DNA of 64,000 nucleotides from an uncultured Candidatus Marinamargulisbacteria bacterium (GTDB lineage: Bacteria > Margulisbacteria > Riflemargulisbacteria > GWF2-35-9). Positions 1 through 64,000 of this stretch are shown piece after piece. Every line of letters starts with the position of its first letter. Positions within the stretch are counted from its first letter, which is position 1. A program made the position numbers and the translations under genes. The stretch lies in assembly GCA_903910705.1 (NCBI GenBank), contig CAIWAN010000104.1:2453-66452 (forward strand), written 5' to 3'. The notes below the pieces were generated by a model. The model saw nothing but the letters and a program-made list of their open reading frames with translations, did no database searches and was not told the DNA's origin.

Positions 1-46
1 TTTAAGAGAAGGAGAAAGCCTTTGTTCTTTTTGTCGTTCGTTTGAG

Positions 47-382
47 TTGGATGCCCAAAGACAACGTATTTTTCAGTTTCTACGGGAAGCACCATGGATT
101 AGATATCAAGATCTTGATGAAATAGACAGAAAACTCATAGACTATGAGGCTTTCATGAGAGAAAGAACATTTCAAATAAATAGAATCTATGATAAAATTG
201 GAATGGAGTATTGGTCCTGGCATCGAAATAAGAACGTAACGAGTCTGAACCAATTTAAGACAAGTATAGAAGAATACGTGATAACAAAACTAAACATTCA
301 TCCACAAGACTTAACAGGTGATCATATAAAGTCAAATGTATCAGCACGTTGGTACAAGCTGTATGAACAGCGAAACCACTAA
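47..382 (+). CDS. hypothetical small basic protein upstream of gyrB
   Basis: 111-aa ORF in origin-proximal position just before gyrB. No recognisable motif and no clear RBS upstream of the first ATG. Confidence 0.3.
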   Translation: MDAQRQRIFQFLREAPWIRYQDLDEIDRKLIDYEAFMRERTFQINRIYDKIGMEYWSWHRNKNVTSLNQFKTSIEEYVITKLNIHPQDLTGDHIKSNVSARWYKLYEQRNH

Positions 383-394
383 AAGGAGAAAACG

Positions 395-2752
395 ATGGTA
401 GAAAGCACCTATAAAGCGTCAGACATTAAAATATTAGAAGGTCTAGAAGCCGTTAGAAAAAGACCAGCTATGTATATTGGCTCAACCGATAAAAGCGGTC
501 TTCATCACTTGGTTTACGAAGTGCTGGATAACAGTATTGATGAGGCGTTGGCAGGCTACTGCAATGAAATTAAGGTCATTTTTGGTGCCGATGGTTCCTG
601 TAGTGTTGAAGACAATGGACGAGGGATTCCCATAGACCTTCACCCTGACCGTGGCGTTAGTGCAGCAGAGATTGTTTTGACGGTTCTTCATGCAGGTGGA
701 AAATTTGAAGGTAAAGGGTATAAGGTTTCGGGCGGTTTACACGGCGTTGGGGTTTCATGCGTTAATGCTCTTTCGACGAAATTGTTAGTCGATATTTATC
801 GCGACGGAAAAAACTACAAACAATCTTTTACAAAAGGTGACCCAGACGCACCGGGAATAACCACTGATTCGGACAAAAAATCAACCGGTACAACGATAAC
901 CTTTTTTCCCGACAACACTATTTTTGAAGAAGTAGATTTTGAATATCAGGTCATCGTCAGTCGATGTAAAGAAATGGCCTATCTAAATAAAGGGATCAAA
1001 ATTTCTTTAGTTGATAATCGCCCAGAAGAACCCCTTCATGATGATTTTCAGTTTGAGGGTGGAATCGTCTCTTACGTTCAAGCCCTTGACGCCAACAAGG
1101 AACCCCTTTTTAAAGACCCCTATTACATATCAAAAGAAAAAGATAATTCAGCTGTTGAAGTTGCCCTTCACTATAGTAAGAATTATTACGACGAGCACGT
1201 CATTTCTTTTGTTAACAACATTCGAACCAAAGAAGGCGGCTCTCATGTCGTCGGGTTTAGAACCGCTCTTACACGATCCCTCAATCTATTTGGCAAAAAA
1301 TATAAAATGTTTAAAGGTGATGAGATATTAACGGGGAATGATACGAAGGAAGGGTTGACCGCGATCATTTCGATTAAGATCCAAGACCCCCAATTTGAAG
1401 GACAAACAAAGGCCAAGCTAGGAAATAGCGAGGTTAGGGGACTTGTTGATGGAATCGTAGGCGAAGCGCTCGAGATGATCTTTGAACGCGACCCGTCAAC
1501 AGCACGTGAAATTATTAATAAGTCTTTATTAGCAGCAAAAGCACGAGAAGCGGCACGAAAAGCACAAGATCTTGCTCGACGGAAAAATGTATTGGAGAGC
1601 ACAACCCTTCCAGGCAAACTCGCGGATTGTTCAGAAGCAAACCCTGAATTAACAGAAATCTTCATTGTTGAGGGTGATAGTGCCGGAGGAAGTGCCAAGC
1701 AAGGACGAGACCGAAATTACCAGGCCATCCTTCCCTTAAAAGGCAAAATCTTAAATGTCGAAAAAGCACGACTGGACAAGATCTTGGAAAACACAGAAAT
1801 AAAGGCTCTTATTACCGCAATAGGACCAGATGTTATTGCCCGATTAGATCGAGAAGAGTCCTTATCTAGAGAAGAAGTTCTAAAAAAAGTTAGATATCAC
1901 AAAATTATTATTATGACCGATGCAGATGTCGACGGTGCCCATATTCGAACGCTTCTTCTCACCTTTTTTTATCGATATGCACGAGAGATTATCACAGAAG
2001 GTCTCATGTATATTGCACAACCGCCCCTTTACCTAGTTAAAAAGGGAAGCAGTAAAGAGTATGCCTATAATGAGGAACAAAAAAAAGAAATAATGAGTCG
2101 ATTTAATTTAGCGGGAATCACGCTCTATACAAAAAACAAAACCCAGAGCCTTCAGCAAAAAGATATCTTGTCTTTTGTTGAACGTTTATCACAACTAAAA
2201 GCCTTATTAGTCGATAGCGATAAACGACTATACAAAACAAGCGATGTTCTTAATGTTATTTTTGAGCTTGAGTTGCCCAGATTCCTTGAGATAAAACACC
2301 GAGTTTTAGAGGCGGGTGATTTATCTGATATTGTCGATGATACAGAGCTGTTTCTTATAAAAATTATTCAAGATGGTGAACTTGACATTAACAAGATAAA
2401 AGACTTTAAACACTCCCTTGATGATTTGAACGAGAGTAAAAATGCGCCCTATATTGTTGACATGAATGGGGATGAAAAAATCGTAGAAAGCAACGAGCTC
2501 CTTATCGAATTTATGGAACGAGTTTCAACCAAAGGAATTACGATTCAACGATATAAGGGTCTCGGAGAAATGAACCCAGAACAATTATGGGAAACAACCC
2601 TAGATCCGTCCCAACGGGCTATGCTTCAAATAAAGCTAGACGATGCAGAAATTGCCGACGAAATATTTACTATATTAATGGGTGGAGATGTCGCACCGCG
2701 AAAGAACTTTATTGAAACGTATGCTCGAAAAGTCCAGTGGCTGGATATATAA
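395..2752 (+). CDS. gyrB: DNA gyrase subunit B
   Basis: GHKL ATPase motif HHLVYEVLDNSIDEAL. Toprim motifs EGDSAGGSAKQGRDR and PLKGKILNV. Good RBS AAAAGGAGAAAA upstream. 785 aa including a roughly 170-aa C-terminal insertion of the type seen in E. coli GyrB. Confidence 0.95.
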   Translation: MVESTYKASDIKILEGLEAVRKRPAMYIGSTDKSGLHHLVYEVLDNSIDEALAGYCNEIKVIFGADGSCSVEDNGRGIPIDLHPDRGVSAAEIVLTVLHAGGKFEGKGYKVSGGLHGVGVSCVNALSTKLLVDIYRDGKNYKQSFTKGDPDAPGITTDSDKKSTGTTITFFPDNTIFEEVDFEYQVIVSRCKEMAYLNKGIKISLVDNRPEEPLHDDFQFEGGIVSYVQALDANKEPLFKDPYYISKEKDNSAVEVALHYSKNYYDEHVISFVNNIRTKEGGSHVVGFRTALTRSLNLFGKKYKMFKGDEILTGNDTKEGLTAIISIKIQDPQFEGQTKAKLGNSEVRGLVDGIVGEALEMIFERDPSTAREIINKSLLAAKAREAARKAQDLARRKNVLESTTLPGKLADCSEANPELTEIFIVEGDSAGGSAKQGRDRNYQAILPLKGKILNVEKARLDKILENTEIKALITAIGPDVIARLDREESLSREEVLKKVRYHKIIIMTDADVDGAHIRTLLLTFFYRYAREIITEGLMYIAQPPLYLVKKGSSKEYAYNEEQKKEIMSRFNLAGITLYTKNKTQSLQQKDILSFVERLSQLKALLVDSDKRLYKTSDVLNVIFELELPRFLEIKHRVLEAGDLSDIVDDTELFLIKIIQDGELDINKIKDFKHSLDDLNESKNAPYIVDMNGDEKIVESNELLIEFMERVSTKGITIQRYKGLGEMNPEQLWETTLDPSQRAMLQIKLDDAEIADEIFTILMGGDVAPRKNFIETYARKVQWLDI

Positions 2753-2764
2753 AGGAGTAACCAC

Positions 2765-5224
2765 ATGTCAGAACAATTAGAATTACTATCCGCTCAAAAT
2801 ATTAAACCCATAAACATAGAAGATGAAATGAAATCCTCTTACATCGATTACGCGATGAGCGTTATCGTTGGACGAGCCCTTCCTGATGTTCGAGATGGAC
2901 TAAAACCTGTTCATCGCCGGATTTTATATGCGATGTATGAACAAGGGATTACACCGGATAAACCGCACAAAAAAAGTGCTCGTGTTGTGGGCGAAGTATT
3001 AGGTAAATATCACCCCCACGGTGACTCAGCTGTTTATGAAGCGATGGTTCGAATGGCTCAACACTTTTCGCTTCGATATCCCTTAGTTGATGGTCAAGGT
3101 AATTTTGGGTCGGTTGACGGAGATAGTGCGGCGGCGATGCGATATACCGAATCCAGAATGAGCAAGATTGCTCTTGAATTACTCGAAGATATTGATAAAA
3201 ATACCGTCGAATTTACTCCCAACTTTGATGAATCCCTAGAAGAGCCCACCGTTATGCCCGCAAAGCTACCGAATTTGCTTATCAACGGAAGCTCTGGAAT
3301 AGCCGTGGGTATGGCAACGAACATTCCCCCGCATAATTTGACCGAGATTTGTGATGCGATCATAGCCTTGATCGAAGAACCGAACCTAACAGCCATGGAG
3401 TTAATGCACTATGTTAAAGGTCCCGATTTCCCAACGGGTGCTCAAATTTGTGGTCAACGAGGCATCATAGAGGCCTATCAAACCGGTAAAGGGATTATTA
3501 AAGTACAAGCCAAACATCATTTTGAGGAAAACAAATCAAAAAAACGTCGAGCCCTCATCATTACCGAGCTTCCCTATACGGTAAACAAAGCCATGCTTAT
3601 TCTAAAAATAGCTGATTTGGTTAAGTCAAAAGCGATTAATGGAATTGCCGATCTACGTGATGAATCTGATCGAAAAGGAATGCGTATTTACATAGAATTT
3701 AAGCGAGAAGCAAATGAGAGTGTTGTCCTGAATCAGCTCATTAAACATACTCAAATGGTTGTAAGTTATGGCATCAATATTGTAGCACTAGACAATGGAC
3801 AGCCCAAAACACTTGGGCTAAGAGAGTTGTTAACGAAGTACATTGAGCATCGAATAATCGTCGTTAAACGCGCTGTTGAGTTTGATCTTAAGAAAGCCCA
3901 AGCGAGAGCCCATATTCTGGAGGGATTAAGGATCGCTCTAGATAACCTTGATCGGGTCATTGAGTTGATTCGCTCAAGTAATACAGGCGAAGAGGCCAGA
4001 GAAGCCTTGATCCGCAACTTTGAACTTTCCGAGATTCAAGCTCAGGCCATTTTGGATATGCGACTTCAACGATTAACAGGTCTAGAACGTGAAAAAATAG
4101 AACTTGAACACAAGGAACTCTTAGAACGAATCGCAGATATGCTAGATATACTTGCCAAGCGAGAGCGAATACTCGATATCATCAAAGCCGATGCCGTTTA
4201 TTTAAGAGAGCGTTTTGGTGATAAGCGTCGGACAGAGTTGACAACGGATATTGAAGACCTTAACTATGAAGACTTGATCGAAGAAGAAACGGTTGCTGTA
4301 TTTATTACAAAATTTGGTTTTGTAAAACGATTGTCCGTCGATAATTTTCGAAACCAACTCCGAGGTGGCCGAGGGATTGGCGGGATGGTAACACGAGAGG
4401 GCGACATTATTGAGAAAGTCTTCATTGTTTCCACACATAGTACGCTCGTATGTTTCACCTCCAATGGAAAAGCCTACAAAACAAAAGTCTATAATATTTC
4501 AGAAGAATCACGGTATAGCAAGGGATCCAATATTTCGAGTATTTTAAATCTTCAAGAAAATGAACTGGTGACCACCGGAGTGATTATGGATAATTTTGAT
4601 GCAGAAAATCAATACTTTTTTATGACCACCCTTCGAGGTGTTGTGAAACGAGTCAAAGTAACAGACTTTAAGAATATCCGAACGAATGGGATTATTGCTA
4701 TCAACCTTGATGAGGGAGATACGTTGCGATGGGTTGAAATTACGGATGGCAACAAAGATGTCATGTTGCTAAGCCGAGATGGTATGGTTATCCGGTTCAA
4801 AGAAGACCAAGTCAGGCCAATAGGTCGTGCTGCACGAGGGGTTCGAGGGATGCAACTTAAGGGTAAAGATCGCATTGTAGATAACAGTGTCCGGTCTGTT
4901 GATGAGGAAAGCTCAAGCCTGCTTATCATTGCTGAGTCAGGGATAGGTAAGCGGATTAATATTAAAGAATTTCGTCTTCAAAAACGCGCGGGTCTTGGCC
5001 TTCGAAGTATTAAGTTAAGGGTCGGTGACTTCCTAGCGGGTGGAGCCATTGTAACGAATGACGATGAAGTCATCATCGTCAGCGAAAAAGGAACCGTGTC
5101 TCGTCAAAGCGTCAAACCTATTTCAAAGCAAGGTCGTGCTGCACGAGGCGTTCGGGTTCAAAAACTAGACAGTAAAGACAAGGTTGTTGCGTTTGCAAAA
5201 CTCCTTGATGAAGAAAAAGAGTAG
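2765..5224 (+). CDS. gyrA: DNA gyrase subunit A
   Basis: N-terminal [28 protein letters not shown] with the catalytic Tyr region. GyrA-box-like [11 protein letters not shown]-terminal beta-pinwheel repeats. 819 aa. Confidence 0.95.
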
Positions 5225-6325
5225 ATGGCTCTTTCTTTAGGCATTGTTGGACTGCCCAATGTTGGTAAATCGACATTATTTAATGCGATAACGCAGTCCA
5301 ATGTGGAAGCAAGCAATTATCCCTTTTGTACGATAGACCCAAATGTCGGGATCGTTACGGTACCGGATCATCGACTTAAGGTTCTTTCCGGCATCTCAAA
5401 GAGTCAAAAGATTATTCCTACCGCTATCGAGTTTTGGGATATTGCTGGCCTTGTCCAAGGCGCGTCAAAAGGCGAGGGACTTGGCAATCAGTTTCTTGCT
5501 AATATCCGAGAAGTTCAGGCTCTTTTGCATGATGTTCGTTGTTTTGAGGATGAGAACATTCTGCATGTAGAAGGTCGGATCGATCCTCTTTCTGATATTG
5601 ATATTATCAATCTAGAGCTTATATTAGCGGACCTCTCAACCCTTGAGAAACGAATACAGGGCAATAGTAAAAAAATGAAAAGTCAGGATAAAACGATTCT
5701 TGAGCAAATGGTTGTTTATGAGAAACTTAAAAATGCCTTAGATGCGGGAAAGCCAGCACGAATCGTCGAGTTAACGGATCAAGAGGAAAGTCATCTTAAA
5801 GATTTAAGTTTGCTTTCTCGCAAGCCGGTTATTTATGTCGCGAATGTGTCTGAAAATGACATTTCTTTCGGTTTAGAGCAGAAGTATGTAAAGAAAATTG
5901 TTCCAATCGCAAAAGAAGAAAAAGCACTGATTATCGTGATCTCCAGTAAAATAGAACAAGAAATAAGCCAATTATCTCCCGAAGAGGCGGCCGAGTATTT
6001 TTCTGCCATTGGTATTACCGAGTCAGGCCTTGATAAACTAGCCAAAGCCAGTTATGAATTGCTGGGCCTCATCTCCTATTTAACAACGGGCGAAAAAGAA
6101 ACCCGAGCTTGGGCGATCAAAAAGGGAACAAAGGGCCCACAAGCCGCAGCGGTTATTCACAGCGACTTTGAAAAAGGCTTTATTAAAGCTGAAGTTGTTT
6201 CATACGAGGATCTTGTTCGTTCAGGCAGCTTTCAAAAAGCCCGAGAAGAGGGCGTTCTTCGCCTAGAAGGCAAGGAATACGTTGTGCGCGATGGAGATTG
6301 TGTCGACTTCAAGGTTAACGCTTAA
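5225..6325 (+). CDS. ychF: ribosome-binding ATPase YchF (Obg-like GTPase family)
   Basis: P-loop GLPNVGKSTLFNAIT at the N-terminus. C-terminal TGS domain ending EGKEYVVRDGDCVDFKVNA. 366 aa, typical for YchF. Confidence 0.9.
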   Translation: MALSLGIVGLPNVGKSTLFNAITQSNVEASNYPFCTIDPNVGIVTVPDHRLKVLSGISKSQKIIPTAIEFWDIAGLVQGASKGEGLGNQFLANIREVQALLHDVRCFEDENILHVEGRIDPLSDIDIINLELILADLSTLEKRIQGNSKKMKSQDKTILEQMVVYEKLKNALDAGKPARIVELTDQEESHLKDLSLLSRKPVIYVANVSENDISFGLEQKYVKKIVPIAKEEKALIIVISSKIEQEISQLSPEEAAEYFSAIGITESGLDKLAKASYELLGLISYLTTGEKETRAWAIKKGTKGPQAAAVIHSDFEKGFIKAEVVSYEDLVRSGSFQKAREEGVLRLEGKEYVVRDGDCVDFKVNA

Positions 6326-6517
6326 TAGCTCAAAGCCTTGGCGTTATACGTTGAATCAACAACCCAACACGTTGATATTGGTGAATTATACGTGTTTCGG
6401 TTTCGGAAAGAATCAACCCATCCTTTATTTTATTCAATATGGGGGTTATTTTAGGTTGAAGCTCTTTGTGAACATCATTGAAGGCCGCTTTAGCTTGCGT
6501 TAGGCTGCTCAATGCGG

Positions 6518-7210
6518 TTAATGGATGAGTTTAACGGCTTTTAAGGGCCAAATAACCGCCCAAGCCTTACCCAAAATCTTGTCCTCAGGAACCACGCCCC
6601 AAACGCGACTATCACTGCTTCGAGGACGATTATCCCCCATAAAGAAATAGTGATGAGAAGGGATTTTTATAGGCCCGAAGTCGGAGTAGTCATTGTTTTT
6701 TACTTGCGGTTCATGCAGAAGTTGATCATTGATAAAGACATCCCCGCTGCGTATCTCAAGCTTTTCACCCGGAAGACCGATCAAGCGTTTAACATATCGT
6801 TCACCGATAAGTTGCGGGGGCTCAAAGTAGACGGGCTCCAATGCTTTATTGTCATTGAAATAGTATTCACGTCCCAAAACAGGGATTTCTGGAGGAAAGA
6901 AGACAATCACATCAAAACGATGAATGGGAGCCTTAAACGGAACGATGTATTTGTTGTTAGAGAAAGGCAAATGATTGTTGTATAGGGGGTTGTGGGCGAC
7001 AAGCATAATGGATTTTTTCATTTTTGCATTGTAAAGAGGGTTTTGAATGCCGTAATAAAAGCGATTAACGATAATACGATCTCCAACATTGATATTGGGG
7101 ATCATTGACCCCGTAGGGATCAAGTGGATTTCGATAATGAACTCTTTAATGAAAACAGCAATAGCGATGGCCATCAGAATGGCGCCAACATTTTGCCAGA
7201 ACTTTTTCAT
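6518..7210 (-). CDS. lepB: signal peptidase I
   Basis: SPase I boxes IPTGSMIPNINVGDRIIVNRF (catalytic Ser) and GDNRPRSSDSRVWGVVPEDKILGKA. Start taken at MKKFWQNV (7208-7210), right after the rplS stop. The ORF track's longer N-terminal extension is probably not translated. Confidence 0.8.
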   Translation of the reverse strand: MKKFWQNVGAILMAIAIAVFIKEFIIEIHLIPTGSMIPNINVGDRIIVNRFYYGIQNPLYNAKMKKSIMLVAHNPLYNNHLPFSNNKYIVPFKAPIHRFDVIVFFPPEIPVLGREYYFNDNKALEPVYFEPPQLIGERYVKRLIGLPGEKLEIRSGDVFINDQLLHEPQVKNNDYSDFGPIKIPSHHYFFMGDNRPRSSDSRVWGVVPEDKILGKAWAVIWPLKAVKLIH

Positions 7211-7220
7211 CAGCGAATGA

Positions 7221-7580
7221 CTAATTGAATCGCGGGTCGCGAGCTTTGATTTTGCTGGCTTTTGATCCAAGAATGCCTCTGAGATAGAAGAGTTTAGCGC
7301 GACGGGCTTTACCTTCGCGAAGCACCTTAAGCTCAGCAAGCAAGGGAGAGTTGATGAAATATGTTTTTTCAACGCCAACGCCTCCAACAACCTTACGAAC
7401 CGTAAAGTTTCTGTCGATCCCGCCATTTTGAATTTTAGTAACTACGCCTTCAAACCCTTGAATACGTTCTTTTTTGCCTTCTATAACTTTAAACCCCACC
7501 TTAACCGTATCACCAATGCGGATATCGGGTAGATCAGAACGGAGTTGATCTTGGGTAACCTCAGCGACTATTGAATTCAT
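7221..7580 (-). CDS. rplS: 50S ribosomal protein L19
   Basis: MNSIVAEVTQ...RIGDTVKV...GKKERIQGFEGVV is a canonical L19 sequence. A GGAGGA RBS sits 6 nt upstream of the ATG at 7578-7580. Confidence 0.9.
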   Translation of the reverse strand: MNSIVAEVTQDQLRSDLPDIRIGDTVKVGFKVIEGKKERIQGFEGVVTKIQNGGIDRNFTVRKVVGGVGVEKTYFINSPLLAELKVLREGKARRAKLFYLRGILGSKASKIKARDPRFN

Positions 7581-8313
7581 ATTTGTCCTCCTCAACGAAA
7601 AACTGTTGTAACAGATCTCGCTCTTCCTCGCTAAAAGGGTGTCGGGCCAAAAGGTCCGGGCGATATCGCCATGTATTCCCTAATGAACTTTTTATTTTCC
7701 AACGCTTAATGTTCTGATGATGACCAGAAACAAGCACATCTGGAACATTGAATATATCAAACTTTTGAGGACGTGTAAAGACGTCCCAGTCAAGAAGCCC
7801 ATTGTAAAAGGAATCCATTGCAGCGGACTCGTCATTTCCAAGAACGCCGGGAAGGAGTCGAATTAGGGCATCGGTTAAGGTCAGCGCGGGTAATTCTCCG
7901 CCGGTTAACACATAGTCACCAACCGAGACACAACGATCCACGTAGTTAAGTAAGCGTGAGTCAAAGCCTTCATAATGCCCCGACAATAAGACAAGATGCT
8001 CGTGTTGGACCAGTTCATGACAGAGCGGCATGGAAAGTTTTTCTCCCGCAGGGGTCAGAAGAATCGTTTGGCAAGCTTTTGTCTTAATAGTGGCTAAGGC
8101 TTGATAGATCGGTTCCATTTGAATGACCATACCCAGCTTTCCACCATAGGGGGTGTCATCAACCTGATGATGTTTATTGTGAGCAAAATTTCGTATATTG
8201 TGTGCACGAAGGTTAAGGTCTTGTCGTTGTTGCGCTCGAGCAAGAATGCTTGAGGTTAAATAGGGTTCGATAAGCTCAGGAAATAACGTCAGGATATCGA
8301 CACGTTTTAGCAT
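7561..8313 (-). CDS. trmD: tRNA (guanine37-N1)-methyltransferase
   Basis: MLKRVDILTLFPELIEPYL start and SPOUT-fold TrmD motifs. Conserved position between rimM and rplS. Confidence 0.9.
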   Translation of the reverse strand: MLKRVDILTLFPELIEPYLTSSILARAQQRQDLNLRAHNIRNFAHNKHHQVDDTPYGGKLGMVIQMEPIYQALATIKTKACQTILLTPAGEKLSMPLCHELVQHEHLVLLSGHYEGFDSRLLNYVDRCVSVGDYVLTGGELPALTLTDALIRLLPGVLGNDESAAMDSFYNGLLDWDVFTRPQKFDIFNVPDVLVSGHHQNIKRWKIKSSLGNTWRYRPDLLARHPFSEEERDLLQQFFVEEDKYEFNSR

Positions 8314-8819
8314 TACACGAGGATGGGTTTTTTTATTGATAGCGTTTGGTTTTTTGGATCAATCAAGAGAATATATTCTGGAATAACGGGAACAAGCCAT
8401 TCCTCGTCGTTCTCGTTTTTTATGGTTAAGATGTCATTGGCCTTGGTTTGTAACACATCGACGACGTTCCCAAGTACAAGGTTGTTTGCCATAACCACCC
8501 AGCCGATCCATTGTTCGGGGAGGTTGATGGGGGAAGGCGTAATGTTTTCTACTTCGCTAAAAGGGAACCAAATCTCCTGATTAACGTGGAACTGAGCTTT
8601 CTCTGGGGTGTATATGCCGGCGAAAGAAAGAAGCAAAAAAGAGGCTGTTTCTCGAAAATCAATCAGTGTCAGATGTTTGGTTCCAACTGTCACGACGTGA
8701 TTTTGTTTTAATAGATTGATGAAGAAGGGACGATAAGGACGAAAACGAATTTCGCCTTTTATCCCGTGTGTTTTACCCAGTTGGCCTATAGGAACGAGTC
8801 GAGAGGGTGACGTGCTCAC
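8313..8819 (-). CDS. rimM: 16S rRNA processing protein RimM
   Basis: LVPIGQLGKTHGIKGEIRFRPY N-terminal RimM motif and a PRC-barrel C-terminus. Stop/start overlap with trmD. Confidence 0.85.
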   Translation of the reverse strand: MSTSPSRLVPIGQLGKTHGIKGEIRFRPYRPFFINLLKQNHVVTVGTKHLTLIDFRETASFLLLSFAGIYTPEKAQFHVNQEIWFPFSEVENITPSPINLPEQWIGWVVMANNLVLGNVVDVLQTKANDILTIKNENDEEWLVPVIPEYILLIDPKNQTLSIKKPILV

Positions 8820-9247
8820 GTCCCTTCGGTGTCTCCTTTGATATCCAAAACGACCCCGTCTTTGACAATAATTTCTAGCCCACCAAGCTTTTGATAAAGA
8901 TTGTCGCCCGGCTTGATGGTAACAAAGCCATCAATGGTTCCCTGAACAAACTCCGAGTTAAGGGCAAGGGTTTGAGCCTCTTTGATTCTTGATTGTAAGT
9001 CCGCAATGACGCCGACTTGTTGTTGGCGTTCAAGCTTCAGTTGCTGCTCAACAGAGGCAATTTGCTCGCTGGCATTCTCGCTTTTTAAGGATTCTATAAG
9101 AAGTTGACCTTGCTTTTCAATGTCAGAAATTTTTGTTTGAAGATCTTTAATGGCGGTTTCCAGCTCATAGGCTAAATAACTCTTAAAATCATCCGTTACA
9201 ATTGCTTTAATCGTTACCGTTCTTTTTAGTGTTACGTTTTTTGCCAT
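8816..9247 (-). CDS. YlqD-family protein (coiled-coil, unknown function)
   Basis: 143-aa coiled-coil-rich protein sitting between the KH protein and rimM. This is the position ylqD occupies in the B. subtilis rpsP-ylqC-ylqD-rimM-trmD-rplS operon. Confidence 0.5.
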   Translation of the reverse strand: MAKNVTLKRTVTIKAIVTDDFKSYLAYELETAIKDLQTKISDIEKQGQLLIESLKSENASEQIASVEQQLKLERQQQVGVIADLQSRIKEAQTLALNSEFVQGTIDGFVTIKPGDNLYQKLGGLEIIVKDGVVLDIKGDTEGT

Positions 9248-9270
9248 GATGCCCCCGCTTTCAGAAGTTT

Positions 9271-9507
9271 CTACTCTTGTGTAATGATCTCGATGGTTAC
9301 TTTTTTGCCTTGCTTAGCGGCTGCTGCCTTAACGATCGCTCGAATAGCGTTGGCGATACGACCTTCTTTACCAATAACTTTTCCAACATCCTCTTGTGCA
9401 ACACGAATTTCATAAACAACAACGCTCTCACTTGCTGTTTCGGCAACCTCAACATTGTCGGGGTTATCTACGAGTGATTTAGTTAAGAGTTCGACGAGAT
9501 CTTTCAT
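9271..9507 (-). CDS. KH-domain RNA-binding protein (YlqC/UPF0109 family)
   Basis: MKDLVELLTKSLVDNPDNVEV...VGKVIGKEGRIANAIRAIV contains the GxxG KH motif. Start at the ATG at 9505-9507 with an AAGGAG RBS; the longer ORF-track version overlaps rpsP. Confidence 0.8.
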   Translation of the reverse strand: MKDLVELLTKSLVDNPDNVEVAETASESVVVYEIRVAQEDVGKVIGKEGRIANAIRAIVKAAAAKQGKKVTIEIITQE

Positions 9508-9529
9508 ACAGTGGACTCCTTGAACGAAA

Positions 9530-9832
9530 TTAGGCGGTAGGTGTGTCTTCTTTTGAGGGAACGGGTTTAATCGAAGGTTTTGCTTTTTCAGCAATAATCC
9601 CTTGACCAACGAGTAAGCGCTCAACGGTTTTTGATGGAAGCGCGCCTTTGGCGATCCAAGCAACAACTTTTGGGCCATCTATTTGAATAACGGCAGGCTT
9701 TTTGAGAGGGTTATACAAACCACACTGATCAATGACCTTACCATCGCGTGCAACGCGAGAATCTTGAACAACAACACGATAAACGGGTTGTTTTGTTTTG
9801 CCGCGTCGTTGTAAACGAATTTTAACTGCCAT
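9530..9832 (-). CDS. rpsP: 30S ribosomal protein S16
   Basis: MAVKIRLQRRGKTKQPVYRVVVQDSRVARDGK is a canonical S16 N-terminus. Confidence 0.9.
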   Translation of the reverse strand: MAVKIRLQRRGKTKQPVYRVVVQDSRVARDGKVIDQCGLYNPLKKPAVIQIDGPKVVAWIAKGALPSKTVERLLVGQGIIAEKAKPSIKPVPSKEDTPTA

Positions 9833-9897
9833 GAGCTCAACTCCTTGTAACGTATATAAAACAATTTATTATAGCATGTAAAAAAACAGACTAGCAA

Positions 9898-9974
9898 TGG
9901 TGCGCCTGAAGGGATTCGAACCCCCGGCCTCTTGATCCGTAGTCAAGTGCTCTATCCAGCTGAGCTACAGGCGC
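9898..9974 (-). tRNA. tRNA-Arg (anticodon ACG)
   Basis: The reverse complement folds as a cloverleaf: acceptor GCGCCTG/CAGGCGC, D-arm GCTC...GAGC, anticodon stem CTTGA/TCAAG with loop CTACGGA, T-loop TTCGAAT, 3' ACCA. Confidence 0.85.
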
Positions 9975-10088
9975 ATCCTTATGATTGCGGGCTTCATTAT
10001 AGCTTAAAACATAAAACCCGTAAAACCATATACAAAGGCAAATCATTTTGGGTAAAATCGAAACAATACAAAGAAAGAAGGCTTCGCC

Positions 10089-10874
10089 ATGGAATGGAAT
10101 GTATTACTTGCGCCAATTATGCTGTTATTGATTCTATTTATCGGCGTTCCGGAAATAGTCAGGTCACCCCAAGAGTATCTTCATGTTCCAGCGTTAATGA
10201 TCGTTTTGGGTGGTTGTGTTTTCGCCATGTTATTTGGGACCAAATTTAAGAATACATGGAGTCTATTAAAGGCTTATTCGTTTATTGTTATTCCTCAAAA
10301 ACGAATGTCACCACCAGAGGCTATACGGATTATCGTTGAGCTCTCTCGAATTGCATTAACACAAGGGAAAGCGGCCTTGATCCCTGAAATAGAACGGATC
10401 AAAGATCCCTTTCTTCAATATGGGATTTCTTTGGTGGTAGAAAAGTTCCAAGAGCCCTTTATTCGAGCGGCTTTATACAATAGCATCGAAGAAATGCAAG
10501 AACGACATATGACCATCGTGGGTATAAATAGAAACACTGCCGTCGTTGCGCCTATTGCAGGTATGGTGGGAACCATTGTCGGACTCATTCAGGTATTAAG
10601 GAACATGGCCGATCCCTCGCAACTGGGTAAGGCCATGGCCTTAGGACTTATTGCAACCTTTTATGGTGGATTTCTTTCGGGTATGGTGTTTACACCTATC
10701 GCGCAAAAATTAAAGATCATGAGCGATGAAGAGGTTGTATTAAAGCGCATGATGGCCGAGGGGATTTTATTTATTTCAAAGGGCGAAGTTCCGATTAAAG
10801 TTGAAAAATATTTACTTAGTTATCTTCACATGGGTGATGTTAATAAGGCAGCTTTAAGCAATCAATCCGTATGA
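10089..10874 (+). CDS. motA: MotA/PomA-family stator (proton channel) protein
   Basis: 261 aa with 4 predicted TM segments. The C-terminal TM3-TM4 region IAGMVGTIVGLIQVLRNMADPSQLGKAMALGLIATFYGGFLSGMVFTPIAQKL is typical of the MotA/TolQ/ExbB superfamily. Overlaps the downstream motB-like gene by 4 nt. Confidence 0.8.
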   Translation: MEWNVLLAPIMLLLILFIGVPEIVRSPQEYLHVPALMIVLGGCVFAMLFGTKFKNTWSLLKAYSFIVIPQKRMSPPEAIRIIVELSRIALTQGKAALIPEIERIKDPFLQYGISLVVEKFQEPFIRAALYNSIEEMQERHMTIVGINRNTAVVAPIAGMVGTIVGLIQVLRNMADPSQLGKAMALGLIATFYGGFLSGMVFTPIAQKLKIMSDEEVVLKRMMAEGILFISKGEVPIKVEKYLLSYLHMGDVNKAALSNQSV

Positions 10875-11605
10875 GCGGTAGAAAAAAACACGCAGAGGAG
10901 CATGGCGAAAGCCCCATAGGTTTTATTATGTTTGGGGACTTGATGTCCCAGCTTCTATGCTTTTTTATTTTATTGTTTGTTTTTGCCTCACAATATGTTT
11001 CAAAAACACAAGGAACGACCTATGAGGATTTTCTTAAAAAGATAAGCGAGAACTTCAAAAAAGTGGTTGATGAAAAGCAAAAACCTCAAAGCCAGAAGCA
11101 AACGAAAGAGAGCGAATCTGTAAAACAGGAGACGGCAACGGATGCCAAAACAAAGATCGCCCAACAAATCCAGAAACTGGTAAATGATGAAAAACTAACC
11201 GAATATGTAAGTGTAATTGTGGAGGAAAAAAAGGTTCGAATTGTATTAAAACAACCTGTTCTATATGATTCAGGCTCGGCAGAACTAAAACCAGAAGCGG
11301 GATCAATCCTTGCCGATATTGGTGCGATCATTCAGAAGACGCGTAACCCCATTGATATAGAAGGACATACTGATAATATGCCGATCCATACAAGCAAATA
11401 TGATTCGAACTGGGACTTGTCTTTCGATCGGGCCTATTCCGTTATTAAGTTTATGGTTAAAACCGCCGGCATTTCACCGTTGCGCATGAAAACCGTGGGG
11501 TATGGAGAATATCGACCTCTTGCCCCCAATGATAGTGCTGAGAATCGTAGCAAGAATCGACGGATCGAAATCAATGTATTATTTAACGAATCGTTTCGAA
11601 ATTAA
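10871..11605 (+). CDS. motB: MotB-family stator protein with OmpA-like peptidoglycan-binding domain
   Basis: Single N-terminal TM helix carrying the conserved Asp (FIMFGDLMSQLLCFFILLF). C-terminal OmpA_C-like domain (HTDNMPIHTSKY...FDRAYSVIKFMV...RRIEI). 244 aa is MotB size rather than TolR/ExbD size. Confidence 0.8.
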   Translation: MSGRKKHAEEHGESPIGFIMFGDLMSQLLCFFILLFVFASQYVSKTQGTTYEDFLKKISENFKKVVDEKQKPQSQKQTKESESVKQETATDAKTKIAQQIQKLVNDEKLTEYVSVIVEEKKVRIVLKQPVLYDSGSAELKPEAGSILADIGAIIQKTRNPIDIEGHTDNMPIHTSKYDSNWDLSFDRAYSVIKFMVKTAGISPLRMKTVGYGEYRPLAPNDSAENRSKNRRIEINVLFNESFRN

Positions 11606-13902
11606 TCTTTTACCTCTTTTTGAATGGGGGTAAAGGACAACGCATCGGCCTTGATCCCAACATTAACGATAGAGTGGTCTGGGATCTTTCGATCAATAAG
11701 CAGGTCAGCAACAGCATCTTCGATAGAATCCTGAATCATTTTTCTAAGTGGCCTAGCCCCTTTATTGGCTTTGTACCCTTTATCGATAATCCAGTTTTTC
11801 GCTGGCAAATTAAGCTTAATGGTGATGTCTTTGCTTTTTAATCGGTGATTAACATCAGCGATGAAAAGATCCATTATTTCTCGAAGACTGTCTTTACTGA
11901 GGGCCTTAAAAATAATAATGTCATCGATACGGTTGATGAACTCAGGACTAAAAGACTCCTTCACTTCAGCAAGGATCTTTTCCTTCATTCGACCATAGTC
12001 TTCTTTTTCGTCCACGTTGGAGTTAAATCCAATGCTTTGATTGCTTTCGATGGTCTTAGCACCCACGTTGGAGGTCATAATGATAATGGTGTTTTTGAAG
12101 TCAACCATTTTCCCTGTTGAGTCGGTCAGTCGTCCATCGTCCATAACCTGTAAAAGTAAATTATTGACTTCAGGATGAGCCTTTTCAATTTCATCAAACA
12201 ATACGATCGAATAAGGTTTTTTCCTGACGGGTTCAGTGAGAAGCCCGCCTTCGTTATAACCGACGTAACCCGGAGGAGATCCAACTAGGCGAGAAATCGT
12301 GTGTTTTTCGGTGTATTCACTCATATCAATGCGTACAAAGGCATCTTCTCGACCAAAAACATAGAGCGCCAACTGTTTGGCCATCTCTGTCTTACCCACA
12401 CCACTAGGCCCAAGAAATAAGAACGAGCCAGTAGGTCGTCCAGGATCTTTTAGCCCTGCCTTTGAGCGTTTAATCGCCTTTGCTAGGGATTCGATCGCTT
12501 CGGTTTGGCCAATGACTTTTTTAGCGAGGTCACTAGCAATGTGTTTGAGGCGAGAGGCTTCAGATTCGGATAGATCACGAAGGGGTACCCCCGTCCACGT
12601 TGAGACGACCGTGATGATAGACTCGCGAGTTACAGTCACTGTTTTTTCTTTGCCGGCTTTTTTCTTGTTTAGTCGACTGGCTTCAAGCATTTCTGTTGAG
12701 GCGGCTTCATCAATCAAATCAACCGCTTTGTCCGGCAGTTGTCGATTTGTAATATATCGAGTGGAATAATATACAGCCGCTTCAAGAGCGTCGTCCAATA
12801 TCTCAACTTTGTGATAGTCTTCATAGCGCTTTCGGATTCCAAAAAGAATGTGCATGGTGTCCTCTTCGGAGGGAGGATCGATCATGATAGGCTGAAATCG
12901 ACGTTCAAGAGCGGCATCGCTTTCAATGCTTTTTCGGTATTCGTTTAAGGTTGTTGCCCCGATGCATTGGATTTCCCCTCGAGCGAGAGCAGGTTTCAAC
13001 ATATTGGCAGCGTCGAGAGCGCCCTCTGAATTGCCGGTTCCAATGATGGTATGGATTTCGTCTATGAAAAGAATGGTTTGTCGATCGTTTTTAATTTCAT
13101 CGATTATTTTCTTGATCCGTTCCTCAAATTCACCCCGAAATCGAGTCCCTGCGACTAAAAGCCCCAAATCAAGGGTAATGACCCGCTTGTTAAGCAGGTT
13201 GGGTGGAATTTCTCCATTCACGATCCGTTGGGCTAACCCTTCGATGATCGCTGTTTTACCCACACCCGCTTCACCCGTTAATACAGGGTTGTTTTTATTG
13301 CGCCGACTGAGAATTTGAAGGATACGTTTTACCTCAAATTCACGTCCGATAACAGGATCAAGCTTCCCTTCTTTGGCCAGTTGGGTTAGGTCAAGTCCGT
13401 AGAGATCAAGCGTAGGGGTTTGTTGACGTGACGTACTACCTTCTTCCTCAGATGCTTCAGCGTAATTTTCACCCAAGATGTCCAGAATGGCTGTGCGAAT
13501 CTGAAGAATATCGATGCTTGCTTCGAGAATGATCGCTGTAATGGCAGGAGAGGTGTCTTTTAGCACAGAAAGAAGGAGGTGTTCTACGCTTACATGGCTA
13601 TGACCCAACTGCCTTGCTTCATCCCATGCTTGAGAAAGAGTGACTTTGACTTGGGGTGAAAAGGGGATATTGTCAAGCTTGAGCGAGGATTTTTGTGTTT
13701 GCAGATGTTCATTGATGATGCTCCGAAGAATAGTCGGGTCAACTTTAATTTTTTGAAGGGCGGTTTGAATAATGGTGTCTTCAACTTTTAGGAGTCCATA
13801 AAGTAGGAGCTCGTTATTGATATAGGGAATCTTAAGCTTTTTGGCTTTCTCTTGGGCATACATAATGACCTGAATCGCTTTTTGAGTGAATCGTGAAAAC
13901 AT
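11602..13902 (-). CDS. ATP-dependent Clp protease ATP-binding subunit (ClpA/ClpC family, double AAA+)
   Basis: Clp_N repeats at the N-terminus. Walker A motifs [15 protein letters not shown] (D1) and [15 protein letters not shown] (D2). Short D1-D2 linker without a UVR motif, i.e. ClpA-like. 766 aa. Confidence 0.85.
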
Positions 13903-14078
13903 GGCAACTCCTTTAATTTAAAGTTCATCTTACAATAACCTTTTGTCTAATTCAAGAACACTATGTCGCGTAAGGCTTTGACGACGGCTAGTCGCTCGAG
14001 GCTTAGGTGCGCTTGACTTTTCAAAATTGGCTCGTGTATAGTCCTTAATATATTAGTCATTTTTAGGAGGTGAAAGGC

Positions 14079-14351
14079 ATGAACAAGGGTCAGCTAATTG
14101 ATGCGGTTGCTGCAAATACCAAGTTGAAAAAGACAGAAGTAGCAAAGATTTTAGATTCGCTTCTCGACAGTGTAAAGGTTGCACTTAAAAAGGGTAACGA
14201 TGTTTCATTGGTTGGATTTGGAACTTGGAAGAAAAAGAAAAGGGCAGCGCGGACCGGACGCAATCCACAAACCGGTAAGTCAATCAATATCCCTGCAAAG
14301 AATACAGTAGTGTTTACGGCAGGCAAGAAGTTGAAGGACGCAGTTAATTAA
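14079..14351 (+). CDS. hup: DNA-binding protein HU
   Basis: MNKGQLIDAVA...GFGTW...RNPQTGK is a canonical HU/IHF fold. GGAGGTG RBS 7 nt upstream of the ATG at 14079. Confidence 0.9.
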   Translation: MNKGQLIDAVAANTKLKKTEVAKILDSLLDSVKVALKKGNDVSLVGFGTWKKKKRAARTGRNPQTGKSINIPAKNTVVFTAGKKLKDAVN

Positions 14352-14361
14352 AACTTGATTC

Positions 14362-14393
14362 AAAATGCCTCGTTAATATTGCGAGGCATTTTT
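14362..14393 (+). terminator. rho-independent terminator downstream of hup
   Basis: A 9-bp perfect stem AATGCCTCG/CGAGGCATT with a 9-nt loop, followed by TTT. Confidence 0.6.
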
Positions 14394-14506
14394 ATGCCCA
14401 AAATGCTTACGTAAAAAACAAACATAAAACTATATGTTGACGACCCATGTTTCTGTTTGTTATGATTGATCCTGTTGGCCAACAAAATATACTCGGAGGT
14501 GTCAAA

Positions 14507-14848
14507 ATGTCTTCATATAATCGAATAACGTTAGTTGGGAATTTAGTACGGGATCCGGAGATAAAGAAGTTGAAAAGTCAAACAAAGGCCGATTTTACTC
14601 TTGCAGTTGAACGATACATGGGAAAAGATAATAAGCCGGTTACTGATTTCTTCACAATCGTGACATGGGGAAAACTGGCTGAAGTTTGTGGCTCCTACCT
14701 TAGTAAGGGCAAAAAGGTTCTTGTTGATGGACACATCCAGATCAGAACATATATGAAAGACAAAGAGCGTCAATGGATTACGGAGATTGTTGCTGAGAAC
14801 CTAAAGTTTTTGTCCGCAAAATCAGAAGAGGTTGCGGTAGCAAAGTAG
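14507..14848 (+). CDS. ssb: single-stranded DNA-binding protein (OB-fold), no acidic C-terminal tail
   Basis: MSSYNRITLVGNLVRDPEIK...FFTIVTWGKLAEV...GKKVLVDGHIQIRTY is an SSB OB-fold. GGAGGTG RBS upstream of the ATG at 14507. Ends ...SEEVAVAK, so it lacks the usual D/E-rich tail. Confidence 0.8.
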   Translation: MSSYNRITLVGNLVRDPEIKKLKSQTKADFTLAVERYMGKDNKPVTDFFTIVTWGKLAEVCGSYLSKGKKVLVDGHIQIRTYMKDKERQWITEIVAENLKFLSAKSEEVAVAK

Positions 14849-14902
14849 AAATGTCTTTGAATTCCTCTTTTTGTGTGGGAAAAGAGGATTCAAAATATCC
14901 AA

Positions 14903-14928
14903 AATTATTGTCCCTTAGAAGTTTCTCT
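14903..14928 (+). promoter_or_regulatory. putative sigma70-type promoter (TTGTCC-N-TATACT) for the FliG-like operon
   Basis: TTGTCC ... TATACT with about 17-18 nt spacing, ending roughly 17 nt before the ATG at 14945. Sequence inspection only. Confidence 0.25.
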
Positions 14929-14944
14929 GTGTATACTTTGATTT

Positions 14945-16432
14945 ATGCGACGATCAATTATTAAATGGGGAAGCCTTGTTGTCATATTTATGACCCTTGC
15001 TTTTTCCCAAAATCTGCAGACCTATCAACAACATATTGAAGAGACCGTTCAATCGGCCCTCGATAGAATGTTGGGCGCAGGTCGATCGATAGTCTATATT
15101 TCTCTCATCTCAGAAGGTAATAAGTGGGAGATAAATTATACAAAAATCCCTGATATTCCCGGAATGTCTGATTATCAAGGAGGCGGAAAAGGCCAAAGTA
15201 CAGTTATGCCCGGTATTCCTTCATTAAAGTTTTTGTCTGGCGGGGGAAATGAGGGGGCGCCTCTTAACTATGAGGTGGTCGAACGTAGTCCGGTTGTCGC
15301 CAATAAAGATGTTGTTATTATTATGGATGCTAAGGTCAAGTTAGGTGAAATAAGAGCCGTACGGCAGTTTATTACTGGTTTTTTGAATTTAGATGAACAA
15401 AAGGGCGACAAGCTCTCAATATTAAAACAAAAATTTACCGATCTTTCGGCCGGTGGAAAAGAATCCATTTCCAAACAAAAACTTACTGCAAAAAACAAAC
15501 TGCCTCTTTCAACGATCATCCTTCTTTTAGTAGGACTTGCAGTTCTAGTTGCTATGCTTGTTCTTGTGTTGAAGTCGATGGGACGAAAAAAAGTAATAGA
15601 GGGATCGTCAGCCGAAACAGCGACGCAATTAGCCAATACGGAGGCCACGATTCCGGAAAAAACGGCTGATGAACTCCGAAAAGAAGAAGAAGATGCGCAA
15701 AAGAAAATGGAAGAACAAAAACTGATAGCCATGCGTAATGAAGTGTTAGGAAATGGGGCCAGATATTTTACTTTTGTTGATGATGAGAACACGCACAAGC
15801 TAAAGTTCTTATTGCAGATCAAAATTGCGCTTCAACAAGCGACACCACGAACGGTTGCGGTTGTTATGAGTTGTTTGCCCTCGAACTTAGCAGCATCAAT
15901 ATTGATTGAGTACCCAGTTAAAATTCAGGCAGAGATCATGAACAATATTTTAACCTTACAGCATTACCCAGAAAATGATCTGAGGCAGTTAGAAGAAGAG
16001 ATTAAGAACAGCATAGACTTTTTGTTTGGTGGAAAATATCGCTTAAAACAGGTGATGGATCAATTGTCAGGCGAGGCAAAGAAGCAGCTTCTTTCTTTGG
16101 TCGCTCGCCAAAACCCACCGATAGCTGATGAGCTTAACACGTTGGTTATTCTTTTTGAAGATATTTTAGAGCTAGATGAAAGCACGGTTGCGCGAATATT
16201 TGGAGATATTGATACCGAGATCATCGCGACATCGTTGGTTCATATGGATTCGGGCTATCAACGAAAAGTTCTCGAAACGCTTCCAAAAGGAGTGCAAGCC
16301 ATGGTAGACCAGTGGTTGAGCTTAAAAGGAAATACGGCCTCTCGAGTTGATGTTGACCAAGCCCGACAAGAAGTTATTCAGTACGCGCAAAATTTAGAAA
16401 AAGAAGGGTTTATTTTGATTAATCATGAGTGA
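14945..16432 (+). CDS. membrane-anchored FliG-like protein with FliF/YscJ-type periplasmic ring-building-motif domain
   Basis: Signal/TM1 MRRSIIKWGSLVVIFMTLAF. Periplasmic region resembles a secretin/FliF ring-building motif (SALDRMLGAGRSIVYISL ... VVANKDVVIIMDAKVKLGEIRAVRQFITGFLNLDEQKGDKLSIL). TM2 LPLSTIILLLVGLAVLVAMLVLVL. The cytoplasmic part has FliG-middle-like (AVVMSCLPSNLAASILIEYPVKIQAEIMNNILTL) and FliG-C signatures (ILFEDILELDE matching the MFxFEDL motif; C-terminus DQARQEVIQYAQNLEKEGFILI matching FliG ...EEAQQKI...RRLEE.GEIVI). Confidence 0.55.
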   Translation: MRRSIIKWGSLVVIFMTLAFSQNLQTYQQHIEETVQSALDRMLGAGRSIVYISLISEGNKWEINYTKIPDIPGMSDYQGGGKGQSTVMPGIPSLKFLSGGGNEGAPLNYEVVERSPVVANKDVVIIMDAKVKLGEIRAVRQFITGFLNLDEQKGDKLSILKQKFTDLSAGGKESISKQKLTAKNKLPLSTIILLLVGLAVLVAMLVLVLKSMGRKKVIEGSSAETATQLANTEATIPEKTADELRKEEEDAQKKMEEQKLIAMRNEVLGNGARYFTFVDDENTHKLKFLLQIKIALQQATPRTVAVVMSCLPSNLAASILIEYPVKIQAEIMNNILTLQHYPENDLRQLEEEIKNSIDFLFGGKYRLKQVMDQLSGEAKKQLLSLVARQNPPIADELNTLVILFEDILELDESTVARIFGDIDTEIIATSLVHMDSGYQRKVLETLPKGVQAMVDQWLSLKGNTASRVDVDQARQEVIQYAQNLEKEGFILINHE

Positions 16433-17255
16433 AAAATCCTTCAATCTTTTTCAGAAGCGAGAAGCTAAATCCCAATCGGTTGACGAAGCATCGAAATCAG
16501 CGGACATCCGAAGTGTTTTTCAAGAAAGTGGCAAGGAGGAGACACTAGCCCTTCAATACTTTAGCTATATAACGAAAGACAATACTTATCATACTGCCCA
16601 TGTGTTAAATAAAATCATCAAAGCGAAGCCCGAAAACTTAAAATATGCCTGCCTCGTTATTTCGTACGTTGACCCTGAGTTAGCGCAACGACTATTAGGG
16701 GAGTTTCCGGATGAGATCCAAGTTCATGTTGTTTCTGAATTGTTATCCTTGATCCAATATAGCAAGGCAGAGATCGAGAATTTTGATAAAATTCTGCGTC
16801 GATTGTTGACCGAACAATTTGGCGGGAAATATGTTGTGGCTAAGCTACTAGAAGAGCTTGATATAGAAAAAAAGATGCTTCTAATGCAAGAGTTCTCTAA
16901 ACGATATCCAGACGCAGCAACTTTATTTAGACGGATCATGATCTTATTTGAGGATCTACTCTCACTAAATGAGGTAAATTATCAGCGAATTTTTTCTGAA
17001 GTATCAAACGAAATATTATCCATGGCTTTTTGCAATCATTCCGTTGAACAACAAACTAGACTCTATAATATTCTTCCAAAAGGGCTAAAAAATATTGTTC
17101 AACAAGGTATAGAGCTTGGAAGGAAAAAATACTCAAGAACTGATATCAATAAGGCTCAACAATATATTATTGAGTACGCAAAACAACTCGAAAAGGATGG
17201 GTTTATTGATCCTATCTTAAAGGATGAAAACGCAAAGCCCCCGACATCAAGCTAG
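16425..17255 (+). CDS. soluble FliG-like paralog (FliG middle plus C-terminal domains)
   Basis: 276 aa. Contains ILFEDLLSLNE (the MFxFEDL-type motif) and the C-terminal DINKAQQYIIEYAKQLEKDGFI. Overlaps the upstream gene by 8 nt (ATGAGTGA), which suggests translational coupling. Confidence 0.55.
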   Translation: MSEKSFNLFQKREAKSQSVDEASKSADIRSVFQESGKEETLALQYFSYITKDNTYHTAHVLNKIIKAKPENLKYACLVISYVDPELAQRLLGEFPDEIQVHVVSELLSLIQYSKAEIENFDKILRRLLTEQFGGKYVVAKLLEELDIEKKMLLMQEFSKRYPDAATLFRRIMILFEDLLSLNEVNYQRIFSEVSNEILSMAFCNHSVEQQTRLYNILPKGLKNIVQQGIELGRKKYSRTDINKAQQYIIEYAKQLEKDGFIDPILKDENAKPPTSS

Positions 17256-17328
17256 CAGTGCCTTGCATTTGCTGCTCTATGTCGGTAAACTGGGGCGTAG
17301 TGTTGGTGAATAGGCACAGGGGTAAAAG

Positions 17329-20300
17329 GTGAGAAAATCTTCATGTCATTTCAGGGTAAGGTTCTTCGCACTTGTCGTGGGAATATTGCCGTTTGCCTTC
17401 ACCACGATTACAGACCTTTCCTTTTTTTCAGGAGGCACACAAACACAATATGTTCACGTGATGCAAAATCAGTCTATTGGGTTTAAAGATAGTGCAAACC
17501 AAGTAACCATTAATCTTTCGGATGAGATTCAATTTAAATTGAATTATTCCACAAAGCAATACACAGTATTAAAAGGAAGCGATTGGTTTGATGGAAACCC
17601 AACGATCACTTGGAACAATTTGGCCGAAATTAGTATTAACTACCGCCTAAAATGGACGAACCCTTTTGCTCAAAATATGCCAATTCTCGTGACGATAAAT
17701 GATAACGAAGCCTCGATTACGACATCAATCTTGACGTATAATCAAGAATTTGTTCTTACGGCTTTAACACTTAATGCTGATCAGCAATTCTTTGTCCAAG
17801 ATGCAAACGGGCCTTGGATAAAAGGGGGCATTGGGTCAGGAGAAGGTGTTGTTTGTTTGGGGAACCTCGCCTATAAATATGATACAACTTTGCATCCCTT
17901 GAAAGATGTATCCATGTGTCTATATTTTGACGGAGTGCCTGATGGCTCGCAAGTAAATGTGGGAACAGATGGAAAATTCCAATTTAATAATTTTTTGGTT
18001 CCTATATCTGCAACCGGAGTGAGCAAGAACTGCGAAATTAGGGTTGATTTGGCTGGCGCTATCGGAAGCGCAATCCTTTCATCAACAGTCATACCCAATA
18101 CCTTTAATGTTCAAATTGATAATATGCCACCAACATGGACTGAAACGAGCCTTATCCTTGTATCTGATAATAATTATGAGAGTCAAGGTCGACTGAAGCC
18201 CGACGATGGGTATTATGGCCAACTGACAGTTTCGGTTAAAGTAGACAAATTTAATCTGGTTACAGATAATGCTGGCGCAGGAGTCTCCACGATTCTTTCC
18301 TTTCGTGCCGAACAAGTCACGGTCGAAGGGCTAGACGTAACCACGAGCATTCAAACACGTGAAGGTGTTCGTGACATCCAAGTACTCATTTTTGATAAAG
18401 TCCATAATTCTGCAAGCTTGAGTGTACGCGTAAGTGTTGATGTCACTCCGCCTAGTTTGTTTTCTGTTTATTTGGGGCAGGACAATGATACTACAATCAA
18501 TCAAACCCTTCCTGCCGTTGGGTGGTTTAATGATGAAACCGTGAGTTTTTCGTGGACGACTCCTGCTGATTTTTCCCTTCGAGAATGGCCCTATCAAGTA
18601 AAAAACGACCCGTCTCCAAACTGGTCAGCTGAACAGGAAGGCATTTTATCAGATAATATGTTCCAGTTGACGCGAAATACAAATCAACTTTACATCGAAG
18701 CCGGAGGAAATCTTGCCAAAACCATTAAGGTTAGAGCCGTTGATCGTGCGGGCAATATTCGAGAGGCGAGTACAACCGTTTTTGTTGATAACACACCACC
18801 GACACTCAATGTTTTTAGGCTAAAACCTGATTTAACGCTTGAGGCTGATAGCCTAGAACTTCCCGAGGCAACGCCAAATATCTGGTACAACAATGGGGAT
18901 GAAGTCAATTGGACGTGGTCAGCAGAGGATAATGGTGAACTCCCGCAGAAACCCTATGCGTATTATTATAATAAGGGAAATCAGAATGTATTGACCTCAG
19001 ACTTTACCAATTTATCGGACATCATTATTCCTTCTGATGAAGCCCCAACAGGGAACATGTTAACCCTTTTAATTCGAGACAAAGCGGGGAATGTTGCCAT
19101 TTCAACGAAAAATGTTTTCGTGTCCGAAACGGCTCCCATCATGAGCTATAAAGACATTCTTTTTTTGTCCGACATGACGGATAATGGAGGGGATGGGGTT
19201 CTTGCTGAATCCCTCTGGTATGATCAAACGACATTAGATTTTGTCACAACGGTAAATCTTCAAAGCTTCTCCGCTCCCCTTTCCAAAATTTATTTCAAGC
19301 GGAGCATTGATAGCACGAAGAATATCTTGGATATATCAACCGTGCAGACGATAACTATTTCGAGCTTTGAGATCATATCCAATAGTCGAACAGATATAAC
19401 GTTTGAATTTGTGGATCGAGCGGGTCGTGGAAGCCAAGTTTTTAAAAATGTTGAGTCAACAACAATCGTGCCTATTAATCTAAATGCTGTCCTTGTCAGC
19501 GACAAAGACAGCAGTTTACAGCAAGATGGGATAGATCCCGAGCCAGGTTATTATGATAGTCCAACGATTAGTATCACTTGGCAAAAACCAAATTATTGGG
19601 GACGGCTTCGCGACCAACCGTACTCAACTAATATTAATGGAGAAGGCTGGGGAACCGAGTTCGGGACAGAGGGCCTGCAGCTATCTCTTACGCCAAACCA
19701 TGCTTTTTCGTTAATCATTCGTGCAGCAGATCGCGCTGGAAATGTGGTCACGAATCAACTTTTTGTGACGGTTGATGTCGAGGCCCCAACTGGTTCTTTT
19801 GAGTTTATTATTTCAGAGGATGTCCCCCATAATGGGGGGGTAACCCCTGACATCGGTTGGTATTCTAATCATTGGATCAAAGGTCAATTTCTGTCTGAAA
19901 ATGTGACGGATTTTTTTGGTCTTCGTGAAGCCCGATATTTTGTAAAAAATTTAGAGGTACCTTATGGGCAGGGATCATCCTCTTCTTTAAATGTTGAGAC
20001 TTTTTCTAATGAACGAGGCAGTGTTATCAATTATGTTTCGGGTGCAATTGCCGATCATGCGGGCAATATAATTTCACTCCAAAAACCGGTGTATGTTGAC
20101 ATGACCTCCCCTGGAGCTTTTTCTACAGAGATTTTGCCAGATGCGACTGACAATGGTTCCGATGGATTTTTCCCAGAGGTTGGCTGGTATGATGAAGAGG
20201 CGGTCAATGTTAAGTGGATGCATTCCAATGATGATGCGCAGTTGGCGGAAAAACCTTATAGACTTTCCAGCACGATGCGAGATTGGACCCCGTTCCAACT

Positions 20301-23300
20301 GGCACCTTTTTATGACGGACTTCCTGTTTCTGAGGGTGGCGATATGACGCGAGATGTATATGTTCAGGTCAGAGATAAAGCAGGTAATCTAACAACAGAA
20401 AGTATGACGATAAGAATTGATATTACCCCTCCTGAGATTCTGACGTTTAATATTCTTAATCAAGCACAAACCGTGGTTACTTGGGCTGAAAATAATGGAG
20501 CGGTCTGGCTCGATCAAAATTATTCTCTTCCTCTTCCATCTTGGTATAACACGTCAAACGTTACAATAGCATGGGTAACACCCTCGGAGAATGGGCAGTT
20601 AACGGATCGCCCCTATCGATATCGAGCGAAGTACGGACAAACATCTTTCTCAGAGTGGGTAAGTGGCGATGTGTTTTCTGCTGATATTCACGTATCAGCT
20701 AATGAAAATTCGCCTAATATAATTTATTTTCAGGCCCTAGATCGGGCAGGGAACTTGGCGGTTATAACTCGTTCGATCAACGTCGATTTCTCGCCCCCAT
20801 CAATGAGTGTTCAATATGTGGCGGTAAGCAACGATGTAATCAGAGAGTTTATCCGACCTTATGTCACAACCGGAGACGTTCTTTGGATAACCTTAAATAG
20901 CCAAGAAGTTCTTATTGTCACACCAACGCTTGTTGTTAATAATGGGGTTTATCCCTACGACTTTGTTGAATTTGTTGCGCTAGAACGAGCGTCCGATTAT
21001 GTCTGGACAGCGAGCATCGACCTAAAAAAGATAAATGGAGCGGATGGGTACTTCCTCTATCGTGACGGATCCTATCAATTGGATGTCAAAGCATATGATA
21101 ATGCAGGGAACAAGACCAATACCCTTAATGGGGATGTGTCTTTTGTTGTGAAAAATGACTCTGCACCACCAGGAGAAAATTTTAGTCTCTATGAGTATAT
21201 TGATCTTACACGTAGTGATACCTATACAAGGCATGAAATGGTCGAATTTTCTGTGACGATCGACTCTAAAATCGCCGAGCTCTATCTAACTGAACGGGCA
21301 GACCTCTCGACTTTTGAGAGAGTTAAGTCGTCACAGTCCTCTTTTCAAAGAATATCTAGGGATGCAGCTAAACTCTATACGTTTCAGCCTGACCTGAATA
21401 CGAATGAAGTTATGGATGGCATGAAAACAGTATTTTTATGGACAGTCCTTGAAAACGGGATCGGCTCCGATGTATCGGTAAGTGCAAGGATCCGATATGA
21501 TCATACGGCACCTTTCGTTAGTATTGAGCCTGATTATATGGCTCTTCAAGGTAGAACAGATGGGGTTTCTCTGTCGATAGGAACGTATCATTGCAGGATG
21601 ACACTAAGTTCAAATATTGTCGGGTATAGAGAGGAGGCGATTGAAACGCCCTCGTGGAAACTGCTTCTTCCTGCCGTAGGTGCAACGTTTATAACGGTTG
21701 ACCTAGTGCCCAGCTTAGAAGATCAATCCGATCGAAGCAAGTGGGTCGCTACGTATAATTCAGCTCTCTCAACGGCCAGTGGAAATGCCATATTCCTCAT
21801 AGCGGTAACCGATAATGCCTTAAACCCTACAAACCAAATAAAAGAAGGGGAACGCTTTAACATTGACTTACAAGCAGCAGGGAATCCTTCTTTTTCGGTA
21901 AGATCATTAGATGGTCGACAAGGGTATACTCGGTTCTTAACGGTGAATATTGAGATTCAGAATGATAGTTCTTCGACGACATACAATTATTATAAAATAA
22001 CGGAGGGCTTGCGTTATCGTCCAAGCTTTGAAGCCGTGAATACCCCCTGGGAAAGTTCGCCAACCATTGTAAGTTTTAGAATTGATGAATCGTTCCCACC
22101 AGATGAAGTTCTTGAAGGAGCGAAAACGATTTATGTCTGGAGTAGAATTAACTTTTACCTCAACCCTGAGATCATCGAAAGGCGTATCACTTATGACAAA
22201 ACCCCCCCCAGCCTCAATATTCTCGTTGCGCCTTATCTAAATAAGGCAGACAGTTCAGTCCCAGAATCCTTAAGAGTCACAATGTCGGTAAGCGAAGAAC
22301 TAGAAACAACAAATAGTCAGCTTCTCTTATTGAAAGATGAGAGCAGAAGTACACTCAGTACCTCTAATTGGGTTTTTGACAAGAAAAGTGGAGGTGTTTA
22401 TACCTATGTATCAACCCTAGATATACTCGGAGCGAACAAGTTTACTAATATATCAATTCAAACGATGCTTAGTGATTGGGCAGGCAATACAACGAACCAC
22501 ACACAGGCTGTTCGCCAATTGCTTTCCATTAAAGAACTTAAAGACGAGGTTCCTTCTGCAGCTTCCTTTGTAGAGCAAGGAAAACCCGACTTTCTGGTGA
22601 TGTCTTGTGTGCTTTCAGCGAATGATTTGGCTATTCACTTGCGGGGAATACGGGTTCAGTCAGCTGGATCATATCAGCCCATCGATTTTAATAATTTCAA
22701 GGTGTTTTTAGATGGGAATAATGATGGGCAATTCAATTATGATTCTGGATATGGGTTTGATTCTCTCAAAGGAATGAGTTCAGGTGGAATTGATCAGACG
22801 GGCATTGTTTCAATTTCATTTCTTAGTGAAGAAATGATCCCAAGCAATTCTTCAAAACGTTTTTTTATTGTTGCTGATGTCAGCGTTGGGGCGGTTCAAC
22901 GGGATACCTTTACGATGAAGTTTTTATCATATAACGCGTTTGAAGTTGCAGATAACGAAATGGTTGACTATGCAAATGCACCCAACGAATTTCGAACAAA
23001 ACAGATTATGATCGTTAAGACGATCAGTGGGGTATATTTGGTTCCGCAAATCGGCTCACAAAGTTCCGCCAACAGGGTCACACAAAATGTAAATCGAGGT
23101 GGATCCAACCAGCTTCTTAATAAGTTTACTCTGTATACAGACAAAGGCGTTGCTCTCTGGAGCGGAATAAAACTCCGATATAGCGGAACCATAGGAACCG
23201 AACACCTTAATCTTTCCTTGTATAAGGATACAAATCTAAATGGCCTTTTTGAACTAGAAGCGGATGGTCAGGTTAGCTATCCCAGTAATCGGTTTGAGGT

Positions 23301-25059
23301 TGGACAGTCAGTAATGACACTCAATCTCAAAGACAATCAGCTTATCAATGCGATCGACTCGGACAAAATGACTTATTTCCTTGTGGGGGATCTCTCGTTG
23401 GATAGCCCCCTATCCACTACGTTTGATCTAGCGATAGTAAGTAGTAATGAAGTGCTTGTTGAGACACCCAATCAAGTAGTTTCGTCTCTACTACCCTATA
23501 GAACGGCTGAATTTAAAGTACAAGATTATGTTTCAAAAATCGTAATGACTGTTGCAAACAACCCCCAACAAGATGTTTTTCAGGGAGATAGTATTATTCT
23601 TCAAAAAATGTTGTTTGATCTCGACTTGGCTAGCGCAGCACAATTTACCTATATTGATTATTATTTTGATGGGACGGCCCTGATTGCGGACTTTTTGGCT
23701 GATGGTAATGATTCAGGGATTGCTCTGTATGGGTTATCTTCAAATATGACCCTGACTCAAGATTTCGAAAGAGATGTATTGCTCGGGGCAACAAAGATTG
23801 AGGCAACCAATAGTTGGTCAGATGGAAATCATCGCCTTAGGATTAATTTCTTGACGGAACAACCCCTTGTAACTCACAACTTATTTGCCCTAGTGGTTAC
23901 GCTAAATGGCGGGTCAACACCCGGCCGGCAATTTAGTTTTACCTCCCATCTCGAAGTGGTTAGTCAAAATCCCTATATAGGTGTTGTAGGTGCCGTCGCA
24001 AATAAGGATCAAACCTTTTCTACGAATACCGTAGAGATTATTAGTGAGTTTAATCCAAGTCAACCCAAGGTTAGCATGAACTATTATAATCGTTTCCCCA
24101 CAAAACTACCTCTTTCGTTTGATACATACACAAAATATGGATTCATAAATCGCACATCCCTTCATGTTAATGATGTTGTTGGCTATAGCTATTTAATAGG
24201 AACCATTCCGGGGCTAGGCGATGTAGCTTCTGAGCCAAAAGTTGATCTGATCGAGCCGTCCCCTATTAAAGTGGATGTTCAGGCAGACATACAAAATATT
24301 AGCCTATTGCCGGATCAACTTTACTATTTAACGTTACGGTCGATCGCAACTCGATCGGATAATTCAGGAACGTTATATTCTAAGCCTGTGGTCATTCCTT
24401 TTATGACAGACTTTTCTCCACCGCACCTCCCCAATTACCCGATAGATGTTCAAATTGATGGGACAAAACATTTGTTAAGCTGGGAAGATTTTTCTGACCC
24501 TGTCTCGGGAATAAAACGTTTTTATATAGAAGAAAAGAGTAACTATATTCCCTCGTGGAACCTAATAACCGTTTTGCCGCCAGTGAGCGATCCTATGCAA
24601 CCTAAAATTAGCGAGAGATATTATTCTACTCAGTCCAGAAAACCAAACATGTCCTATACCTATCGTGTTAAAGCCGAGAATCAAGCGGGGTTGATGAGCG
24701 ACTATATTTACTCAACGCCCCTTACAACCGCGGATACAGATAAAGTTCTCAGTAGTGTTAGTAACTACCCCAATCCTTTTAATTCAAGAAAGGAAAAAAC
24801 CACATTATTTTATTATTTGAATCAAGATACAGGTATCGAGGTGCGAATCTACGATTCAATAGGTCATTTTGTGCGAAAATTTAACTATACAGCTGGAATA
24901 ATTGGCAAGACGGTAAAGGGTGATTGTACAATGGAGTGGGATGGCAAGAATGAGCAGGGTGAATATGTTGCAAAGGGTGGATATTTTGTTGTTATTGAGG
25001 CGCCAGACACAAAGGGTGAGGATAAAAAAATTGTTCGTATGGTTGGGGTGATCCACTAA
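17329..25059 (+). CDS. giant (2576 aa) repetitive cell-surface protein with T9SS/FlgD-Ig-type C-terminal sorting domain
   Basis: N-terminal signal-like MRKSSCHFRVRFFALVVGILPFAF. At least 11 repeats of roughly 115 aa bounded by DRAGN...V(D/N)x(T/S)(P/A)P junctions (DNMPPT, DVTPPS, DNTPPT, DVEAPTG, DMTSPG, DITPPE, DFSPPS, DHTAPF, DKTPPS, FSPPHLP), each with a GWY...W...PY core. The last roughly 90 aa (NYPNPFNSRKEKTTLFYY...IYDSIGHFV...EWDGKNEQGEYVAKGGYFVVIEA) match the Por secretion tail / FlgD Ig-like family. Confidence 0.7.
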   Translation: MRKSSCHFRVRFFALVVGILPFAFTTITDLSFFSGGTQTQYVHVMQNQSIGFKDSANQVTINLSDEIQFKLNYSTKQYTVLKGSDWFDGNPTITWNNLAEISINYRLKWTNPFAQNMPILVTINDNEASITTSILTYNQEFVLTALTLNADQQFFVQDANGPWIKGGIGSGEGVVCLGNLAYKYDTTLHPLKDVSMCLYFDGVPDGSQVNVGTDGKFQFNNFLVPISATGVSKNCEIRVDLAGAIGSAILSSTVIPNTFNVQIDNMPPTWTETSLILVSDNNYESQGRLKPDDGYYGQLTVSVKVDKFNLVTDNAGAGVSTILSFRAEQVTVEGLDVTTSIQTREGVRDIQVLIFDKVHNSASLSVRVSVDVTPPSLFSVYLGQDNDTTINQTLPAVGWFNDETVSFSWTTPADFSLREWPYQVKNDPSPNWSAEQEGILSDNMFQLTRNTNQLYIEAGGNLAKTIKVRAVDRAGNIREASTTVFVDNTPPTLNVFRLKPDLTLEADSLELPEATPNIWYNNGDEVNWTWSAEDNGELPQKPYAYYYNKGNQNVLTSDFTNLSDIIIPSDEAPTGNMLTLLIRDKAGNVAISTKNVFVSETAPIMSYKDILFLSDMTDNGGDGVLAESLWYDQTTLDFVTTVNLQSFSAPLSKIYFKRSIDSTKNILDISTVQTITISSFEIISNSRTDITFEFVDRAGRGSQVFKNVESTTIVPINLNAVLVSDKDSSLQQDGIDPEPGYYDSPTISITWQKPNYWGRLRDQPYSTNINGEGWGTEFGTEGLQLSLTPNHAFSLIIRAADRAGNVVTNQLFVTVDVEAPTGSFEFIISEDVPHNGGVTPDIGWYSNHWIKGQFLSENVTDFFGLREARYFVKNLEVPYGQGSSSSLNVETFSNERGSVINYVSGAIADHAGNIISLQKPVYVDMTSPGAFSTEILPDATDNGSDGFFPEVGWYDEEAVNVKWMHSNDDAQLAEKPYRLSSTMRDWTPFQLAPFYDGLPVSEGGDMTRDVYVQVRDKAGNLTTESMTIRIDITPPEILTFNILNQAQTVVTWAENNGAVWLDQNYSLPLPSWYNTSNVTIAWVTPSENGQLTDRPYRYRAKYGQTSFSEWVSGDVFSADIHVSANENSPNIIYFQALDRAGNLAVITRSINVDFSPPSMSVQYVAVSNDVIREFIRPYVTTGDVLWITLNSQEVLIVTPTLVVNNGVYPYDFVEFVALERASDYVWTASIDLKKINGADGYFLYRDGSYQLDVKAYDNAGNKTNTLNGDVSFVVKNDSAPPGENFSLYEYIDLTRSDTYTRHEMVEFSVTIDSKIAELYLTERADLSTFERVKSSQSSFQRISRDAAKLYTFQPDLNTNEVMDGMKTVFLWTVLENGIGSDVSVSARIRYDHTAPFVSIEPDYMALQGRTDGVSLSIGTYHCRMTLSSNIVGYREEAIETPSWKLLLPAVGATFITVDLVPSLEDQSDRSKWVATYNSALSTASGNAIFLIAVTDNALNPTNQIKEGERFNIDLQAAGNPSFSVRSLDGRQGYTRFLTVNIEIQNDSSSTTYNYYKITEGLRYRPSFEAVNTPWESSPTIVSFRIDESFPPDEVLEGAKTIYVWSRINFYLNPEIIERRITYDKTPPSLNILVAPYLNKADSSVPESLRVTMSVSEELETTNSQLLLLKDESRSTLSTSNWVFDKKSGGVYTYVSTLDILGANKFTNISIQTMLSDWAGNTTNHTQAVRQLLSIKELKDEVPSAASFVEQGKPDFLVMSCVLSANDLAIHLRGIRVQSAGSYQPIDFNNFKVFLDGNNDGQFNYDSGYGFDSLKGMSSGGIDQTGIVSISFLSEEMIPSNSSKRFFIVADVSVGAVQRDTFTMKFLSYNAFEVADNEMVDYANAPNEFRTKQIMIVKTISGVYLVPQIGSQSSANRVTQNVNRGGSNQLLNKFTLYTDKGVALWSGIKLRYSGTIGTEHLNLSLYKDTNLNGLFELEADGQVSYPSNRFEVGQSVMTLNLKDNQLINAIDSDKMTYFLVGDLSLDSPLSTTFDLAIVSSNEVLVETPNQVVSSLLPYRTAEFKVQDYVSKIVMTVANNPQQDVFQGDSIILQKMLFDLDLASAAQFTYIDYYFDGTALIADFLADGNDSGIALYGLSSNMTLTQDFERDVLLGATKIEATNSWSDGNHRLRINFLTEQPLVTHNLFALVVTLNGGSTPGRQFSFTSHLEVVSQNPYIGVVGAVANKDQTFSTNTVEIISEFNPSQPKVSMNYYNRFPTKLPLSFDTYTKYGFINRTSLHVNDVVGYSYLIGTIPGLGDVASEPKVDLIEPSPIKVDVQADIQNISLLPDQLYYLTLRSIATRSDNSGTLYSKPVVIPFMTDFSPPHLPNYPIDVQIDGTKHLLSWEDFSDPVSGIKRFYIEEKSNYIPSWNLITVLPPVSDPMQPKISERYYSTQSRKPNMSYTYRVKAENQAGLMSDYIYSTPLTTADTDKVLSSVSNYPNPFNSRKEKTTLFYYLNQDTGIEVRIYDSIGHFVRKFNYTAGIIGKTVKGDCTMEWDGKNEQGEYVAKGGYFVVIEAPDTKGEDKKIVRMVGVIH

Positions 25060-26604
25060 ATGAAGCCGATCTACATCACAACCCCCATTTATTACGTAAA
25101 CGATGTTCCACACATTGGGCATAGCTATACGACCATTTTGGCGGATATTTTATCTCGATATTATAAAATGACGGGTCATAACGTGTTTTTTCTTACGGGG
25201 ACGGATGAGCATGGCCAAAAGATTGAAAAAGCAGCTGAAGCAAAGGGGTTAAGTCCGCAAGAGCTCGTGGATCAAGTGGTTCTTCGATTTAGAGCGCTCT
25301 GGGATGTGCTAAATATCAGCTGCGACCGATTTATTCGAACAACCGACCCAGATCATAAAAAGGTCGTTCAAGATGTGTTTAAGCGAGTTTTCGACAAAGG
25401 ATATATTTATCTGGGTGAATACGCTGGATTATATTGTCGACCCTGTGAAACGTATTATACCGAAACACAGGCTGAGAATGGGCTTTGTCCTGAGTGCAAA
25501 CGTGAACTGACATTGCTTAAAGAAGAAGCATTCTTTTTTAGACTCTCCGCGTTTGAGAGCAATCTCCTCGAATATGTCGAGAAGTCTCCCGAATTTGTGC
25601 TTCCCTTAACACGTCGAAATGAGGTGATGAGTTTTATTCGAAGTGGCTTAAATGATCTTTGTATTACGCGCTCTGCCATTAACTGGGGAATAGAAATTCC
25701 AGAAATTGGTGTCGTGACTAAACAGAAACATTATATCTACGTTTGGTTTGATGCGTTGTTGAATTATTTGAGCGGAATTAAATATGGTCAAGACCCTGAA
25801 TTCTTTCGTCAATATTGGCCCGCAACTATCCAACTTCTTGGAAAGGATATCCTAAAATTTCATGCGGTTATTTGGCCTGCAATGTTGATGGCGCTTGATC
25901 TCCCCCTTCCTGAACATGTTTTTGGACATGGATTCATCTATCAAAGTGGCGAGAAAATGTCAAAGTCTAAGGGCAATGTTCTTGATCCCTATGTCCTGAT
26001 TGAGTCGTATGGAGCAGATGCTTTTCGATATTTTTTAGCCAGAGAAGTGGTTATGGGACTAGATGGTTCCTATAGTGATGAGAACATGAAGCAACGCTTT
26101 AATAGTGACTTAGCAAATGATTGGGGTAATCTTATCAATCGTACACTCAACATGATGAAACAATATTTTGATGGAGTTGTTCCTCAAACTGAAATGGTGT
26201 TCGGATTTGATGAATCGGCGGATGGATTACGATCAACCGCCGTTCTCTTGTTTGATAAGATTAAAGAGTTAATGGGTGAGTTTAAGTTGTCACACGTCCT
26301 TGAAGAGATCTTCTTGGTCATTAGGCAGTCTAATAAATATATCGAAGATCAAGCCCCATGGGTACTTGCCAAAAAAGGTGATATTGATCGGCTAGGGTAT
26401 GTAATGATTCAAGTTCTTGAGGCTATTCGCCTTGTTTCTCTGTTTTTGTTCCCCTTTATGCCCTCAACGGTCGAACGAGTTTATAAACAACTTCAGATCT
26501 CAGTTGATTTTACTCACGTAGACCCTTTGTTCTTTGATTGGGATTACTTCAAACCGAGCATGAGCTTGGGTGAGCCGGAGCCGCTGTTTCCCCGAAAAAT
26601 ATGA
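25060..26604 (+). CDS. metG: methionyl-tRNA synthetase (short form without C-terminal tRNA-binding extension)
   Basis: HIGH motif PHIGHSYTTILADIL. Zn knuckle CRPCETYYTE...CPECK. KMSKS motif. 514 aa. Confidence 0.9.
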   Translation: MKPIYITTPIYYVNDVPHIGHSYTTILADILSRYYKMTGHNVFFLTGTDEHGQKIEKAAEAKGLSPQELVDQVVLRFRALWDVLNISCDRFIRTTDPDHKKVVQDVFKRVFDKGYIYLGEYAGLYCRPCETYYTETQAENGLCPECKRELTLLKEEAFFFRLSAFESNLLEYVEKSPEFVLPLTRRNEVMSFIRSGLNDLCITRSAINWGIEIPEIGVVTKQKHYIYVWFDALLNYLSGIKYGQDPEFFRQYWPATIQLLGKDILKFHAVIWPAMLMALDLPLPEHVFGHGFIYQSGEKMSKSKGNVLDPYVLIESYGADAFRYFLAREVVMGLDGSYSDENMKQRFNSDLANDWGNLINRTLNMMKQYFDGVVPQTEMVFGFDESADGLRSTAVLLFDKIKELMGEFKLSHVLEEIFLVIRQSNKYIEDQAPWVLAKKGDIDRLGYVMIQVLEAIRLVSLFLFPFMPSTVERVYKQLQISVDFTHVDPLFFDWDYFKPSMSLGEPEPLFPRKI

Positions 26605-27362
26605 GGTGGTGGGATACCCATTGTCATGTAACGGATGCTCGTTTTGAGGATGTTTACTCATTACTAGCTCAATCGAAAGCGGCGGGGGTAGGGACGGTTA
26701 TTGTGCCCTCTACAGACCTAGAAGATGCAAAAAAGGCGTTAGTTTTAAGTGAATCACATAACCTTTATTTTGCTGCAGGCGTTCATCCCCATGAGGCAAC
26801 AATCCTTTCATCGGAGACACTCGACGGTTTTGATCGGATTCTTTCACATCAACAATGCGTGGCCGTGGGTGAGATCGGCTTAGATTATCATTATGAGGGG
26901 ATCGAGAAAGCGACACAGAAGAAAGTATTAATCCAAATGATGGAGCTTGCTGTTTTAAAGAGGTTACCGGTGATTCTACATACACGAGACGCCGAGGCAG
27001 ATGTTTTCGCCACAGCGACTGAATTTCCTTTGGTCGGAGGGGTCTGCCACTCCTATACCGGCGAGGTTTCCTTGCTTCGAAAGTATTTGGATGCGGGTTA
27101 TGACGTTTCATTTAATGGGATGCTGACGTTTAAAGGGAGCGAGAATATTCGTGAGCTTGCTCGGTTCGCACCTCTTGACCGTATTGTGCTGGAGACGGAT
27201 GCGCCGTATTTGGCGCCGACTCCCCATAGAGGTAAGATGAATGAGCCGGCCAATATCCCGTTGATCGCAAAGAGTCTGGCTGAGATCAAATCAATCCCTC
27301 TTGACACTATCGCTAGCCAAACGTCTCATAATGCAGCCCGTCTTTTTTCAAAAGTCCGATGA
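26601..27362 (+). CDS. tatD: TatD-family metal-dependent hydrolase/DNase
   Basis: WWDTHCHV start, VGEIGLDYHYE motif and TatD metal ligands. 4-nt overlap with metG. Confidence 0.85.
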   Translation: MRWWDTHCHVTDARFEDVYSLLAQSKAAGVGTVIVPSTDLEDAKKALVLSESHNLYFAAGVHPHEATILSSETLDGFDRILSHQQCVAVGEIGLDYHYEGIEKATQKKVLIQMMELAVLKRLPVILHTRDAEADVFATATEFPLVGGVCHSYTGEVSLLRKYLDAGYDVSFNGMLTFKGSENIRELARFAPLDRIVLETDAPYLAPTPHRGKMNEPANIPLIAKSLAEIKSIPLDTIASQTSHNAARLFSKVR

Positions 27363-28444
27363 ATACGGTCATTCTTTTTCATCCAAAAAAAGGACTTTTC
27401 TTTGCGGCGATGACGCCACAGCAGATGGAGCGATGGCAACACTTTAAAGGGTTTGTCCTTTTTTCTTGGGAATATCGGCAACCCAATGCGGATGACCTGA
27501 TATCGTTTCTTCAGTATCTCTCTGTCAGCCTTTTAGGAAATCCAGATTGGTCACGTTTGATCAACGATTTTGTTAAGACCCATCAGGGGATTCAATTTCG
27601 AAGGCTACTCCGAGACGTAAGCACTGGGCTTCAGCAAGGCGTGTCTTTTGACAATGCGTTACGACAATTTCTGCCCCCTCAGTTGATCACAGCCGTTCTT
27701 TCAGCCCAGAAAAGGGGGCAATTATCTGAGGAGATCTCAACGATTATTGAGCACTATCGAAAAGAGACCGAGGAATACGCTAAGCGTAGATCTAAGCAAG
27801 TTTACCCGTTAACACTGGCTCTAGGCCTCGTTGGGCTTATCGCTTTGGTGGATGTTCAATTTGTTCCTGTATTGCGATCCCTTTTTGATAGCTATGGACT
27901 AAAGCCACCGTTTATCTTGAGTTTATTTAATCTTAAGGTACAGCTTGGGATGATTGGTGTATTGTTTGGACTAGGCGTGATGGCTCGTTGGGTTTATCAA
28001 CGATTGTCCTTTCATCAAAAAGCCCTTGTCCCGATACTGGGGACCATATCGATCCTTCAGCTTCATCAACATCTTCTCGATGCGTATCAAGAGTCTTTGA
28101 TTCGTGAATGCTCCTACGATTTAGTATTAGAGGAGCGGGTCGCGTCGGAAAGAAACTCCTTTATCAAGTTTGGTTTAAGCACCATTTCGGGGCGACTGAA
28201 GCAAGGGAAATCCCTTTCCTTGGCGATCAAAGATATTCCATCGATACGTGGATGGGTGGGTGGATGGGTTCGGGGTGGCTCTTTGAGTGCCTATCAACAG
28301 CAACTTCGACAAAAGGAAGCAGCGTTGCGAGATCGCCTTCAGGCCCTCCTTGTCGCGACCTTAATTGCCCTCGTCTCGCTCGTAATCACCGGTTTAGGGT
28401 TTCTAATTACGCTGCCGCTTCAATATGCGGATAAGCTGATCTAA
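27359..28444 (+). CDS. polytopic inner-membrane protein, divergent GspF/PilC (T2SS-F/T4P platform)-like
   Basis: 361 aa. N-terminal cytoplasmic segment with a T2SSF-like motif LLRDVSTGLQQGVSFDNALRQFLPPQLITAVLSAQKRGQLSEEIS, followed by TM helices. A second, weaker repeat (LSTISGRLKQGKSLSLAIKDIP) precedes the last TM. The assignment rests on architecture, not on strong sequence identity. Confidence 0.35.
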   Translation: MNTVILFHPKKGLFFAAMTPQQMERWQHFKGFVLFSWEYRQPNADDLISFLQYLSVSLLGNPDWSRLINDFVKTHQGIQFRRLLRDVSTGLQQGVSFDNALRQFLPPQLITAVLSAQKRGQLSEEISTIIEHYRKETEEYAKRRSKQVYPLTLALGLVGLIALVDVQFVPVLRSLFDSYGLKPPFILSLFNLKVQLGMIGVLFGLGVMARWVYQRLSFHQKALVPILGTISILQLHQHLLDAYQESLIRECSYDLVLEERVASERNSFIKFGLSTISGRLKQGKSLSLAIKDIPSIRGWVGGWVRGGSLSAYQQQLRQKEAALRDRLQALLVATLIALVSLVITGLGFLITLPLQYADKLI

Positions 28445-31400
28445 AAAATCAATTTTCCGCTAAATACGAGCGAGGTTATGGTGTAGTTATAGAGGCCTCC
28501 CTCGGCAGTGAGGTCTTTCTTTTCAACAATATTTCCTTCGGCTATGAAAATAAACTTTTCGATATTGCCGTTACTTCGTTCGGCCATGGGAATCTCAACA
28601 TTGGCTTGAATATTTCCTAGCGAAGAGATGTTATCAAGGGTTAGAATGTCGGTGGCTAAGGTCGTGTTGTTGACTTGATTGTTTTCTAGTTTTGCAAAAT
28701 CGTTAAGCCCAACGCCCCAACTATGGTCACGTCGATAGGTCGCAACAATTTTGCTGGTGTATTTCGGGGTGCTGACGACAATGGGTGTATATTGGGCGAC
28801 AAAGGCATCCGCATAGTTCTGGAACCCGACATTAATGATCTCATTGATATTCATCTTGTAGGTGTACGTGTAGCTAAGACTGAGGTCAGGTATGGGGGTT
28901 GATTTGATGCCGACACCGAGGCTATGAATCGTGAACGCTTTGTTGTTTTCTGTGGCAGGAAGTGTTTGCGTCGTTTCAAGGATACGTTGGTAGCCGTAGT
29001 TGGCAAGAAGAGAGAAATAGTTGTTTAGGGGTTGAGTGCCATCGAGATTGAGTGCGGTGGTGCGACTATTTAGATACGAATTATAGTTTGTTTTAATTTG
29101 TTCGAGGCTTATATTATCGATAGACGTTCGGAGATATTGAACGGTCTGAGCATATGAAAATCGTGGGGTGAATTGGGCGCCCCATGCCGTGAAGGACGTG
29201 TCACTCGCAAGCGTTTGAGCCTCTCGATACTTTAGCCCTTTTGTACTATCAATATAATCATCATAGACCCTGCCTATGTTGATGTTGGTGGGCTGAATTT
29301 TCTGCAAAACAACATTATTGAGAGCAAATGAATCCAGATGGGTTGTATTGGTTAAACGATTGATCGTGAGAGGGGCAAAGTTGCTTGTTGCAAGGTAGGT
29401 TGTTTCGTTTACATTTTCTTGAAGATCGTAATCGCTCGCATAACTGCTTCTTATCCAGTCCTCTATGTTCCAATTAAGGCTATGTTTGATATGAGATCGG
29501 GGATAGGTTTGGGTCGTATAGGCAATATCGGTGGTTCGATTCTCGGTTGTGGTTGAATTGTTTTCTGCGACGACAAAATCCCAGTCGTAACGAATAAAGG
29601 AGAAGGGTGTCCATGAGAGGCCGTAGTGGCTATCGCTTGCATAAGCGCTTCCCTGTGAGTATATGGTTGAATTTCGAGGCAAATCGTTTCGATTGTTTGA
29701 ATGAGAAAAGCGTCTCGATGCGGGTTGGAGCGTTATCGGTGCGATGTCGGACAGTAACGTTATGCCACTGATACTGTAATCTTGCCCTGAACTTTCACGA
29801 GAAATGGCGCCATTGCTTTCATTCCCATTTGAATAGTTATCTCGAAGTGCAATATTGCTCAGACCGAGCAGGCGGAAACTCACTTGGTTTGCCCTATTGT
29901 TACTATCGTCTGGAGTTTGGTTGAGCAGTAAGGAGGCTTTTTCTGTGCGACCCACCGAGCCTTGATAGCTCGGGTTATCAAGAACTATCAAGTTTAGAGC
30001 GGGATAAAGCGACCATGAGTGTTGAAAGTTTTGAAGGATGGTTTGGCTCATGTTCTGTGAAGGAGCTACGTTATTTGCATCAAAACTCGAAATACTTTGT
30101 GTATACTCGTGAGAGTAGAAGTGATTCGTGTCCAAGAAGGGAAGGGGTTTTAAGGCGAGTAAATACTGAGACCGTTGGAAACGATTTTCATTGAGTTTAT
30201 GGTTCGAGGTGTTAGGGTCGGTTTCAAATCCAGACGACTCGGCAAAGCTTGATTTTAACGTGAGTCGCTTTTCAAGGAGAGCCAGTTGATTGTCGAGAGT
30301 CCAAGCCGAAGCTTTTTTTTCTGATAAATTCACTCGATCTAAAAAGTCGTTTGTATATTGATAGTCACTTAGCGTATAGGTGGTGTAAAAATCTTGGGGA
30401 CCCCCACCTACGGAGATATTGTTGCGGTAGGCTACATTATCGTTGGCGCGAAGATTTAGACTGGTAGTATTGTCGGGATCGGACGCACTGGTTAGTCGCT
30501 CCCAGTGATAATTGATGTTTAGGTTGCTATCAGGAACATATTTTATGTCACTAATAAGTGTTTCATCCGATTGATTGAGCTTTTTCCCCTGCAAATTGAA
30601 AGCGTCCAGTTTTCGCTGATTCGTAAAATAGGTGGTGTTAACTTGTATGTTTTTGTAGGGACTAAAAGCACTAACCCAGTTAATAATGTTGGATCCTCCC
30701 GAGTAGGCGCTGACACCAAAAGGTTGATACTCTGGGTCGATCGAAAAGAGTTCAAGCCGAGTGTCCCCGTAATCGCCCTGAAGGTGGGTATTAAACTTCA
30801 CGGCATTTCCTTGTTTGCTATATTTTTTGACATTTTCGCCAGAAGCCGTTGAATAATAAGAATATTTGACGACAACAATGTCTTGAGTGCTTGGGTTCAT
30901 ATTGATAAAGGTGATCTTACCTGAGGTGTAATTGATGTAGTAGTGTTCATTCTTTATCGCGTTTGGTTGATTGTTGATATAGACGATCTCAGAGTTTTCT
31001 ACAATATTCGGAAAGGCGAGAGCGTAAGTCATTCCGTACTGACCATTTGCCTGAAGGGTATTCGATGTAACCAAAAAGCTTTTGGCTGATTCTTGGTTGG
31101 TTCGAGCGACATCTAAACTCAAATCAAAATTGGAACCAAAGGATTGTTGATAAACAGCTTCTGTTTGATCGTGAACAATATCTCCTGGATCGGGAACATT
31201 GGATTTATTGTATTGATAAGTGACTTTAAATAAGTCATAACCCGATAAATTGGAGGGAACCCCGTAGATCATGCCATCGGTGCCCAGATACTCGTTGTAA
31301 AGGATCACTTGGATTTGACCGTTACCAACCCCTGAGTCCGTGTATAGAAGCGTATAATCTTTTCCGTAGAGAAGTGTTGAATATATGGGACTAGATATCT

Positions 31401-33435
31401 TTTTGTATTCGATCCGAATTAGGCTATTGATTTTGTCAAACTTGATGGGTTGCTCAACAGACGACTGTATTCGATGAGACAATAAGCCATTTACGAGCAT
31501 ATTGTTCTCAAAGTTGCTGTCAGATCCGGTAAAGAACCATTGGGCAGGACCGTACTCTTTGTAGTAATAGTAGGTCACATTGAGGGTTCCAATGTCAGGG
31601 AGCTGCTCTTTCGAGATGACGAGCACCCCTTTATAGGCATTGATGCTTGCGGTGATCGTGGCGCCATTATAGGCAAGGATGACGGGTTCATCGGCAACAA
31701 TAGGCCACGCGTTTAGGGTGATGGTGATATCTGTGTTTAATGTCGAGATCACGAAGGTTTCAGACAACAACTTGGTGTTCAGATCTTTTTGAGCCTTAGC
31801 AAATTCCCGAAAATAGCCAAATTGGAGCTTGTAGTTTGTATTTAGCGGATTGGTTTGTTTTAGGTCTTCCCCCAAAATGGTTTGCAAATAATCAATATGA
31901 ATAAGGGATGTTGCTGGAATAGGATACACAAACATCAATCGTCCTGTTTGGCTGTCAACCCGATAGTCAACATTTCGATTGAGAGAAAGCCCGCCAACGA
32001 CAACTGTTTCCGATCCATCGAGAAGGGGAACGTGACGAAGATAATAAACAGCTTGTCGACCTTGACCCAAAAACTCTTCGGTTCGAGAGTTGGTTTTATG
32101 GGTCTGGTAGTCAATGTCAATGTCACGGAGGAAGGGGTCGGTTATTGTAATCTTACCAGTCCCGTATTGAATGTAATAATCCCTGTTTTGTTGAAGTCGA
32201 TGACCGTTCGCGCTAATCGTTTCGCTGCCAAGGATCACGGGGGCATAGGCAAGGGCGATGGTTTTTGATCCTGAGTTGAGACGATGGGATTCGTGAACAT
32301 CTTGAAGAAGCGGAACGATGTCGGGGATCGCGGCCCGATTATATTCACCACTTATACCGAGAAAATTGACGTGACTGGCGATGGGAATAAAATCTTCTAG
32401 AGGGTTCGTGTATTCATAGGTAAAGGTTAAGTTGTCTTGGTTGGTTTTCGGTGTTTTGAATCCAATCGTCCCTTGAAAATAATTGATCAGATAGTCACTA
32501 TTTTCAACGACAAGTTTGTCGTTCACATATACTTTTACGGAATTTTCAAGAATAGGCTTATATCGCAACGGATAGTCTGTTCCCCCATTTCCTTGCCGAG
32601 AGTAGGTGTCTGTTTGACTTTTGGCTTGGCCAAATCCAAAATTGTAGGAGAACGGCCCTTCACTCCCCACAACAGAGATCCCATCGACACGTTTGCTTAT
32701 GTTTGTAAAAGCACCCAATGTATATGTTTTGGTTAAATCACCAAAATTGATTTGGGTTTTTCGTATCCGTAAACTGACATCGGTTTTCTGTGGCATATTG
32801 GGTTCTTGAACAATGTTATAGTTAACCTCGGCTTCTTCGTTGATCCGTGCTTGTAAGAGTAAGTTGAAACGAGATTCAATTTGAAAATCGACCTCGCGAA
32901 TTTGTTGAAGCATGGTGGTATAGGCCGAGTCTTTCACGGCACTGGCTCGATTCCCCCCGACTCGAAGCGAATAGGCCTTTATTTCACCAAAACCCGACAT
33001 ATAAGGGGTAATTCGAACAGCATCTGATTTCTTGTTCTCTTCCCAATCTTCCCACCGGAAATCTTTCCAGAAAGAATCATGACGATTGGGTTTATCAGGC
33101 AACGTATCACTTTTCTCTTTTGACGGATCGAGCGTAATCGCTTCAACCGTTAGGCGAGTTGAACTTTTAGTTAAGGTAAAATGTGCTTCTTCATCTTCCT
33201 TAACCTCTATATTTTCAGACGGAATCAGATTTTCAGTAGCGATAACCTCCGTTGATTGAGTTGGTGCTTCGTTTGCTGTTGTTAAGTTTTCGGCAACATC
33301 TTGGGTCGGCTCAACAACGCTGGTCGATATAATCGCAGAAGGGGTCTCAATTTTGCTCTCAATTGAGAGAACGCTCTCTTCAGCAAGGCTTAGGCCTAGG
33401 AGGGTGATGGCGATGAACAATAGGCGAAATTTCAT
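28441..33435 (-). CDS. very large (1664 aa) signal-peptide outer-membrane beta-barrel protein, possibly SprA/Sov-like
   Basis: Cleavable signal MKFRLLFIAITLLGLSLAEE. Composition rich in N, Y, T, S and G with alternating hydrophobic residues throughout. Terminal residue is Phe (..SLVFSGKLIF), typical of beta-barrel OMPs. No repeats comparable to the adhesin. Confidence 0.6.
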   Translation of the reverse strand: MKFRLLFIAITLLGLSLAEESVLSIESKIETPSAIISTSVVEPTQDVAENLTTANEAPTQSTEVIATENLIPSENIEVKEDEEAHFTLTKSSTRLTVEAITLDPSKEKSDTLPDKPNRHDSFWKDFRWEDWEENKKSDAVRITPYMSGFGEIKAYSLRVGGNRASAVKDSAYTTMLQQIREVDFQIESRFNLLLQARINEEAEVNYNIVQEPNMPQKTDVSLRIRKTQINFGDLTKTYTLGAFTNISKRVDGISVVGSEGPFSYNFGFGQAKSQTDTYSRQGNGGTDYPLRYKPILENSVKVYVNDKLVVENSDYLINYFQGTIGFKTPKTNQDNLTFTYEYTNPLEDFIPIASHVNFLGISGEYNRAAIPDIVPLLQDVHESHRLNSGSKTIALAYAPVILGSETISANGHRLQQNRDYYIQYGTGKITITDPFLRDIDIDYQTHKTNSRTEEFLGQGRQAVYYLRHVPLLDGSETVVVGGLSLNRNVDYRVDSQTGRLMFVYPIPATSLIHIDYLQTILGEDLKQTNPLNTNYKLQFGYFREFAKAQKDLNTKLLSETFVISTLNTDITITLNAWPIVADEPVILAYNGATITASINAYKGVLVISKEQLPDIGTLNVTYYYYKEYGPAQWFFTGSDSNFENNMLVNGLLSHRIQSSVEQPIKFDKINSLIRIEYKKISSPIYSTLLYGKDYTLLYTDSGVGNGQIQVILYNEYLGTDGMIYGVPSNLSGYDLFKVTYQYNKSNVPDPGDIVHDQTEAVYQQSFGSNFDLSLDVARTNQESAKSFLVTSNTLQANGQYGMTYALAFPNIVENSEIVYINNQPNAIKNEHYYINYTSGKITFINMNPSTQDIVVVKYSYYSTASGENVKKYSKQGNAVKFNTHLQGDYGDTRLELFSIDPEYQPFGVSAYSGGSNIINWVSAFSPYKNIQVNTTYFTNQRKLDAFNLQGKKLNQSDETLISDIKYVPDSNLNINYHWERLTSASDPDNTTSLNLRANDNVAYRNNISVGGGPQDFYTTYTLSDYQYTNDFLDRVNLSEKKASAWTLDNQLALLEKRLTLKSSFAESSGFETDPNTSNHKLNENRFQRSQYLLALKPLPFLDTNHFYSHEYTQSISSFDANNVAPSQNMSQTILQNFQHSWSLYPALNLIVLDNPSYQGSVGRTEKASLLLNQTPDDSNNRANQVSFRLLGLSNIALRDNYSNGNESNGAISRESSGQDYSISGITLLSDIAPITLQPASRRFSHSNNRNDLPRNSTIYSQGSAYASDSHYGLSWTPFSFIRYDWDFVVAENNSTTTENRTTDIAYTTQTYPRSHIKHSLNWNIEDWIRSSYASDYDLQENVNETTYLATSNFAPLTINRLTNTTHLDSFALNNVVLQKIQPTNINIGRVYDDYIDSTKGLKYREAQTLASDTSFTAWGAQFTPRFSYAQTVQYLRTSIDNISLEQIKTNYNSYLNSRTTALNLDGTQPLNNYFSLLANYGYQRILETTQTLPATENNKAFTIHSLGVGIKSTPIPDLSLSYTYTYKMNINEIINVGFQNYADAFVAQYTPIVVSTPKYTSKIVATYRRDHSWGVGLNDFAKLENNQVNNTTLATDILTLDNISSLGNIQANVEIPMAERSNGNIEKFIFIAEGNIVEKKDLTAEGGLYNYTITSLVFSGKLIF

Positions 33436-33454
33436 AAGCTGGTACGGTCCTCAT

Positions 33455-33691
33455 TTATTCTGCAAGGATGTCGATGACTTTGTGGCGAGTATTCGCCCCA
33501 CGAATTATTGTGAATCGAGACTTAGCCAGATGCAAGGCTTTTGACAAAAGCTTAATAACGGCTAAATTTGCTTTCCCCTTTTCAGCGGCAGCGGTGACCT
33601 TGATGATATAGGTATCTTGACTAATCTCTTCAAGCTTATTTTTACGAGCATGAGGCGTGACGTGAATAGAGAGAGTTTTCAAAATTGACAT
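33455..33691 (-). CDS. yggU: DUF167/YggU-family protein
   Basis: 78 aa. LSIHVTPHARKNKL...YIIKVTAAAEKGKANLAVIKLLSKAL is a YggU signature. Lies immediately after yggT. Confidence 0.75.
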   Translation of the reverse strand: MSILKTLSIHVTPHARKNKLEEISQDTYIIKVTAAAEKGKANLAVIKLLSKALHLAKSRFTIIRGANTRHKVIDILAE

Positions 33692-33954
33692 TAAAGAAAA
33701 AATCGAATGATCCGAAACATAACATCCGGAATCTTTCCAAGTACAAAGAAAGCAAGAAGCGGCGAAAAATCAATACCACCATATTGGAGCGGAAGTTGTC
33801 GAAAGAGTCGTAGGTAAGGCTCTGTTATGGAGGTCAAAAGACGAGCGAGAGGATGATAATAATTGTGCGGGATCCAAGACAGAATGATCTGAATAATGAG
33901 CAACACCTCATAAAGCTGGAATAAATAGGCAATCGATTGGGCGAAGGTGTTCAT
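33691..33954 (-). CDS. yggT: YggT-family integral membrane protein
   Basis: 87 aa. IQIILSWIP...ITEPYLRLFR...GGIDFSPLLAFFVL is a YggT/Ycf19 motif. Confidence 0.75.
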   Translation of the reverse strand: MNTFAQSIAYLFQLYEVLLIIQIILSWIPHNYYHPLARLLTSITEPYLRLFRQLPLQYGGIDFSPLLAFFVLGKIPDVMFRIIRFFL

Positions 33955-34754
33955 GAACGGCTCAGTTCATCTGCCCGATTATTGGCAGCATGAAGGGTAT
34001 TGTTGAGGATAAGTCCAAGATCAGATGCACCCAGTATTTTCATGGCAGCTTCGGTTGTTCCTCCTGGTGATGTGACTTGACGAATCAGCTCGGTAGGGGA
34101 CTTATCGGATTGCTGAAGCATGATAGCCGAGCCTAGCATGGTTTGGGTCAGGAGTTTTTTTGCTTCGTCATAAGAAAACCCTAGCTTCATCGACTCTGTG
34201 GCCATCGCGTCTATGAAATGATAGAAATAGGCTGGACCACTCCCGCTGATGGCGGTTAGCGCATTCATCAGCGTTTCTGGGATGGTGGTAATCTCGCCAA
34301 TAGACTGAAATAGAGATCGAACAAAGGCTTGGATCTCTGTGGGACAAGAGGCTCCAAAAGAGAGCCCCGTCATTCCTTTGCCAATGAGTGCAGGTGTATT
34401 GGGCATGACTCTTACGCAGACACAGGCAGGAAAAGCTTCCTGTATCGTTGAAAGGGTTATCCCTGCTGCGATAGAAATAATTACCGTTGTTGTTGAAATA
34501 CCTTTTCGTAGTTGCTCTGAAGCCTGCGCAAACTGTTGAGGCTTTACGGCGATAATGATGGCCTCATAGGTTCCTAAATCAGCATAAGAGTCTAGCGGTT
34601 TTATGCTAGGATAGCTTTTCTGAAGAAGCTGAGTGCGATCAACGTTCTTTTCAAGGACGCCGATCGAAAGATCAGGCGACGAGAAAAGAGCTCCTTTTAG
34701 AAGCGCTTCTCCCATATTTCCGCAACCTAACAATCCCAAGGATCGAATGGTCAT
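33951..34754 (-). CDS. proC: pyrroline-5-carboxylate reductase
   Basis: Rossmann LGLLGCGNMGEALLKG, the catalytic VTSPGGTTEAAMKIL motif, 267 aa. Confidence 0.9.
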   Translation of the reverse strand: MTIRSLGLLGCGNMGEALLKGALFSSPDLSIGVLEKNVDRTQLLQKSYPSIKPLDSYADLGTYEAIIIAVKPQQFAQASEQLRKGISTTTVIISIAAGITLSTIQEAFPACVCVRVMPNTPALIGKGMTGLSFGASCPTEIQAFVRSLFQSIGEITTIPETLMNALTAISGSGPAYFYHFIDAMATESMKLGFSYDEAKKLLTQTMLGSAIMLQQSDKSPTELIRQVTSPGGTTEAAMKILGASDLGLILNNTLHAANNRADELSRS

Positions 34755-34757
34755 CCT

Positions 34758-35210
34758 TTAGTTGTTGTTGATCAAATTAACGACGATCTCTTCGTTGGCG
34801 TTGGCTGAAACCGGCTCACCTGCTTGATGGAAATCTTCTGTAATTTGAGTTCGCTCAGGGGTAATGAGAACGAGGTTGTCGCCTAATTTTGCCATGTGAC
34901 CATTCAGCGAATAGATCGTACCTGAAATAAAATCCATAAACCGTTTCGTATTCATTTTGTCTAGATTTTCAAAATTCAAGATCATACAGGTGTCATCTTT
35001 GAGCATATTGGTCACGTGAAGTGCATCAGAATACTTTTTTGGGGTAAGGATCTTGATCTCTGAAGACGCCTTGTTCATGCTTACGGGGAACTTAATCATG
35101 GTTTGCCCCTTTGAACTACTAGGTTTTGATGCATTTGATTGTAAAGGCAGGGTATCCTCGAGACCTAAAAATACTTTAAACTTATCCATTAACTTGACTT
35201 CTTTTTTCAT
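34758..35210 (-). CDS. sepF: cell division protein SepF
   Basis: MILNFENLDKMNTKRFMDFISGTIYSLNGHMAKLGDNLVLITP is a SepF/YlmF core. Strong GGAGGAGAAAA RBS upstream of the ATG at 35208-35210. Confidence 0.8.
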   Translation of the reverse strand: MKKEVKLMDKFKVFLGLEDTLPLQSNASKPSSSKGQTMIKFPVSMNKASSEIKILTPKKYSDALHVTNMLKDDTCMILNFENLDKMNTKRFMDFISGTIYSLNGHMAKLGDNLVLITPERTQITEDFHQAGEPVSANANEEIVVNLINNN

Positions 35211-35221
35211 TTTTCTCCTCC

Positions 35222-35881
35222 TTAAGAAAATAGTTCGGTTCCGATTCGAACCATGGTTGCTCCGTCTTGAAGAGCAACCCTATAATCGTTGCTCATTCCC
35301 ATCGACAGTTGTATGTATTCAACGCCTTGATCATCACGAAGTTGGTCAGCCAGAGACTTTAAGCCAGCAAACACCGAATGTTGGATGTGTTCATCCGTTG
35401 TGTAGGGTGCCATGGTCATATAGCCAACAAAGTTGACGAACGTGTAATCGAAAACACGCCGAATGCTTAATTTAATGTCTTGGGGACTAAATCCGTGCTT
35501 ACTGGTTTCCCCTGAAATATTGATCTCTAGTAAAATATCAGGACGCTTTCCTTGAGAATGGGCTTCTTTGTTGACCGCCTCAAGGGTCTCCCAGCTACTA
35601 ATGGCGTGAATGACCGAAAAAAGGGCGACGATCTTTTTGGCCTTATTTCGTTGAACTGGACCAATAAAATGCCACGTAATCGAATAGGCCTCAAGGGCTT
35701 TAATTTTGGGTTCTGCAACTTGAAGGCGATTTTCCCCCAAGTGTGTCAACCCCGCCTGCACGGCCGCCTCGGTCTCTGCAAGAGATAGCGTTTTTGTGAC
35801 AGCCACAAGTGTGGCCGATGGTGCGGTTTGAGCGAGAGCGATTTGAGCTCGCACGTCCGCGATCTTATTGGCTAAAGACAT
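35222..35881 (-). CDS. yggS: YggS/YlmE-family PLP-binding (PLP homeostasis) protein
   Basis: HFIGPVQRNKAKKIV motif and alanine-racemase-like TIM barrel. 219 aa. Confidence 0.85.
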   Translation of the reverse strand: MSLANKIADVRAQIALAQTAPSATLVAVTKTLSLAETEAAVQAGLTHLGENRLQVAEPKIKALEAYSITWHFIGPVQRNKAKKIVALFSVIHAISSWETLEAVNKEAHSQGKRPDILLEINISGETSKHGFSPQDIKLSIRRVFDYTFVNFVGYMTMAPYTTDEHIQHSVFAGLKSLADQLRDDQGVEYIQLSMGMSNDYRVALQDGATMVRIGTELFS

Positions 35882-36032
35882 AAATCCCCCCTGTACCCCT
35901 TAGAAAGCGTACTGTTTGATTATACGTAGCTTAGCAGCAAAATCAACGCACGGATAATCACCGGTCAAGAGATAAACTCAAGCCGTAGTAGGCATCAAGA
36001 ATTTGGGGAAGCGTGTTGCCCTGTATATAGTG

Positions 36033-36899
36033 TTAAAAGGATAGCGCCCAAAGGGGCTCTGGGGCGATAAAGGTGACACGCTCGTTGCTTCGCGGGTGGT
36101 CAAAGGTAATCGAGTAGGCGTGAAGCAGTTGACGCTTTCCTCCTTTTCGTCCGTAGAGGCTATCACCTATTAAGGGGTGCCCAAGGTGGGCCATGTGAAC
36201 CCTGATCTGATGCGTTCGACCGGTGTAGAGCTGAAATTGAACAAGGCTTTTGTCGTTAGCAACACGTAAAACCTTATACCCCGTTCTGGCTTCTTTACCT
36301 CTAATAATATCGACGACAAACTTTTTATAATTCGACGCTTGTCGAGCAATAGGGGCTTCAATAAGGCCTTCCTCGGGAGTCAGCGTCCCGACAACAAGTC
36401 CTAGATATGTTTTGTCCACGTTTCGATCGGCAAAGCCTTTTGCTAATAGATGATGGGCTTCGTTGTTTTTAGTAACGACCATAACGCCCGAGGTGTCTTT
36501 ATCTAAGCGGTGGACGATGCCGGGGCGTTCGAATTGACTTCCGGTGGAGAGCGTTTTCCCATAGTGGAGAAGGGCGTTTACAAGGGTATTGTCTCGATTT
36601 CCCGCGCCTGGGTGTACGGTTAGCCCCGAAGGCTTGTTGATGACAATAATGTCGGCATCTTCAAAGAGAATGTCGAAGGGAATATTCGTGGCAGAAAGCG
36701 TAAGTGCTGACTCGCTTAGCGTGTAATTGATCTCGTCTCCTGTGTGAACAATGAAGCTAGGCTTGACCGGCGTTCCATTCACCAAGACATCCCCTTTTTG
36801 TAGGGCGCTTTGGATGAAAGCTCGACTACGACCGGTGTGTTGACTCAACCACTGGTCGATGCGAAGGGGGGAAATCTCAGGTACGTTGAGGACGGTCAT
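36033..36899 (-). CDS. rluD: RluA-family 23S rRNA pseudouridine synthase (RluD-like, with S4 domain)
   Basis: N-terminal S4 domain. Catalytic HRLDKDTSGVMVV motif. 288 aa. Confidence 0.85.
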   Translation of the reverse strand: MTVLNVPEISPLRIDQWLSQHTGRSRAFIQSALQKGDVLVNGTPVKPSFIVHTGDEINYTLSESALTLSATNIPFDILFEDADIIVINKPSGLTVHPGAGNRDNTLVNALLHYGKTLSTGSQFERPGIVHRLDKDTSGVMVVTKNNEAHHLLAKGFADRNVDKTYLGLVVGTLTPEEGLIEAPIARQASNYKKFVVDIIRGKEARTGYKVLRVANDKSLVQFQLYTGRTHQIRVHMAHLGHPLIGDSLYGRKGGKRQLLHAYSITFDHPRSNERVTFIAPEPLWALSF

Positions 36900-37287
36900 A
36901 GATTAGAAAATGAAAGAGAAAAAGGGCGATGCCCACATTGACCCAAATATCAGCAATATTGAAGGTTGGGATTGGCCCTAGCTGCAAAAAATCAACAACA
37001 TAACCCCGAGCTAATCGGTCGAATCCATTCCCAACGCCCCCAGCGAGGATGAACCATAAGGCAAGCGTCTGTACCCGTGATTGAGCAAATAATTTCTCTC
37101 GTAGCAACCAGATCGCCGCTAAAAAGGCAATATTTATGAGGACGATCACCGCCGTTTGATCTTGAAACAATCCAAAGGCGATCCCTGTGTTCTGAGCAAG
37201 AACAAGTCCAAACGAGTTGGCATGCTGAAGCACCCACCATTTGGCGACTTGATCAAGGAGAACAAGAATAGAGAAGAGGGCGATCAC
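36877..37287 (-). CDS. lspA: lipoprotein signal peptidase II
   Basis: NTGIAFGLFQD and FNIADIWVNVGIALFL motifs. Four TM helices. 136 aa. Confidence 0.8.
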   Translation of the reverse strand: MIALFSILVLLDQVAKWWVLQHANSFGLVLAQNTGIAFGLFQDQTAVIVLINIAFLAAIWLLREKLFAQSRVQTLALWFILAGGVGNGFDRLARGYVVDFLQLGPIPTFNIADIWVNVGIALFLFHFLIYDRPQRT

Positions 37288-38559
37288 TTATTTTTCAAGA
37301 AGTGCTGCTATTCCCGGAAGCACCTTTCCTTCGATCAGTTCGAGCGAGGCACCCCCGCCGGTTGAGATATGTGTCATCTTATCGGCAACGCCTGATTTGT
37401 TCACCGCAGACACGCTATCACCCCCACCAATGATTGTCGTCGCGTCGGGTAGTTCGGCAAGCGCTTTCGCAATGCCCATGGTGCCCTTTGAAAAGCGTTC
37501 AAATTCAAAGACCCCTAGTGGTCCATTCCAGAAAACGGTCTTCGCACCTTTTATCGCACCGATGAACTTTTCAATGGTCAGCGGCCCAATATCCATGCCC
37601 ATCCAACCATCATCAATATTGCCTCGGGCAACATGACGAGACTCTGCATCAGGAGAGAATTCGTTCGTTACGACGTGGTCAATGGGTAGATAGATATAAA
37701 TATGTTTTTCATAAGCGATTTGAAGAATTTCTCGAGCTTTGTCGAGCATATCATCTTCGACAAGGGAGTCGCCGATAGCGAGCCCCTTCGCTTTTAAGAA
37801 CGTATAGGCCATTCCGCCGCCGACGATAAGACGATCGACCTTAAGAAGGAGATTCTCAAGGACGGCAATTTTTGAAGAGACCTTTGCTCCGCCAATGATG
37901 GCAACAAAAGGACGATCAGGATCTTCCATGACTTTGCCTAGGTATTGGATCTCTTTTTCCATTAAAAGACCGGCAACAGCGGGTAGAAAATGGGCAACGG
38001 CTTCGGTTGAGGCGTGAGCTCGATGAGCGGTACCAAAGGCATCGTTCACAAAAAGATCGGCGTATTCGGCCAGTGCTTTGCCCATCTTTTCACGTTCGGC
38101 AGCATCTTTTGAGGTTTCTTCGGTGTGAAAACGAGTGTTCTCTAACATCAAAATGTCGCCTTCGATCAAATGGTTTACGATGGCTAGGGTTGGAGCGCCT
38201 ATCGCTGCTGGAGCAAGTTTAACCGAACGCTTTAGTAATTGGCCAAGGTGCGCTGCAATGGGAGCCATGCGGTGCTTGCTATTCAGGTATTTTTCTTCAT
38301 CAAACGTAACGCCAGCTTGAAGCGCTTTTTCCTTGGCTTTTTGGGTGTCTTTTTTTGGATCACCTAAGTGAGACATAAGGATGAGCGTTTTGGGTTGTTG
38401 AGCGAGGATGTACTCAAGTGTCGGAAGAGCCGCTTGGATGCGAGTATCATCTTGAATGACGCCATCCTTCATCGGTACATTGAAGTCGACGCGAACGAGG
38501 ATGCGTTTTCCATTAATGTCAGACACAGGGATATCTTTTATTGATTTTTTTGAGAACAT
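37288..38559 (-). CDS. pgk: phosphoglycerate kinase
   Basis: RVDFNVPM N-terminal motif and C-terminal GGGASLELIEGKVLPGIAAL. 423 aa. Confidence 0.95.
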   Translation of the reverse strand: MFSKKSIKDIPVSDINGKRILVRVDFNVPMKDGVIQDDTRIQAALPTLEYILAQQPKTLILMSHLGDPKKDTQKAKEKALQAGVTFDEEKYLNSKHRMAPIAAHLGQLLKRSVKLAPAAIGAPTLAIVNHLIEGDILMLENTRFHTEETSKDAAEREKMGKALAEYADLFVNDAFGTAHRAHASTEAVAHFLPAVAGLLMEKEIQYLGKVMEDPDRPFVAIIGGAKVSSKIAVLENLLLKVDRLIVGGGMAYTFLKAKGLAIGDSLVEDDMLDKAREILQIAYEKHIYIYLPIDHVVTNEFSPDAESRHVARGNIDDGWMGMDIGPLTIEKFIGAIKGAKTVFWNGPLGVFEFERFSKGTMGIAKALAELPDATTIIGGGDSVSAVNKSGVADKMTHISTGGGASLELIEGKVLPGIAALLEK

Positions 38560-38630
38560 GTCTTGCCTCCTAAGTAGTGCTATTGAACGCTATGAATTAT
38601 AGGGCACTAGGCTCGTTTTGAAAATGAGCG

Positions 38631-38662
38631 AAAAAAAACCCTCCATGACGGAGGGTTTTTAA
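38631..38662 (-). terminator. rho-independent terminator between gap and pgk (minus strand)
   Basis: On the minus strand, CCCTCCGTCATGGAGGG is a 7-bp GC-rich stem followed by TTTTTTTT, starting 24 nt after the gap stop. Likely an intercistronic attenuator. Confidence 0.6.
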
Positions 38663-38685
38663 GAACACAAAAAACAAAAAGAAGT

Positions 38686-39744
<1,059 letters not shown>

Positions 39745-39800
39745 CTATAGCATTGCAACCTATAATTGACAAGGGTTTGCCCCGTGCCTACACTGCCATT

Positions 39801-40514
39801 ATGCATATTTTTGTTGAGGATGTTTCAGGAGATAGTGTATGGGTTTTAGGTGACGACGCCCACCACCTTGTGGCTGTTCGACGTGTTCGATGTGGTGAGG
39901 TACTTCCACTAATCGAAGCGTCAGGTGAGCACTGGGCATTAGGTCGTATCTCCCGAGTATTAAAACATGAGGTTGAGTTCATTGTTGAATCAAGACAAAC
40001 AAAGCCGAAGCCGACAACCCCAAGACTAAGGTTAGTCCCCTCCATCCTTAAACGAGCCGCCATGGAAACCGTGCTTCAACGCTCGGTGGAGTTGGGGGTT
40101 CATTCGATTGTTCCGCTAAGGGCGAGTCGCTCGATCCCGGATACGGTCAATGAAAAACGATGGGGGTCTATCGTAAAGGAAGCGTCAATGCAAAGTCATC
40201 GTTATCAGATCCCCTCTATTGAGAAACCTCGCTCGTTGCCGGAACTGGTTGCTAGCGATGAGGCTTCGATGATTGTTTTGACGACACAAACAACGAGCCT
40301 TGATTTGAAAACGTGGGTGGATTCGCAAGAAAATCGCCCTTCATCCATTGGGATTCTTGTCGGTCCCGAGGGTGGTTGGACTTCTGCAGAAGAAGCACTT
40401 TTTCTTCAGAAGGGGTGGGGGCTTGTTTCTTTTGGGGCGAGTATTATGAGGGCGGACACGGCAAGCCTGAGTGTGCTTTCAGCTTTACGCTATGCCTATC
40501 ACACGGTATCATAA
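39801..40514 (+). CDS. rsmE: 16S rRNA (uracil1498-N3)-methyltransferase
   Basis: MHIFVED start. C-terminal ILVGPEGGWTSAEEALFLQKGWGLVSFGASIMRADTA SPOUT motif. Start chosen at the ATG at 39801; the ORF-track version is extended upstream. Confidence 0.8.
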   Translation: MHIFVEDVSGDSVWVLGDDAHHLVAVRRVRCGEVLPLIEASGEHWALGRISRVLKHEVEFIVESRQTKPKPTTPRLRLVPSILKRAAMETVLQRSVELGVHSIVPLRASRSIPDTVNEKRWGSIVKEASMQSHRYQIPSIEKPRSLPELVASDEASMIVLTTQTTSLDLKTWVDSQENRPSSIGILVGPEGGWTSAEEALFLQKGWGLVSFGASIMRADTASLSVLSALRYAYHTVS

Positions 40515-40522
40515 ACAGTAAG

Positions 40523-41791
40523 ATGGCTGTCGATAACATCATTTTGTTTGAAGATGGACGAGTGGCGCCATTTTTCCCGCTTCTTTATCCGCGTGCCGTT
40601 TTTGAGCTTAAAGTAGGGATGATGTCAGCCCTTGAGCGGACACACGTGTTCTTTCCGGATGCTAAATATAATTTGATGACTCGCGAAACGCTAAAACCCC
40701 TTCTTAGCCAACGATATCCTAAATATTTTATCAACAACCCCAACGTGGGACTAAAGGCCCTCGTCCTTAATGGTCGAGCGCTTCTTTCAGAGGCGTTGGT
40801 TTCAGTGTTGCAAGCCCCGTCTGATGATCAGATCGTTATCGTTCACGACCAAGAGTGGGTGGCAGGGCAGCTTCAGGGCGAGACCTTGATCCAATTTCTG
40901 AAGGTTGCAAACGAGACCACGTATGATGCCGAGGCGCTCTTTGAGTTTATTCGAAAACGTCCAGAGATTCGCATCGTTGATCATCCCACGCTTTGCTTTA
41001 AGTCGTTGGGTGAAATGATCAAACGAAATGGCGAGGTCATTAACTCAGACTTTACGCTGATGAACAAAGGGGGGCTCATTTTGGGTGAACTCTCACGCCT
41101 TGTAGAAATGACGAATGAAGCCCGTATCCATGTTGGCAAAAGAACACACATCGGTCCTTTTGTTCATATCGATGCGTCGAAAGGGGCTGTTTATATTGGA
41201 GAAGATGTGGTCATTAAGGCCAATGTCGTTATTGAAGGCCCAGTGTTTATTGACGACCATGTGATCATTCAACCTGCATTTGTAAGAGGCAACTCGTCGA
41301 TTGGTCATCATTGTCGCGTGGGGGGTGAGATTGAGGGCACGATCATGCTGCCGTATTCAAATAAATATCATGCGGGGTTTGTGGGGCATTCCTATCTGGG
41401 TGAATGGGTTAATCTGGGAGCGATGACAACCACTAGCGACCTAAAAAATACGTACGGAACGATTCAACTGCAAATGGGTCGGAGTCGTATTGATACGCAG
41501 CAACAATTTCTGGGCAGCTTTATCGGGGATCATGTAAAAACGGGGATCGGAACCCTTTTGTCGACGGGTTCGGTGGTTGGGTTCGGCGCGATGTTGGCTA
41601 CGGGCGGATTGGTTTCTTCGTGGACGCCTTCGTTTAGTTGGTTAACATCAAATAAATTTGAACGATATGACCTCAATAAGTTCCTTGAAACAACTGCTCG
41701 GGTTTGGCTCAGACGGGGCCGCACTTTGCTGCCGCACGATAGGGCTTTTCTAGAAGCCCTTTATCGACAAACCGAAGCAGAATTCACTTAA
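40523..41791 (+). CDS. nucleotidyltransferase-like / left-handed beta-helix (hexapeptide repeat) protein, GlmU-like architecture
   Basis: Start MAVDNIILFEDGRVAPFFPL at the ATG at 40523, just after the rsmE stop. C-terminal hexapeptide repeats VIKANVVIEGPVFIDDHVIIQPAFVRGNSSIGHHCRVGGEIEGTIM. About 422 aa. Confidence 0.5.
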   Translation: MAVDNIILFEDGRVAPFFPLLYPRAVFELKVGMMSALERTHVFFPDAKYNLMTRETLKPLLSQRYPKYFINNPNVGLKALVLNGRALLSEALVSVLQAPSDDQIVIVHDQEWVAGQLQGETLIQFLKVANETTYDAEALFEFIRKRPEIRIVDHPTLCFKSLGEMIKRNGEVINSDFTLMNKGGLILGELSRLVEMTNEARIHVGKRTHIGPFVHIDASKGAVYIGEDVVIKANVVIEGPVFIDDHVIIQPAFVRGNSSIGHHCRVGGEIEGTIMLPYSNKYHAGFVGHSYLGEWVNLGAMTTTSDLKNTYGTIQLQMGRSRIDTQQQFLGSFIGDHVKTGIGTLLSTGSVVGFGAMLATGGLVSSWTPSFSWLTSNKFERYDLNKFLETTARVWLRRGRTLLPHDRAFLEALYRQTEAEFT

Positions 41792-42361
41792 CTATTTTTC
41801 GGAGGCGACCAAGCTTTCAAGCTTAGCTAGAAAACGCTCGAGATCAACCTTCTCTGTCTTTTTTGGGCCAAGACTCATGGCTAGCATCCAGTCAGCTTTT
41901 GCTTGTTCATATTGGCCGAGCATATAATAACCGGACCCTCTACGAATCCACGAGAGCGTATTCTTTGGGGCAACCTTAATAACGGAATTACATTCTTCAA
42001 TGGTAAGCCAATACTTCGCCTCATAAAAGTAGACTAAGGCGAGATTGAGGTGACGAGAAATGTAGTCCATGGTTCCACCTGACAATTCCTCAGATACGGT
42101 TGGTTTCTTCTCGGTCGCCATTTTTTCAAGCATGTCATTCATTTTCTTTCGGGCAGAATCTTCCTTTTTCTGAATAACATATTCCATTTCATCGGCAGCC
42201 GTCGGGTTATCATCGACAAACTTCTTCAGCGATTCAATCAGCATCCGTTGGTCATCAATACCGGTAATCTCTGCTCCCACAGGGGTGGTTTCGCTCATCC
42301 CCATAGAACCCAAACATAGGGCGACTAATATTCCAATGACTAATGGTGACTTCTTTATCAT
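41792..42361 (-). CDS. secreted/lipoprotein TPR-repeat protein
   Basis: Signal peptide with lipobox-like MIKKSPLVIGILVALCLGSMG. TPR-like helices (ALVYFYEAKYWLTIEECNSVIKVAPKNTLSWIRRGSGYYMLGQYEQAKADWMLAMSL). 189 aa. Confidence 0.4.
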   Translation of the reverse strand: MIKKSPLVIGILVALCLGSMGMSETTPVGAEITGIDDQRMLIESLKKFVDDNPTAADEMEYVIQKKEDSARKKMNDMLEKMATEKKPTVSEELSGGTMDYISRHLNLALVYFYEAKYWLTIEECNSVIKVAPKNTLSWIRRGSGYYMLGQYEQAKADWMLAMSLGPKKTEKVDLERFLAKLESLVASEK

Positions 42362-42379
42362 GACGATCCTCCGTATTTT

Positions 42380-43612
42380 TTATTTAGCCTTCTCTGGATG
42401 GTTAATGAGCTCCATCAAGTGAAGGACGTTCGTGTTGTCGACGAACCGTGCAAGGAGCGGTTTGATCTCGATGGCAGCTTTATCGGTCTCGCCTCGCACA
42501 ACCATGGCTTTGATCCGAGAATAGTCGGGCCATATGGCTCTCTCGGCTTCAAGACTGAGTCCGAGTTTGTCGCTTAATTGTTCAAGCTTCTTGAGCTTGG
42601 CTATCTTTTTTACGACGTCTTCGTCATTGGGATTTAGGATATAGGCTTTTTTCATGTCTTCAAGGGCGAGCAGGAAGAACCCTTCTCGGTATTTTTCTAT
42701 GCCCGTTGCATGCCAATCGGAGGCCACATTTTGTTGAAGGTCATTGATGATCTGCCCAATTCCGAGATTAATCGAAAATCGATTGTTGGCACCGAGCTCA
42801 CTATTGGAGTAAGCATAATCAAAACGAAGCCCAGCGAGTTCACTGCTAAAGCCAAAATTAGTGGACTCATAGTTTAACCCCCCGCGGATCGTAAGCAACG
42901 GGTGAAGTTGATATTCTGCGCCCAAAAACCACGTGTTGGCGTCGTTCTCCAGATCATAAGAGAGGCAAAAGCCTTTATCCCGAAAGGCGACACCGCCACG
43001 AATAACGGGGGTAAACTTGTCCGTGGAAAATTTATCCATTTGATAATCAAGGATATTTTGAACCGTGCCTGCGATGGTCAGAAAGGATAAGGGCCGAAAC
43101 ATGACACCCAAATCGCCCACAATCCGAGCATCCGTATTCGTGTATAACGTGCGGGTTACATACTTTACAGAGGTGCCAATAGAGAGGTTCGGCAATAATA
43201 TGGGTTGGGCATACGAAAGTCCCATCGAGGTCTTTGAGTCATAAAACGTCCCCTGAGCGACGTTATATTGATCACGAAGTTCCATGGGTGAAGATTGAAG
43301 CGATACATACGAAAAACCGATATGATTATCCACCATAGGAATGACACAGTTAAATGCGGTAAGCTGATACTCGCCGAATAAGTCGGATTGAAAAAAACTT
43401 CCTTCGATATTTCCGATCTGTAACATTCCGGCCGGATTGCTGTATACCGCAGACGAATCGTTTGCCACAGCGACAAAGGCACTGCCCATCCCAATGCTTC
43501 GAGCACTGGCACCGTAACTCAGAAAGGCACTGGGTTGTCCCCCGTTAAGGCTAAAGCCAAACGAGAAAAGAAAAGCACTGAAAATACATAATTTAATTTT
43601 TGTGTTCAACAT
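42380..43612 (-). CDS. FadL/PorV-like outer-membrane beta-barrel protein with C-terminal helical extension
   Basis: Signal peptide MLNTKIKLCIFSAFLFSFGFS. N-terminal hatch-like motif SARSIGMGSAFVAVANDSSAVYSNPAGM (NPA motif as in FadL/PorV/PorQ). Beta-strand pattern over about 300 aa, then a roughly 100-aa charged helical tail. Confidence 0.35.
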   Translation of the reverse strand: MLNTKIKLCIFSAFLFSFGFSLNGGQPSAFLSYGASARSIGMGSAFVAVANDSSAVYSNPAGMLQIGNIEGSFFQSDLFGEYQLTAFNCVIPMVDNHIGFSYVSLQSSPMELRDQYNVAQGTFYDSKTSMGLSYAQPILLPNLSIGTSVKYVTRTLYTNTDARIVGDLGVMFRPLSFLTIAGTVQNILDYQMDKFSTDKFTPVIRGGVAFRDKGFCLSYDLENDANTWFLGAEYQLHPLLTIRGGLNYESTNFGFSSELAGLRFDYAYSNSELGANNRFSINLGIGQIINDLQQNVASDWHATGIEKYREGFFLLALEDMKKAYILNPNDEDVVKKIAKLKKLEQLSDKLGLSLEAERAIWPDYSRIKAMVVRGETDKAAIEIKPLLARFVDNTNVLHLMELINHPEKAK

Positions 43613-43764
43613 GTTCCCCCCACGGTCACGTTTTTGTTTTACTCTCAGATACGAGTATTCCCTCTGAAAAATTTCTTAAACATATTTTTATAAAATAGTT
43701 GAAATAGCAGAAAGATCCCTAAAAAGGAGGGTGAAAGATTAAGGGTTATTTTCCGAAAAGAGGT

Positions 43765-45627
43765 TTATCGAAGCAGCGTATCAAAGGCCTCGCCATCAAG
43801 AACTTCTTTCTCAATGAGAATGGCTTCGATCTTAACAAGTTTCGCTTTATTGGTTTTGATAATGGCTAAAGCGGCTTGATAGGCATCATCAAGAAGAGTG
43901 GATATTTTGTTGTCGATCTTTTCAGCACTTGATTCGCTGTAATCTTTGGCATGATCGTACATATCGCGTCCCATGAAGACGTTTTCTTGGTTTCGGCCAA
44001 AGGTTCGGTTGCCGAGATCCGTCATGCCATACTCACACACGATCTGATGCGCAATTTTGGTGGCTCGTTGGATGTCATTGCTCGCACCGGTTGTGATCTC
44101 ATCGAAGAAGGTTTCCTCGGCACATCGACCGCCCATTAATATCGTAATCTCGTTTAAGAGTTCGTTTTTGGAGACAAGATATTTATCCTTTTCGGGTAAT
44201 TGCAGCGTATATCCGAGTGCAAGCCCTCGAGGAAGAATCGAGATCTTATGAACAGGGTCGGTTCCTTTTAACATTTTGGCGACAATTGCATGGCCTAGTT
44301 CGTGGTAAGCCACGATATGTTTTTCTTGTTCGCTCATGACTTTGCTCTTTTTCTCCGGGCCGGCAATAACTCGGTCGATCGATTCTCCGATTTCACTGTT
44401 CCCAATGGTCTTTTTGTTGCGTCGAGCAGACAACAGTGCCGCCTCATTGATCAGATTGGCGAGGTCGGCACCCGAAAACCCTGCCGTTCGGCGTGCGATC
44501 ACGTCGAGATCAACGTCTTTGGCTAGTTTTTTCTTGTCTTTATGAATGGCTAAGATTTGTTGGCGACCAATAAGGTCCGGTTTATCAATCACAATTTGAC
44601 GATCGAAACGCCCCGGTCGAAGTAAGGCTTTGTCTAAAATATCAGGACGATTGGTGGCTGCGATAACAATGACACTTGATTTGTCATCAAACCCATCCAG
44701 CTCAACCAGGAGTTGATTTAAGGTCTGTTCCCGCTCGTCATGGCCCCCGCCCACACCGGATCCTCGGTGACGACCCACGGCATCCATTTCGTCGATAAAG
44801 ATGATGGAAGGCTGAGTTTTCTTGGCTTGAACAAATAGATCCCGAACCCGACTCGCGCCCACGCCCACGAACATTTCAACGAATTCGGAGGCGCTTATAC
44901 TATAAAAGGCAACATTCGCCTCACCCGCTATCGCTTTTGCAAGCAATGTTTTACCGGTTCCTGGTGGCCCCATCAGCAAGACGCCGCGTGGGATCTTGGC
45001 GCCGATCTTTAGGAATTTATCGGGCGTTTTGAGAAAGTCGACGATTTCCTGAAGTTCCTCGACAGCTTCTCCAATGCCGCCCACATCCTTGAAGGTTGTC
45101 TTTTTGTTTTCGTCTTTTTTCCATGTTTTGGCTCGGCTTCGACCAAAGGACATCGCTTGGCTGTTGGCGCCTTGGGCCTGCCGGAAGATAAAAAACCAGA
45201 TACCGATAATGATAACAAACGGTATCACTTGAATGAGAATATTGATGAGCAGGCTGTTATCTTCGTGTCGAATCGTGACCCGAACCCCGTTGATCCGAAG
45301 CCGTTCAAGTAGCCCTGAATCCATGACGATATTGGTGCGAAACTTGACGCCATTTAGGTAGGTACCTGTCGCGGAAGACGAGGCATTGTTTATAGAGACA
45401 TCTTTGATCTGCTTGGCGTCAATGGCATTAATGAGGTCGGAATAGATGACTTCTTTAAGGTCGGCTGTTTTGTTTTTCATCGGGGCAAAGAGCGACAGGA
45501 CAAACAGAAAAAGAATAAGCGCTAAGAAGAAATTCCGAAAGTTAAAGGACTTTTGTAAGGAGGGCGTGTTTTTCTTTTTTTGTTTGTCGGTGGGTTCGGT
45601 CTTTTTAGGTGCCTTCGGCATGGTCAA
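43765..45627 (-). CDS. ftsH: ATP-dependent zinc metalloprotease FtsH
   Basis: Two N-terminal TMs. AAA Walker [22 protein letters not shown]. Zn site HELGHAIV. 620 aa. Confidence 0.95.
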
Positions 45628-46129
45628 TGGCGTCCTCTCCGTTAATTTCTTTTAAGTACACTGATATGGTATCACGTGATCGTGTTTTTAGGATATGGCC
45701 AGTGTAATTAGCACAGAACGGAAGCTCTCGATGTCCTCGGTCGACGAGAACGGCCAGTTCGATGTGTTGGGGGCGGCCATAGTCAAGGATGTGGTCTATA
45801 GCGGCACGAACAGTTCGGCCATGAAAAAGAACATCATCAACCAAGATAATAGTCTTGTCATCGATAGAATCAGGAAGCCATGTTGCTTGAATTTCACGTG
45901 TAGACCCACTTAGGTTCAGGTCGTCGCGATAAAGCGTAATATCAAGTTTGCCCAGAGAAACGAGCGAGTTGGTTTGGGTTTTAATATATTTTTGTAATCG
46001 CTCCGCAATGGGTACGCCGCCCGACATAATGCCCACCAAGACCAATGAATCAAGGTTGTTGTGGGTCGCCATAATTTGTTCCCCAATATTTTCGATCAGG
46101 GTGTCTATAGAAAGGGCAAGGCGAGTCAT
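45605..46129 (-). CDS. pyrR: bifunctional pyr operon regulator / uracil phosphoribosyltransferase PyrR
   Basis: LVLVGIMSGGVPIAERL, DITLYRDDL, ILVDDVLFHGRTVRAAID and LVDRGHRELP are PyrR/PRTase motifs. Start at MTRLALSIDT (ATG at 46127-46129); the 311-aa ORF-track version is an upstream read-through. Confidence 0.8.
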   Translation of the reverse strand: MTRLALSIDTLIENIGEQIMATHNNLDSLVLVGIMSGGVPIAERLQKYIKTQTNSLVSLGKLDITLYRDDLNLSGSTREIQATWLPDSIDDKTIILVDDVLFHGRTVRAAIDHILDYGRPQHIELAVLVDRGHRELPFCANYTGHILKTRSRDTISVYLKEINGEDAIDHAEGT

Positions 46130-46139
46130 GAGGGCGAGA

Positions 46140-46730
46140 CTATAGAATCCCTTTGGTAGAGGGAATGCCTGTTTCGCGAGGATTAAGGGAAACGGCTGAA
46201 GCGAGGGCCTTGGCGAGGCCTTTAAAGATCGCTTCGATAATATGGTGGGCGTTGTCGCCGCTGAGCATCTTAATGTGAAGAGTAATCCCTGCATGATTAA
46301 CAAAAGCGGCGAAGAATTCTTTGATGAGGGCGACATCAAACTGATGAAGGCCATGTTCGAAAACAACCTCATATTCGAGGTGGGCACGATTGCTGATATC
46401 GAGCGCGATGAGGACGAGTGCTTCGTCCATGGGGGTAAGGTGCGACCCATAACGGGTAATCCCCTTTTTGTCACCCAAGGCTTCGGCGAAAGCCTGCCCC
46501 AGAACAATGCCGAGGTCTTCAGCAAGATGATGCCCGTCAACGTCCGTATCGCCGGTCGCCACCACCGTCAAATCGAAATAGCCATGACGAGCGAACAACT
46601 CGAGCATATGACTCAAAAAAGGAAGGCTTGTTTGGATCGAATGGATCCCCGTGCCATCTAATTCGAGAGTGGTGGTGATAGTTGTTTCTTTGGTTTGACG
46701 ACGAATAGTTGATGGTCTCATGGGTTTCAT
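46140..46730 (-). CDS. hisB: imidazoleglycerol-phosphate dehydratase
   Basis: RQTKETTITTTLELDG...HMLELFARHG...DTDVDGHHLAEDLGIVLG...GDNAHHIIEAIFKGLAKAL are IGPD motifs. Start at MKPMRPST. No other his genes in the window. Confidence 0.85.
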   Translation of the reverse strand: MKPMRPSTIRRQTKETTITTTLELDGTGIHSIQTSLPFLSHMLELFARHGYFDLTVVATGDTDVDGHHLAEDLGIVLGQAFAEALGDKKGITRYGSHLTPMDEALVLIALDISNRAHLEYEVVFEHGLHQFDVALIKEFFAAFVNHAGITLHIKMLSGDNAHHIIEAIFKGLAKALASAVSLNPRETGIPSTKGIL

Positions 46731-46731
46731 T

Positions 46732-47790
46732 TTACGGGGTGGGAGCGAGGTCGTCAAATAGTCTCGGTGATTCGGCCGTTGGAGGACGATGCGTATATTT
46801 CTTTCCAAGGTGCTTATAGGCGTTGGCTGTGGCGACGCGGCCTCGAGAGGTTCGGTCGATGAGGCCGAGTTGCAATAAGTAGGGCTCAAATACATCTTCG
46901 ATGGTGTTCGCATCCTCGGAGGTGGCGGCGGCGAGGGTGTCTAAGCCAACGGGCCCCCCATTAAACTTTTCGATAAGGGTTAGCATAAAGCGACGGTCTG
47001 CTTCATCAAGCCCCATGCTGTCGACCCCTAGGGCTGCCAAGGTTTCATCGACGATGGCGATTGAGATATGACTCAACTTTTGAACTTGAGCCCAGTCGCG
47101 AACCCGCTTTAATAGGCGAATCGTAATGCGAGGGGTTCCACGGCTGCGGCGGGCAAGGGCAAGACCGGCTTCTTTTTCGAGGGTAAACCCAAGGGTAAGG
47201 GCCGAATGATGAAGGATTTGCCATAACTCGTCATCGGTATAAAAGTTCAACTTGGCGACATAACCGAAACGATCTCGAAGCGGACTCGAGAGCATTCCTG
47301 CTTTGGTTGTCGCGCCGATAAGGGTAAACGGTGGGACATCGAGGCGAATAGAGCGCGCAGACGGCCCTTTGCCAATGATGATGTCGAGCTTAAAGTCTTC
47401 CATCGACGGATATAAGATCTCCTCAACACTTCGATTGAGTCGATGGATCTCGTCGATAAAAAGAATATCGTGTTCTTGAAGATTCGTCAGGATGGCCGCC
47501 AAATCGCCCGGCTTCTCGATCGCGGGTCCAGAGGTGGTTTTGACGTGAACCCCCATTTCGTGGGCGATGATGTTGGCGAGGGTGGTTTTGCCCAGCCCCG
47601 GTGGGCCATAAAACAGGCAATGGTCGATGGTTTCGCCCCGTTCCTTTGCGGCTTGGATAAGAATTTGTAGGTTGTTCTTGATACCGTCTTGCCCGATATA
47701 CTGGGCAAAGGTCTTGGGTCGAAGGGAGGTCTCGACGATAGGGTCTTCGGCGGTCTCGGAGGGGGTGGTAATGAGGTCGTTGTTGGTCAT
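46732..47790 (-). CDS. ruvB: Holliday junction branch-migration helicase RuvB
   Basis: Walker [20 protein letters not shown], sensor motifs and a winged-helix C-terminus. 352 aa. Confidence 0.9.
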
Positions 47791-47796
47791 GGTTAA

Positions 47797-48633
47797 TTAT
47801 TGTATCACAGACATTGTAGCTTCCGCATGATACGAACTTCTCACCAAAGGCCCCGCGATAACCTTTAACCCCAAGGATTCGCCCAGTTTTTTGTAATGTT
47901 CATATTCGCTGGGGTCGACGATGCGATCGACGGGGTAGGATTTTTTTGAGGGGGCCAAATATTGTCCGATGGTCAGAATCTGAACCGGAAGGCTAGCGAC
48001 CTCACGAATGAGCACCTCGACCTCGTCGGGGTTTTCCCCGAGTCCCACCATAATGCCCGTTTTCAATATTTGATGAGGAGCCCGTGTAGAGACGTGTTTC
48101 AACAGGTTGCTTGACCGCACATAATCCCCTTCAGGTCGGATCATCGGAAATAATCGGGGCACCATTTCGAGGTTATGATTAAACACGGTGGGCTGTGCAT
48201 CAACAACGACAGAAATAGCGTTTTCCTCACCCTTAAAATCGGGCACAAGAACCTCGATCTTTACCGTGGGATGAGCGTGACGAATAGCGGTCATGACGGC
48301 AACAAAGTGACCCGCACCGCCGTCAGGCAAATCATCACGGGTGACAGACGTTAAGACCACGTATTGTAAGTTGAAGTGGGCGATGGTTTCTAGGATCGCC
48401 TCGATCTCATCATCGGGAGTCTCGCCCTGAGAGCCATGATTTACCGCGCAAAACTTGCAATGTCGGGTACAGGTGTCGCCGAGCAGCAGAAAGGTAACGG
48501 TTTTCTGACTAAAACATTCGCCGCGATTGGGACACTTAGCCGATTCGCACACGGTATTCACGGGGCGGGGTAAGTCGCCAAGTTGGAAACGATGCTTTCG
48601 AATGGGGTTAATAAGGAAGGCAGGGAGGGTCAT
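47797..48633 (-). CDS. lipA: lipoyl synthase
   Basis: Radical-SAM CTRHCKFCAV plus an N-terminal auxiliary cluster CESAKCPNRGEC. Start taken at MTLPAFL. Confidence 0.85.
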   Translation of the reverse strand: MTLPAFLINPIRKHRFQLGDLPRPVNTVCESAKCPNRGECFSQKTVTFLLLGDTCTRHCKFCAVNHGSQGETPDDEIEAILETIAHFNLQYVVLTSVTRDDLPDGGAGHFVAVMTAIRHAHPTVKIEVLVPDFKGEENAISVVVDAQPTVFNHNLEMVPRLFPMIRPEGDYVRSSNLLKHVSTRAPHQILKTGIMVGLGENPDEVEVLIREVASLPVQILTIGQYLAPSKKSYPVDRIVDPSEYEHYKKLGESLGLKVIAGPLVRSSYHAEATMSVIQ

Positions 48634-49799
48634 TTGATAGTCTTTACTAGGTTTCGCAATCCGTTCCAGTTGACGATGACACACTCTTTATAGCTGAAAT
48701 GTTCTTTCTCGCCACCATATACAACGATTTTATTGGCCTGTTCGCCGTATAATTTTTCAAAATAATGAATTCCCGCTAGAAACTTATCGTTGAAGGTCGC
48801 AGAGGTTTTTACTTCAATAAGATCAACACCATTTGATTTCTCAAGAACAAAGTCGACTTCATTGCCTTGATGGTCACGAAAGAAATAAATATTGTCTGGA
48901 ATGGATTGATTGTAATGTTGTTTTAAGAGCTCTGAATAGACAAATGTTTCATAAACTGCCCCCCGCAATGGGTGAGAGGTGAGCTGGTCGACACTATAGA
49001 TGTTGAGCAGAAAACAGAGAAGTCCGGTGTCTAAAAAGTATATTTTCGGGTTCTTAATAACCCGCTTGTTGATGTTTTTATAATAGGGTCGTACGGTTTT
49101 AAGAATGTAGCTAGCCTCTAAAACAGAAATCCAACTTTTAATCGTATTATGACTAGTGCCACATTCGTTTCCCAGTGTTGTCGTGTTCAAGATTTGTCCG
49201 CTTCTGCCGGCGATAAGTTTCAAGAAAACTTCAAACTGGGACATATCTTTGATATTAATGAGTTGTCGTACGTCCCGTTCGATGTAGGTGTTTACATAAA
49301 AACGCATCGTTTCTGTTGGGTTTAGTCCTTGGTCATAAATCCTTGGATAAAACCCAGTGAAAAGGAGGTCATTTATCGTTTTGAACGGATGTGTTTTAAA
49401 TATTTCGCTATATTGAAAGGGGAGCAGGGTTATCATGGCGGTTCTACCTGCCAAGGACTGTGATAGTTGTTGCAGCATCTCGAATTGCTGGCTCCCTGTT
49501 AAGATAAACATCCCGTTGATTCTTTTTTTGTCGACTATCGTTTGGATATATGAAAACAAGTCGGGGCATTTTTGTACTTCATCAAGAATGGCTCCGTCAG
49601 GAAATTGGGCCAGAAATCCACGCGGGTCATCGGTTGCATAGCGTCTGGTTTCAATATCTTCCAAAGAAACGTATGGCTTTGATTTAAATAGTTGTTGGCA
49701 TAATGTTGTTTTTCCGGATTGCCTTGGCCCCGTAACGGTCAAAACAGGATATTGCGTTGCCAACCGAGCGGCGATGGGGGATATTTCTCGAGCAAGCAT
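48630..49799 (-). CDS. AAA+ ATPase, DUF4143-containing (COG1373 family)
   Basis: Walker A VLTVTGPRQSGKTTLCQQLF and a C-terminal DUF4143-like region. 389 aa. Confidence 0.7.
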   Translation of the reverse strand: MLAREISPIAARLATQYPVLTVTGPRQSGKTTLCQQLFKSKPYVSLEDIETRRYATDDPRGFLAQFPDGAILDEVQKCPDLFSYIQTIVDKKRINGMFILTGSQQFEMLQQLSQSLAGRTAMITLLPFQYSEIFKTHPFKTINDLLFTGFYPRIYDQGLNPTETMRFYVNTYIERDVRQLINIKDMSQFEVFLKLIAGRSGQILNTTTLGNECGTSHNTIKSWISVLEASYILKTVRPYYKNINKRVIKNPKIYFLDTGLLCFLLNIYSVDQLTSHPLRGAVYETFVYSELLKQHYNQSIPDNIYFFRDHQGNEVDFVLEKSNGVDLIEVKTSATFNDKFLAGIHYFEKLYGEQANKIVVYGGEKEHFSYKECVIVNWNGLRNLVKTIK

Positions 49800-49852
49800 C
49801 GTATTGTTTATTATGGTTGTTTTTTAAAAAAAGTCAATCCAACTTACAAACT

Positions 49853-51145
49853 TTAAATAAATATATCAGTGGCAGCACGTTCTATGGCTAACTTTAAAAT
49901 TTCACCATAAGAGGGATGGGGGGCAACCAGTGACGCAAGTGTCGACAGCGGAAACTTTTCCTGAATGGCAACCTGCATCAAGGGCACAAGGTCTTCGATA
50001 ACAACCCCAAACCCGTGAAATCCGAGCAAGCGATCATTTTGATGGATCAGACGAACCCACCCCTCACTGGATTCTTCCATCTGAGCTTTCCCGAGGACAT
50101 TATAGGAGGTGTTGGTGATGATAGCGCCTTTAGGTGTTTCGTTTGACTTAACCCCCACCGAGGCGACGGCTGGCAGGGAGTAGACCACATTTGGGATAGG
50201 TTTTTCGATGGGTTGTTTGTCATGAAGAAAGAAGTCAGCCAATTGAGCGGCTTGGTCGTTGGCGGCGTGAGCGAGGAGTGACCGTCCATTAATATCGCCA
50301 ATGGCATACCAATTAGGTTGGCTGGTTTGATAGGTCGCGCCGGTCTTGATGAAGCCGTTCTGGGTTAAATCGAGCGGCAGCATCTGGGCAGGCAATCGAG
50401 GCTTTCGACCTGTTGCGACAAGTACAGCATCGGCCAGAAAGAGTTCATCGGTCAGCGTTGCGCCTTCTATTACGGCTACTCGACTCAGCTTGAGTTGTCG
50501 TTTCACCTCTTTTGATAAATCGGCTTCGAGATTGCCTAAGATTGAAGGGGCGACTTCGACAAGGGTGACCTTACTTCCCAGTGCGCTAAAAATGAAGGCA
50601 AACTCAACCCCAATGGCGCCACCGCCAATAATGGTGATCGTTTTTGGGGTGGTGGTCAGAGAAAAAATGGTTTCATTGGTGAAGAGATTATGTTGTGCGG
50701 AATAGGCTTGCAGGGCGGGCGGTATCCATGGTGTTGTGCCGGTGGCAAGTACGCCCCGATCATAAGGGATCGTCATGCCTCCTGCGAGTGTGATGGAGGA
50801 GTTGTCAATCGAAACAACCGTATCGTTGATAACAGTGACGCCAACGCGTTGTAGGTCTTGTTCCATGGCGACTCGGAGTCGGCCGATCGTGCGAAAGGTT
50901 GCGGCTTGAATGGCCTCGAGCGTTAAGCTAGGGATAGACCCGACATCAAGCTTTAAGCCTTTTAAAGTTTTGGCGAGCTTGGCTTTTGCCAAATAAGCTT
51001 TGGTCGGGATACATCCAACATTTAAACAGGTCCCTCCCATGTGATTTGATTCGATAAGCGTGACAGATTGACCGTGCTTTCCTAAGCGGAGGGCAAGCTC
51101 GTGACCGGCTGGACCGCCACCAATGATGACGGTTTGATCAGCCAA
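49853..51145 (-). CDS. class I pyridine nucleotide-disulfide oxidoreductase, dihydrolipoyl dehydrogenase-like
   Basis: FAD fold VIIGGGPAGHELALRL. Redox-active disulfide GGTCLNVGCIPTK. Dimerisation domain with HPSYGE. 430 aa, slightly shorter than canonical Lpd. Confidence 0.75.
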   Translation of the reverse strand: MADQTVIIGGGPAGHELALRLGKHGQSVTLIESNHMGGTCLNVGCIPTKAYLAKAKLAKTLKGLKLDVGSIPSLTLEAIQAATFRTIGRLRVAMEQDLQRVGVTVINDTVVSIDNSSITLAGGMTIPYDRGVLATGTTPWIPPALQAYSAQHNLFTNETIFSLTTTPKTITIIGGGAIGVEFAFIFSALGSKVTLVEVAPSILGNLEADLSKEVKRQLKLSRVAVIEGATLTDELFLADAVLVATGRKPRLPAQMLPLDLTQNGFIKTGATYQTSQPNWYAIGDINGRSLLAHAANDQAAQLADFFLHDKQPIEKPIPNVVYSLPAVASVGVKSNETPKGAIITNTSYNVLGKAQMEESSEGWVRLIHQNDRLLGFHGFGVVIEDLVPLMQVAIQEKFPLSTLASLVAPHPSYGEILKLAIERAATDIFI

Positions 51146-51147
51146 CT

Positions 51148-52641
51148 TTAGTCTTCCTTTGCGTCGGGCTTGGTTTTTAAGTGAGGAAAAAGAAGCACAT
51201 CACGAATGGTTTGCGAATTGGTAAGCAACATCACCACACGGTCGATCCCAATGCCAAGTCCACCGGTGGGCGGCATGCCTTGTTCAAGGGCTTCTACAAA
51301 ATCGTCATCCATGCCGTGAGCTTCTTCGTCGCCGGCTTCTTTTTGTTTGAGCTGATCTTCAAACCGTTCGCGTTGATCAACGGGATCGTTCAACTCTGAA
51401 AAAGCATTGGCGATCTCGAGCGTATTAACGATCAATTCAAAGCGTTCAACAAGACCGGCTTTGCTGCGATGTTTTTTAGCGAGGGGTGAGGTCTCGATGG
51501 GGTAGTCGATAATATACGTGGGTTGAATAAGGTGATCTTCAACAAATTCGTCATAGAGATACATAATGAGCTGTCCTCGAGAGGTGTGGGTGGGGTCGAG
51601 CGGGATCTTTTTTTCCTTCATGGCGACTTGAAGAGCCTTGAAATCTTTACCCTCAATATTGATGCCTGCGTAGGTGTTGATCGCCTCAGCCATTGGCCAA
51701 CGCTTAAAGGGTGGCGTGAAGTCGATGGCAACATCCCCATAGGGCACCACATAGCTGCCGGTGATTTTTTTAGCGGCTTCGCTAAGGAGCGATTCCATCA
51801 ACTCCATCATATCGTTGACATCGGCGTAGGCCTGATACAATTCGAGTAGCGTGTACTCGGGGTTGTGTTTATAGGAAATGCCCTCGTTTCGGAAGACGCG
51901 ACCGATCTCGAAAACCTTTTCAAACCCACCCACGATGAGTCGTTTTAAATGAAGCTCTAAGGCAATGCGAAGGAACTGCTTCATATCTAAGGCGTTGTGA
52001 TGCGTAATGAAGGGCTTTGCTGCGGCGCCACCGGCCATCGTGTGAAGAACAGGGGTCTCAACCTCCATAAATCCCTTATTTTCGAGGAAGTGACGAATAA
52101 ACGAGACAATCAAACTCCGTTTTCGAAACACATCCATCACGTCAGGGTTGGCGATCAGGTCGACATATCGTTTTCGGTATCGAAGTTCTCGGTCTGACAG
52201 TCCGTGGAACTTTTCAGGAAGCGGGTTGAGTGCCTTTGACAGCAAGGTAAAGGACTGGACTTTGAGGGTGAGTTCTCCGGTGTGGGTAATAAAGGCAACG
52301 CCAGAGACGCCTACAATGTCGCCAACATCGAGGGTTCGGTATAAAGCGTAGAGGTCTTCACCGACCACATCAAGCTTCGTATAAATTTGCAGTTGGCCCG
52401 TTTCGTCTTGTAAATGGCCAAAGGACGCTTTTCCGTGACCGCGCTTCGTGATGAGACGCCCCGCTGTAACGAGGACGACGGTGGATTCTTTGTCGGATTC
52501 AAGGGTTGCATATTTTTGACGAATATCCGAAAGCGACCATTCTTTCTTATAGTAAACCGGATAAGGGTTTATGCCTTGGTCAATTAAGGTTTGTCGTTTC
52601 TCGCGTCGGATTGAAAACTCGTCTAAAGGTGATGTGTTCAT
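51148..52641 (-). CDS. lysS: lysyl-tRNA synthetase (class II)
   Basis: N-terminal OB anticodon-binding domain. Class II motifs 1-3 including FRNEGISYKHNPEYT and GGLGIGIDRVVMLLT. 497 aa. Confidence 0.95.
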   Translation of the reverse strand: MNTSPLDEFSIRREKRQTLIDQGINPYPVYYKKEWSLSDIRQKYATLESDKESTVVLVTAGRLITKRGHGKASFGHLQDETGQLQIYTKLDVVGEDLYALYRTLDVGDIVGVSGVAFITHTGELTLKVQSFTLLSKALNPLPEKFHGLSDRELRYRKRYVDLIANPDVMDVFRKRSLIVSFIRHFLENKGFMEVETPVLHTMAGGAAAKPFITHHNALDMKQFLRIALELHLKRLIVGGFEKVFEIGRVFRNEGISYKHNPEYTLLELYQAYADVNDMMELMESLLSEAAKKITGSYVVPYGDVAIDFTPPFKRWPMAEAINTYAGINIEGKDFKALQVAMKEKKIPLDPTHTSRGQLIMYLYDEFVEDHLIQPTYIIDYPIETSPLAKKHRSKAGLVERFELIVNTLEIANAFSELNDPVDQRERFEDQLKQKEAGDEEAHGMDDDFVEALEQGMPPTGGLGIGIDRVVMLLTNSQTIRDVLLFPHLKTKPDAKED

Positions 52642-52700
52642 GGGAGGGCATTATACTGGGTCTTGGGGGTTTACGCCAAGTCGGGGTATACTTTACTTAT

Positions 52701-53531
52701 ATGACTGACTATGAAGACCGAGAGGAAATGATCGATATCCCAACGCCCAGAAGGCGTAAGCCTAATTTCACCAAGAAAACGTGGCTCATTATCGGGGGCA
52801 TAATTGTGAGCGGTTTGCTCCTAGGTCTGCTTTATTCTCAGTTTATGTTTTTCGTTACGGGCATCCCCGAGACCAAAGTTCCCAATGTCGTCGGGATGGA
52901 AGAAGATGAGGCCGTCGCCGTTCTTCGTGAATTTAAATTGGAGTCTTTTTTGATCGGCAAACGATTCTCGGATGAGGTTTCCATGAATCGTGTGGTGGTG
53001 ACAAATCCCGAAATTGGCAGCAAAGTCAAAGCCGGACGAAAGATCGGCTATATCCTCAGCATGGGTCCCGACTCAGGGGAGGTTCCCGATTTTCGAGGGA
53101 AAACGGTTGAGGAAGTCATGGAGCTATTAAAAGAGAAACCCTATCAGATCCAAAAGGCAGGTGAGATCTACTCTTCAGACTTTGCAGAGGGTAAAATTGT
53201 TTCACAAGATCCCCAAGCAGGGTCTTATTTTCAAGAAAATACCGTGATCCGACTTTGGTTCTCGAAGGGATACCCTGTTTCGATCACGCTGAGTCCGGTT
53301 GGTCCAGAAAGCCCGAAGGTCTTGGCGAAGATCGACCTCAAGGTGATCGATCCAACCAACAAAACGCAAGTGAAGATCATCTCTATTCGGGGGGCGGATC
53401 GTGAGGTTCTTTATAATGAGTTGGTCGTTCCCGGCAAAGAATTGTACTTTGAGATCGAACAAATTGTGGGGTCTCGACTTGAGATTTATTACAATAATGA
53501 GCTCGCAGCGGGTCAAGACCTTCTCTTGTAG
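52701..53531 (+). CDS. membrane-anchored PASTA-domain protein without a kinase domain
   Basis: Short cytoplasmic N-terminus, TM helix WLIIGGIIVSGLLLGLLYSQFMFFV, then PASTA repeats (VPNVVGMEEDEAVAVL..., VPDFRGKTVEEVMELL...). Start at the ATG at 52701; the ORF-track N-terminal extension overlaps the lysS promoter region. Confidence 0.7.
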   Translation: MTDYEDREEMIDIPTPRRRKPNFTKKTWLIIGGIIVSGLLLGLLYSQFMFFVTGIPETKVPNVVGMEEDEAVAVLREFKLESFLIGKRFSDEVSMNRVVVTNPEIGSKVKAGRKIGYILSMGPDSGEVPDFRGKTVEEVMELLKEKPYQIQKAGEIYSSDFAEGKIVSQDPQAGSYFQENTVIRLWFSKGYPVSITLSPVGPESPKVLAKIDLKVIDPTNKTQVKIISIRGADREVLYNELVVPGKELYFEIEQIVGSRLEIYYNNELAAGQDLLL

Positions 53532-53534
53532 CCT

Positions 53535-54410
53535 TTGAATACTCAAACCGGAACCGTTCTTCGGGTTTTTAACACACTCTTTGACGTTGCTTTTCCCGAT
53601 TCGGCCCACCCCGTGGTTTGTCATAAGAAAAAGTCGGTGAAGGTTCTCTTTCCCGGAGACCGTGTTCTTGTTGAGCGAGACGAGCATCAAGCTCAGATTA
53701 CAGAGATTATCCCTCGCAAGAACCTCATTCCCCACCCGCGCATTGCTAATGTCGACGGCATTCTCTATATGGTGGCAGCAAAAGAGCCTCAGCCCGATGG
53801 CTGGATCATCGACCAATTTCTTCATTATTGGCAAATCAATGGGGTTCCGGTAACCATGTTGGTGAACAAAACTGATCTCATGGACGAGTCGTCCGCACGC
53901 CTCTTTAACCACTATGAGCGATTAGATGTTTCCATCCTTTATTTGGAGGCACTTCGGATCTCCGAAAAGGGGCTTTTGTCCGTTCTTGAACGGATTCAGA
54001 ATAAAACCGTGATGCTTGCAGGACAATCTGGGGTGGGTAAGTCTACGCTACTTCGATCGCTTGTTCCAGAAAGCGATGCTTTAACCGGATATGTCTCTAA
54101 AAAGAATCAACGAGGACGTCAAACCACCAAGCAAGCTAGCCTACATTATTGTCATCAAGCATCCGCGCAAGTCGTTGATACGCCTGGGTTTTCGATGGTT
54201 GATCCGACCGTGTTCACCCTTCAGTCAACGCAGCAATATTATTATGATGTTTTGCAGGTCTCAGGGCAGTGCCGGTTCCCCAATTGTCGCCATATTCATG
54301 AGCCGGATTGTGCGGTAAAACAGTCCTTGGAACGGGGAGAGATCTTTGATTTTCGGTATCAAAACTATTTGAAGACCCTTCGCTTGCTTGAAAAGAACCA
54401 AAAATGGTGA
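53535..54410 (+). CDS. rsgA: ribosome small-subunit-dependent GTPase A
   Basis: Circularly permuted GTPase: NKTDL before G1 LAGQSGVGKSTLLRSL. C-terminal Zn finger CRFPNCRHIHEPDCAV. Confidence 0.9.
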   Translation: MNTQTGTVLRVFNTLFDVAFPDSAHPVVCHKKKSVKVLFPGDRVLVERDEHQAQITEIIPRKNLIPHPRIANVDGILYMVAAKEPQPDGWIIDQFLHYWQINGVPVTMLVNKTDLMDESSARLFNHYERLDVSILYLEALRISEKGLLSVLERIQNKTVMLAGQSGVGKSTLLRSLVPESDALTGYVSKKNQRGRQTTKQASLHYCHQASAQVVDTPGFSMVDPTVFTLQSTQQYYYDVLQVSGQCRFPNCRHIHEPDCAVKQSLERGEIFDFRYQNYLKTLRLLEKNQKW

Positions 54411-54422
54411 GATTATAAAATC

Positions 54423-55073
54423 ATGATCAAAGTTGCCCCCTCGTTATTGTCAGCCGATTTTAATGACTTAGCCGGTACCGTAAAGGCGCTCGAAAACGCG
54501 GGTGCGGATTATCTTCATGTTGATGTGATGGATGGTCGTTTTGTTCCAAACATTACATTTGGCCCTGTTGTTTTTAAGTATATTCGAAAGATGACGACAT
54601 GTTTGCTTGATGTTCATCTCATGATCCTAGAGCCCGAAAAATATATCCCTGATTGGATCGAGATCGGAGCCAATATTGTTTCGGTTCATGTCGAATCGAC
54701 GGTTCATTTAGATCGAGCCCTGAGTTTGGTTCGACATTTAGGGGCGAAACCCTCTGTTGTCGTCAATCCTGCGACACCTATTGAAGCCGTCTTTCCTGTG
54801 CTTTCGATCGTTGACCAAGTCTTGGTCATGAGCGTTAATCCTGGGTTCGGTGGGCAGCGATTTATTCCGTACACCCTCGACAAGATCCGTTCGCTTCGAC
54901 AAGAAATAGACCGTCGTCAGCTAGAGGTAGACATTCAAATCGATGGTGGGGTCACCGAAATGAACGCCAAGTCGCTCTTAGAGGCCGGCGTTAACGTCTT
55001 GGTTGCCGGTTCTGCTATTTTTCAAAGCCATAATATGGCCGCCACAATAAAGGCTTTAAAATCCCCACTATGA
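54423..55073 (+). CDS. rpe: ribulose-phosphate 3-epimerase
   Basis: MIKVAPSLLSADF...HVDVMDGRFVPNITFGP are RPE motifs. 216 aa. Confidence 0.9.
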   Translation: MIKVAPSLLSADFNDLAGTVKALENAGADYLHVDVMDGRFVPNITFGPVVFKYIRKMTTCLLDVHLMILEPEKYIPDWIEIGANIVSVHVESTVHLDRALSLVRHLGAKPSVVVNPATPIEAVFPVLSIVDQVLVMSVNPGFGGQRFIPYTLDKIRSLRQEIDRRQLEVDIQIDGGVTEMNAKSLLEAGVNVLVAGSAIFQSHNMAATIKALKSPL

Positions 55074-56179
55074 TCGACGCTCATCACGATGAGCAGTGGA
55101 TGAGATTGGCACTTCGCCTCGCACGACGAGCACAAGGCAACGTTGCGCCCAATCCTCTTGTGGGGGCTGTGATCGTTAAGGATGGACGCTTGATCTCGAC
55201 GGGGTATCACAAAAAACAAGGAACGGCGCATGCTGAAGTGGTCGCGATTGTCGAAGCCGGCGAACGAGCACAAGGTGCAACGATTTATGTGACCCTTGAG
55301 CCTTGCTGTCATTGGGGTTCAACCCCTCCCTGTACAAAGTCCATTATTGATGCTGGTCTTTCGAGGGTGGTTTTTGCTCAAACAGATCCCAATCCAAAGG
55401 TGAGACAATGTGATTCAAAAAAAATTCTAATGGATGCAGGTATTCTTGTTCACTCGGGCGTTCTTTCTGCTCAGGCAGAGGAGATGAATCGTTTTTTTAA
55501 TACGAGTATTTTGACGGGGATTCCTTATGTCACCCTGAAACTGGGGTTGACCCTAGATGGAATGATCGCCGATCGGTACGGGGCGAGTAAGTGGATAACG
55601 AGTGAGCGTTCTCGACACTATGTTCAACGCCTTCGTCGACAGCATGATGCCATATTAGTCGGAATTGGGACGGTGTTGGCCGATGATCCTGAGTTGACGG
55701 TGCGCGATCGCAAAACAAAACAGCCGATCCGCGTCGTGCTTGATCCCCAGCTTGATATTCCTCTCAAGGCCAAGTTACTCAAGGCTTCCGGTCAAACGAT
55801 CTTGGTTGTACAAAAATTGTGCGAAGACAGTGAGAAAGCGAAGAATCTTCGAAATCGAGGGGTCGTCGTTTTGGGTCTTGACCTTACCAATAAACAATTT
55901 TCTATCGAGGAATTATTGGTTTCGCTCTCAAAGCAAGGTGTTTGGAGTGTTTTGGTCGAAGGTGGGGGGGGGGTCGCTCAGGCTTTTGAGCAATCAGGCC
56001 GGATCAATCGGTATGTCTTTTTTCAAGCCCCTAAAATTATGGCGGATAATTTAGCGAAACATGGGTTTTCTGGGAACTGGGATCATCCGCTGTCTTGCGT
56101 CTCAGCATTAACGTTGCTCGATGTGCGTCGATTTGGAGAGGATGTCATGCTCGTATACGAACCCAAAAAAGTGAGCTAA
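55070..56179 (+). CDS. ribD: bifunctional riboflavin biosynthesis deaminase/reductase RibD
   Basis: CMP/dCMP deaminase Zn motif HAEVVAI...TLEPCCHWGSTPPC plus a C-terminal RibD reductase domain. 369 aa. Confidence 0.9.
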   Translation: MIDAHHDEQWMRLALRLARRAQGNVAPNPLVGAVIVKDGRLISTGYHKKQGTAHAEVVAIVEAGERAQGATIYVTLEPCCHWGSTPPCTKSIIDAGLSRVVFAQTDPNPKVRQCDSKKILMDAGILVHSGVLSAQAEEMNRFFNTSILTGIPYVTLKLGLTLDGMIADRYGASKWITSERSRHYVQRLRRQHDAILVGIGTVLADDPELTVRDRKTKQPIRVVLDPQLDIPLKAKLLKASGQTILVVQKLCEDSEKAKNLRNRGVVVLGLDLTNKQFSIEELLVSLSKQGVWSVLVEGGGGVAQAFEQSGRINRYVFFQAPKIMADNLAKHGFSGNWDHPLSCVSALTLLDVRRFGEDVMLVYEPKKVS

Positions 56180-56188
56180 GATTAATCT

Positions 56189-56563
56189 ATGCTTAGAGGA
56201 ATACGTGGGGCTATTTCTGTTGAACACAACACACGGGAGGATATCCTTGTCCGAACGGAAGAGTTGCTTCGGGAAATGCTTCAACGCAACGACCTCGATC
56301 TGACGCGGATCGCCAGTGTATTTTTTACCCTAACCGCCGACCTAAATGCTGAATTTCCGGCCGTAGCGGCGAGGTTGATGGGCTGGACGACCATTCCCTT
56401 GATGTGTGTCAAAGAAATTGATGTCCCTGGGGCGTTGCCACGATGTATCCGCGTTTTGATCCATTATAATGCCGAAGATAATCAGGCGTTGACCCCTGTT
56501 TATCTGGGTCAGGCACTTCAACTTAGAAAAGATTTGCTGCCCGACGTGGGAGTGTTAGGGTGA
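56189..56563 (+). CDS. aroH: chorismate mutase, AroH class
   Basis: MLRGIRGAISVEHNT start and an overall 124-aa trimeric AroH-type fold, as in B. subtilis AroH. Confidence 0.8.
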   Translation: MLRGIRGAISVEHNTREDILVRTEELLREMLQRNDLDLTRIASVFFTLTADLNAEFPAVAARLMGWTTIPLMCVKEIDVPGALPRCIRVLIHYNAEDNQALTPVYLGQALQLRKDLLPDVGVLG

Positions 56564-57438
56564 AGGTCTGTATTGTCGGGTTGGGTTTGATCGGAGCTTC
56601 TTTAGCTTGGCAGCTTAAAGCAAAGGGACACACCGTTACTGGTATTGCAAGGCGGCAAGAAACACTCGATTTGGCCATTAGTCGAAAGGTGATCGATAAG
56701 GGATATGTGGAGGTTTGTCCTTCAGCCCTTCAGGTTGATCTTGTTATCGTTGCCTTACCCCTTGAATTAATCGTTTCAACTATTCTTCAGATTGAGGGTT
56801 GCTTATCAGCGCCCACAATCGTCATCGATGTCGGAAGCGTAAAAACTCAAATCATGAAGGACCTCGAAACGAGAAACCTCAATAAAACAATCTTTGTGGG
56901 GGGCCATCCCATGGCAGGGTCTGAAAAGACGGGCATCGATAACTTTCAAAAAGAGCTGTTTAAGAACAAACCCTTTATCGTTTGTTATCCAAGTATACCC
57001 GTACGTTTAAAAGCAACCAAGATCATAATGGAGTTGGTTCGAGAGCTTGAAGCCCGATATCTCGAACTTTCAGCCGAGGAACATGATCGACAGGTCGCCA
57101 TTATTTCGCATTTACCCTATCTCATGGCGAATATATTGTTTAATCTTTATTTGAAAGATGAAAAGACACTCAAACAAGTCGCCTCGACAGGGTTTATGGA
57201 TACGACCCGAGTGGCTCACTCTGATCCTTTGTGGGGCGCGATGGTCGTTTTAATGAACAAGCAATCGTTGATCCCTCAAATCGATGCGGTGATTTCATCG
57301 CTTCAGTCCTTAAAGGCGGATATATTAACCATTGACCCAAAGGCGCTCTTTAAGCGATTTAATGTTGATCATGTTAACGAAGATCCTGCAAAGATAGAGC
57401 TTATAAAAAAATGGATACAGGAATATCCCAAGGCTTAA
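56560..57438 (+). CDS. tyrA: prephenate dehydrogenase
   Basis: Rossmann MKVCIVGLGLIGASLA, catalytic His region HPMAGSE. 292 aa. Confidence 0.85.
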   Translation: MKVCIVGLGLIGASLAWQLKAKGHTVTGIARRQETLDLAISRKVIDKGYVEVCPSALQVDLVIVALPLELIVSTILQIEGCLSAPTIVIDVGSVKTQIMKDLETRNLNKTIFVGGHPMAGSEKTGIDNFQKELFKNKPFIVCYPSIPVRLKATKIIMELVRELEARYLELSAEEHDRQVAIISHLPYLMANILFNLYLKDEKTLKQVASTGFMDTTRVAHSDPLWGAMVVLMNKQSLIPQIDAVISSLQSLKADILTIDPKALFKRFNVDHVNEDPAKIELIKKWIQEYPKA

Positions 57439-57513
57439 ACTTTTTCTTGTAAAAACGACCATAGGTCGATATGATTGCTAAACATTCAGCCAATTCTATG
57501 AATGTCTTGTTTT

Positions 57514-57605
57514 GGAGGGTTACCCAAGAGGCTGAAGGGGCGGGTTTGCTAAACCTGTAGGGTGGTTATACCGCCGCGAGAGTTCGAATCTCTCACCCTC
57601 CGCCA
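57514..57605 (+). tRNA. tRNA-Ser (anticodon GCU)
   Basis: Acceptor GGAGGGT/ACCCTCC. 3-bp D stem. Anticodon loop TTGCTAA. Long variable arm. T-loop TTCGAAT. 3' GCCA. Confidence 0.85.
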
Positions 57606-57622
57606 GTTAATGAATACGAAAG

Positions 57623-57895
57623 TTGAGTGCTCAAATTAACGACCATTCATTATTTCTTTATGCCCTGAGTACTTGTGGATGGTGCAAAAAAACAAAACAA
57701 CTCCTTTCCGAATTATCCTTAGCCTACGATTTCATCGATGTGGACTTGTTGTCAGGTGATGAACAAGATGTCATCATCGCTGACCTGGAGCGATGGAATC
57801 CGGACGGATCTTTTCCCACCTTGGTCGTTGATAATCGTTTTAGCATTAATGGCTATCAACCCGAGCAGATCTCTGAGTTAAAGCAATCACGCTAA
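57623..57895 (+). CDS. thioredoxin-fold protein, glutaredoxin/NrdH-like (CGWC active site)
   Basis: 90 aa. LFLYALSTCGWCKKTKQLL...FPTLVVDNRFSINGY carries a redox CxxC in a glutaredoxin-like beta-alpha-beta context. Confidence 0.6.
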   Translation: MSAQINDHSLFLYALSTCGWCKKTKQLLSELSLAYDFIDVDLLSGDEQDVIIADLERWNPDGSFPTLVVDNRFSINGYQPEQISELKQSR

Positions 57896-58197
57896 TGGCG
57901 GCTATCTCAAAACAAAACGCCGTGATGATGAATCCTAACGAAACTCTAACCCATGAATTGCTTGAAGGGCTAGCTATTAATCAACGTCGATATGGCTATC
58001 GCGCTTGTCCCTGTCGATTGGCAAAAGGGACGATCGAGAGTGACCGTGATATCGTTTGTCCCTGCAACTATCGCGATCAAGACGTTGCCGAATTTGGGTC
58101 GTGCTACTGCGGCCTTTTTGTGAGCCCGCGCTTCATCGAGAGTGGGCTACCCTTAAAGTCTATTCCTGAAAGACGAAAGAACCATGGACCACATTAA
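57895..58197 (+). CDS. ferredoxin:thioredoxin reductase catalytic-subunit-like protein (FtrC family)
   Basis: 100 aa with the Cys pattern CPC-x14-CPC-x12-CYC. The FTR catalytic-chain signature is CPC...CPC...CHC. The ATG overlaps the stop of the upstream thioredoxin-fold gene. Confidence 0.55.
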   Translation: MAAISKQNAVMMNPNETLTHELLEGLAINQRRYGYRACPCRLAKGTIESDRDIVCPCNYRDQDVAEFGSCYCGLFVSPRFIESGLPLKSIPERRKNHGPH

Positions 58198-59743
58198 TAC
58201 TGATATTCTCATTATTGGTTCCGGTATAGCGGGCTTATATTGTGCGCTGAGTTGCCCTAAACATCTGTCCGTCACCATCGTGACAAAATCGCGCCTCCAA
58301 GGCGGAAACAGCTACTATGCGCAAGGCGGTATCGCCATGGCTGTTGCCAAAGAAGATAATGCAGAAATGCATAAACAGGACACCTTGAAGACGGGGTGTC
58401 GATTGTCCGACGAGGCGGCTGTCGATATTCTGGTGAGTGAAGGCCCCGTTTTACTGGAACATTTGCTTGAGTTGGGGGTTCCGTTTACGCGCTTAACCTC
58501 TGGCGGATTGGAATTGCTTAAAGAAGGGGCCCATTCTCGTCGTCGCGTCCTTCATATTCAAGACGAAACAGGCCGTTTTCTAGAGCAAAACCTGATCCAT
58601 CACGTTCGTCGTCAAAACAATATCACGGTGCTTGAGAATCATCACCTGTCTTCGTTGATGATTCAGGATGGCGTCTGCTTGGGTGCCTATATATTGAGCG
58701 AAAAGGAGCGCATACTCTGTATTCAAGCCCAATCAACGGTTCTTGCAACGGGTGGGGCCTCTGCCGTTTACGCAAAAAGCACGAATTGGAGTGGGGCGAT
58801 AGGGGATGGCGTGGTGGCCGCCTTTGATGCTGGGGCAGACGTGCGCGACATGGAGTTTATTCAGTTCCACCCGACGGCGGTCGATTTCGGTCGAGGGAAA
58901 AGACGGTATTTTCTGATCTCTGAATCCGTTCGTGGCGAAGGGGCCTTTGTCGTGGATGAAACAGGGAATCGTTTCTTGTTTGACTATGACTCGCGAGGTG
59001 AGTTAGCTTCACGAGATGAAGTGGCCAGAGCTTTGGCATCTCATGCGGCAAAGGGACATGCCATCTTCTTGGATTGTCGCCCGATCGGCCCTCAATTTCC
59101 GGTCAGATTCCCCGGAATCTATACAACCTGTTTAGAGAAAGGCCTTGATGCGACGGTTGATCTGATCCCGATCGGCCCAGTCGCGCATTACATGATCGGG
59201 GGGATCTCGACCACACCCGAGGGACAAACTTCTATTCCAAGTTTATATGCCTGTGGGGAGGTTGCCTCGACAGGCATCCATGGCGCCAATCGACTGGCGA
59301 GCAATTCACTGTTGGAGTGTTTGGTTTTTGGTCATCGTGTTGCGCGCGACATTGCGGATCAACCACTGATAAAAAAGGCGTTCAAAAAGACGGTCGTTCC
59401 CGTGATTTCGGATATCTCAACCTTAGGAAGAACCGCTAGGCAAGCAAAACGGATAAAACAAATGATGTATGAGCAGGTTGGCATTGTTCGGGAAGAGCAA
59501 AGTCTCATAAAAACGTTAAGCTATATTGAGGCAACGTTGGCTCCGTTCAACACATTAAAGGCAACGATATTGAGCCTCAATGCCGCGAACATCAGAAACC
59601 AGTTAATGGTGTCAAGATTGATCGTTCAGGCAGCCTTATCGCGAAAAGAAAGTCGTGGGACGCATTTCAGGAGCGACTATTCCGAAACGAATGCTGATTT
59701 AGACTATATCCATACCCTTAGCGCGAAACCGGTAGTTCAATAA
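58184..59743 (+). CDS. nadB: L-aspartate oxidase
   Basis: FAD motif ILIIGSGIAGLYCAL. Succinate-dehydrogenase/fumarate-reductase flavoprotein fold motifs (HYMIGGI, ARG/His active-site region). 519 aa. Confidence 0.9.
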   Translation: MDHINTDILIIGSGIAGLYCALSCPKHLSVTIVTKSRLQGGNSYYAQGGIAMAVAKEDNAEMHKQDTLKTGCRLSDEAAVDILVSEGPVLLEHLLELGVPFTRLTSGGLELLKEGAHSRRRVLHIQDETGRFLEQNLIHHVRRQNNITVLENHHLSSLMIQDGVCLGAYILSEKERILCIQAQSTVLATGGASAVYAKSTNWSGAIGDGVVAAFDAGADVRDMEFIQFHPTAVDFGRGKRRYFLISESVRGEGAFVVDETGNRFLFDYDSRGELASRDEVARALASHAAKGHAIFLDCRPIGPQFPVRFPGIYTTCLEKGLDATVDLIPIGPVAHYMIGGISTTPEGQTSIPSLYACGEVASTGIHGANRLASNSLLECLVFGHRVARDIADQPLIKKAFKKTVVPVISDISTLGRTARQAKRIKQMMYEQVGIVREEQSLIKTLSYIEATLAPFNTLKATILSLNAANIRNQLMVSRLIVQAALSRKESRGTHFRSDYSETNADLDYIHTLSAKPVVQ

Positions 59744-61601
59744 AGAACGTCGAGCCTTGACCCTGCTTGCTTTCGACCCATATGCGGCCATCATGAAGGG
59801 CGATCAAGTCTCTCGAAATAGATAGGCCGAGTCCAAGTCCCGAACGGAATCCGGCTTTTCCATCGGCATCCAGTTGAATAAAACGCTCGAAGATCTTGTC
59901 GACATTCGTCGCCTCAATGCCGATGCCGGTGTCTGAGATCTGGGTGATGATCTTATTCTTTTCAGTAGTGAACTTAATCGTCACATTCCCTTTTTCGGTA
60001 AAATGAATGGCATTATGAATGACGTTTAAAAAGGCACGGTGAATTTTTTCTCGGTCGGCTTGAATGCTCGGAAGATTGGTTGAGTTGTCGAAAAAAAGAT
60101 CAATGTTTTTTATCGCCGCTTGGGGCCTAAAGCTTTCGAGGATTTCCCCGACCAACGATTTGAGGCTGACCTCTTCAAATTGAATGGAGATCTTGTTGGC
60201 GGTAATGAGCGTGAACTCCAACAGGTCGTTGATAAGGCGACTCAGGTGAAGCCCCTCATCTAAAATGATCTTTATGTAATTTTTTTGGTCATCATTGAGG
60301 CTTCCTCGGCGTTCGTTGGAGAGCGTCTCGGTAAAGCCGAGAATGGTTGTAAGGGGTGTTTTAAGCTCATGTGAAATGGTTCGCATGAAGCCTGATTTTA
60401 GGTTTTCCAGCTCTTTTTCTTTCGTAATGTCTCGGATCAAGGTGATGATCCCAATGATGTTGCCTTTGGAGTCGGTGGAGAGCGAACTCCTTAAGTGAAG
60501 GTAATTGGACTGACGATCGGGATGGGTGAGCGTGAGTTCTTTGCTGATGAAACGAACTTTTTTAAGAATAATATGATGGATATCTTGAATATAGGATTTA
60601 TCTAACAGAACATCGAACAAGGAGGCGCCAATGACACTCTTTTCGATCCCTAAAAGGGTTTTAGCGCTAGTATTGATCATCAGAACGGTGTGACTAATAT
60701 TGCTGACGAGAATACCTTCTTCAAGGTTTTCGATCAGCGCATTGAGTTTTTCTTTTTCTTGATGAAGCATATAGTTTGAGTGAAAAAGTTCTTTATTGCT
60801 TGTGTAAAGCTCTTCGGTTCGCGATTTTATTTTCTCTTCGAGTTGGTCGTTTAGCCCCTCCACTTCATGGGTTGTCGAAGAAAGTTCGTGGATGATCGCA
60901 TCAAAGATATAGATCTCGATAAGCAAGTAGCCCAAAATGAGCAGAAGGTTGTACACCATAATGAATCGGATCAAAAAGGGGAAAAGGATCGAAAGGCTTT
61001 GAAACGTATTGGCAACCCAAAGACTAGCAATGGCTGATTTTAAATACGGGTCTGCTTTCTTTCGGCTAATAACGAAGAAAACGCCGGTCAAGATGAGGCT
61101 TGCGATATAGCCTCCCAATTGAGCCCAATTTGTGTCCAACAGCCATCGTTCGGCTAGTGGAGAGGTCCAAGGGAGTGCCATGAAGAGAATCACGAGCAGG
61201 ATGTAGCCGCCAAGAACCATGAAAAGGGTGTTAACAATTCGACGAACGATAGCGTGATGGGTAACCGCGATGATCAAGGTGGCCGCAAGGATCGTTTGAG
61301 CGGTGACTTCGATGACTCGGATAATGAAACTGAATACAGGCAACCATCGAGTCGGCAGAAAAACGCTACGTTTCGCAAGATAGAGGAAGATAAAAAATAG
61401 CCCCACATTGAGGATAATGGTGATAAACCCCACAAACAACACATAGAAGCGATCTTTAATATGAGGACTTGCGGGTAACTTCTTTAGACTAAAATAGGTT
61501 GAGAAGAGGATGAGCACAGAAAGAAGCGCCACAATAAAGAATTGGTAAAGCTGACCGATCGAAACGGCGGTCAAGGAGAGATAGGTAAATAAATCGATCA
61601 T
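59718..61601 (-). CDS. sensor histidine kinase with polytopic (about 7-8 TM) N-terminal sensor, PAS, HisKA and HATPase_c domains
   Basis: H-box ISHELKTPLTTILGF. N and G boxes in the C-terminal ATPase (GLGLGLSISRDL). Long multi-TM N-terminus. Confidence 0.8.
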   Translation of the reverse strand: MIDLFTYLSLTAVSIGQLYQFFIVALLSVLILFSTYFSLKKLPASPHIKDRFYVLFVGFITIILNVGLFFIFLYLAKRSVFLPTRWLPVFSFIIRVIEVTAQTILAATLIIAVTHHAIVRRIVNTLFMVLGGYILLVILFMALPWTSPLAERWLLDTNWAQLGGYIASLILTGVFFVISRKKADPYLKSAIASLWVANTFQSLSILFPFLIRFIMVYNLLLILGYLLIEIYIFDAIIHELSSTTHEVEGLNDQLEEKIKSRTEELYTSNKELFHSNYMLHQEKEKLNALIENLEEGILVSNISHTVLMINTSAKTLLGIEKSVIGASLFDVLLDKSYIQDIHHIILKKVRFISKELTLTHPDRQSNYLHLRSSLSTDSKGNIIGIITLIRDITKEKELENLKSGFMRTISHELKTPLTTILGFTETLSNERRGSLNDDQKNYIKIILDEGLHLSRLINDLLEFTLITANKISIQFEEVSLKSLVGEILESFRPQAAIKNIDLFFDNSTNLPSIQADREKIHRAFLNVIHNAIHFTEKGNVTIKFTTEKNKIITQISDTGIGIEATNVDKIFERFIQLDADGKAGFRSGLGLGLSISRDLIALHDGRIWVESKQGQGSTFFIELPVSR

Positions 61602-63226
61602 GCTTTTGGTAGTGTAATGATGAAGCGAGTTCCCTTTCCGAGTTCACTTTCGACAGTGACACTACCATTATGCAAACCAATAATCGATTTGACAATACTG
61701 AGTCCGAGGCCAAGACCATCGGCATTGTTCTTATAATTGTGAAGTCGAGAGTATTTATCGAAAATAAAGGGGATCTTTTCTTTCGGAATACCGGGACCAT
61801 TATCGTCGACATAAATGAGAATGTTGTCATTTTCTTTTTTAGCATGGAGCCTGACCTGTATGCCGGTTCCGAGCTTTATGGCGTTTCCGATCAGATTCAT
61901 GAAAACTTGCTTGAGCCGGTAAAAGTCGGCCGTGATCAAAAGGTCTTCAGGTTCGACACTGCACGTGATCGTGATGTTTTTATCGCTAATGGAGGGGGTG
62001 AAGAACATTTCAAGTTCATAGAAGAAATCGCCCAGGGGAAAGAGGAATTTGTTGAGCTGGATCTTATTGGATTCGAGCCGAACGAGGTCGGACAAGTCGG
62101 CGATCATCCGTTGAAGATCTTCACTAGAGTGAAGGGCAAAGTTTAGGAGCTTTCGATGACGCTCGCCAAGGGCGTCGTTTTCTGGGCCATGAAGAACCAG
62201 ATCAAGAAAGCCTAAAATGCTGGCAAGAGGATTCTTTAGATCGTGAGAAATAGCGTTAAAGAAATCGTTTCGAAACTGGTCGATTTGCTTGACGGCCGTA
62301 ATATCTTCAATGAGATAGATAATGAGGTCAAAGGAAGTTTTTTTGTCTTGAACAAAGGCGGCTTTGATGGCCAAATAATAATCTTTTCCTTTGGAGGCAA
62401 ATTGAACATCACGAACCAAGTGAAACGGGGTCTTTTTTATTTCGTTCAAAATAGTTTTGATGGAGGTTTTCAACTCATCAAAGGCAAGGACATCAAGGAT
62501 GGATCCTAAGTATCCATTCGCTTTATTGATATGAAGCAGGTTTTTAGCATTATTATTCATTTGAATAATGTTGCCAAGGGGGTCGGTGACGAGCATCCCT
62601 TCGACAATATTATCAATGATGAGGCGACTTTTGATGGTTTCACGTTGAAGCTCTCTGGAGCGTTCTTGAAGCTCTTTGGTTCGACCACTGACGGTTTCTT
62701 CAAGTGTTGAACTGTAGTGTTTGCTGCGTTGATAGTGGAACTGGATCGAGGATAGTAAATGGTTCAAAAAGATCTTCAGTTTTTCGGTTTCCTCTCGTTC
62801 GCGGGAGATGAACACGACACAATCGAAACATGGAATGGTCATCGGGTTTCTTTTTTCTAACGATTTAATGTTGAAATACTTCTCCCAACAATTGGTTTGG
62901 TTGGCCTTGTAATACGTGCAGGGGATGTTATCGATGTGCTTTATTTTTTTCTTGGAAATTATTTTTTTAAGAGGAAGCGGTCGAATATTTAGTGGATTTT
63001 CATGGGTATATTGTTCGAGATAGTTAATCACTTCGATGATGGGTTGGATGATCCGCCGCGCCAAGAAATAGGAGGCAAGAATGAGCGGAAAACAGAGGAT
63101 CCAATAGATAAATATAAACGATCGATCGGCCTTTTCCCCTAGGATCACAAAGGCAATAATGAAGACAAAGAGAGTAATGGCCGCAAAAATTAGCGGAATT
63201 TTTAACTTTATACTAACCGAAGACAT
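61598..63226 (-). CDS. sensor histidine kinase (2 TM, Cys-rich juxtamembrane segment, PAS, HisKA, HATPase_c)
   Basis: H-box ISHDLKNPLASILGF and G box GLGLGLSIVKSIIG. Cys cluster CTYYKANQTNCWEK...CFDCVV after TM2. Overlaps the downstream histidine kinase by 4 nt. Confidence 0.8.
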   Translation of the reverse strand: MSSVSIKLKIPLIFAAITLFVFIIAFVILGEKADRSFIFIYWILCFPLILASYFLARRIIQPIIEVINYLEQYTHENPLNIRPLPLKKIISKKKIKHIDNIPCTYYKANQTNCWEKYFNIKSLEKRNPMTIPCFDCVVFISREREETEKLKIFLNHLLSSIQFHYQRSKHYSSTLEETVSGRTKELQERSRELQRETIKSRLIIDNIVEGMLVTDPLGNIIQMNNNAKNLLHINKANGYLGSILDVLAFDELKTSIKTILNEIKKTPFHLVRDVQFASKGKDYYLAIKAAFVQDKKTSFDLIIYLIEDITAVKQIDQFRNDFFNAISHDLKNPLASILGFLDLVLHGPENDALGERHRKLLNFALHSSEDLQRMIADLSDLVRLESNKIQLNKFLFPLGDFFYELEMFFTPSISDKNITITCSVEPEDLLITADFYRLKQVFMNLIGNAIKLGTGIQVRLHAKKENDNILIYVDDNGPGIPKEKIPFIFDKYSRLHNYKNNADGLGLGLSIVKSIIGLHNGSVTVESELGKGTRFIITLPKA

Positions 63227-63272
63227 ATATATTCATAATCACGGACGTGCGAACCCCTCTTCTAATGAGGTA

Positions 63273-63302
63273 TTGTACAACATCAACAATGATTGCTAGA
63301 AT
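63273..63302 (+). promoter_or_regulatory. putative sigma70 promoter for the intron-containing tRNA
   Basis: TTGTAC, 18 nt, TAGAAT, ending about 20 nt before the tRNA 5' end. Sequence inspection only. Confidence 0.3.
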
Positions 63303-63357
63303 ACATTTCGTAATTTGGAGATTCCCCGGTAGCTCAGTCGGTAGAGCAGCTGGCTGT

Positions 63358-63928
63358 GAATGAGAAAATTGGAGTTTTATCACGACGGATAAACGCAAGT
63401 ACTCGGATCGAAGGGACTATCTAATTCAAGCTGTTAAAGCAAGAAGAAAGAGAGTACGACAGTTAGCGATTGAGTATTTGGGCGGAAAGTGTTGTGCTTG
63501 TGGATATCATAAGTGTGATGATGCTTTAGAGTTTCATCATCTTGATCGTTCTAAAAAGGACTTTGGAATATCTAGTAAGGGATACACTCGAAGCTGGCAA
63601 AAAGTGAAAGAAGAGTTGGATAAATGTCTTCTTCTTTGTGCGAATTGTCATCGTGAAGAACATACAAAGTTGCAGCCCATTCGTGAAAGCGAGTGTGGAA
63701 AAATCGGGTGAACTCATGGAACCCCTAACGTAAAGACGAGGGCAATCATGAGCCAAGCTCATCGAAGGCTAAAGAGTAGATGAGAAGGTGCAGAGACTAA
63801 GGGATGAGAAAGCCAATCAATAAGCCCTACTAGCGCCCGACGCCTAAATCAGTAGACGTTTACATCCAGATGTAAAGCTGACAGGGTGATGATATAGTCC
63901 AATCTTAGGTGAAAGCTTAAGGCAATTG
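63358..63928 (+). mobile_element. group I self-splicing intron carrying an HNH endonuclease ORF
   Basis: 5' splice site follows U (CUGU|G). 3' splice site follows G (CAAUUG|UAA). J6/7-P7 AGAGACUAA paired with J8/7-P7' GAUAUAGUCC, the same consensus as Tetrahymena ACAGACUAAA / AUAUAGUC. P9 hairpin CUUAGGU-GAAA-GCUUAAG with a GNRA tetraloop. ORF inserted in the 5' peripheral region. Confidence 0.55.
63478..63711 (+). CDS. intron-encoded HNH homing endonuclease (minimal, 77 aa, TTG start)
   Basis: CCACGYHKCDDALEFHHLDRSKKDFG....CLLLCANCHREEH has the His-His...Asn...His motif flanked by two CxxC zinc-knuckle pairs. The only start in frame is TTG at 63478. Confidence 0.55.
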   Translation: MGGKCCACGYHKCDDALEFHHLDRSKKDFGISSKGYTRSWQKVKEELDKCLLLCANCHREEHTKLQPIRESECGKIG

Positions 63929-64000
63929 TAACCAGCGGGTCCGTGGTTCGAGTCCGCGCCGGGGAGCCAAATTTACGTTTATTACCGATATAAAAAGCCT

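Follow-up and report, generated by a model that had tools for sequence, protein, structure and literature searches.

To our knowledge, the coupling of a MotAB-superfamily stator to cell movement is well understood in only two forms, the flagellum (MotAB–FliG) and the gliding/T9SS apparatus of the Bacteroidota (GldLM). The 64,000-nucleotide stretch of DNA analysed here (the window) comes from the phylum Margulisiibacteriota, which lies within the Cyanobacteriota/Melainabacteria group and not in the Bacteroidota. It encodes a flagellar-type stator pair and two FliG-like proteins close to a giant protein with a C-terminal domain (CTD) of the T9SS-CTD/FlgD-Ig type. The question raised by this locus is what such a giant does beside these motor parts.

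The giant gene (17329..25059, + strand) forms one uninterrupted reading frame of 2576 aa with a GTG start. The preliminary description had placed it 73 nt downstream of the FliG-like genes and directly upstream of metG, and both were found: the short FliG-like gene ends at 17255, 73 nt before the giant gene, whose TAA stop abuts the metG ATG at 25060. A frameshift or pseudogene reading was rejected. In the identical ENA contig, the gene is called as two products of 1838 and 683 aa; the sole difference is a scaffold gap, a run of 10 N, hence the split call is a scaffolding artefact and the ORF is real and intact. Its orthologues are full-length (2522–2594 aa, 27–86% identity), and the total length and the repeat number are fixed across about 70% sequence divergence. 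The product is acidic (net charge −106) and, judged by its composition, all-beta. Hydropathy predicts a Sec-type signal peptide at approximately aa 1–27 (17329..17409, + strand), with a basic n-region followed by the hydrophobic FFALVVGILPFAF. The orthologues (e.g., P0004 and P0007) carry clear signal peptides, so the N-terminus is of the kind expected of T9SS cargo. No terminator-like sites were seen in the gaps flanking the giant gene, including that between the FliG-like genes and the giant, and the promoter/terminator scan gave no more matches than expected from shuffled sequence. The frame with its translation, the orthologues and the composition point to a giant secreted protein, most probably a fibre. 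The earlier description of a giant secreted protein with repeats and a T9SS-CTD/FlgD-Ig type C-terminal domain is supported.

Seven tandem Ig-like repeats of ~102–122 aa with the pattern TPP...GWY...W...PY...D(R/K)AGN...VD occupy aa 373–1154 of the giant (18445..20790, + strand). The HMM made from these repeats recovered seven significant copies (i-E 1e-29 to 1e-43), and no further copy in the giant rose above the level of shuffled controls (≤4 bits). The junction motifs recur more often, D.AGN-like ones 10 times and D.TPP-like ones about 12 times; therefore, about 11–12 modules share the junction and only seven represent a recognisable repeat family. The proposal of at least 11 tandem repeats with a GWY...W...PY core was thus correct as to the junctions but not as to the number of repeats. 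Self-BLAST of the protein found no repeats because they are too divergent, and the HMM was needed. Each repeat is closer to its orthologous copy (45–51%) than to the neighbouring repeats (16–31%). No Pfam family matched the repeats at threshold, and sequence searches of PDB gave only marginal Ig/FN3 matches.

The repeats are followed by divergent predicted beta-sandwich modules at aa 1155–2329 (20791..24315, + strand), some of which retain the D.AGN or D.TPP junction; a Big_13 tail match was found at aa 1245–1267. The long non-repetitive regions previously assigned to this part had to be revised, as in the AF2 model of aa 1737–2576 the C-terminal third also appears all-beta and built of beta-sandwich modules. 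The pLDDT of this model was 64, the AF2 models used here being of moderate confidence (pLDDT 64–66). Foldseek related the model to tandem Ig-domain stalks (PrgB, an archaeal S-layer, a mastigoneme and integrin legs). In all, the giant comprises roughly 20 predicted Ig-like/FN3 beta-sandwich modules.

Such an architecture resembles the giant Ig-like repeat adhesins (Big_13/Big_3-type; the stalks of PrgB and antigen I/II), which are long beta-sandwich strings with D.AGN...VD.T.P junctions. The giant shows sub-threshold Big_13, Big_3_2 and OmpL47-type matches, and Foldseek returned the Ig-like stalks of PrgB and AgI/II. Unlike in those adhesins, its repeats match no Pfam family at threshold, are individually conserved and are fixed in number and length, and the giant carries an FN3+CTD handle and sits in a motor operon. 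The likeness raises the possibility of a passive surface layer or adhesin, that is, a protein of Ig repeats that forms an S-layer or sheath or serves attachment and is anchored through its CTD, with motor genes that are unrelated to it and adjacent only through inherited order or co-regulation. The best Foldseek matches, adhesin stalks and an archaeal S-layer, agree with this explanation, whereas a fixed length and position-specific repeat conservation are unusual for a variable adhesin.

The handle consists of two domains. An FN3 domain (~aa 2330–2470; 24316..24738, + strand) lies directly N-terminal to the CTD; it was the only part of the giant to match PDB by sequence, its profile matching titin/contactin FN3 at aa 2330–2427. 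An FN3 domain also precedes the CTD in Elusimicrobiota fragments; FN3 and CTD form a handle common to otherwise unrelated giants. The CTD (aa ~2471–2576, ~105 aa; 24739..25056, + strand) is the most conserved segment of the protein (conservation of 0.73–0.83 versus 0.3–0.6 elsewhere). Its last ~100 aa read YPNPFN...IYDSIGHFV...EWDGKNEQGEYVAKGGYFVVIEA. Pfam FlgD_ig (PF13860) recognised it with 31.1 bits (cutoff 27), and TIGR04183 (Por_Secre_tail) with 23.3 bits on the last 100 aa alone (cutoff 23) but only 15.0 bits in the full protein; PF18962 did not match. Hence, the anticipated assignment of the domain held for PF13860 but not for PF18962, and for TIGR04183 it was borderline. The isolated CTD also matched the NCBIfam models of PorU and PorZ at their C-termini. 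The CTDs of PorU and PorZ are probably retained and docked on the barrels PorV and PorQ. In Porphyromonas gingivalis, the PorU–PorV and PorZ–PorQ pairs thus resemble the arrangement considered here in that a CTD-type domain is associated with a PorV/PorQ-family barrel; unlike the giant, neither is a fibre, PorU being a sortase and PorZ an A-LPS carrier, with lengths of ~750–1100 aa.

Two identities of the domain were rejected. With CHU_C (PF13585, type B) scoring 15.8 bits, below the cutoff of 27, a type B CTD and membership of the SprB family were ruled out. FlgD was dismissed because only the Ig-like part matches (NF005176 positions 93–157 of 197, 29–35 bits, cutoff 230). FlgD proteins combine an N-terminal domain with the Ig-like domain in ~140–290 aa and belong to a flagellar cluster; the giant has 2576 aa and no rod or hook genes nearby. 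In the subfamily alignment, the ..RMVGVIH end of the giant grouped with tails of the K-I-[AG]-V-x-[HKR] class (the 'class B tail' subfamily). The classical T9SS tail (..K-[ML]-x-L-[LIV]-K, ..KMxLLK) is absent from the giant, whose end is unlike the 46 to 60-odd classical tails sampled in metagenomes. By sequence, the CTD appears to be neither a classical T9SS type A signal, for which TIGR04183 was borderline, nor a type B signal. No other CTD proteins were found in the window or in the related Margulisbacteria loci. A search of a 5.8-billion-protein database with the CTD profile returned only proteins of <200 aa, the known full-length orthologues not being among them.

The stator pair (MotA 10089–10874, MotB 10871–11605; 10089..11605, + strand) is of the flagellar type. 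Pfam detected MotA_ExbB in the first protein and MotB_plug and OmpA in the second, and the closest PDB match of MotA was PomA (8BRD, E = 4e-38). The best NCBIfam matches were PomA/MotP/MotA and MotS/MotD/MotB, all below their equivalog cutoffs. The transmembrane Asp of MotB is present (..FGDLMSQLL..), so the pair combines a channel protein closest to MotA/PomA with a plug, the Asp and an OmpA-like peptidoglycan-binding domain, as in the flagellar motor.

The longer FliG-like protein, called here the rotor protein (495 aa; 14945..16432, + strand), is composed of a signal/TM segment, a periplasmic domain similar to FliF RBM3, a TM segment at aa 184–214, a charged linker and the FliG middle and C-terminal domains. 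Pfam identified FliG_M and FliG_C, and 1LKV matched in PDB (E = 4e-44). Foldseek of its AF2 model returned FliG as well as FliF RBM3/S-ring structures (8Z5V, 1.3e-5; 6SD1, TMt 0.54; also 8FTF). The profile of the periplasmic domain matched canonical FliF at residues ~230–457 (E about 1e-11 to 1e-12), and relatives of the fusion matched PF08345 at 24–38 bits. Canonical FliF has YscJ_FliF (RBM1–2) and YscJ_FliF_C between two TM segments, of which only the RBM3/collar and TM2 half is present. According to sequence and model, the protein is a natural FliF(RBM3)–TM–FliG(MC) fusion, a predicted minimal rotor. For a motor-linked function of the giant, a periplasmic ring of ~160 aa would have to reach the outer membrane, which speaks against such a function.

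The second FliG-like protein is soluble (276 aa; 16425..17255, + strand); its gene overlaps the rotor gene by 8 nt. It contains FliG_M and FliG_C (Pfam) and shares 28% identity with the long protein, in the C-terminal half of the latter; its gene is kept in every Margulisbacteria locus. Neither product of the 14945–17255 region has FliG_N, and TIGR00207 gave them 65 and 59 bits, below its cutoff of 226.7; by these sequence matches, both are homologues of FliG but not canonical FliG. The rotor shares with the flagellar motor the middle and C-terminal domains of FliG and, in the periplasm, a homologue of the FliF RBM3/collar. It departs from that motor in that FliF RBM1/RBM2 and FliG_N are absent and replaced by the covalent fusion, in that the FliG torque helix and the MotA loop do not carry their charged residues where the flagellar proteins do, and in that the last gene of the operon encodes a giant Ig-repeat protein that depends on Sec. 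Genes for FliM/FliN, an export gate, a rod, a hook or a filament were not found in the operon.

The link between these motor genes and the giant, first remarked on in the window, proved strongly conserved: it was seen in six independently sampled Margulisbacteria arrangements and again in the Elusimicrobiota. The giant orthologues always adjoin the two FliG-like genes. The order FliG-long, FliG-short, MotA, MotB, giant is contiguous in four independently sampled contigs (L006, L007, L013/L014 and L017); motAB lies about 4 kb farther upstream in both the window and L005. L012, which starts with the long FliG-like gene, shows only that motAB does not separate the giant gene from the short FliG-like one. 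The giant gene thus appears to be the conserved last gene of a stripped-down flagellar-type rotor/stator operon. In an Elusimicrobiota MAG (L018, GC 67%), one co-directional cluster encodes a giant with the CTD, a PorV/PorQ barrel-TPR protein, a FliF/FliG fusion-TPR protein, a 772-aa protein, MotA and MotB. This giant aligns with that of the window only over aa 2326–2576, i.e., FN3 and CTD. In L008 and L020, a stand-alone CTD homologue of 128–132 aa is followed by the barrel-TPR gene and then by the FliF/FliG fusion.

Gene order also bears on the passive adhesin explanation. The giant gene is co-linear with the housekeeping genes metG, tatD and others, and the wider order (clpC-HU-SSB...) is conserved across the phylum; therefore, some of the synteny in Margulisbacteria could be inherited order and not selection. 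Moreover, 13 metagenome loci pair a CTD giant with a barrel and show no FliG or MotAB within 10 kb. Against a passive role, the FliG pair stays adjacent to the giant even where motAB has moved relative to other genes, an unrelated giant of the Elusimicrobiota again clusters with the fusion rotor and MotAB, and stand-alone CTD proteins also adjoin barrel and rotor genes. We consider a merely passive surface protein unlikely. For a surface or envelope fibre of a motor-linked machine across Margulisbacteria, anchored by the CTD and driven by flagellar-type parts, we put the chances at about even, judging from gene context and homology.

The tail class of the CTD predicts whether a barrel gene is adjacent: in metagenomes, 13 of 16 genes with a K-I-[AG]-V-x-[HKR] tail are directly followed by a PorV/PorQ-family barrel gene, compared with none of 46 genes with classical T9SS tails (Fisher p = 6.7e-11). 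These pairings occur in other phyla, and the barrels of this family have 14 strands. In the window, a PorV/PorQ-family-like outer-membrane barrel of 410 aa with a TPR-like C-terminal third (42380..43612, − strand) is a candidate docking partner of the CTD, so candidate machinery for handling the domain, on which the earlier proposal depended, is encoded in the same window. The barrel scored 72.7 bits with NCBIfam PorV_fam (NF033709; E = 3.8e-20), below the cutoff of 90, and also matched the PorQ and PorV2 models. BLASTP related it to the CTD-adjacent barrels of L008 (6e-40) and L011 (7e-30) with 26–32% identity; these two passed the PorV_fam cutoff with 134.8 and 124.0 bits, respectively. It is also related to the L018 barrel, named 'PorV/PorQ family protein' by NCBI. 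TPR matches lie at aa 291–346, and only this TPR part matched PDB by sequence. The barrel gene is 17 kb from the giant gene, the two not being adjacent in Margulisbacteria. The sub-cutoff score and the distance, together with the offset charges of the torque helix and MotA loop, were counted against the motor-linked reading. Directly downstream of the barrel gene, a gene for a secreted TPR protein was found (189 aa; 41792..42361, − strand; Pfam TPR, N-terminal hydrophobic segment). The BLASTP match of its product to the C-terminus of the L008 barrel-TPR protein (8e-7) suggests that it is the counterpart of the TPR extension that barrels of Elusimicrobiota-type loci carry as a fusion.

A barrel and a CTD of this fold family would also be expected if the giant were classical T9SS cargo or a gliding adhesin, exported by canonical SprA, PorK/L/M/N and PorU/V, with its CTD cleaved or used as by SprB, and with FliG/MotAB replacing or supplementing GldLM. 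The TIGR04183 score on the isolated domain (23.3 versus 23), the matches to the PorU and PorZ C-termini and the PorV/PorQ-like barrel are in line with such an assignment. However, PF18962 found no match, CHU_C stayed at 15.8 against 27, and the tail is unlike the classical ones sampled. SprA/Sov, PorK/L/M/N and PorU were absent from the 64-kb window and from ~150 kb of related loci, and no sortase-type component or GldK/N/J was found in the window or related loci. The phylum is Margulisiibacteriota, and T9SS is described in one account as confined to Bacteroidetes and relatives (PMC8564354). We regard a classical T9SS as improbable here.

The motor-linked fibre can be compared with SprB/SprF of Flavobacterium johnsoniae. 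As described in PMC9143113, the FadL-family barrels PorV and PorP/SprF bind CTD proteins in T9SS, SprB requires SprF, with which it is co-expressed, in order to be secreted and anchored, and the periplasmic partner PorE has a TPR domain. Both systems have a giant repeat adhesin of thousands of aa with an N-terminal signal peptide and a C-terminal CTD, and a cognate FadL-family barrel encoded with the adhesin that holds it on the surface, the docking in the present case being one that we infer (PMC9143113). Both also have a genetically linked proton-driven inner-membrane motor of the 5:2 stator superfamily and, in some variants here, a TPR-containing periplasmic partner as PorE is (PMC9143113). 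They differ in that the motor consists of MotA/MotB and a FliF/FliG-type rotor instead of GldL/GldM, the CTD is borderline for type A and below the cutoff for type B by curated models and has its own tail motif, and the hosts are Margulisiibacteriota and Elusimicrobiota and not Bacteroidota, SprA and GldK/N/J not being found in the window or related loci. No PorP/SprF-family barrel adjoins the giant gene, which is followed by metG; the window encodes just one FadL-type barrel, and this is a member of the PorV/PorQ family. That the giant is moving cargo like SprB we infer from gene context.

In the proposed mechanism, the CTD handle would bind the PorV/Q-like barrel without a covalent bond, in the way that SprB binds SprF and PorU/PorZ probably bind PorV/PorQ, and so keep the fibre at the outer membrane. 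There, proton flow through the MotAB stator would be turned into rotation of the FliF/FliG-fusion ring. The energy would then cross the periplasm, with the TPR module as a possible link, and serve for export of the fibre or for its movement or tensioning at the cell surface. The result would be an apparatus for gliding or adhesion with the layout of the Bacteroidota T9SS/SprB system and with flagellar-type instead of GldLM-type motor parts. A folded chain of 2,576 aa would have to cross the outer membrane, which likewise speaks against the motor-linked reading. A translocon (SprA/Sov-like) or a periplasm-spanning shaft was not identified in the window and related loci. The 1664-aa neighbour had no match in PDB and therefore gave no support for a SprA-like translocon.

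The export step alone could account for the motor, if FliF/FliG–MotAB energised a dedicated outer-membrane export of the giant (cf. PorLM, ExbBD/TonB) and neither motility nor surface movement were involved. In favour of this, each motor operon contains a single cargo gene, which is followed by a dedicated barrel gene, and from phylum to phylum the bodies of the cargo proteins vary whereas the CTD+FN3 handle is retained. In T9SS, the proton-driven motor energises both secretion and motility (PMC9143113). Nevertheless, the full torque-generating FliG C-terminal domain and the ring-forming RBM3 suggest continuous rotation and not a gating stroke, and no translocon was identified. A motor for secretion only is in our opinion doubtful; this explanation overlaps with that of the motor-linked fibre, and sequence alone cannot separate them.

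Taken as a whole, the locus may encode a so far undescribed proton-driven rotary envelope machine, a proposal that we make tentatively and to which we give somewhat less than an even chance. Its parts would be a FliF-RBM3/FliG fusion ring, to which the second FliG paralogue may or may not be added, and MotAB; a type III export apparatus, rod, hook and switch would be lacking. By way of a PorV/PorQ-type barrel, the machine would export a giant CTD-anchored surface fibre, move it, or do both, in the Margulisiibacteriota and Elusimicrobiota. It would be either a surviving relative of a pre-flagellar rotor–stator module or a case in which parts of the flagellar motor were recruited independently for gliding or adhesion. 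No prior description of such a machine was found in the literature on motility and gliding of Margulisbacteria/Termititenax, on FliG-like/PorV combinations or on FliG of the Elusimicrobia, and the Margulisbacteria genome paper does not mention flagella, motility or secretion.

If true, the conserved operon with a flagellar-type stator, a FliF–FliG fusion rotor, a Sec-dependent CTD giant and a PorV/Q-type barrel would represent a third design, mixing parts thought specific to the flagellum and to Bacteroidota gliding/T9SS. It touches the old open question of what a FliG/FliF/MotAB module can do without a type III secretion core, and hence bears on how the flagellar motor arose. It would also extend CTD/PorV-type surface anchoring far outside the Bacteroidota-related phyla and provide a concrete candidate for how cells move or attach in two phyla that are uncultured or barely cultured, the sister lineage of the Cyanobacteria being one of them.

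A scan of the genome collection with the rotor alignment returned only one locus, the peptide patterns taken from the alignment being too restrictive. Among the best 150 representative clusters, 92 showed the FliF–FliG fusion layout, and the rotor family comprises at least 92 clusters at 50% identity.

The giant protein is encoded by a single GTG-started frame of 2576 codons (17329..25059, +) with the borders first reported for it. The 73-nt spacing to the upstream FliG-like gene, which ends at 17255, was likewise confirmed, as was the direct abutment of its TAA on the ATG of the methionyl-tRNA synthetase gene (metG). No terminator-like site was revealed in the 73-nt gap by the terminator scan. 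In a public copy of this DNA (L001, ENA scaffold BUCK21-1 scaffold_139), gene callers divide the giant into proteins of 1838 and 683 aa. The sole difference between that scaffold and the window is a run of ten N at L001 7893-7902 (window 22962); since the split call stems from this run only, the split gene was rejected as a scaffolding artefact and the ORF considered intact.

The N-terminus of the giant resembles a signal peptide, and signal peptides are clear in its orthologues. With a net charge of -106, the protein is acidic, and Ser, Thr and Asn are abundant in it. At least 11 repeats had been claimed. Our own profile detected only seven significant copies (aa 373-1154) and, beyond these, nothing above shuffled controls in the whole giant, although the D.AGN/D.TPP junctions do recur about 10-12 times. 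The seven repeats matched no Pfam family at threshold and gave only marginal matches to Ig/FN3 domains in the PDB. The only solved-structure match of the giant, obtained with a profile of nine orthologues, was an FN3 domain at about aa 2330-2427. Modelled with AlphaFold2 (five sequences, pLDDT 64), the last 840 aa were all-beta, and Foldseek matched them to tandem Ig-domain stalks, for example those of PrgB, an archaeal S-layer protein, mastigonemes and integrin legs; neither an enzyme nor a barrel module was found in this part. The repeats shared 45-51% identity with the orthologous copy in other species versus 16-31% with neighbouring repeats, and the orthologues kept a constant length of 2522-2594 aa over an identity range of 27-86%. 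A variable-repeat adhesin was rejected on the grounds of this constant length and because each repeat is nearest its orthologous copy; judging by these alignments, the giant is a fibre of fixed architecture. By far its most conserved segment is the C-terminal ~125 aa (identity of 0.73-0.83 among divergent orthologues versus 0.3-0.6 elsewhere).

The last ~100 aa form a C-terminal domain (CTD) of the FlgD-Ig type, as proposed (Pfam FlgD_ig 31.1 bits, cutoff 27). The accompanying assignment to the T9SS type held only in part: TIGR04183 scored 15 bits on the full protein and, on the domain alone, a borderline 23.3 bits against a cutoff of 23. The CHU_C (type B) model stayed well below cutoff on the giant. 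The giant thus departs from T9SS type A by the borderline model score and a different tail, and from type B by the sub-cutoff CHU_C score and the absence of PorP/SprF from the window, and it was placed in neither type. Beyond the orthologue group, the nearest CTDs (41-51% identity) are those of Elusimicrobiota. They form one subfamily with the CTD of the giant (SNYPNPFDSR..IYDL.G..WDG.N..KGGY, ending in R-[KM]-[IV]-G-V-I-H), usually with an FN3 domain directly upstream. With a domain score at the cutoff on one side and the departures from both types on the other, we regard it as very unlikely that the giant is a classical T9SS cargo.

The motA and motB genes lie at 10089-11605. MotA is nearest to Vibrio PomA (8BRD, E = 4e-38), followed by other flagellar MotA proteins, and MotB carries the plug, the transmembrane Asp and an OmpA-like domain. 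In flagella, MotA5B2 stators turn against the C-terminal domain of FliG, and the S-ring is formed by RBM3 of FliF. The longer FliG-like protein (495 aa, 14945..16432) consists of an N-terminal signal/TM segment, a periplasmic domain of ~160 aa, a TM segment (aa 184-214), a charged linker and the FliG middle and C-terminal domains, which matched 1LKV (E = 4e-44). In its AlphaFold2 model (pLDDT 66.5), the periplasmic part has an alpha-beta-beta, insertion, alpha-beta order; the Foldseek matches were FliG and also the FliF RBM3/S-ring/collar (8Z5V, E = 1.3e-5; 6SD1, TMt 0.54), then SpoIIIAG and PrgK. A profile of the periplasmic and TM parts matched 662 clusters among 1.84 billion representatives, including canonical FliF at residues ~230-457 (E about 1e-11 to 1e-12), in which Pfam recognized YscJ_FliF and YscJ_FliF_C. 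The same fusion layout was present in 92 of the best 150 of these 662 matches, many with an extra C-terminal TPR. As both its sequence and its model tie it to FliG and to FliF RBM3, this protein is a minimal rotor in the form of a natural FliF(RBM3)-TM-FliG(MC) fusion. The shorter protein (276 aa, 16425..17255) is a soluble FliG_M + FliG_C paralogue. Canonical FliG was rejected for the pair (FliG_N absent, TIGR00207 far below cutoff), as was canonical FliF for the longer protein (RBM1-2 absent), and no flagellar export or axial genes were found alongside the motor genes. The charged residues of the torque helix are kept within the rotor family at positions offset from the flagellar ones, and Leu occupies the MotA position equivalent to PomA R88, from which we infer a diverged rotor-stator interface.

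The genome is not one of Bacteroidota, the group whose gliding the preliminary description had brought in as a comparison. The giant homologues carry the names Candidatus Margulisbacteria or Margulisiibacteriota, and among named genomes a 'Candidatus Marinamargulisbacteria' MAG (Cyanobacteriota/Melainabacteria group) comes closest. The surrounding genes (ylqD, sepF and yggT, as well as a tRNA with an inserted group I intron) are consistent with this placement. The window order is motA, motB, clpC (-), HU, SSB, the long and short FliG-like genes and the giant, followed by metG, tatD, a PilC/T2SS-F-like gene and a gene for a 1664-aa secreted protein (-); motor and giant genes occur in one copy each within the 64 kb. 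This order is shared by locus L005, whose giant is 41% identical. L012, whose contig begins at the long FliG-like gene, retains the FliG-like pair, giant and metG in this order with motAB not between them. The two FliG-like genes, motA, motB and the giant are contiguous on one strand in L006 (35%), L007 (37%), L013/L014 (27%, Riflemargulisbacteria-type) and L017, so this five-gene operon is the commoner form and probably the older one; in the lineage of the window, motAB have been displaced by about 4 kb. The giant could instead be a passive adhesin or S-layer protein, as an S-layer protein among its stalk matches would allow, with the motor linkage being historical. This alternative was judged unlikely.

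The motor-fibre association recurs in L018, an Elusimicrobiota MAG contig (GC 67%) on which NCBI names include 'PorV/PorQ family protein' and 'FliG C-terminal domain-containing protein'. One strand encodes a giant of at least 3451 aa with this CTD, a barrel-TPR protein, a FliF/FliG fusion-TPR protein (signal peptide, periplasmic domain, TM 217-246, TPR), a 772-aa protein, MotA and MotB. MAGs in which the module occurs include GCA_028715625.1, GCA_964429235.1, CAIUCY01 (AM_bin-3330) and the Elusimicrobiota assembly with MFA5138139 and MFA5138140. The L018 giant is related to that of the window over FN3 + CTD only (31% identity over 285 aa, window aa 2326-2576), and in L008 and L020 a stand-alone CTD protein (128-132 aa) precedes the barrel-TPR and fusion rotor genes. 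For these reasons, what is conserved between the phyla, as far as homology tells, is the FN3 + CTD handle, barrel and motor, not the fibre body. Between the rotor gene and motAB, the Elusimicrobiota-type loci encode extra large proteins (L018 14211-16529; L008 9328-14145 and 14281-15759) of 772 aa (Pro-rich N-terminus), 1605 aa and at least 1133 aa, the latter two with a ~200-aa homologous region in common; Pfam gave no matches to these proteins, and neither TM segments nor signal peptides were predicted in them.

The barrels adjoining Elusimicrobiota-type CTD genes exceeded the NCBIfam 'PorV/PorQ family' cutoff (134.8 and 124.0 bits versus 90). Our own HMMs were used to scan 80 metagenome loci with CTD relatives, many of them giants of 2900-3450 aa, and in 62 loci the sequence continued for 1.2 kb or more past the end of the CTD gene. 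In this set, a PorV/Q-like barrel gene begins at the CTD gene end in 13/16 loci with the tail K-I-[AG]-V-x-[HKR] (class B) and in 0/46 with classical T9SS tails (..KMxLLK; Fisher p = 6.7e-11). The margulisbacterial L017 is among the three class-B loci lacking an adjoining barrel gene. A second giant from the same sample (L021, Ga0307929_1001648; at least 3433 aa, CTD at 10001-10300) has a class-B-like tail, ..QRVIGIIH; no barrel, FliG or MotAB genes were found in its fetched flanks. In the window, a barrel homologue of 410 aa is encoded at 42380-43612 (-), with 72.7 bits to PorV_fam, below the cutoff of 90 (E = 4e-20), and a BLASTP E-value of 6e-40 to the L008 barrel. Its C-terminal third is TPR-like, and a gene for a secreted TPR protein of 189 aa comes next.

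The FadL-family barrels PorV and PorP/SprF bind CTD proteins, secretion and anchoring of SprB require the co-expressed SprF, and PorE, the periplasmic partner of PorP, contains a TPR domain (PMC9143113). By analogy, the working layout of the giant/barrel/MotAB-rotor module would resemble SprB/SprF/GldLM gliding. The fibre would be exported by Sec and docked through its handle onto the PorV/Q-like barrel, a ring of fusion-rotor subunits would be turned by the MotAB stator, and energy would cross the periplasm, perhaps through the TPR module, to drive fibre export and/or movement. What was directly shown are domain architectures, homologies and gene linkage; neither a translocon nor a periplasm-spanning element was identified in the window and related loci, and we give the whole scheme roughly even chances. 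Secretion and gliding are both energised by the T9SS motor (PMC9143113); a motor serving secretion only seems decidedly unlikely here. Compared with the flagellum, the motor parts are homologous to MotAB, FliG and FliF but come without FliG_N, RBM1-2 and the accompanying export/axial genes. Searches of the available literature gave no account of such a module, in agreement with the view that a FliG/MotAB pairing with a CTD giant was undescribed. We rate the module as new in organisation and built from recognisable parts, its functional reading being predicted. Apart from the repeat count, the original observation was largely correct and its interpretation partly supported. The finding is of greater interest than that first statement implied: the link between motor and fibre holds throughout the phylum and reappears in a second one, and it is accompanied by a dedicated PorV/Q-type barrel and a FliF-FliG fusion rotor.

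Other rotor arrangements were also encountered. P0190 (836 aa), retrieved in the representative search, is an unexpected sensor-rotor fusion, with a histidine kinase (HisKA + HATPase_c) N-terminal to FliF_C-like, FliG_M and FliG_C domains. In another lineage (L015 / L016, 6691-12088), a cluster of genes for a Sel1/SPOR protein, MotA, MotB, a 372-aa membrane protein, a TPR protein and a 695-aa membrane FliG-like protein contains no giant gene and suggests that further non-flagellar MotAB + FliG-like modules exist.

The 1664-aa secreted protein (28441-33435, -), next to the PilC/T2SS-F-like gene (27359-28444, +), has no Pfam or PDB relatives. It has an OMP-like C-terminus (..SGKLIF) and only faint phage tail-tube-like matches, and could be an outer-membrane component. 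Its counterparts (1695-1714 aa) adjoin the PilC/T2SS-F-like gene in L005 and L007. The group I intron (RF00028, 90.6 bits) and, directly behind it, the tRNA 3' half (T-arm GGTTCGAGTCC ... GGGGAGCCA) lie at 63654-63968 (+); ARAGORN made no call for this split tRNA. The stretch immediately before the intron (63560-63660) encodes an HNH-like motif (LCANCHREEH) and may therefore represent an intron-borne homing endonuclease.

What the first reader, a model, noticed from the sequence alone, without database searches (positions are those of the whole stretch)
28441..33435. 1664-aa outer-membrane beta-barrel protein, candidate SprA/Sov-type translocon for the CTD adhesin
A cleavable signal peptide, uniform beta-strand-compatible composition (N/Y/T/S/G-rich), a C-terminal Phe and very large size point to a giant beta-barrel. 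It lies 3.4 kb downstream of the CTD adhesin, with the GspF-like gene in between. The largest known single-chain barrels are T9SS SprA/Sov translocons (about 2400 aa). A smaller relative would fit a divergent lineage.
Basis: inference. Interest (0 to 1): 0.55.

Follow-up and report, generated by a model that had tools for sequence, protein, structure and literature searches.

The report
Giant outer-membrane barrel of Margulisbacteria
This gene encodes a 1664-residue, previously undescribed outer-membrane protein found across the Margulisbacteria/Saganbacteria phylum, probably a very large beta-barrel decorated with small Ig-like domains, which may be the exit channel for secreted proteins carrying a type-IX-like sorting tail.

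Summary
The ORF is real: 28441-33435, 1664 aa. It lies on the minus strand. It is the last gene of a yggS-sepF-proC-yggT-DUF167 operon and converges on the adhesin-MetRS-TatD-GspF-like genes.

It has a signal peptide, no cysteine, an invariant C-terminal Phe, five ~60-aa Ig-like repeats and about 33-40 long beta-strands. AlphaFold plus Foldseek hit only outer-membrane barrels. SprA ranks first, but weakly (TM 0.26).

No SprA, LptD, usher, Omp85 or TamB sequence signature is detectable. It is therefore not a demonstrable SprA/Sov family member.

It belongs to an unannotated family:
- 142 clusters at E<=1e-30.
- 51 species genomes, essentially all Margulisiibacteriota.
- Distant relatives in Armatimonadota.

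- In 33 of 51 genomes the next gene is a subtilase whose C-terminus is a T9SS type-A sorting domain.
- The same domain ends the window's 2576-aa protein.
- PorV/PorQ-family genes occur in the window and, in one genome, in the subtilase operon.

Evidence for a rival reading: the family also sits beside fatty-acid, LPS and Mla genes, which fits a general envelope-biogenesis role.

Verdict: a giant outer-membrane barrel is well supported. A T9SS-like translocon role is plausible (~0.4) but unproven.

The parts
28441..33435 (-). Gene for the 1664-aa giant outer-membrane protein (whole ORF including stop)
   Evidence: ORF list and translation. Orthologues 35-100 % identical and 1664-1714 aa long.
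33382..33435 (-). Signal peptide, residues 1-18 (MKFRLLFIAITLLGLSLA, predicted cleavage A18|E19)
   Evidence: Read from the sequence. N-termini of the homologues have the same layout. Cleavage is inferred.
33079..33381 (-). Variable T/S/E/P-rich linker, residues 19-119, not conserved among orthologues
   Evidence: Consensus is 'x' over this stretch. Composition. pLDDT 27-31.
32590..33078 (-). Conserved N-terminal module, residues 120-282. It holds the W-x2-F-x-W-E-x-W-E motif, then amphipathic long strands (190-199, 202-210, 217-223). These are probably the first barrel strands.
   Evidence: Invariant columns. Strands with low pLDDT when modelled without the C-terminal half. Amphipathicity. 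Conserved with Saganbacteria.
32401..32589 (-). Ig-like repeat R1, residues 283-345 (..DYLINYFQGTIGF..)
   Evidence: Pfam DUF2460 E 2.6e-6 at 286-343. Repeat alignment and HMM. pLDDT 76-87.
32095..32274 (-). Ig-like repeat R2, residues 388-447
   Evidence: AF2 small beta-sandwich.
31876..32061 (-). Ig-like repeat R3, residues 459-520
31558..31740 (-). Ig-like repeat R4 (divergent), residues 566-626
30850..31041 (-). Ig-like repeat R5, residues 799-862
   Evidence: NCBIfam TIGR02217 stretch 810-855..
28444..30834 (-). C-terminal beta-barrel region, residues 868-1664, with about 38 DSSP strands. Residues 954-1664 (28444-30576) hold 33 strands at pLDDT mostly 80-93.
   Evidence: AF2 model m3b25ce8386c1. 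Foldseek hits are exclusively OM barrels. Strand list.
28444..28473 (-). C-terminal beta-signal-like strand ..SLVFSGKLIF, with invariant F-x-G-x-x-x-F and terminal Phe
   Evidence: Invariant F1657/G1659/F1663 in the numbering (real numbering +1). Relatives end ..FEGTLNF..RLTANF..INLHF.
33455..35881 (-). Upstream genes of the same operon: DUF167 (33455-33691), yggT (33691-33954), proC (33951-34754), sepF (34758-35210), yggS (35222-35881)
   Evidence: Pfam/NCBIfam. ORFs. The same order is found in L001 and L002.
27359..28444 (+). Convergent T2SSF/ComGB-like inner-membrane protein (361 aa, one T2SSF domain). Its stop overlaps the stop of the giant gene.
   Evidence: Conserved next to the giant gene in the 8 Marinamargulis/Termititenax-type loci.
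17329..25059 (+). 2576-aa surface protein. Its last ~85 residues (about 24766-25017) are a T9SS type-A-like C-terminal domain. Candidate cargo.
   Evidence: FlgD_ig. TIGR04183 at 22.7 bits (cutoff 23), plus matches to the CTD ends of the PorU and PorZ models. An HMM of subtilase CTDs hits it at E 2e-15, and it is the only such domain in the window.
42380..43612 (-). 410-aa PorV/PorQ-family (FadL-like) outer-membrane protein with a TPR-like tail. Possible partner; the link is tentative.
   Evidence: NCBIfam NF033709 E 3.8e-20, 72.7 bits, below the cutoff of 90. Remote homologues carry Pfam PorV PF19572.

Best explanation
SHOWN. The gene encodes a Sec-exported, cysteine-free protein of 1664 aa. 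It belongs to a large, unannotated family that is single-copy and phylum-wide in Margulisiibacteriota (Marinamargulis-, Riflemargulis-, Termititenax, Saganbacteria/WOR-1).

WELL SUPPORTED. It is an integral outer-membrane beta-barrel of exceptional size, with at least about 33 confidently predicted strands and possibly about 40 or more. Five ~60-aa Ig-like (DUF2460-type) domains and one further domain are spliced between long strand hairpins in the N-terminal half. It ends in a BAM-type C-terminal Phe strand.

INFERRED MECHANISM.
- BAM inserts the chain into the outer membrane.
- The strands, which are spread along the whole chain, close into one wide barrel.
- The Ig-like inserts form a cap or collar on one face, as the inserts of SprA do.
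- The barrel serves as the outer-membrane conduit for folded proteins that carry the T9SS type-A-like C-terminal domain.
- In this window the cargo would be the 2576-aa surface protein. In most of the phylum it would be a CTD-bearing subtilase encoded tail-to-tail with the barrel gene.
- A PorV/PorQ-family barrel may collect the cargo.

It would thus work like SprA/Sov without being a detectable member of that family.
For: Barrel:
- AF2 C-part mean pLDDT 73, with 80-93 over residues ~954-1664. All-beta, with 10-26-residue strands joined by mostly short turns.
- 52 Foldseek PDB hits at E<=1e-3. Essentially all are OM barrels; the one non-barrel exception listed is ApoB100 (rank 23, prob 0.21). 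SprA 8gl8/8gl6/6h3i/6h3j rank 1-3 and 5.
- Porin_4 and OMP_b-brl hits in two relatives.
- Invariant terminal Phe. No Cys. Signal peptides in the homologues.
- N-terminal long strands are disordered when modelled without the C-half, whereas the Ig-like domains are confident. This suggests the long strands belong to the barrel.

Family:
- 1734 clusters at E<=1e-3 and 142 at E<=1e-30.
- All named members are Margulisbacteria hypothetical proteins.
- 51 species genomes, one locus each.

Link to CTD proteins:
- A subtilase is the immediate convergent neighbour in 33 of 51 genomes, behind at least 4 different upstream genes.
- Its C-terminus scores above NCBI's cutoff for TIGR04183 (34.6 and 23.5 bits against 23). 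It also matches the CTD end of the PorU model.
- The same domain ends the window's 2576-aa protein (E 2e-15).
- 42 of 61 loci hold exactly one CTD gene within 10 kb of the barrel gene. Two control loci without the barrel gene hold none.

PorV:
- PorV_fam E 3.8e-20 in the window.
- PorV_fam E 2.2e-24 in L025, where the gene overlaps the start of the CTD-subtilase gene and the pair converges on the barrel gene.
Against: - No sequence similarity to SprA/Sov by Pfam, NCBIfam or a family profile against PDB sequences.
- The structural match to SprA is poor (TMq 0.26, TMt 0.16). Its E-value is only ~10-fold better than for BtuB.
- The model was built in two halves from 11 sequences, with pTM 0.41. 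Four of the five models scored below pLDDT 62.
- The neighbour genes are convergent, not co-transcribed.
- The 33 subtilase pairs are phylogenetically related, so they are few independent events.
- In this window the CTD gene is separated from the barrel gene by MetRS and TatD.
- The PorV-like gene sits in a housekeeping string conserved for other reasons.
- PorV/PorQ-like (FadL-like, UPF0164) proteins also occur in lineages without known T9SS, such as Elusimicrobia.
- FlgD_ig-type C-terminal sandwiches also occur in fervidolysin-like subtilases, where they need not be sorting signals.
- Seven genomes have neither a CTD gene nor a T2SSF gene next to the barrel gene.
- No GldK/L/M/N, PorU or SprE was looked for or seen.
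- Other contexts point to envelope lipid biogenesis.
Confidence: 0.4

Rival explanations
1. A core envelope-biogenesis barrel. The protein would be a lineage-specific functional analogue of LptD or another lipid/LPS-handling outer-membrane channel. It would be conserved because every cell needs it to build the outer membrane. The CTD neighbours would be incidental.
For: - Single copy and phylum-wide.
- In about 25-30 Saganbacteria-type loci it directly follows fabD-fabG-acpP-fabK-fabF on the same strand, with a 13-bp gap in L003.
- An Armatimonadota-labelled relative lies between two LPS heptosyltransferase genes and mlaE-mlaF-mlaD.
- LptD structures are among the Foldseek hits (ranks 36 and 49).
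- In this window and in L013 it adjoins cell-division genes (sepF cluster; ftsA-ftsZ). This fits a housekeeping envelope role.
Against: - No OstA/LptD, Omp85 or TamB signature at E<=1.
- The N-terminal part is an array of Ig-like domains, not a beta-jellyroll bridge.
- LptD ranks far below SprA and the TonB-dependent receptors.
- The fab linkage is absent in the Marinamargulis, Riflemargulis and other lineages, whereas the subtilase linkage survives changes of the upstream gene.
- Whether these genomes have a canonical LptD was not tested.
Confidence: 0.2
2. A self-anchored surface protein. The C-terminal barrel would merely anchor the protein, or form a large general pore as SlpA does in Deinococcus. 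The Ig-like array would be the functional, exposed part (adhesion, glycan binding, surface-layer scaffold). The neighbouring subtilase would mature or shed it, as SphB1/NalP-type subtilases do for other surface proteins.
For: - Five Ig-like repeats resemble carbohydrate-binding or decorative domains of phage tail proteins.
- SlpA of Deinococcus, a 30-strand barrel, is among the structural hits (ranks 11 and 13).
- A subtilase is the most constant neighbour.
- A YadA-like adhesin lies directly upstream in L047.
- Relatives carry extra Fn3, SH3 or GW modules at the N-terminus.
Against: - The barrel is far larger than any anchor needs; autotransporter and intimin anchors have 12 strands.
- The Ig-like domains are interleaved with long strands rather than forming a separate passenger.
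- There is no SLH or coiled-coil stalk as in SlpA/OmpM.
- This reading does not explain why the neighbour's conserved feature is a T9SS-type CTD.
Confidence: 0.25
3. A true but extremely diverged orthologue of SprA/Sov, that is, a homologous member of the T9SS translocon family that has shrunk by about 700 residues.
For: - SprA chains are the top Foldseek hits for the C-part and appear weakly for the N-part (ranks 9, 13 and 20).
- Strands are spread along the whole chain with folded inserts, as in SprA.
- T9SS-type CTDs and PorV/PorQ-family proteins coexist in the phylum.
Against: - No PF14349 or TIGR04189 hit for the window protein.
- No PF14349 hit in 30 diverse family members.
- The family profile does not find SprA among PDB sequences at E<=10.
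- TM-scores of 0.16-0.26 are in the range of unrelated barrels.
- A profile-profile comparison with an SprA alignment could not be run.
Confidence: 0.08
4. Not a closed membrane barrel at all. Instead it would be an extended beta-sheet or groove protein of the AsmA/TamB or similar type that bridges the periplasm.
For: - Many strands are rather polar and only weakly amphipathic.
- pTM is only 0.41, and four of five AF2 models were poor.
- An ApoB100 beta-belt appears among the hits, at prob 0.21.
Against: - It has a cleavable-type short signal peptide rather than a signal anchor.
- It has an invariant terminal Phe beta-signal.
- All high-probability fold hits are closed OM barrels.
- There is no DUF490/AsmA hit.
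- Porin_4 and OMP_b-brl hits occur in relatives.
Confidence: 0.05

Closest known systems
SprA/Sov, the type IX secretion translocon (F. johnsoniae SprA, PDB 6H3I/8GL8; 36-strand barrel, the largest known single-chain barrel)
   Same: - A very large single-chain outer-membrane barrel.
- Strands distributed along the chain, with folded inserts between them.
- Top-ranked structural match.
- It coexists in the phylum with, and is often encoded next to, proteins carrying a T9SS type-A-like CTD and PorV/PorQ-family barrels.
   Different: - About 700-800 residues shorter.
- No detectable sequence homology.
- TM-score only 0.16-0.26.
- The inserts are DUF2460-type Ig-like repeats.
- The host phylum belongs to the Terrabacteria (sister of Cyanobacteria), not the FCB group.
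- No GldKLMN-type motor genes were seen or searched for.
Deinococcus radiodurans SlpA / OmpM-type proteins of diderm Terrabacteria (PDB 8AE1, 7ZGX; 30-strand barrel)
   Same: A large barrel in a Terrabacteria outer membrane. It is among the structural hits. The host phylum is reported to use OmpM-type tethers (10.1101/2021.05.31.446380).
   Different: No SLH domain and no coiled-coil stalk. It carries Ig-like inserts instead. TM 0.18-0.25.
LptD (LPS translocon, 26-strand barrel plus N-terminal beta-jellyroll)
   Same: A large barrel. Relatives are encoded beside fatty-acid, LPS-core and Mla genes. Weak structural hits.
   Different: No OstA_N/LptD domains. The N-terminal architecture is different. 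It is about twice the size.
Phage distal-tail / tail-tube Ig-like decoration domains (Pfam DUF2460, TIGR02217 Rcc01695 family; YSD1 tail tube 6XGR; cyanophage A4 tail 9K09)
   Same: The five ~60-aa repeats share the D-Y-x-I-x-Y-x2-G-x-I-x-F signature and a small beta-sandwich fold. DUF2460 is hit in 26 of 30 family members, with best E 3.4e-17.
   Different: Only this sub-domain is shared. There are no phage genes around, and here the domains are inserts in an outer-membrane protein.

Membership tests
SprA/Sov T9SS translocon family | Sequence match to TIGR04189 (cell surface protein SprA) or Pfam PF14349 (SprA_N) | tested here: not met
   No hit at E<=1 for the window protein in Pfam or NCBIfam. 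No PF14349 hit among 30 diverse family members at E<=1. The family profile finds no PDB chain, SprA included, at E<=10.
SprA/Sov T9SS translocon family | Single 36-strand barrel with an extracellular cap and a lateral opening, superimposable on 6H3I | tested here: inconclusive
Type IX secretion system (system level) | Cargo with a TIGR04183 type-A (or type-B) C-terminal sorting domain | tested here: met
   The neighbouring subtilases of L028 and L021 score 34.6 and 23.5 bits (cutoff 23). The window's 2576-aa protein scores 22.7 bits and matches the CTD ends of the PorU and PorZ models. It is the same domain by a locally built HMM, E 2e-15.
Type IX secretion system (system level) | PorV/PorQ-family outer-membrane shuttle | tested here: inconclusive
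   NF033709 PorV_fam gives E 3.8e-20 (72.7 bits) in the window and E 2.2e-24 (86.6 bits) in L025. Both are below the curated cutoff of 90. The equivalog models PorV and PorQ are far below cutoff. The superfamily also occurs in Elusimicrobia and in UPF0164 proteins.
Type IX secretion system (system level) | GldK/L/M/N (PorK/L/M/N) motor-ring, SprE/PorW, PorU sortase | not testable with these tools
   Only the 64-kb window and +/-10 kb flanks of homologues were available, and none of these genes was seen there. Whole Margulisiibacteriota genomes could not be scanned.
LptD / OstA | OstA_N beta-jellyroll plus LptD C-terminal barrel domains (PF03968, PF04453) | tested here: not met
   No Pfam or NCBIfam hit at E<=1. 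LptD structures appear only at ranks 36 and 49 with TM 0.13-0.18.
Fimbrial usher (FimD/PapC) | Usher domain PF00577 with plug and N/C periplasmic domains | tested here: not met
   No hit at E<=1. No usher among the top 50 structural hits.
Omp85 (BamA/TamA) and TamB/AsmA | POTRA repeats plus Bac_surface_Ag barrel; or signal anchor plus DUF490/AsmA | tested here: not met
   No such Pfam or NCBIfam hits. The N-terminus is a short cleavable-type signal peptide.
Outer-membrane beta-barrel proteins (general) | Signal peptide, all-beta transmembrane strands, C-terminal aromatic beta-signal, barrel fold | tested here: met
   Signal peptide. Invariant terminal Phe with an F-x-G-x-L-x-F pattern. AF2 all-beta model. 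Foldseek probability 1.00 to many OM barrels. Porin_4 and OMP_b-brl in relatives. Barrel closure itself was not verified.

The most novel reading that the evidence does not exclude
Margulisiibacteria, and perhaps other diderm Terrabacteria such as Armatimonadota, possess a type-IX-like secretion route. Its outer-membrane translocon would be this family: a single-chain barrel of about 40 strands, as large as or larger than SprA's 36. It would be either unrelated to SprA or so diverged that it marks an ancient split of the T9SS. A CTD-bearing subtilase would take the place of the PorU sortase, and a PorV/PorQ-like barrel would act as shuttle.
Probability: 0.25. Interest if true: 0.85.

Novelty: new variant of a known kind. 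Interest (0 to 1): 0.62.

Why it matters
T9SS and its 36-strand SprA translocon are regarded as confined to the Bacteroidota/FCB group, and SprA is cited as the largest known single-chain barrel (bioRxiv 10.64898/2026.03.07.710327).

This family is unannotated, phylum-wide and predicted to have a barrel of similar or greater size. Its host is the sister phylum of Cyanobacteria. It is repeatedly encoded beside proteins with T9SS-type sorting domains.

If the link holds, three things follow:
- The origin of CTD-dependent secretion would move outside the FCB group.
- There would be a second, independent example of how a giant barrel passes folded proteins.
- BAM-mediated assembly of very large barrels would gain a compact (1300-1700 aa) model that can be modelled and tested.

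If the rival reading holds, the family would be a missing envelope-biogenesis component of diderm Terrabacteria. Either way the family deserves a name and a structure.

Tried and rejected
Two overlapping halves were used instead.
- Model coordinates are not exposed. Strand number came from the DSSP strings, and barrel closure, lateral gate and cap could not be examined.
- phmmer and the family profile against PDB sequences gave nothing useful.
- LptD, usher, BamA/TamA, TamB and TonB-dependent receptor membership were considered and rejected for lack of any domain hit.
- An operon link with the 2576-aa protein and the GspF-like gene was rejected, because the genes converge.
- PorV-like proximity in the window (9 kb) was discounted as evidence after the same housekeeping synteny was seen in two other genomes.
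- Literature searches for Margulisbacteria/Saganbacteria with T9SS or secretion systems returned nothing. A TIGR04183 search was uninformative.
- The last protein search, with the CTD alone, was meant to size the cargo repertoire. It returned only five short fragments.
- The promoter/terminator scan of the operon region was at background level.
- No SprA sequence could be obtained with the tools, so no profile-profile (hhalign) test against SprA was possible.

Full report
OBSERVATION

The ORF at 28441-33435 exists and encodes 1664 aa, but it is on the minus strand. What the sequence shows:
- The N-terminus (MKFRLLFIAITLLGLSLA|EES) has the form of a cleavable signal peptide.
- Residues 19-119 are a T/S/E/P-rich stretch that is not conserved among orthologues.
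- The mature part is rich in S, N, T and Y and has no cysteine.
- The chain ends ..SLVFSGKLIF. The final Phe, a Gly at -5 and a Phe at -7 are invariant in 11 full-length homologues.

The gene converges on the + strand string 2576-aa protein - MetRS - TatD - T2SSF-like. Its stop codon overlaps that of the T2SSF-like gene. On its own strand it follows yggS, sepF, proC, yggT and DUF167 with a 19-bp gap.

WHAT KIND OF PROTEIN

Pfam and NCBIfam give only weak hits. These are to an Ig-like sub-domain of phage distal-tail proteins (DUF2460/TIGR02217), at residues 286-343 and 810-855. Nothing is found among PDB sequences, either with the single protein or with a family profile.

Internal comparison defines five ~60-aa repeats: 283-345, 388-447, 459-520, 566-626 and 799-862. 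They share the signature P-I-l-x-x-S-E-x-V-x-V-N-x(6-8)-D-Y-x-I-N-Y-x-x-G-x-I-x-F.

The chain exceeds the modelling limit, so I modelled residues 105-950 and 465-1664 separately, with the 10 orthologues as alignment.

N-part:
- It shows confident small beta-sandwiches for the repeats (pLDDT 75-92).
- These are separated by long strands that are poorly predicted in isolation.

C-part:
- Mean pLDDT is 73 and pTM 0.41.
- It is all-beta.
- From residue ~954 to the end there are 33 strands of 8-20 residues at pLDDT mostly 80-93.
- About five more strands lie between 853 and 942, and two or three very long ones at 753-795.

Adding the long N-terminal strands (190-223, 356-385, 535-565), the chain contains roughly 40-48 long strands. 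I could not inspect coordinates, so the number that forms one closed barrel is unknown.

Foldseek of the C-part against the PDB returns 52 hits at E<=1e-3. Essentially all are outer-membrane barrels; the one non-barrel exception listed is ApoB100 at rank 23 (prob 0.21):
- SprA (8GL8, 8GL6, 6H3I, 6H3J) at ranks 1-3 and 5.
- Then TonB-dependent receptors, SusC, Deinococcus SlpA, MtrB and LptD.
- All TM-scores are low. For SprA, TMq is 0.26, TMt 0.16 and identity 7-8 %.

The N-part finds only Ig-like arrays of phage tails, pilins and adhesins. Two relatives hit Porin_4 and OMP_b-brl.

I conclude that this is an outer-membrane beta-barrel protein of unusual size with Ig-like inserts. It has no close structural or sequence relative among known barrels.

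THE FAMILY

The word-indexed search found 11 full-length orthologues and four shorter Saganbacteria/WOR-1 proteins. The latter align from residue 187 to ~1000.

A profile of residues 120-1010 was searched against 1.84 billion cluster representatives. It found 1734 proteins at E<=1e-3 and 142 at E<=1e-30. Most of the top-listed hits that are not fragments are 1300-1870 aa with end-to-end coverage. Every named one is a 'hypothetical protein' of Candidatus Margulisbacteria/Margulisiibacteriota.

In the GTDB species genomes the family occurs in 51 genomes, one locus each:
- Marinamargulisbacteria (the window is ~87 % identical to one of them).
- Riflemargulisbacteria.
- Termititenax.
- Many Saganbacteria/WOR-1.
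- A few MAGs with evidently loose NCBI labels.

Weaker relatives have the same layout: signal peptide, conserved N-terminal strands, DUF2460-type repeats, an S/T/N-rich C-terminal strand region and a terminal Phe. They occur in Armatimonadota-labelled and unclassified bacteria. DUF2460 is hit in 26 of 30 diverse members. SprA_N is hit in none.

GENOMIC CONTEXT ACROSS THE FAMILY

I called ORFs in 57 loci and clustered them.

In the Marinamargulis/Termititenax group (8 loci including the window) the arrangement of the window is conserved down to 36 % identity.

In 33 of the 51 species genomes the gene immediately downstream, tail-to-tail, is a ~650-800-aa subtilase with an I9/fervidolysin-type propeptide. 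This pair persists behind different upstream genes:
- fabF of a fabD-fabG-acpP-fabK-fabF operon in 25 genomes.
- A histidine kinase in 3.
- A YadA-like adhesin gene.
- Other genes.
- In Riflemargulis L005, one gene lies in between.

The C-terminal ~90 residues of these subtilases form one domain family. An HMM built from them hits the C-terminus of the window's 2576-aa protein (E 2e-15) and its orthologues, and nothing else in the 64-kb window.

NCBIfam identifies the domain as the T9SS type-A sorting domain TIGR04183:
- 34.6 and 23.5 bits in two subtilases (cutoff 23).
- 22.7 bits in the window protein.
- It also aligns to the CTD ends of the PorU, PorZ and a T9SS-dependent protease model.

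Across 61 loci, 42 contain exactly one such CTD gene, always within a few kb of the barrel gene. The two 21-kb control loci fetched for another gene contain none.

The window also encodes, 9 kb away, a 410-aa PorV/PorQ-family protein (NF033709, E 3.8e-20, 72.7 bits, below the cutoff of 90). In the window this proximity is part of a housekeeping synteny (ftsH-porV-like-TPR-...-gap-pgk-...). I give it little weight.

In L025, however, a 364-aa PorV_fam protein (E 2.2e-24, full-length match) overlaps the start of the CTD-subtilase gene. That two-gene unit converges on the barrel gene.

Remote homologues of the PorV-like protein carry Pfam PorV (PF19572). They also carry UPF0164 and occur in Elusimicrobia, WOR-3 and Marinimicrobia. 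The superfamily is therefore not strictly diagnostic of T9SS.

CONTEXT POINTING ELSEWHERE

- The co-directional fab operon in Saganbacteria.
- An Armatimonadota-labelled relative between two LPS heptosyltransferase genes and mlaE-mlaF-mlaD.
- ftsZ-ftsA (L013), an AmiC-like amidase (L015) and the sepF cluster (window) as neighbours.

These fit a constitutive envelope component and keep an LptD-like or structural role alive.

MECHANISM

Shown:
- The protein is exported.
- The family is conserved, single-copy and restricted to a diderm Terrabacteria lineage. Margulis- and Saganbacteria are reported to have OmpM-type tethers (10.1101/2021.05.31.446380).

Well supported: a giant outer-membrane barrel with Ig-like inserts and a BAM-type C-terminal signal.

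Inferred, about 0.4: the barrel is the outer-membrane conduit for proteins carrying the T9SS type-A-like CTD, and so functionally analogous to SprA/Sov.
- The CTD-bearing subtilase would be either a principal cargo or, by analogy with the CTD-bearing peptidase PorU, the CTD-processing enzyme.
- A PorV/PorQ-like barrel would be the partner.

Rivals:
- A self-anchored surface or pore protein matured by the subtilase (0.25).
- An envelope lipid/LPS biogenesis barrel (0.2).
- A true diverged SprA orthologue (0.08).
- A non-barrel beta-groove protein (0.05).

COMPARISON WITH THE KNOWN

SprA is described as the largest known barrel, with 36 strands (10.64898/2026.03.07.710327). The present protein may match or exceed that strand number in only 1664 residues.

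It fails the sequence tests for SprA, LptD, usher, Omp85 and TamB membership. It passes the general tests for an outer-membrane barrel.

At system level:
- One T9SS hallmark (type-A CTD) is met.
- One (PorV/PorQ) is borderline.
- The motor and sortase components could not be examined.

No paper in the searchable library links Margulisbacteria or Saganbacteria with T9SS or any secretion system.

VERDICT

The structural inference (giant barrel) is supported. 'SprA/Sov-type' is supported only as a functional analogy of moderate probability, not as family membership.

The family is new and unannotated. I rate it a new variant of a known kind, with interest 0.62.

Noticed in passing
window 42380-43612 (-) and 41792-42361 (-): A 410-aa PorV/PorQ-family (FadL-like) outer-membrane protein with a TPR-like C-terminal tail, followed by a 189-aa TPR protein. 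The pair sits after ftsH and is conserved in other Marinamargulis genomes. Remote homologues in Elusimicrobia fuse the barrel to long TPR arrays.
   Followed up: partly
window 14945-16432 and 16425-17255 (+); also 10089-10874 and 10871-11605 (+): Two FliG-like genes (495 and 276 aa, far below the FliG equivalog cutoff) lie directly upstream of the 2576-aa CTD protein. A FliG_C gene also precedes its orthologue in L001. A MotA/MotB pair lies 4 kb further upstream. No other flagellar genes are in the window. A rotor-like protein next to a giant CTD surface protein is odd and unexplained.
   Followed up: no
window 27359-28444 (+): The T2SSF/ComGB-like protein has only one T2SSF domain (GspF/PilC normally have two). 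It is the last gene of a string 2576-aa protein - MetRS - TatD - T2SSF. This order is conserved in 8 loci, and the gene's stop codon overlaps the stop of the giant barrel gene.
   Followed up: partly
L021 13851-16061, L028 13730-15694, L005 15921-18323 and 30 other loci: A subtilase with an I9/fervidolysin-like propeptide and a T9SS type-A-like C-terminal domain is the commonest neighbour of the barrel gene in Saganbacteria-type genomes. The window's lineage lacks it at this position.
   Followed up: yes
L059 (relative P0138, 2513-6343): A 1276-aa distant relative labelled Armatimonadota has an extra Fn3-like N-terminal module. It is flanked by two LPS heptosyltransferase genes and mlaE-mlaF-mlaD.
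   Followed up: partly
L013 14431-16985; L015 14961-17240: In other lineages the barrel gene abuts ftsZ-ftsA (convergent) or a 759-aa AmiC/CwlD-like amidase. Together with the sepF cluster in the window, this is a recurring neighbourhood of cell-division genes.
   Followed up: no
L047 1379-5494: A 1371-aa protein with nine YadA-head repeat matches lies directly upstream of the barrel gene in one WOR-1 genome.
   Followed up: no
window 34758-35210 (-): SepF is encoded in a yggS-sepF-proC-yggT-DUF167 cluster, as in Gram-positive bacteria and cyanobacteria. This is consistent with the Terrabacteria affiliation of this diderm organism.
   Followed up: no
window 48630-49799 (-): An AAA_14/DUF4143 ATPase gene, a type often found in mobile or defence contexts, sits among housekeeping genes. 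Its ORF overlaps the neighbouring radical-SAM ORF by about 55 bp.
   Followed up: no

Follow-up and report, generated by a model that had tools for sequence, protein, structure and literature searches.

A tRNA-Asn(GUU) gene interrupted by a group I intron of the known 35/36 class whose HNH endonuclease gene is probably decaying

Background

Group I introns that interrupt tRNA-Asn genes between nucleotides 35 and 36 are a described class. They were catalogued by Williams in 2020, in whose listing they appear as 'Asn.4Ug' (bioRxiv 10.1101/2020.01.27.920355), and Nakagawa et al. (2026, mSystems) reported that the 35/36 tRNA-Asn introns of Patescibacteria self-splice and that four of them encode an HNH endonuclease (PMC13011429). 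For one of these introns, from GCA_016700035.1, self-splicing at 35/36 was demonstrated in vitro and the product was sequenced (PMC13011429). The same authors concluded from complete genomes that HNH-bearing 35/36 introns are confined to Patescibacteria and rarely transferred, and they documented that ARAGORN erroneously calls such genes tRNA-Thr(UGU) (PMC13011429). The literature places 25 of 28 introns at 35/36 in subgroup IA and describes genomes with a mixture of interrupted and intact tRNA-Asn copies as rare. A few of the classical tRNA introns also carry endonuclease genes, namely a PD-(D/E)XK enzyme in tRNA-fMet and a LAGLIDADG enzyme in tRNA-Arg (PMC13011429).

Here we describe a locus in a 64-kb stretch of DNA (the window) that very likely represents a chromosomal tRNA-Asn(GUU) gene with a 571-nt self-splicing group I intron of this known 35/36 class, in which an HNH gene in the P1 loop is probably starting to decay.

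Results

The tRNA-Asn gene and its junction

When the two exons (Table 1) were joined, ARAGORN recognized a 76-nt tRNA-Asn(gtt) with a canonical cloverleaf, and the tRNA body is identical at 76 of 76 positions to uninterrupted tRNA-Asn genes at four other loci (L147, L166, L168 and L182). The original prediction of a tRNA-Asn(GUU) split between nucleotides 35 and 36 is therefore borne out by the joined exons, by the U/G junction rule and by the empty site described below. The last nucleotide is U in the 5' exon and G in the intron, both at the positions originally proposed. Of the registers in which the anticodon loop stays 7 nt long, a single junction, that for Asn, satisfies this rule.

Standard annotation does not handle the gene well. 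With default settings ARAGORN did not detect the interrupted gene, nor did it find any other tRNA-Asn within the 64-kb window, and in intron mode it called the gene Thr(UGU) with an intron at 33/34. Because the window holds no second tRNA-Asn and mixed copies are rare in the literature, it is plausible that Asn decoding in the source organism depends on splicing.

The empty site is provided by L147, a related metagenome contig in which an intact tRNA-Asn, 100% identical to exon 1 plus exon 2, adjoins the same kinase gene as in the window (82.8% identity over 1823 nt). The boundaries of the insertion cannot slide, since T|G and G|T differ. BLAST and direct reading also showed an extra 108-nt segment in L147 relative to the window. 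The same locus was recovered in an independent assembly, L001, at ~99% identity. Approximately 85 nt directly upstream of the tRNA are near-identical among the window, L001 and L147, while the adjacent kinase gene is only ~82% identical. A promoter-like site also lies upstream of the tRNA (Table 1); its pattern was found once versus 1.8 occurrences expected by chance and is weak on its own.

Table 1. Positions of the tRNA-Asn gene, the intron and the elements within it (window coordinates)
Feature	Position	Strand	Remarks
Promoter-like site	63274-63302	+	TGTACA-17-TAGAAT with TG extension; ~20 nt upstream of tRNA
tRNA-Asn 5' exon	63323-63357	+	35 nt, nucleotides 1-35; ends C32 U33 G34 U35 (CTGT)
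P1 5' strand, GGCUGU	63352-63357	+	tRNA nucleotides 30-35; pairs with 63672-63677
Group I intron, IA-like (P7.1 insert)	63358-63928	+	571 nt; Rfam score, covariation, fold
10-codon ORF, MRKLEFYHDG*	63360-63392	+	begins at intron nt 3 with the ATG presumed to be the ancestral endonuclease start; out of HNH frame
HNH reading frame	63364-63711	+	115 open codons; stop TGA 63709-63711; in P1 loop
TTTT run	63375-63378	+	deletion of one T joins ATG 63360 to HNH frame
77-aa ORF from first canonical start (TTG)	63478-63711	+	as gene callers annotate; without conserved N-terminal helix
Internal guide sequence GCAGCC (P1 3' strand)	63672-63677	+	read from sequence
P2 hairpin, GAAA loop	63679-63694	+	covariation, fold
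P3 5' strand	63704-63710	+	pairs with 63834-63840
P4-P5 domain	63713-63752	+	P4 63713-19/63746-52; P5 63723-26/63739-42; covariation, fold
P6/P6a	63753-63788	+	covariation, fold
P7 5' strand, G-A-GACUA	63793-63799	+	bulged A63794; pairs with 63895-63900
P7.1-like hairpin between P7 and P3'	63800-63828	+	29 nt; 32-nt insertion relative to Rfam model
P3 3' strand	63834-63840	+	covariation
P8 extended hairpin	63841-63888	+	four basal pairs, 100% paired and each co-varying; fold
J8/7 and P7 3' strand (AUGAUAUAGUCC)	63889-63900	+	Rfam match, covariation
P9 hairpin, GAAA tetraloop	63904-63921	+	94.6% paired, 6/7 pairs compensatory
Terminal guanosine (omega-G)	63928	+	invariant in 71 homologues
tRNA-Asn 3' exon	63929-63969	+	41 nt, TAACC...GCCA; U36 to encoded CCA

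The ribozyme core

The Rfam Intron_gpI model (RF00028) matched at full length (model positions 1-253, window positions 63654-63921) with a score of 90.6 bits against a gathering score of 50 (E = 7e-22). This match, together with covariation, upholds the folding of P3-P9 around the P7 that had been proposed, and the earlier assignments of P7 and of P9 with its GAAA tetraloop stand as described. Across 71 homologous introns, 89.8% of the cells for the 53 pairs of the P3-P9 core, including the P3/P7 pseudoknot, were paired, versus 34-51% in slid controls; compensatory changes occurred in 39 of the 53 pairs, and none of 500 shuffles reached the observed values. The minimum-free-energy fold of the core alone gives P2-P9 (z = -3.3).

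Individual helices agree with this picture to differing extents in the same 71 homologues. P3 is 89.8% paired with compensatory changes at five of its seven pairs. P7 (CAGAGACUA / AUAGUCC), presumably the guanosine-binding helix, is 100% paired and invariant but for one exchange between AU and UA (61/10). All four pairs of the P7.1-like hairpin co-vary where the hairpin is present, and it is missing in ~40% of family members. Extra helices of the P7.1/P7.2 type between P7 and P3' are a feature of subgroup IA; by its P7.1 hairpin the intron is IA-like and a candidate for that subgroup.

In P1, the 5' splice site is marked by a U.G wobble that involves U63357 and that, like the terminal G, is invariant among the 71 homologues. 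The guide sequence, GCAGC[C/U], is nearly invariant among the 71 homologues. Covariation is uninformative for this helix because its target, nucleotides 30-35 of tRNA-Asn, is itself almost invariant; at three loci with A31 (L007, L015 and L029) the guide sequence carries no compensating change. P10 is weak, as GUU at 63669-63671 can form three pairs at best with AAC of the 3' exon.

The HNH reading frame

The original prediction described a 77-aa HNH ORF. The HNH assignment stands, and such an ORF is indeed listed, but its length reflects truncation by gene callers: the frame runs for 115 codons, homologues (1102 clusters) cover ~95% of it, and proteins of the family are ~113-125 aa long. The frame shares its final ~13 codons with P1', P2 and P3. 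All residues of the family-invariant CxxC...HH...CxNCH...H pattern (C43, C46, H58, H59, C92, N94, C95, H96 and H100) are present in the window, and PHROG HNH families match the frame with E-values down to 4.8e-26. Scans of the 115-aa frame against Pfam and NCBIfam returned no match; PF01844 of Pfam matches 19 of 20 family members weakly and the window copy not at all. The first eight Foldseek hits in the PDB are all HNH nucleases, none of them significant (best E = 0.35), and a sequence search of the PDB gave only a weak match (E = 0.004), in which a group II intron maturase was hit in its HNH domain.

The 5' end of the frame appears damaged. The HNH gene of L002 begins with an ATG that corresponds in position to ATG 63360 of the window (intron nt 3); in the window this codon lies one base out of the HNH frame. 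Deletion of one T from the TTTT run, a run also found in L001, gives a 121-aa ORF (MRKLEFITTDKRKY...). At 60 of 64 homologous loci the DKR motif is preceded by a start codon in frame, but not in the window, where only the truncated 77-aa TTG ORF can be called in place of an intact translatable HNH gene. Since register with the ATG has been lost and a one-T deletion restores the longer ORF, the endonuclease gene of this copy has probably been frameshifted and is decaying.

Host and spread of the family

The GyrB encoded in the window is nearest to that of Margulisbacteria-like MAGs (65%), and on this kind of sequence evidence the host is not a member of the Patescibacteria. Omnitrophota, the label of the L001 MAG, was considered as the host and rejected after the GyrB search. 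Phylum labels of some MAGs are in conflict among intron pairs with at least 85% identity.

A search for related HNH ORFs found relatives of the HNH-bearing element in at least 555 species-level genomes. We examined the best 80 of the at least 555 cellular loci and the best 80 of the at least 556 viral ones. All 80 sampled cellular loci are at the tRNA-Asn 35/36 location; the junction GGCTGT|...G|TAACC was resolved in 72 of them, and the other eight, which have the same 3' junction, reflect ghost-exon errors of ARAGORN. The HNH gene is embedded in the P1 loop of a 35/36 intron in the window and in 78 of the 80 cellular loci. Phage relatives are mostly free-standing HNH genes in tRNA arrays beside an uninterrupted tRNA-Asn, and at three loci (L016, L057 and L210) a free-standing HNH gene lies beside a tRNA-Asn with an ORF-less 35/36 intron. 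No recent transfer across lineages was seen, in that all intron pairs with at least 85% identity also share similar flanks.

Discussion

The reading returned by the intron mode of ARAGORN, a tRNA-Thr(UGU) interrupted at 33/34, is scarcely credible: the intron would then end in U instead of G, the body of the tRNA is an exact match to uninterrupted tRNA-Asn genes, no junction other than that for Asn is common to all homologues, and the same mis-call has been refuted experimentally for a homologue (PMC13011429). It is also very improbable that the interrupted gene has become a non-functional relic whose intron stays unspliced, with Asn decoding left to an intact tRNA-Asn elsewhere in the genome. 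The portion of the genome in view amounts to 64 kb, which leaves room for such a copy. However, the exons are 100% identical both to the functional-looking intact gene of L147 and to L001, no helix of the core is disrupted, the U.G pair and omega-G have been kept, and the upstream promoter region is conserved.

A more serious competitor holds that the intron has remained active and mobile and that its native HNH protein cuts intron-less tRNA-Asn genes, the protein being produced from an in-frame ATC at 63379, by +1 slippage on UUUU from ATG 63360, or as the 77-aa product from TTG 63478. The frame is open and free of stops over its 115 codons with all catalytic and zinc residues kept, it differs from that of L001 by only three substitutions, and potential targets abound, with at least 120 metagenome stretches that hold an intron-less gene with the same 27-nt anticodon arm. 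The ATC is preceded at a distance of 4 nt by GGAG, and UUUU would permit re-pairing of tRNA-Phe in the +1 frame. Several points speak against it. The homologues that have a start just upstream of the DKR motif (60 of 64) use ATG, GTG or TTG there, and the 77-aa product would miss the conserved N-terminal helix (13-39). The +1 frameshift site of prfB has a stimulatory context; nothing of this kind accompanies the UUUU, where the A site would hold UAU and not a stop codon. Nor was recent transfer between unrelated contexts seen. We consider this alternative unlikely, although clearly less so than the other two, and an active homing endonuclease is doubtful in the window copy because ATG 63360 lies in another frame and the HNH frame lacks a canonical start at the place where 60 of 64 homologues have one.

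We therefore favor a self-splicing intron with an endonuclease gene in early decay. Based on the anatomy of the locus and on the splicing of homologues, we infer that the window intron self-splices as follows. The pre-tRNA would be transcribed, probably from the conserved promoter-like site. The intron would fold into its P2-P9 core, with the guide GCAGCC pairing to GGCUGU (nucleotides 30-35) to form P1, in which the wobble of U35 with G would mark the 5' splice site for attack by an external guanosine. G63928 would then enter the P7 pocket, and ligation of the exons would restore the CUGUUAA loop. In related elements the small HNH enzyme (beta-beta-alpha-metal, with two CxxC pairs) presumably cuts intact tRNA-Asn genes, and repair of the cut gene would copy the intron in (homing). 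As the endonuclease frame of the window has slipped by one base relative to the ATG, the ribozyme is probably being maintained through selection for the tRNA, with decay setting in at the endonuclease gene. The gene thus appears to have been caught early in its decay with the ribozyme intact, the state expected after fixation in an essential gene.

The locus has a practical bearing on annotation: standard tools miss or mis-name the gene, so that the genome seems to lack tRNA-Asn or to have an extra tRNA-Thr, and the HNH gene appears as a 77-aa hypothetical protein. With the host placed as above, this copy takes endonuclease-bearing tRNA-Asn introns outside Patescibacteria, to which their published host range is limited, and our survey suggests that the family is far commoner than the published count of four. 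We would go further only tentatively. It is possible, at somewhat less than even confidence, that the HNH lineage is a homing family specific for tRNA-Asn that exists in three states (free-standing in phages, beside an ORF-less intron, and embedded in P1), merging into a composite mobile intron that is common in more than 10 bacterial phyla. If true, the three states would document the merger of a group I intron with a free-standing endonuclease, and the wide occurrence of the endonuclease-bearing intron would run contrary to the published inference, in which Patescibacteria are its sole hosts and transfer is rare. The free-standing phage relatives beside tRNA-Asn may be the source or the vector of the endonuclease; if so, the origin of composite mobile introns becomes directly testable.

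Comparison with known systems

The original prediction regarded the element as an unusual mobile ribozyme. This does not hold: the class had been catalogued in 2020, its splicing was shown in 2026, and the HNH form occurs in hundreds of genomes. The window element is not a new kind but belongs to the known tRNA-Asn 35/36 class. It resembles the Patescibacteria introns of Nakagawa et al. in its host gene, insertion point, U-1/omega-G and Thr(UGU) mis-call by ARAGORN. Its core is homologous to that of the experimentally validated Saccharimonadia intron, P7.1 insert included; with the sequences given in the supplement of PMC13011429, each helix of the core can be aligned with its counterpart in the GCA_016700035.1 intron, and the intron of GCA_016700015.1 was aligned as well. 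The distance from the 5' splice site to the guide sequence is 5 nt in the GCA_016700035.1 intron versus 314 nt in the window, whose HNH gene is inserted in the loop of P1. Like four of the published introns it carries an HNH gene, a likeness drawn from their published description. In contrast to them, the window has a host outside Patescibacteria and an HNH gene that is frameshifted at its 5' end.

The classical tRNA introns of subgroup IC3 (Leu UAA at 34/35, fMet at 33/34, Arg CCU at 36/37, and Ile CAU) likewise self-splice from the anticodon loop and form P1 with the anticodon arm. The window intron differs from them in insertion position, probably in structural subgroup, as the P7.1 insert suggests, and in endonuclease family.

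Decay of the ORF within an intron is a recognized step in the trans-homing cycle. In phage T4, mobE and the defunct I-TevIII intron take part in collaborative or trans homing (PMC2790892), and in a cyanophage F-CphI adjoins the psbA intron site and acts in trans homing (PMC6083498). As at L016, L057 and L210, a free-standing endonuclease there lies beside an intron whose ORF is absent or defunct; however, those introns interrupt protein-coding phage genes whereas here the target is tRNA-Asn, and the corresponding role of the HNH family is putative. Phage T4 also encodes SegB, a free-standing endonuclease in a tRNA cluster with a preferred cleavage site inside the tRNA-Asn gene (PMC2330249). 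The phage relatives of the window HNH are similarly free-standing in tRNA arrays beside tRNA-Asn, but SegB is a GIY-YIG and not an HNH enzyme, recognizes the T-arm, and involves no intron.

Intron class and precedent

The intron in the window has the anatomy given in the original prediction and belongs to a published class, so the view of the arrangement as unusual is not upheld. Williams (2020; bioRxiv 10.1101/2020.01.27.920355) extended the set of interrupted tRNA classes in bacteria from 4 to 21, and the class concerned is cited by Nakagawa et al. (2026; PMC13011429) under the name 'Asn.4Ug'. The latter authors demonstrated precise self-splicing of a tRNA-Asn intron in vitro, with an omega-G mutant as control, assigned 25 of 28 such introns to subgroup IA, and described four tRNA-Asn introns with HNH genes, all from Patescibacteria. 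In complete genomes they found endonuclease-bearing 35/36 IA introns in Patescibacteria only and considered horizontal transfer seemingly limited, noting that draft genomes might alter this picture. The core in the window aligns helix for helix with their validated intron (taken from the supplement), including the P7.1 insert. What is new in the window copy is a host outside Patescibacteria; judging from its reading frames, its endonuclease gene is probably frameshifted.

tRNA gene and ribozyme

As predicted, the two tRNA halves, the first ending in ...GCTGG-CTGT and the second running from TAA-CCAGC to GCCA, join into a 76-nt tRNA-Asn(gtt) for which ARAGORN, run on the spliced sequence, draws a normal cloverleaf; in default mode it called no tRNA at 63323-63969. 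In intron mode it moved the 571-nt insert by two bases and reported Thr(tgt), a call that we rejected because the intron would then end in U. The Asn junction alone combines a U ahead of the 5' splice site with a G as the final intron base, both of which had been reported and can be read directly. The insertion boundaries are fixed at the DNA level and cannot slide (T|G...G|T). A separate tRNA-Ser(GCU), called by ARAGORN at 57514-57605, was absent from the whole-window Rfam run at the gathering threshold and scored 50.9 bits in a local search; its omission comes from the search filter and has no biological cause.

The Rfam Intron_gpI model matched 63654-63921 over its full length with 90.6 bits (gathering score 50), and the helices in the table were assigned from this alignment and by direct reading. 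When the core was aligned with 70 non-identical homologous cores, 89.8% of the structure was paired, compared with 34-51% after the 3' partners had been displaced by 1-3 columns. Of the 53 pairs, 39 had compensatory double changes. The observed values were reached in none of 500 shuffles, and the minimum-free-energy fold of the isolated core gave the same helices (z = -3.3). The fold proposed around P7 is thereby supported, P7 itself being invariant across the alignment save for one AU/UA swap. P1 carries no covariation signal and cannot show one, because tRNA-Asn nucleotides 30-35 are almost invariant; at the three loci with A31 the guide sequence has no compensating change. P10 is weak in the window intron.

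Features of the interrupted tRNA-Asn gene, in window coordinates
Feature	Position	Strand	Remark
tRNA exon 1	63323-63357	+	
tRNA exon 2	63929-63969	+	
HNH frame	63364-63711	+	115 open codons
P1	63352-57 / 63672-77	+	exon GGCUGU with GCAGCC; U35.G wobble
P2	63679-94	+	GAAA loop
P3	63704-10 / 63834-40	+	
P4	63713-19 / 63746-52	+	
P5, P6, P6a	inside 63723-63788	+	
P7	63793, 63795-99 / 63895-900	+	A63794 bulged
P7.1-like hairpin	63800-28	+	
P8	63841-88	+	
P9	63904-21	+	GAAA loop
omega-G	63928	+	

The HNH reading frame and its start

An HNH-type ORF is present as originally noted, but the length of 77 aa given for it applies only to the ORF from the first canonical start, TTG 63478; the open frame is longer, and 1102 homologous clusters, typically of 113-125 aa, cover about 95% of it. 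None of the invariant residues (two CxxC pairs, HH, N and H) is missing from the frame, which matched HNH endonuclease families in PHROGs (4.8e-26). Pfam and NCBIfam profile scans of the window copy gave no match, and 19 of 20 relatives matched PF01844 weakly. An AlphaFold model (pLDDT 72) predicts a long N-terminal helix followed by a beta-beta-alpha core; the best PDB matches to this model were all HNH nucleases, none of them significant, and the best sequence match among solved structures was the HNH domain of a group II intron maturase (E = 0.004).

The P1 loop contains the gene: 314 nt lie between the 5' splice site and the guide sequence, compared with 5 nt in an ORF-less relative. The final ~13 codons of the gene coincide with P1', P2 and P3, and its stop, TGA (63709-11), is formed from bases of P3 and J3/4; much of the family's conserved C-terminal tail, LQLPRETVVEKSGEFRE, is therefore conserved ribozyme sequence read as protein. 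The stretch concerned is window 63672-63711 (guide sequence, P2 and P3), noted together with the proteins P0013 and P0022; certain 182-aa database proteins come from gene calls running on through the ribozyme core ('...GAETRA...GDEIVQS').

Homologues begin with a Met 2 to 5 residues ahead of the conserved DKRKY motif, and an in-frame ATG, GTG or TTG stands just 5' of the DKR motif at 60 of the 64 loci where that motif is recognisable; among these 64, none was found in the window, in L001 (the near-identical copy from another assembly), or in L069 and L076. The window ATG at intron nt 3 (63360), at the same position as the start in the related locus L002, opens a frame of only 10 codons. Computational removal of one T from the TTTT at 63375-78 joins this ATG to the HNH frame and yields a protein of 121 aa (MRKLEFITTDKRKY...). 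The simplest reading of these frames is a one-base insertion common to the window and L001, which would be an early step in endonuclease decay. Alternatively, the protein could be made from the in-frame ATC at 63379, which has a GGAG 4 nt upstream, by +1 slippage on UUUU, or as a shortened product from the TTG.

Second copy, empty site and host

L001, a 2.9-kb contig of an NCBI MAG, carries the kinase gene, interrupted tRNA and intron as in the window at ~99% identity, and the locus is therefore no assembly artefact of a single data set. The two are alike through the tRNA and diverge directly past the CCA end (window 63970-64000; L001 from 1833 onward). As far as the 31 downstream positions visible in the window show, their downstream neighbours differ, which suggests that the tRNA 3' end has been a site of rearrangement or integration.

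A metagenome scan with a 27-mer of the uninterrupted anticodon arm returned at least 120 stretches, and four loci held a tRNA-Asn identical to the joined exons at 76/76 nt. One of these four, in the metagenome contig L147, adjoins the same histidine-kinase gene as in the window (82.8% identity over 1823 nt, reaching the first 13 nt of the tRNA), so that the intron-less state exists at the corresponding locus of a related organism. On the reverse strand of L147 (tRNA at + coordinates 343-418), the last part of the homologous flank is a 13-nt repeat of the tRNA 5' end, TTCCCCGGTAGCT. Between it and the complete intron-less tRNA-Asn stand 108 unrelated nt, and the tRNA 3' end is repeated over 17 nt, GTCCGCGCCGGGGAGCC, ~190 nt downstream. 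The att-like character of both repeats suggests that this locus has undergone integration or replacement. The ~85 nt 5' of the tRNA (window ~63240-63322) are near-identical in the window, L001 and L147, while the neighbouring kinase gene is just ~82% identical; this stretch contains a TG-extended -10-like TAGAAT.

The window is chromosomal (gyrB, gyrA, a clpB-like gene, lysS, ftsH, nadB). Among named proteins its GyrB (gene 395-2752) is closest to that of Candidatus Margulisbacteria/Margulisiibacteriota (65% identity), which makes the 'Omnitrophota' label on the short L001 contig doubtful. Under either assignment the host falls outside Patescibacteria. Short-contig binning and MAG labels look unreliable.

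Distribution and architectures of the HNH family

A scan of one genome per species confirmed at least 555 HNH relatives, and the best 80 were examined at their loci. By record title these comprised about 21 Omnitrophota, 11 of the Nitrospira group, 8 Elusimicrobia and 7 of the Patescibacteria group, the rest being Melainabacteria, Acidobacteria, Planctomycetia, 'delta/gamma-proteobacterial' MAGs, Aerophobetes, Acetothermia, Binatia, Actinomycetota and others. These counts are approximate because some MAG phylum labels contradict each other: flanks are shared by L007 ('Planctomycetia') with L015 (Omnitrophota), and by L047 ('Gammaproteobacteria') with L055 (Patescibacteria). Seventy-two of the 80 resolve directly to GGCTGT|intron...G|TAACC, and the other eight have the same 3' junction and tRNA-Asn 3' half once ARAGORN ghost exons are set aside; all 80 thus lie at tRNA-Asn 35/36, and Rfam confirms a group I intron in six of them. 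An ORF-bearing tRNA-Asn intron is accordingly not as unusual as the original prediction had it. Intron pairs at least 85% identical always had similar flanks, and among such pairs no recent transfer between unrelated contexts was seen.

In L016 (1492-2291) and L057 (1517-2228) the HNH homologue is free-standing, and a tRNA-Asn follows ~115 nt after its end. The 35/36 group I intron of this tRNA has no ORF and measures just 312 nt in L016 and 236 nt in L057; a TTGACA-17-TATAAT promoter stands between the HNH gene and the tRNA. Viral contigs contained at least 556 relatives (48-67% identity), the best 80 of which comprised 66 distinct sequences. In 39 of these 66 the gene is free-standing, at most 250 nt from an uninterrupted tRNA-Asn(GUU) in a phage tRNA array (for example L207:1501-1842, L216:1501-1826 and L219:1407-1737); a further one neighbours a tRNA-Asn that has an intron (L210, with L224 a similar case at 253 nt), and another sits inside an interrupted tRNA-Asn (L218). 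Asn accounted for 50 of 114 immediate tRNA neighbours compared with 15.8% of all tRNAs there (binomial p = 1.3e-12, phage kinship ignored). ARAGORN's intron mode also called interrupted tRNAs in phage arrays (L224:711-1024, L206:502-1271, L266:124-895), with candidate introns in Ser(tga) (224 nt, flanked by P7-like motifs), Ser(aga) (681 nt) and Leu(taa) (687 nt).

The wider pattern, in which this family is strictly tied to tRNA-Asn genes in three architectures and is abundant outside Patescibacteria, reaches beyond the window itself and may merit a dedicated study. Collaborative or trans homing is known from mobE/I-TevIII (PMC2790892) and F-CphI (PMC6083498), and the layout of L016 and L057 resembles its stage of a free-standing endonuclease plus an ORF-less intron. 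The phage arrangement has a likeness in SegB of T4, a free-standing GIY-YIG endonuclease in a tRNA cluster whose preferred site lies in a tRNA-Asn gene (PMC2330249).
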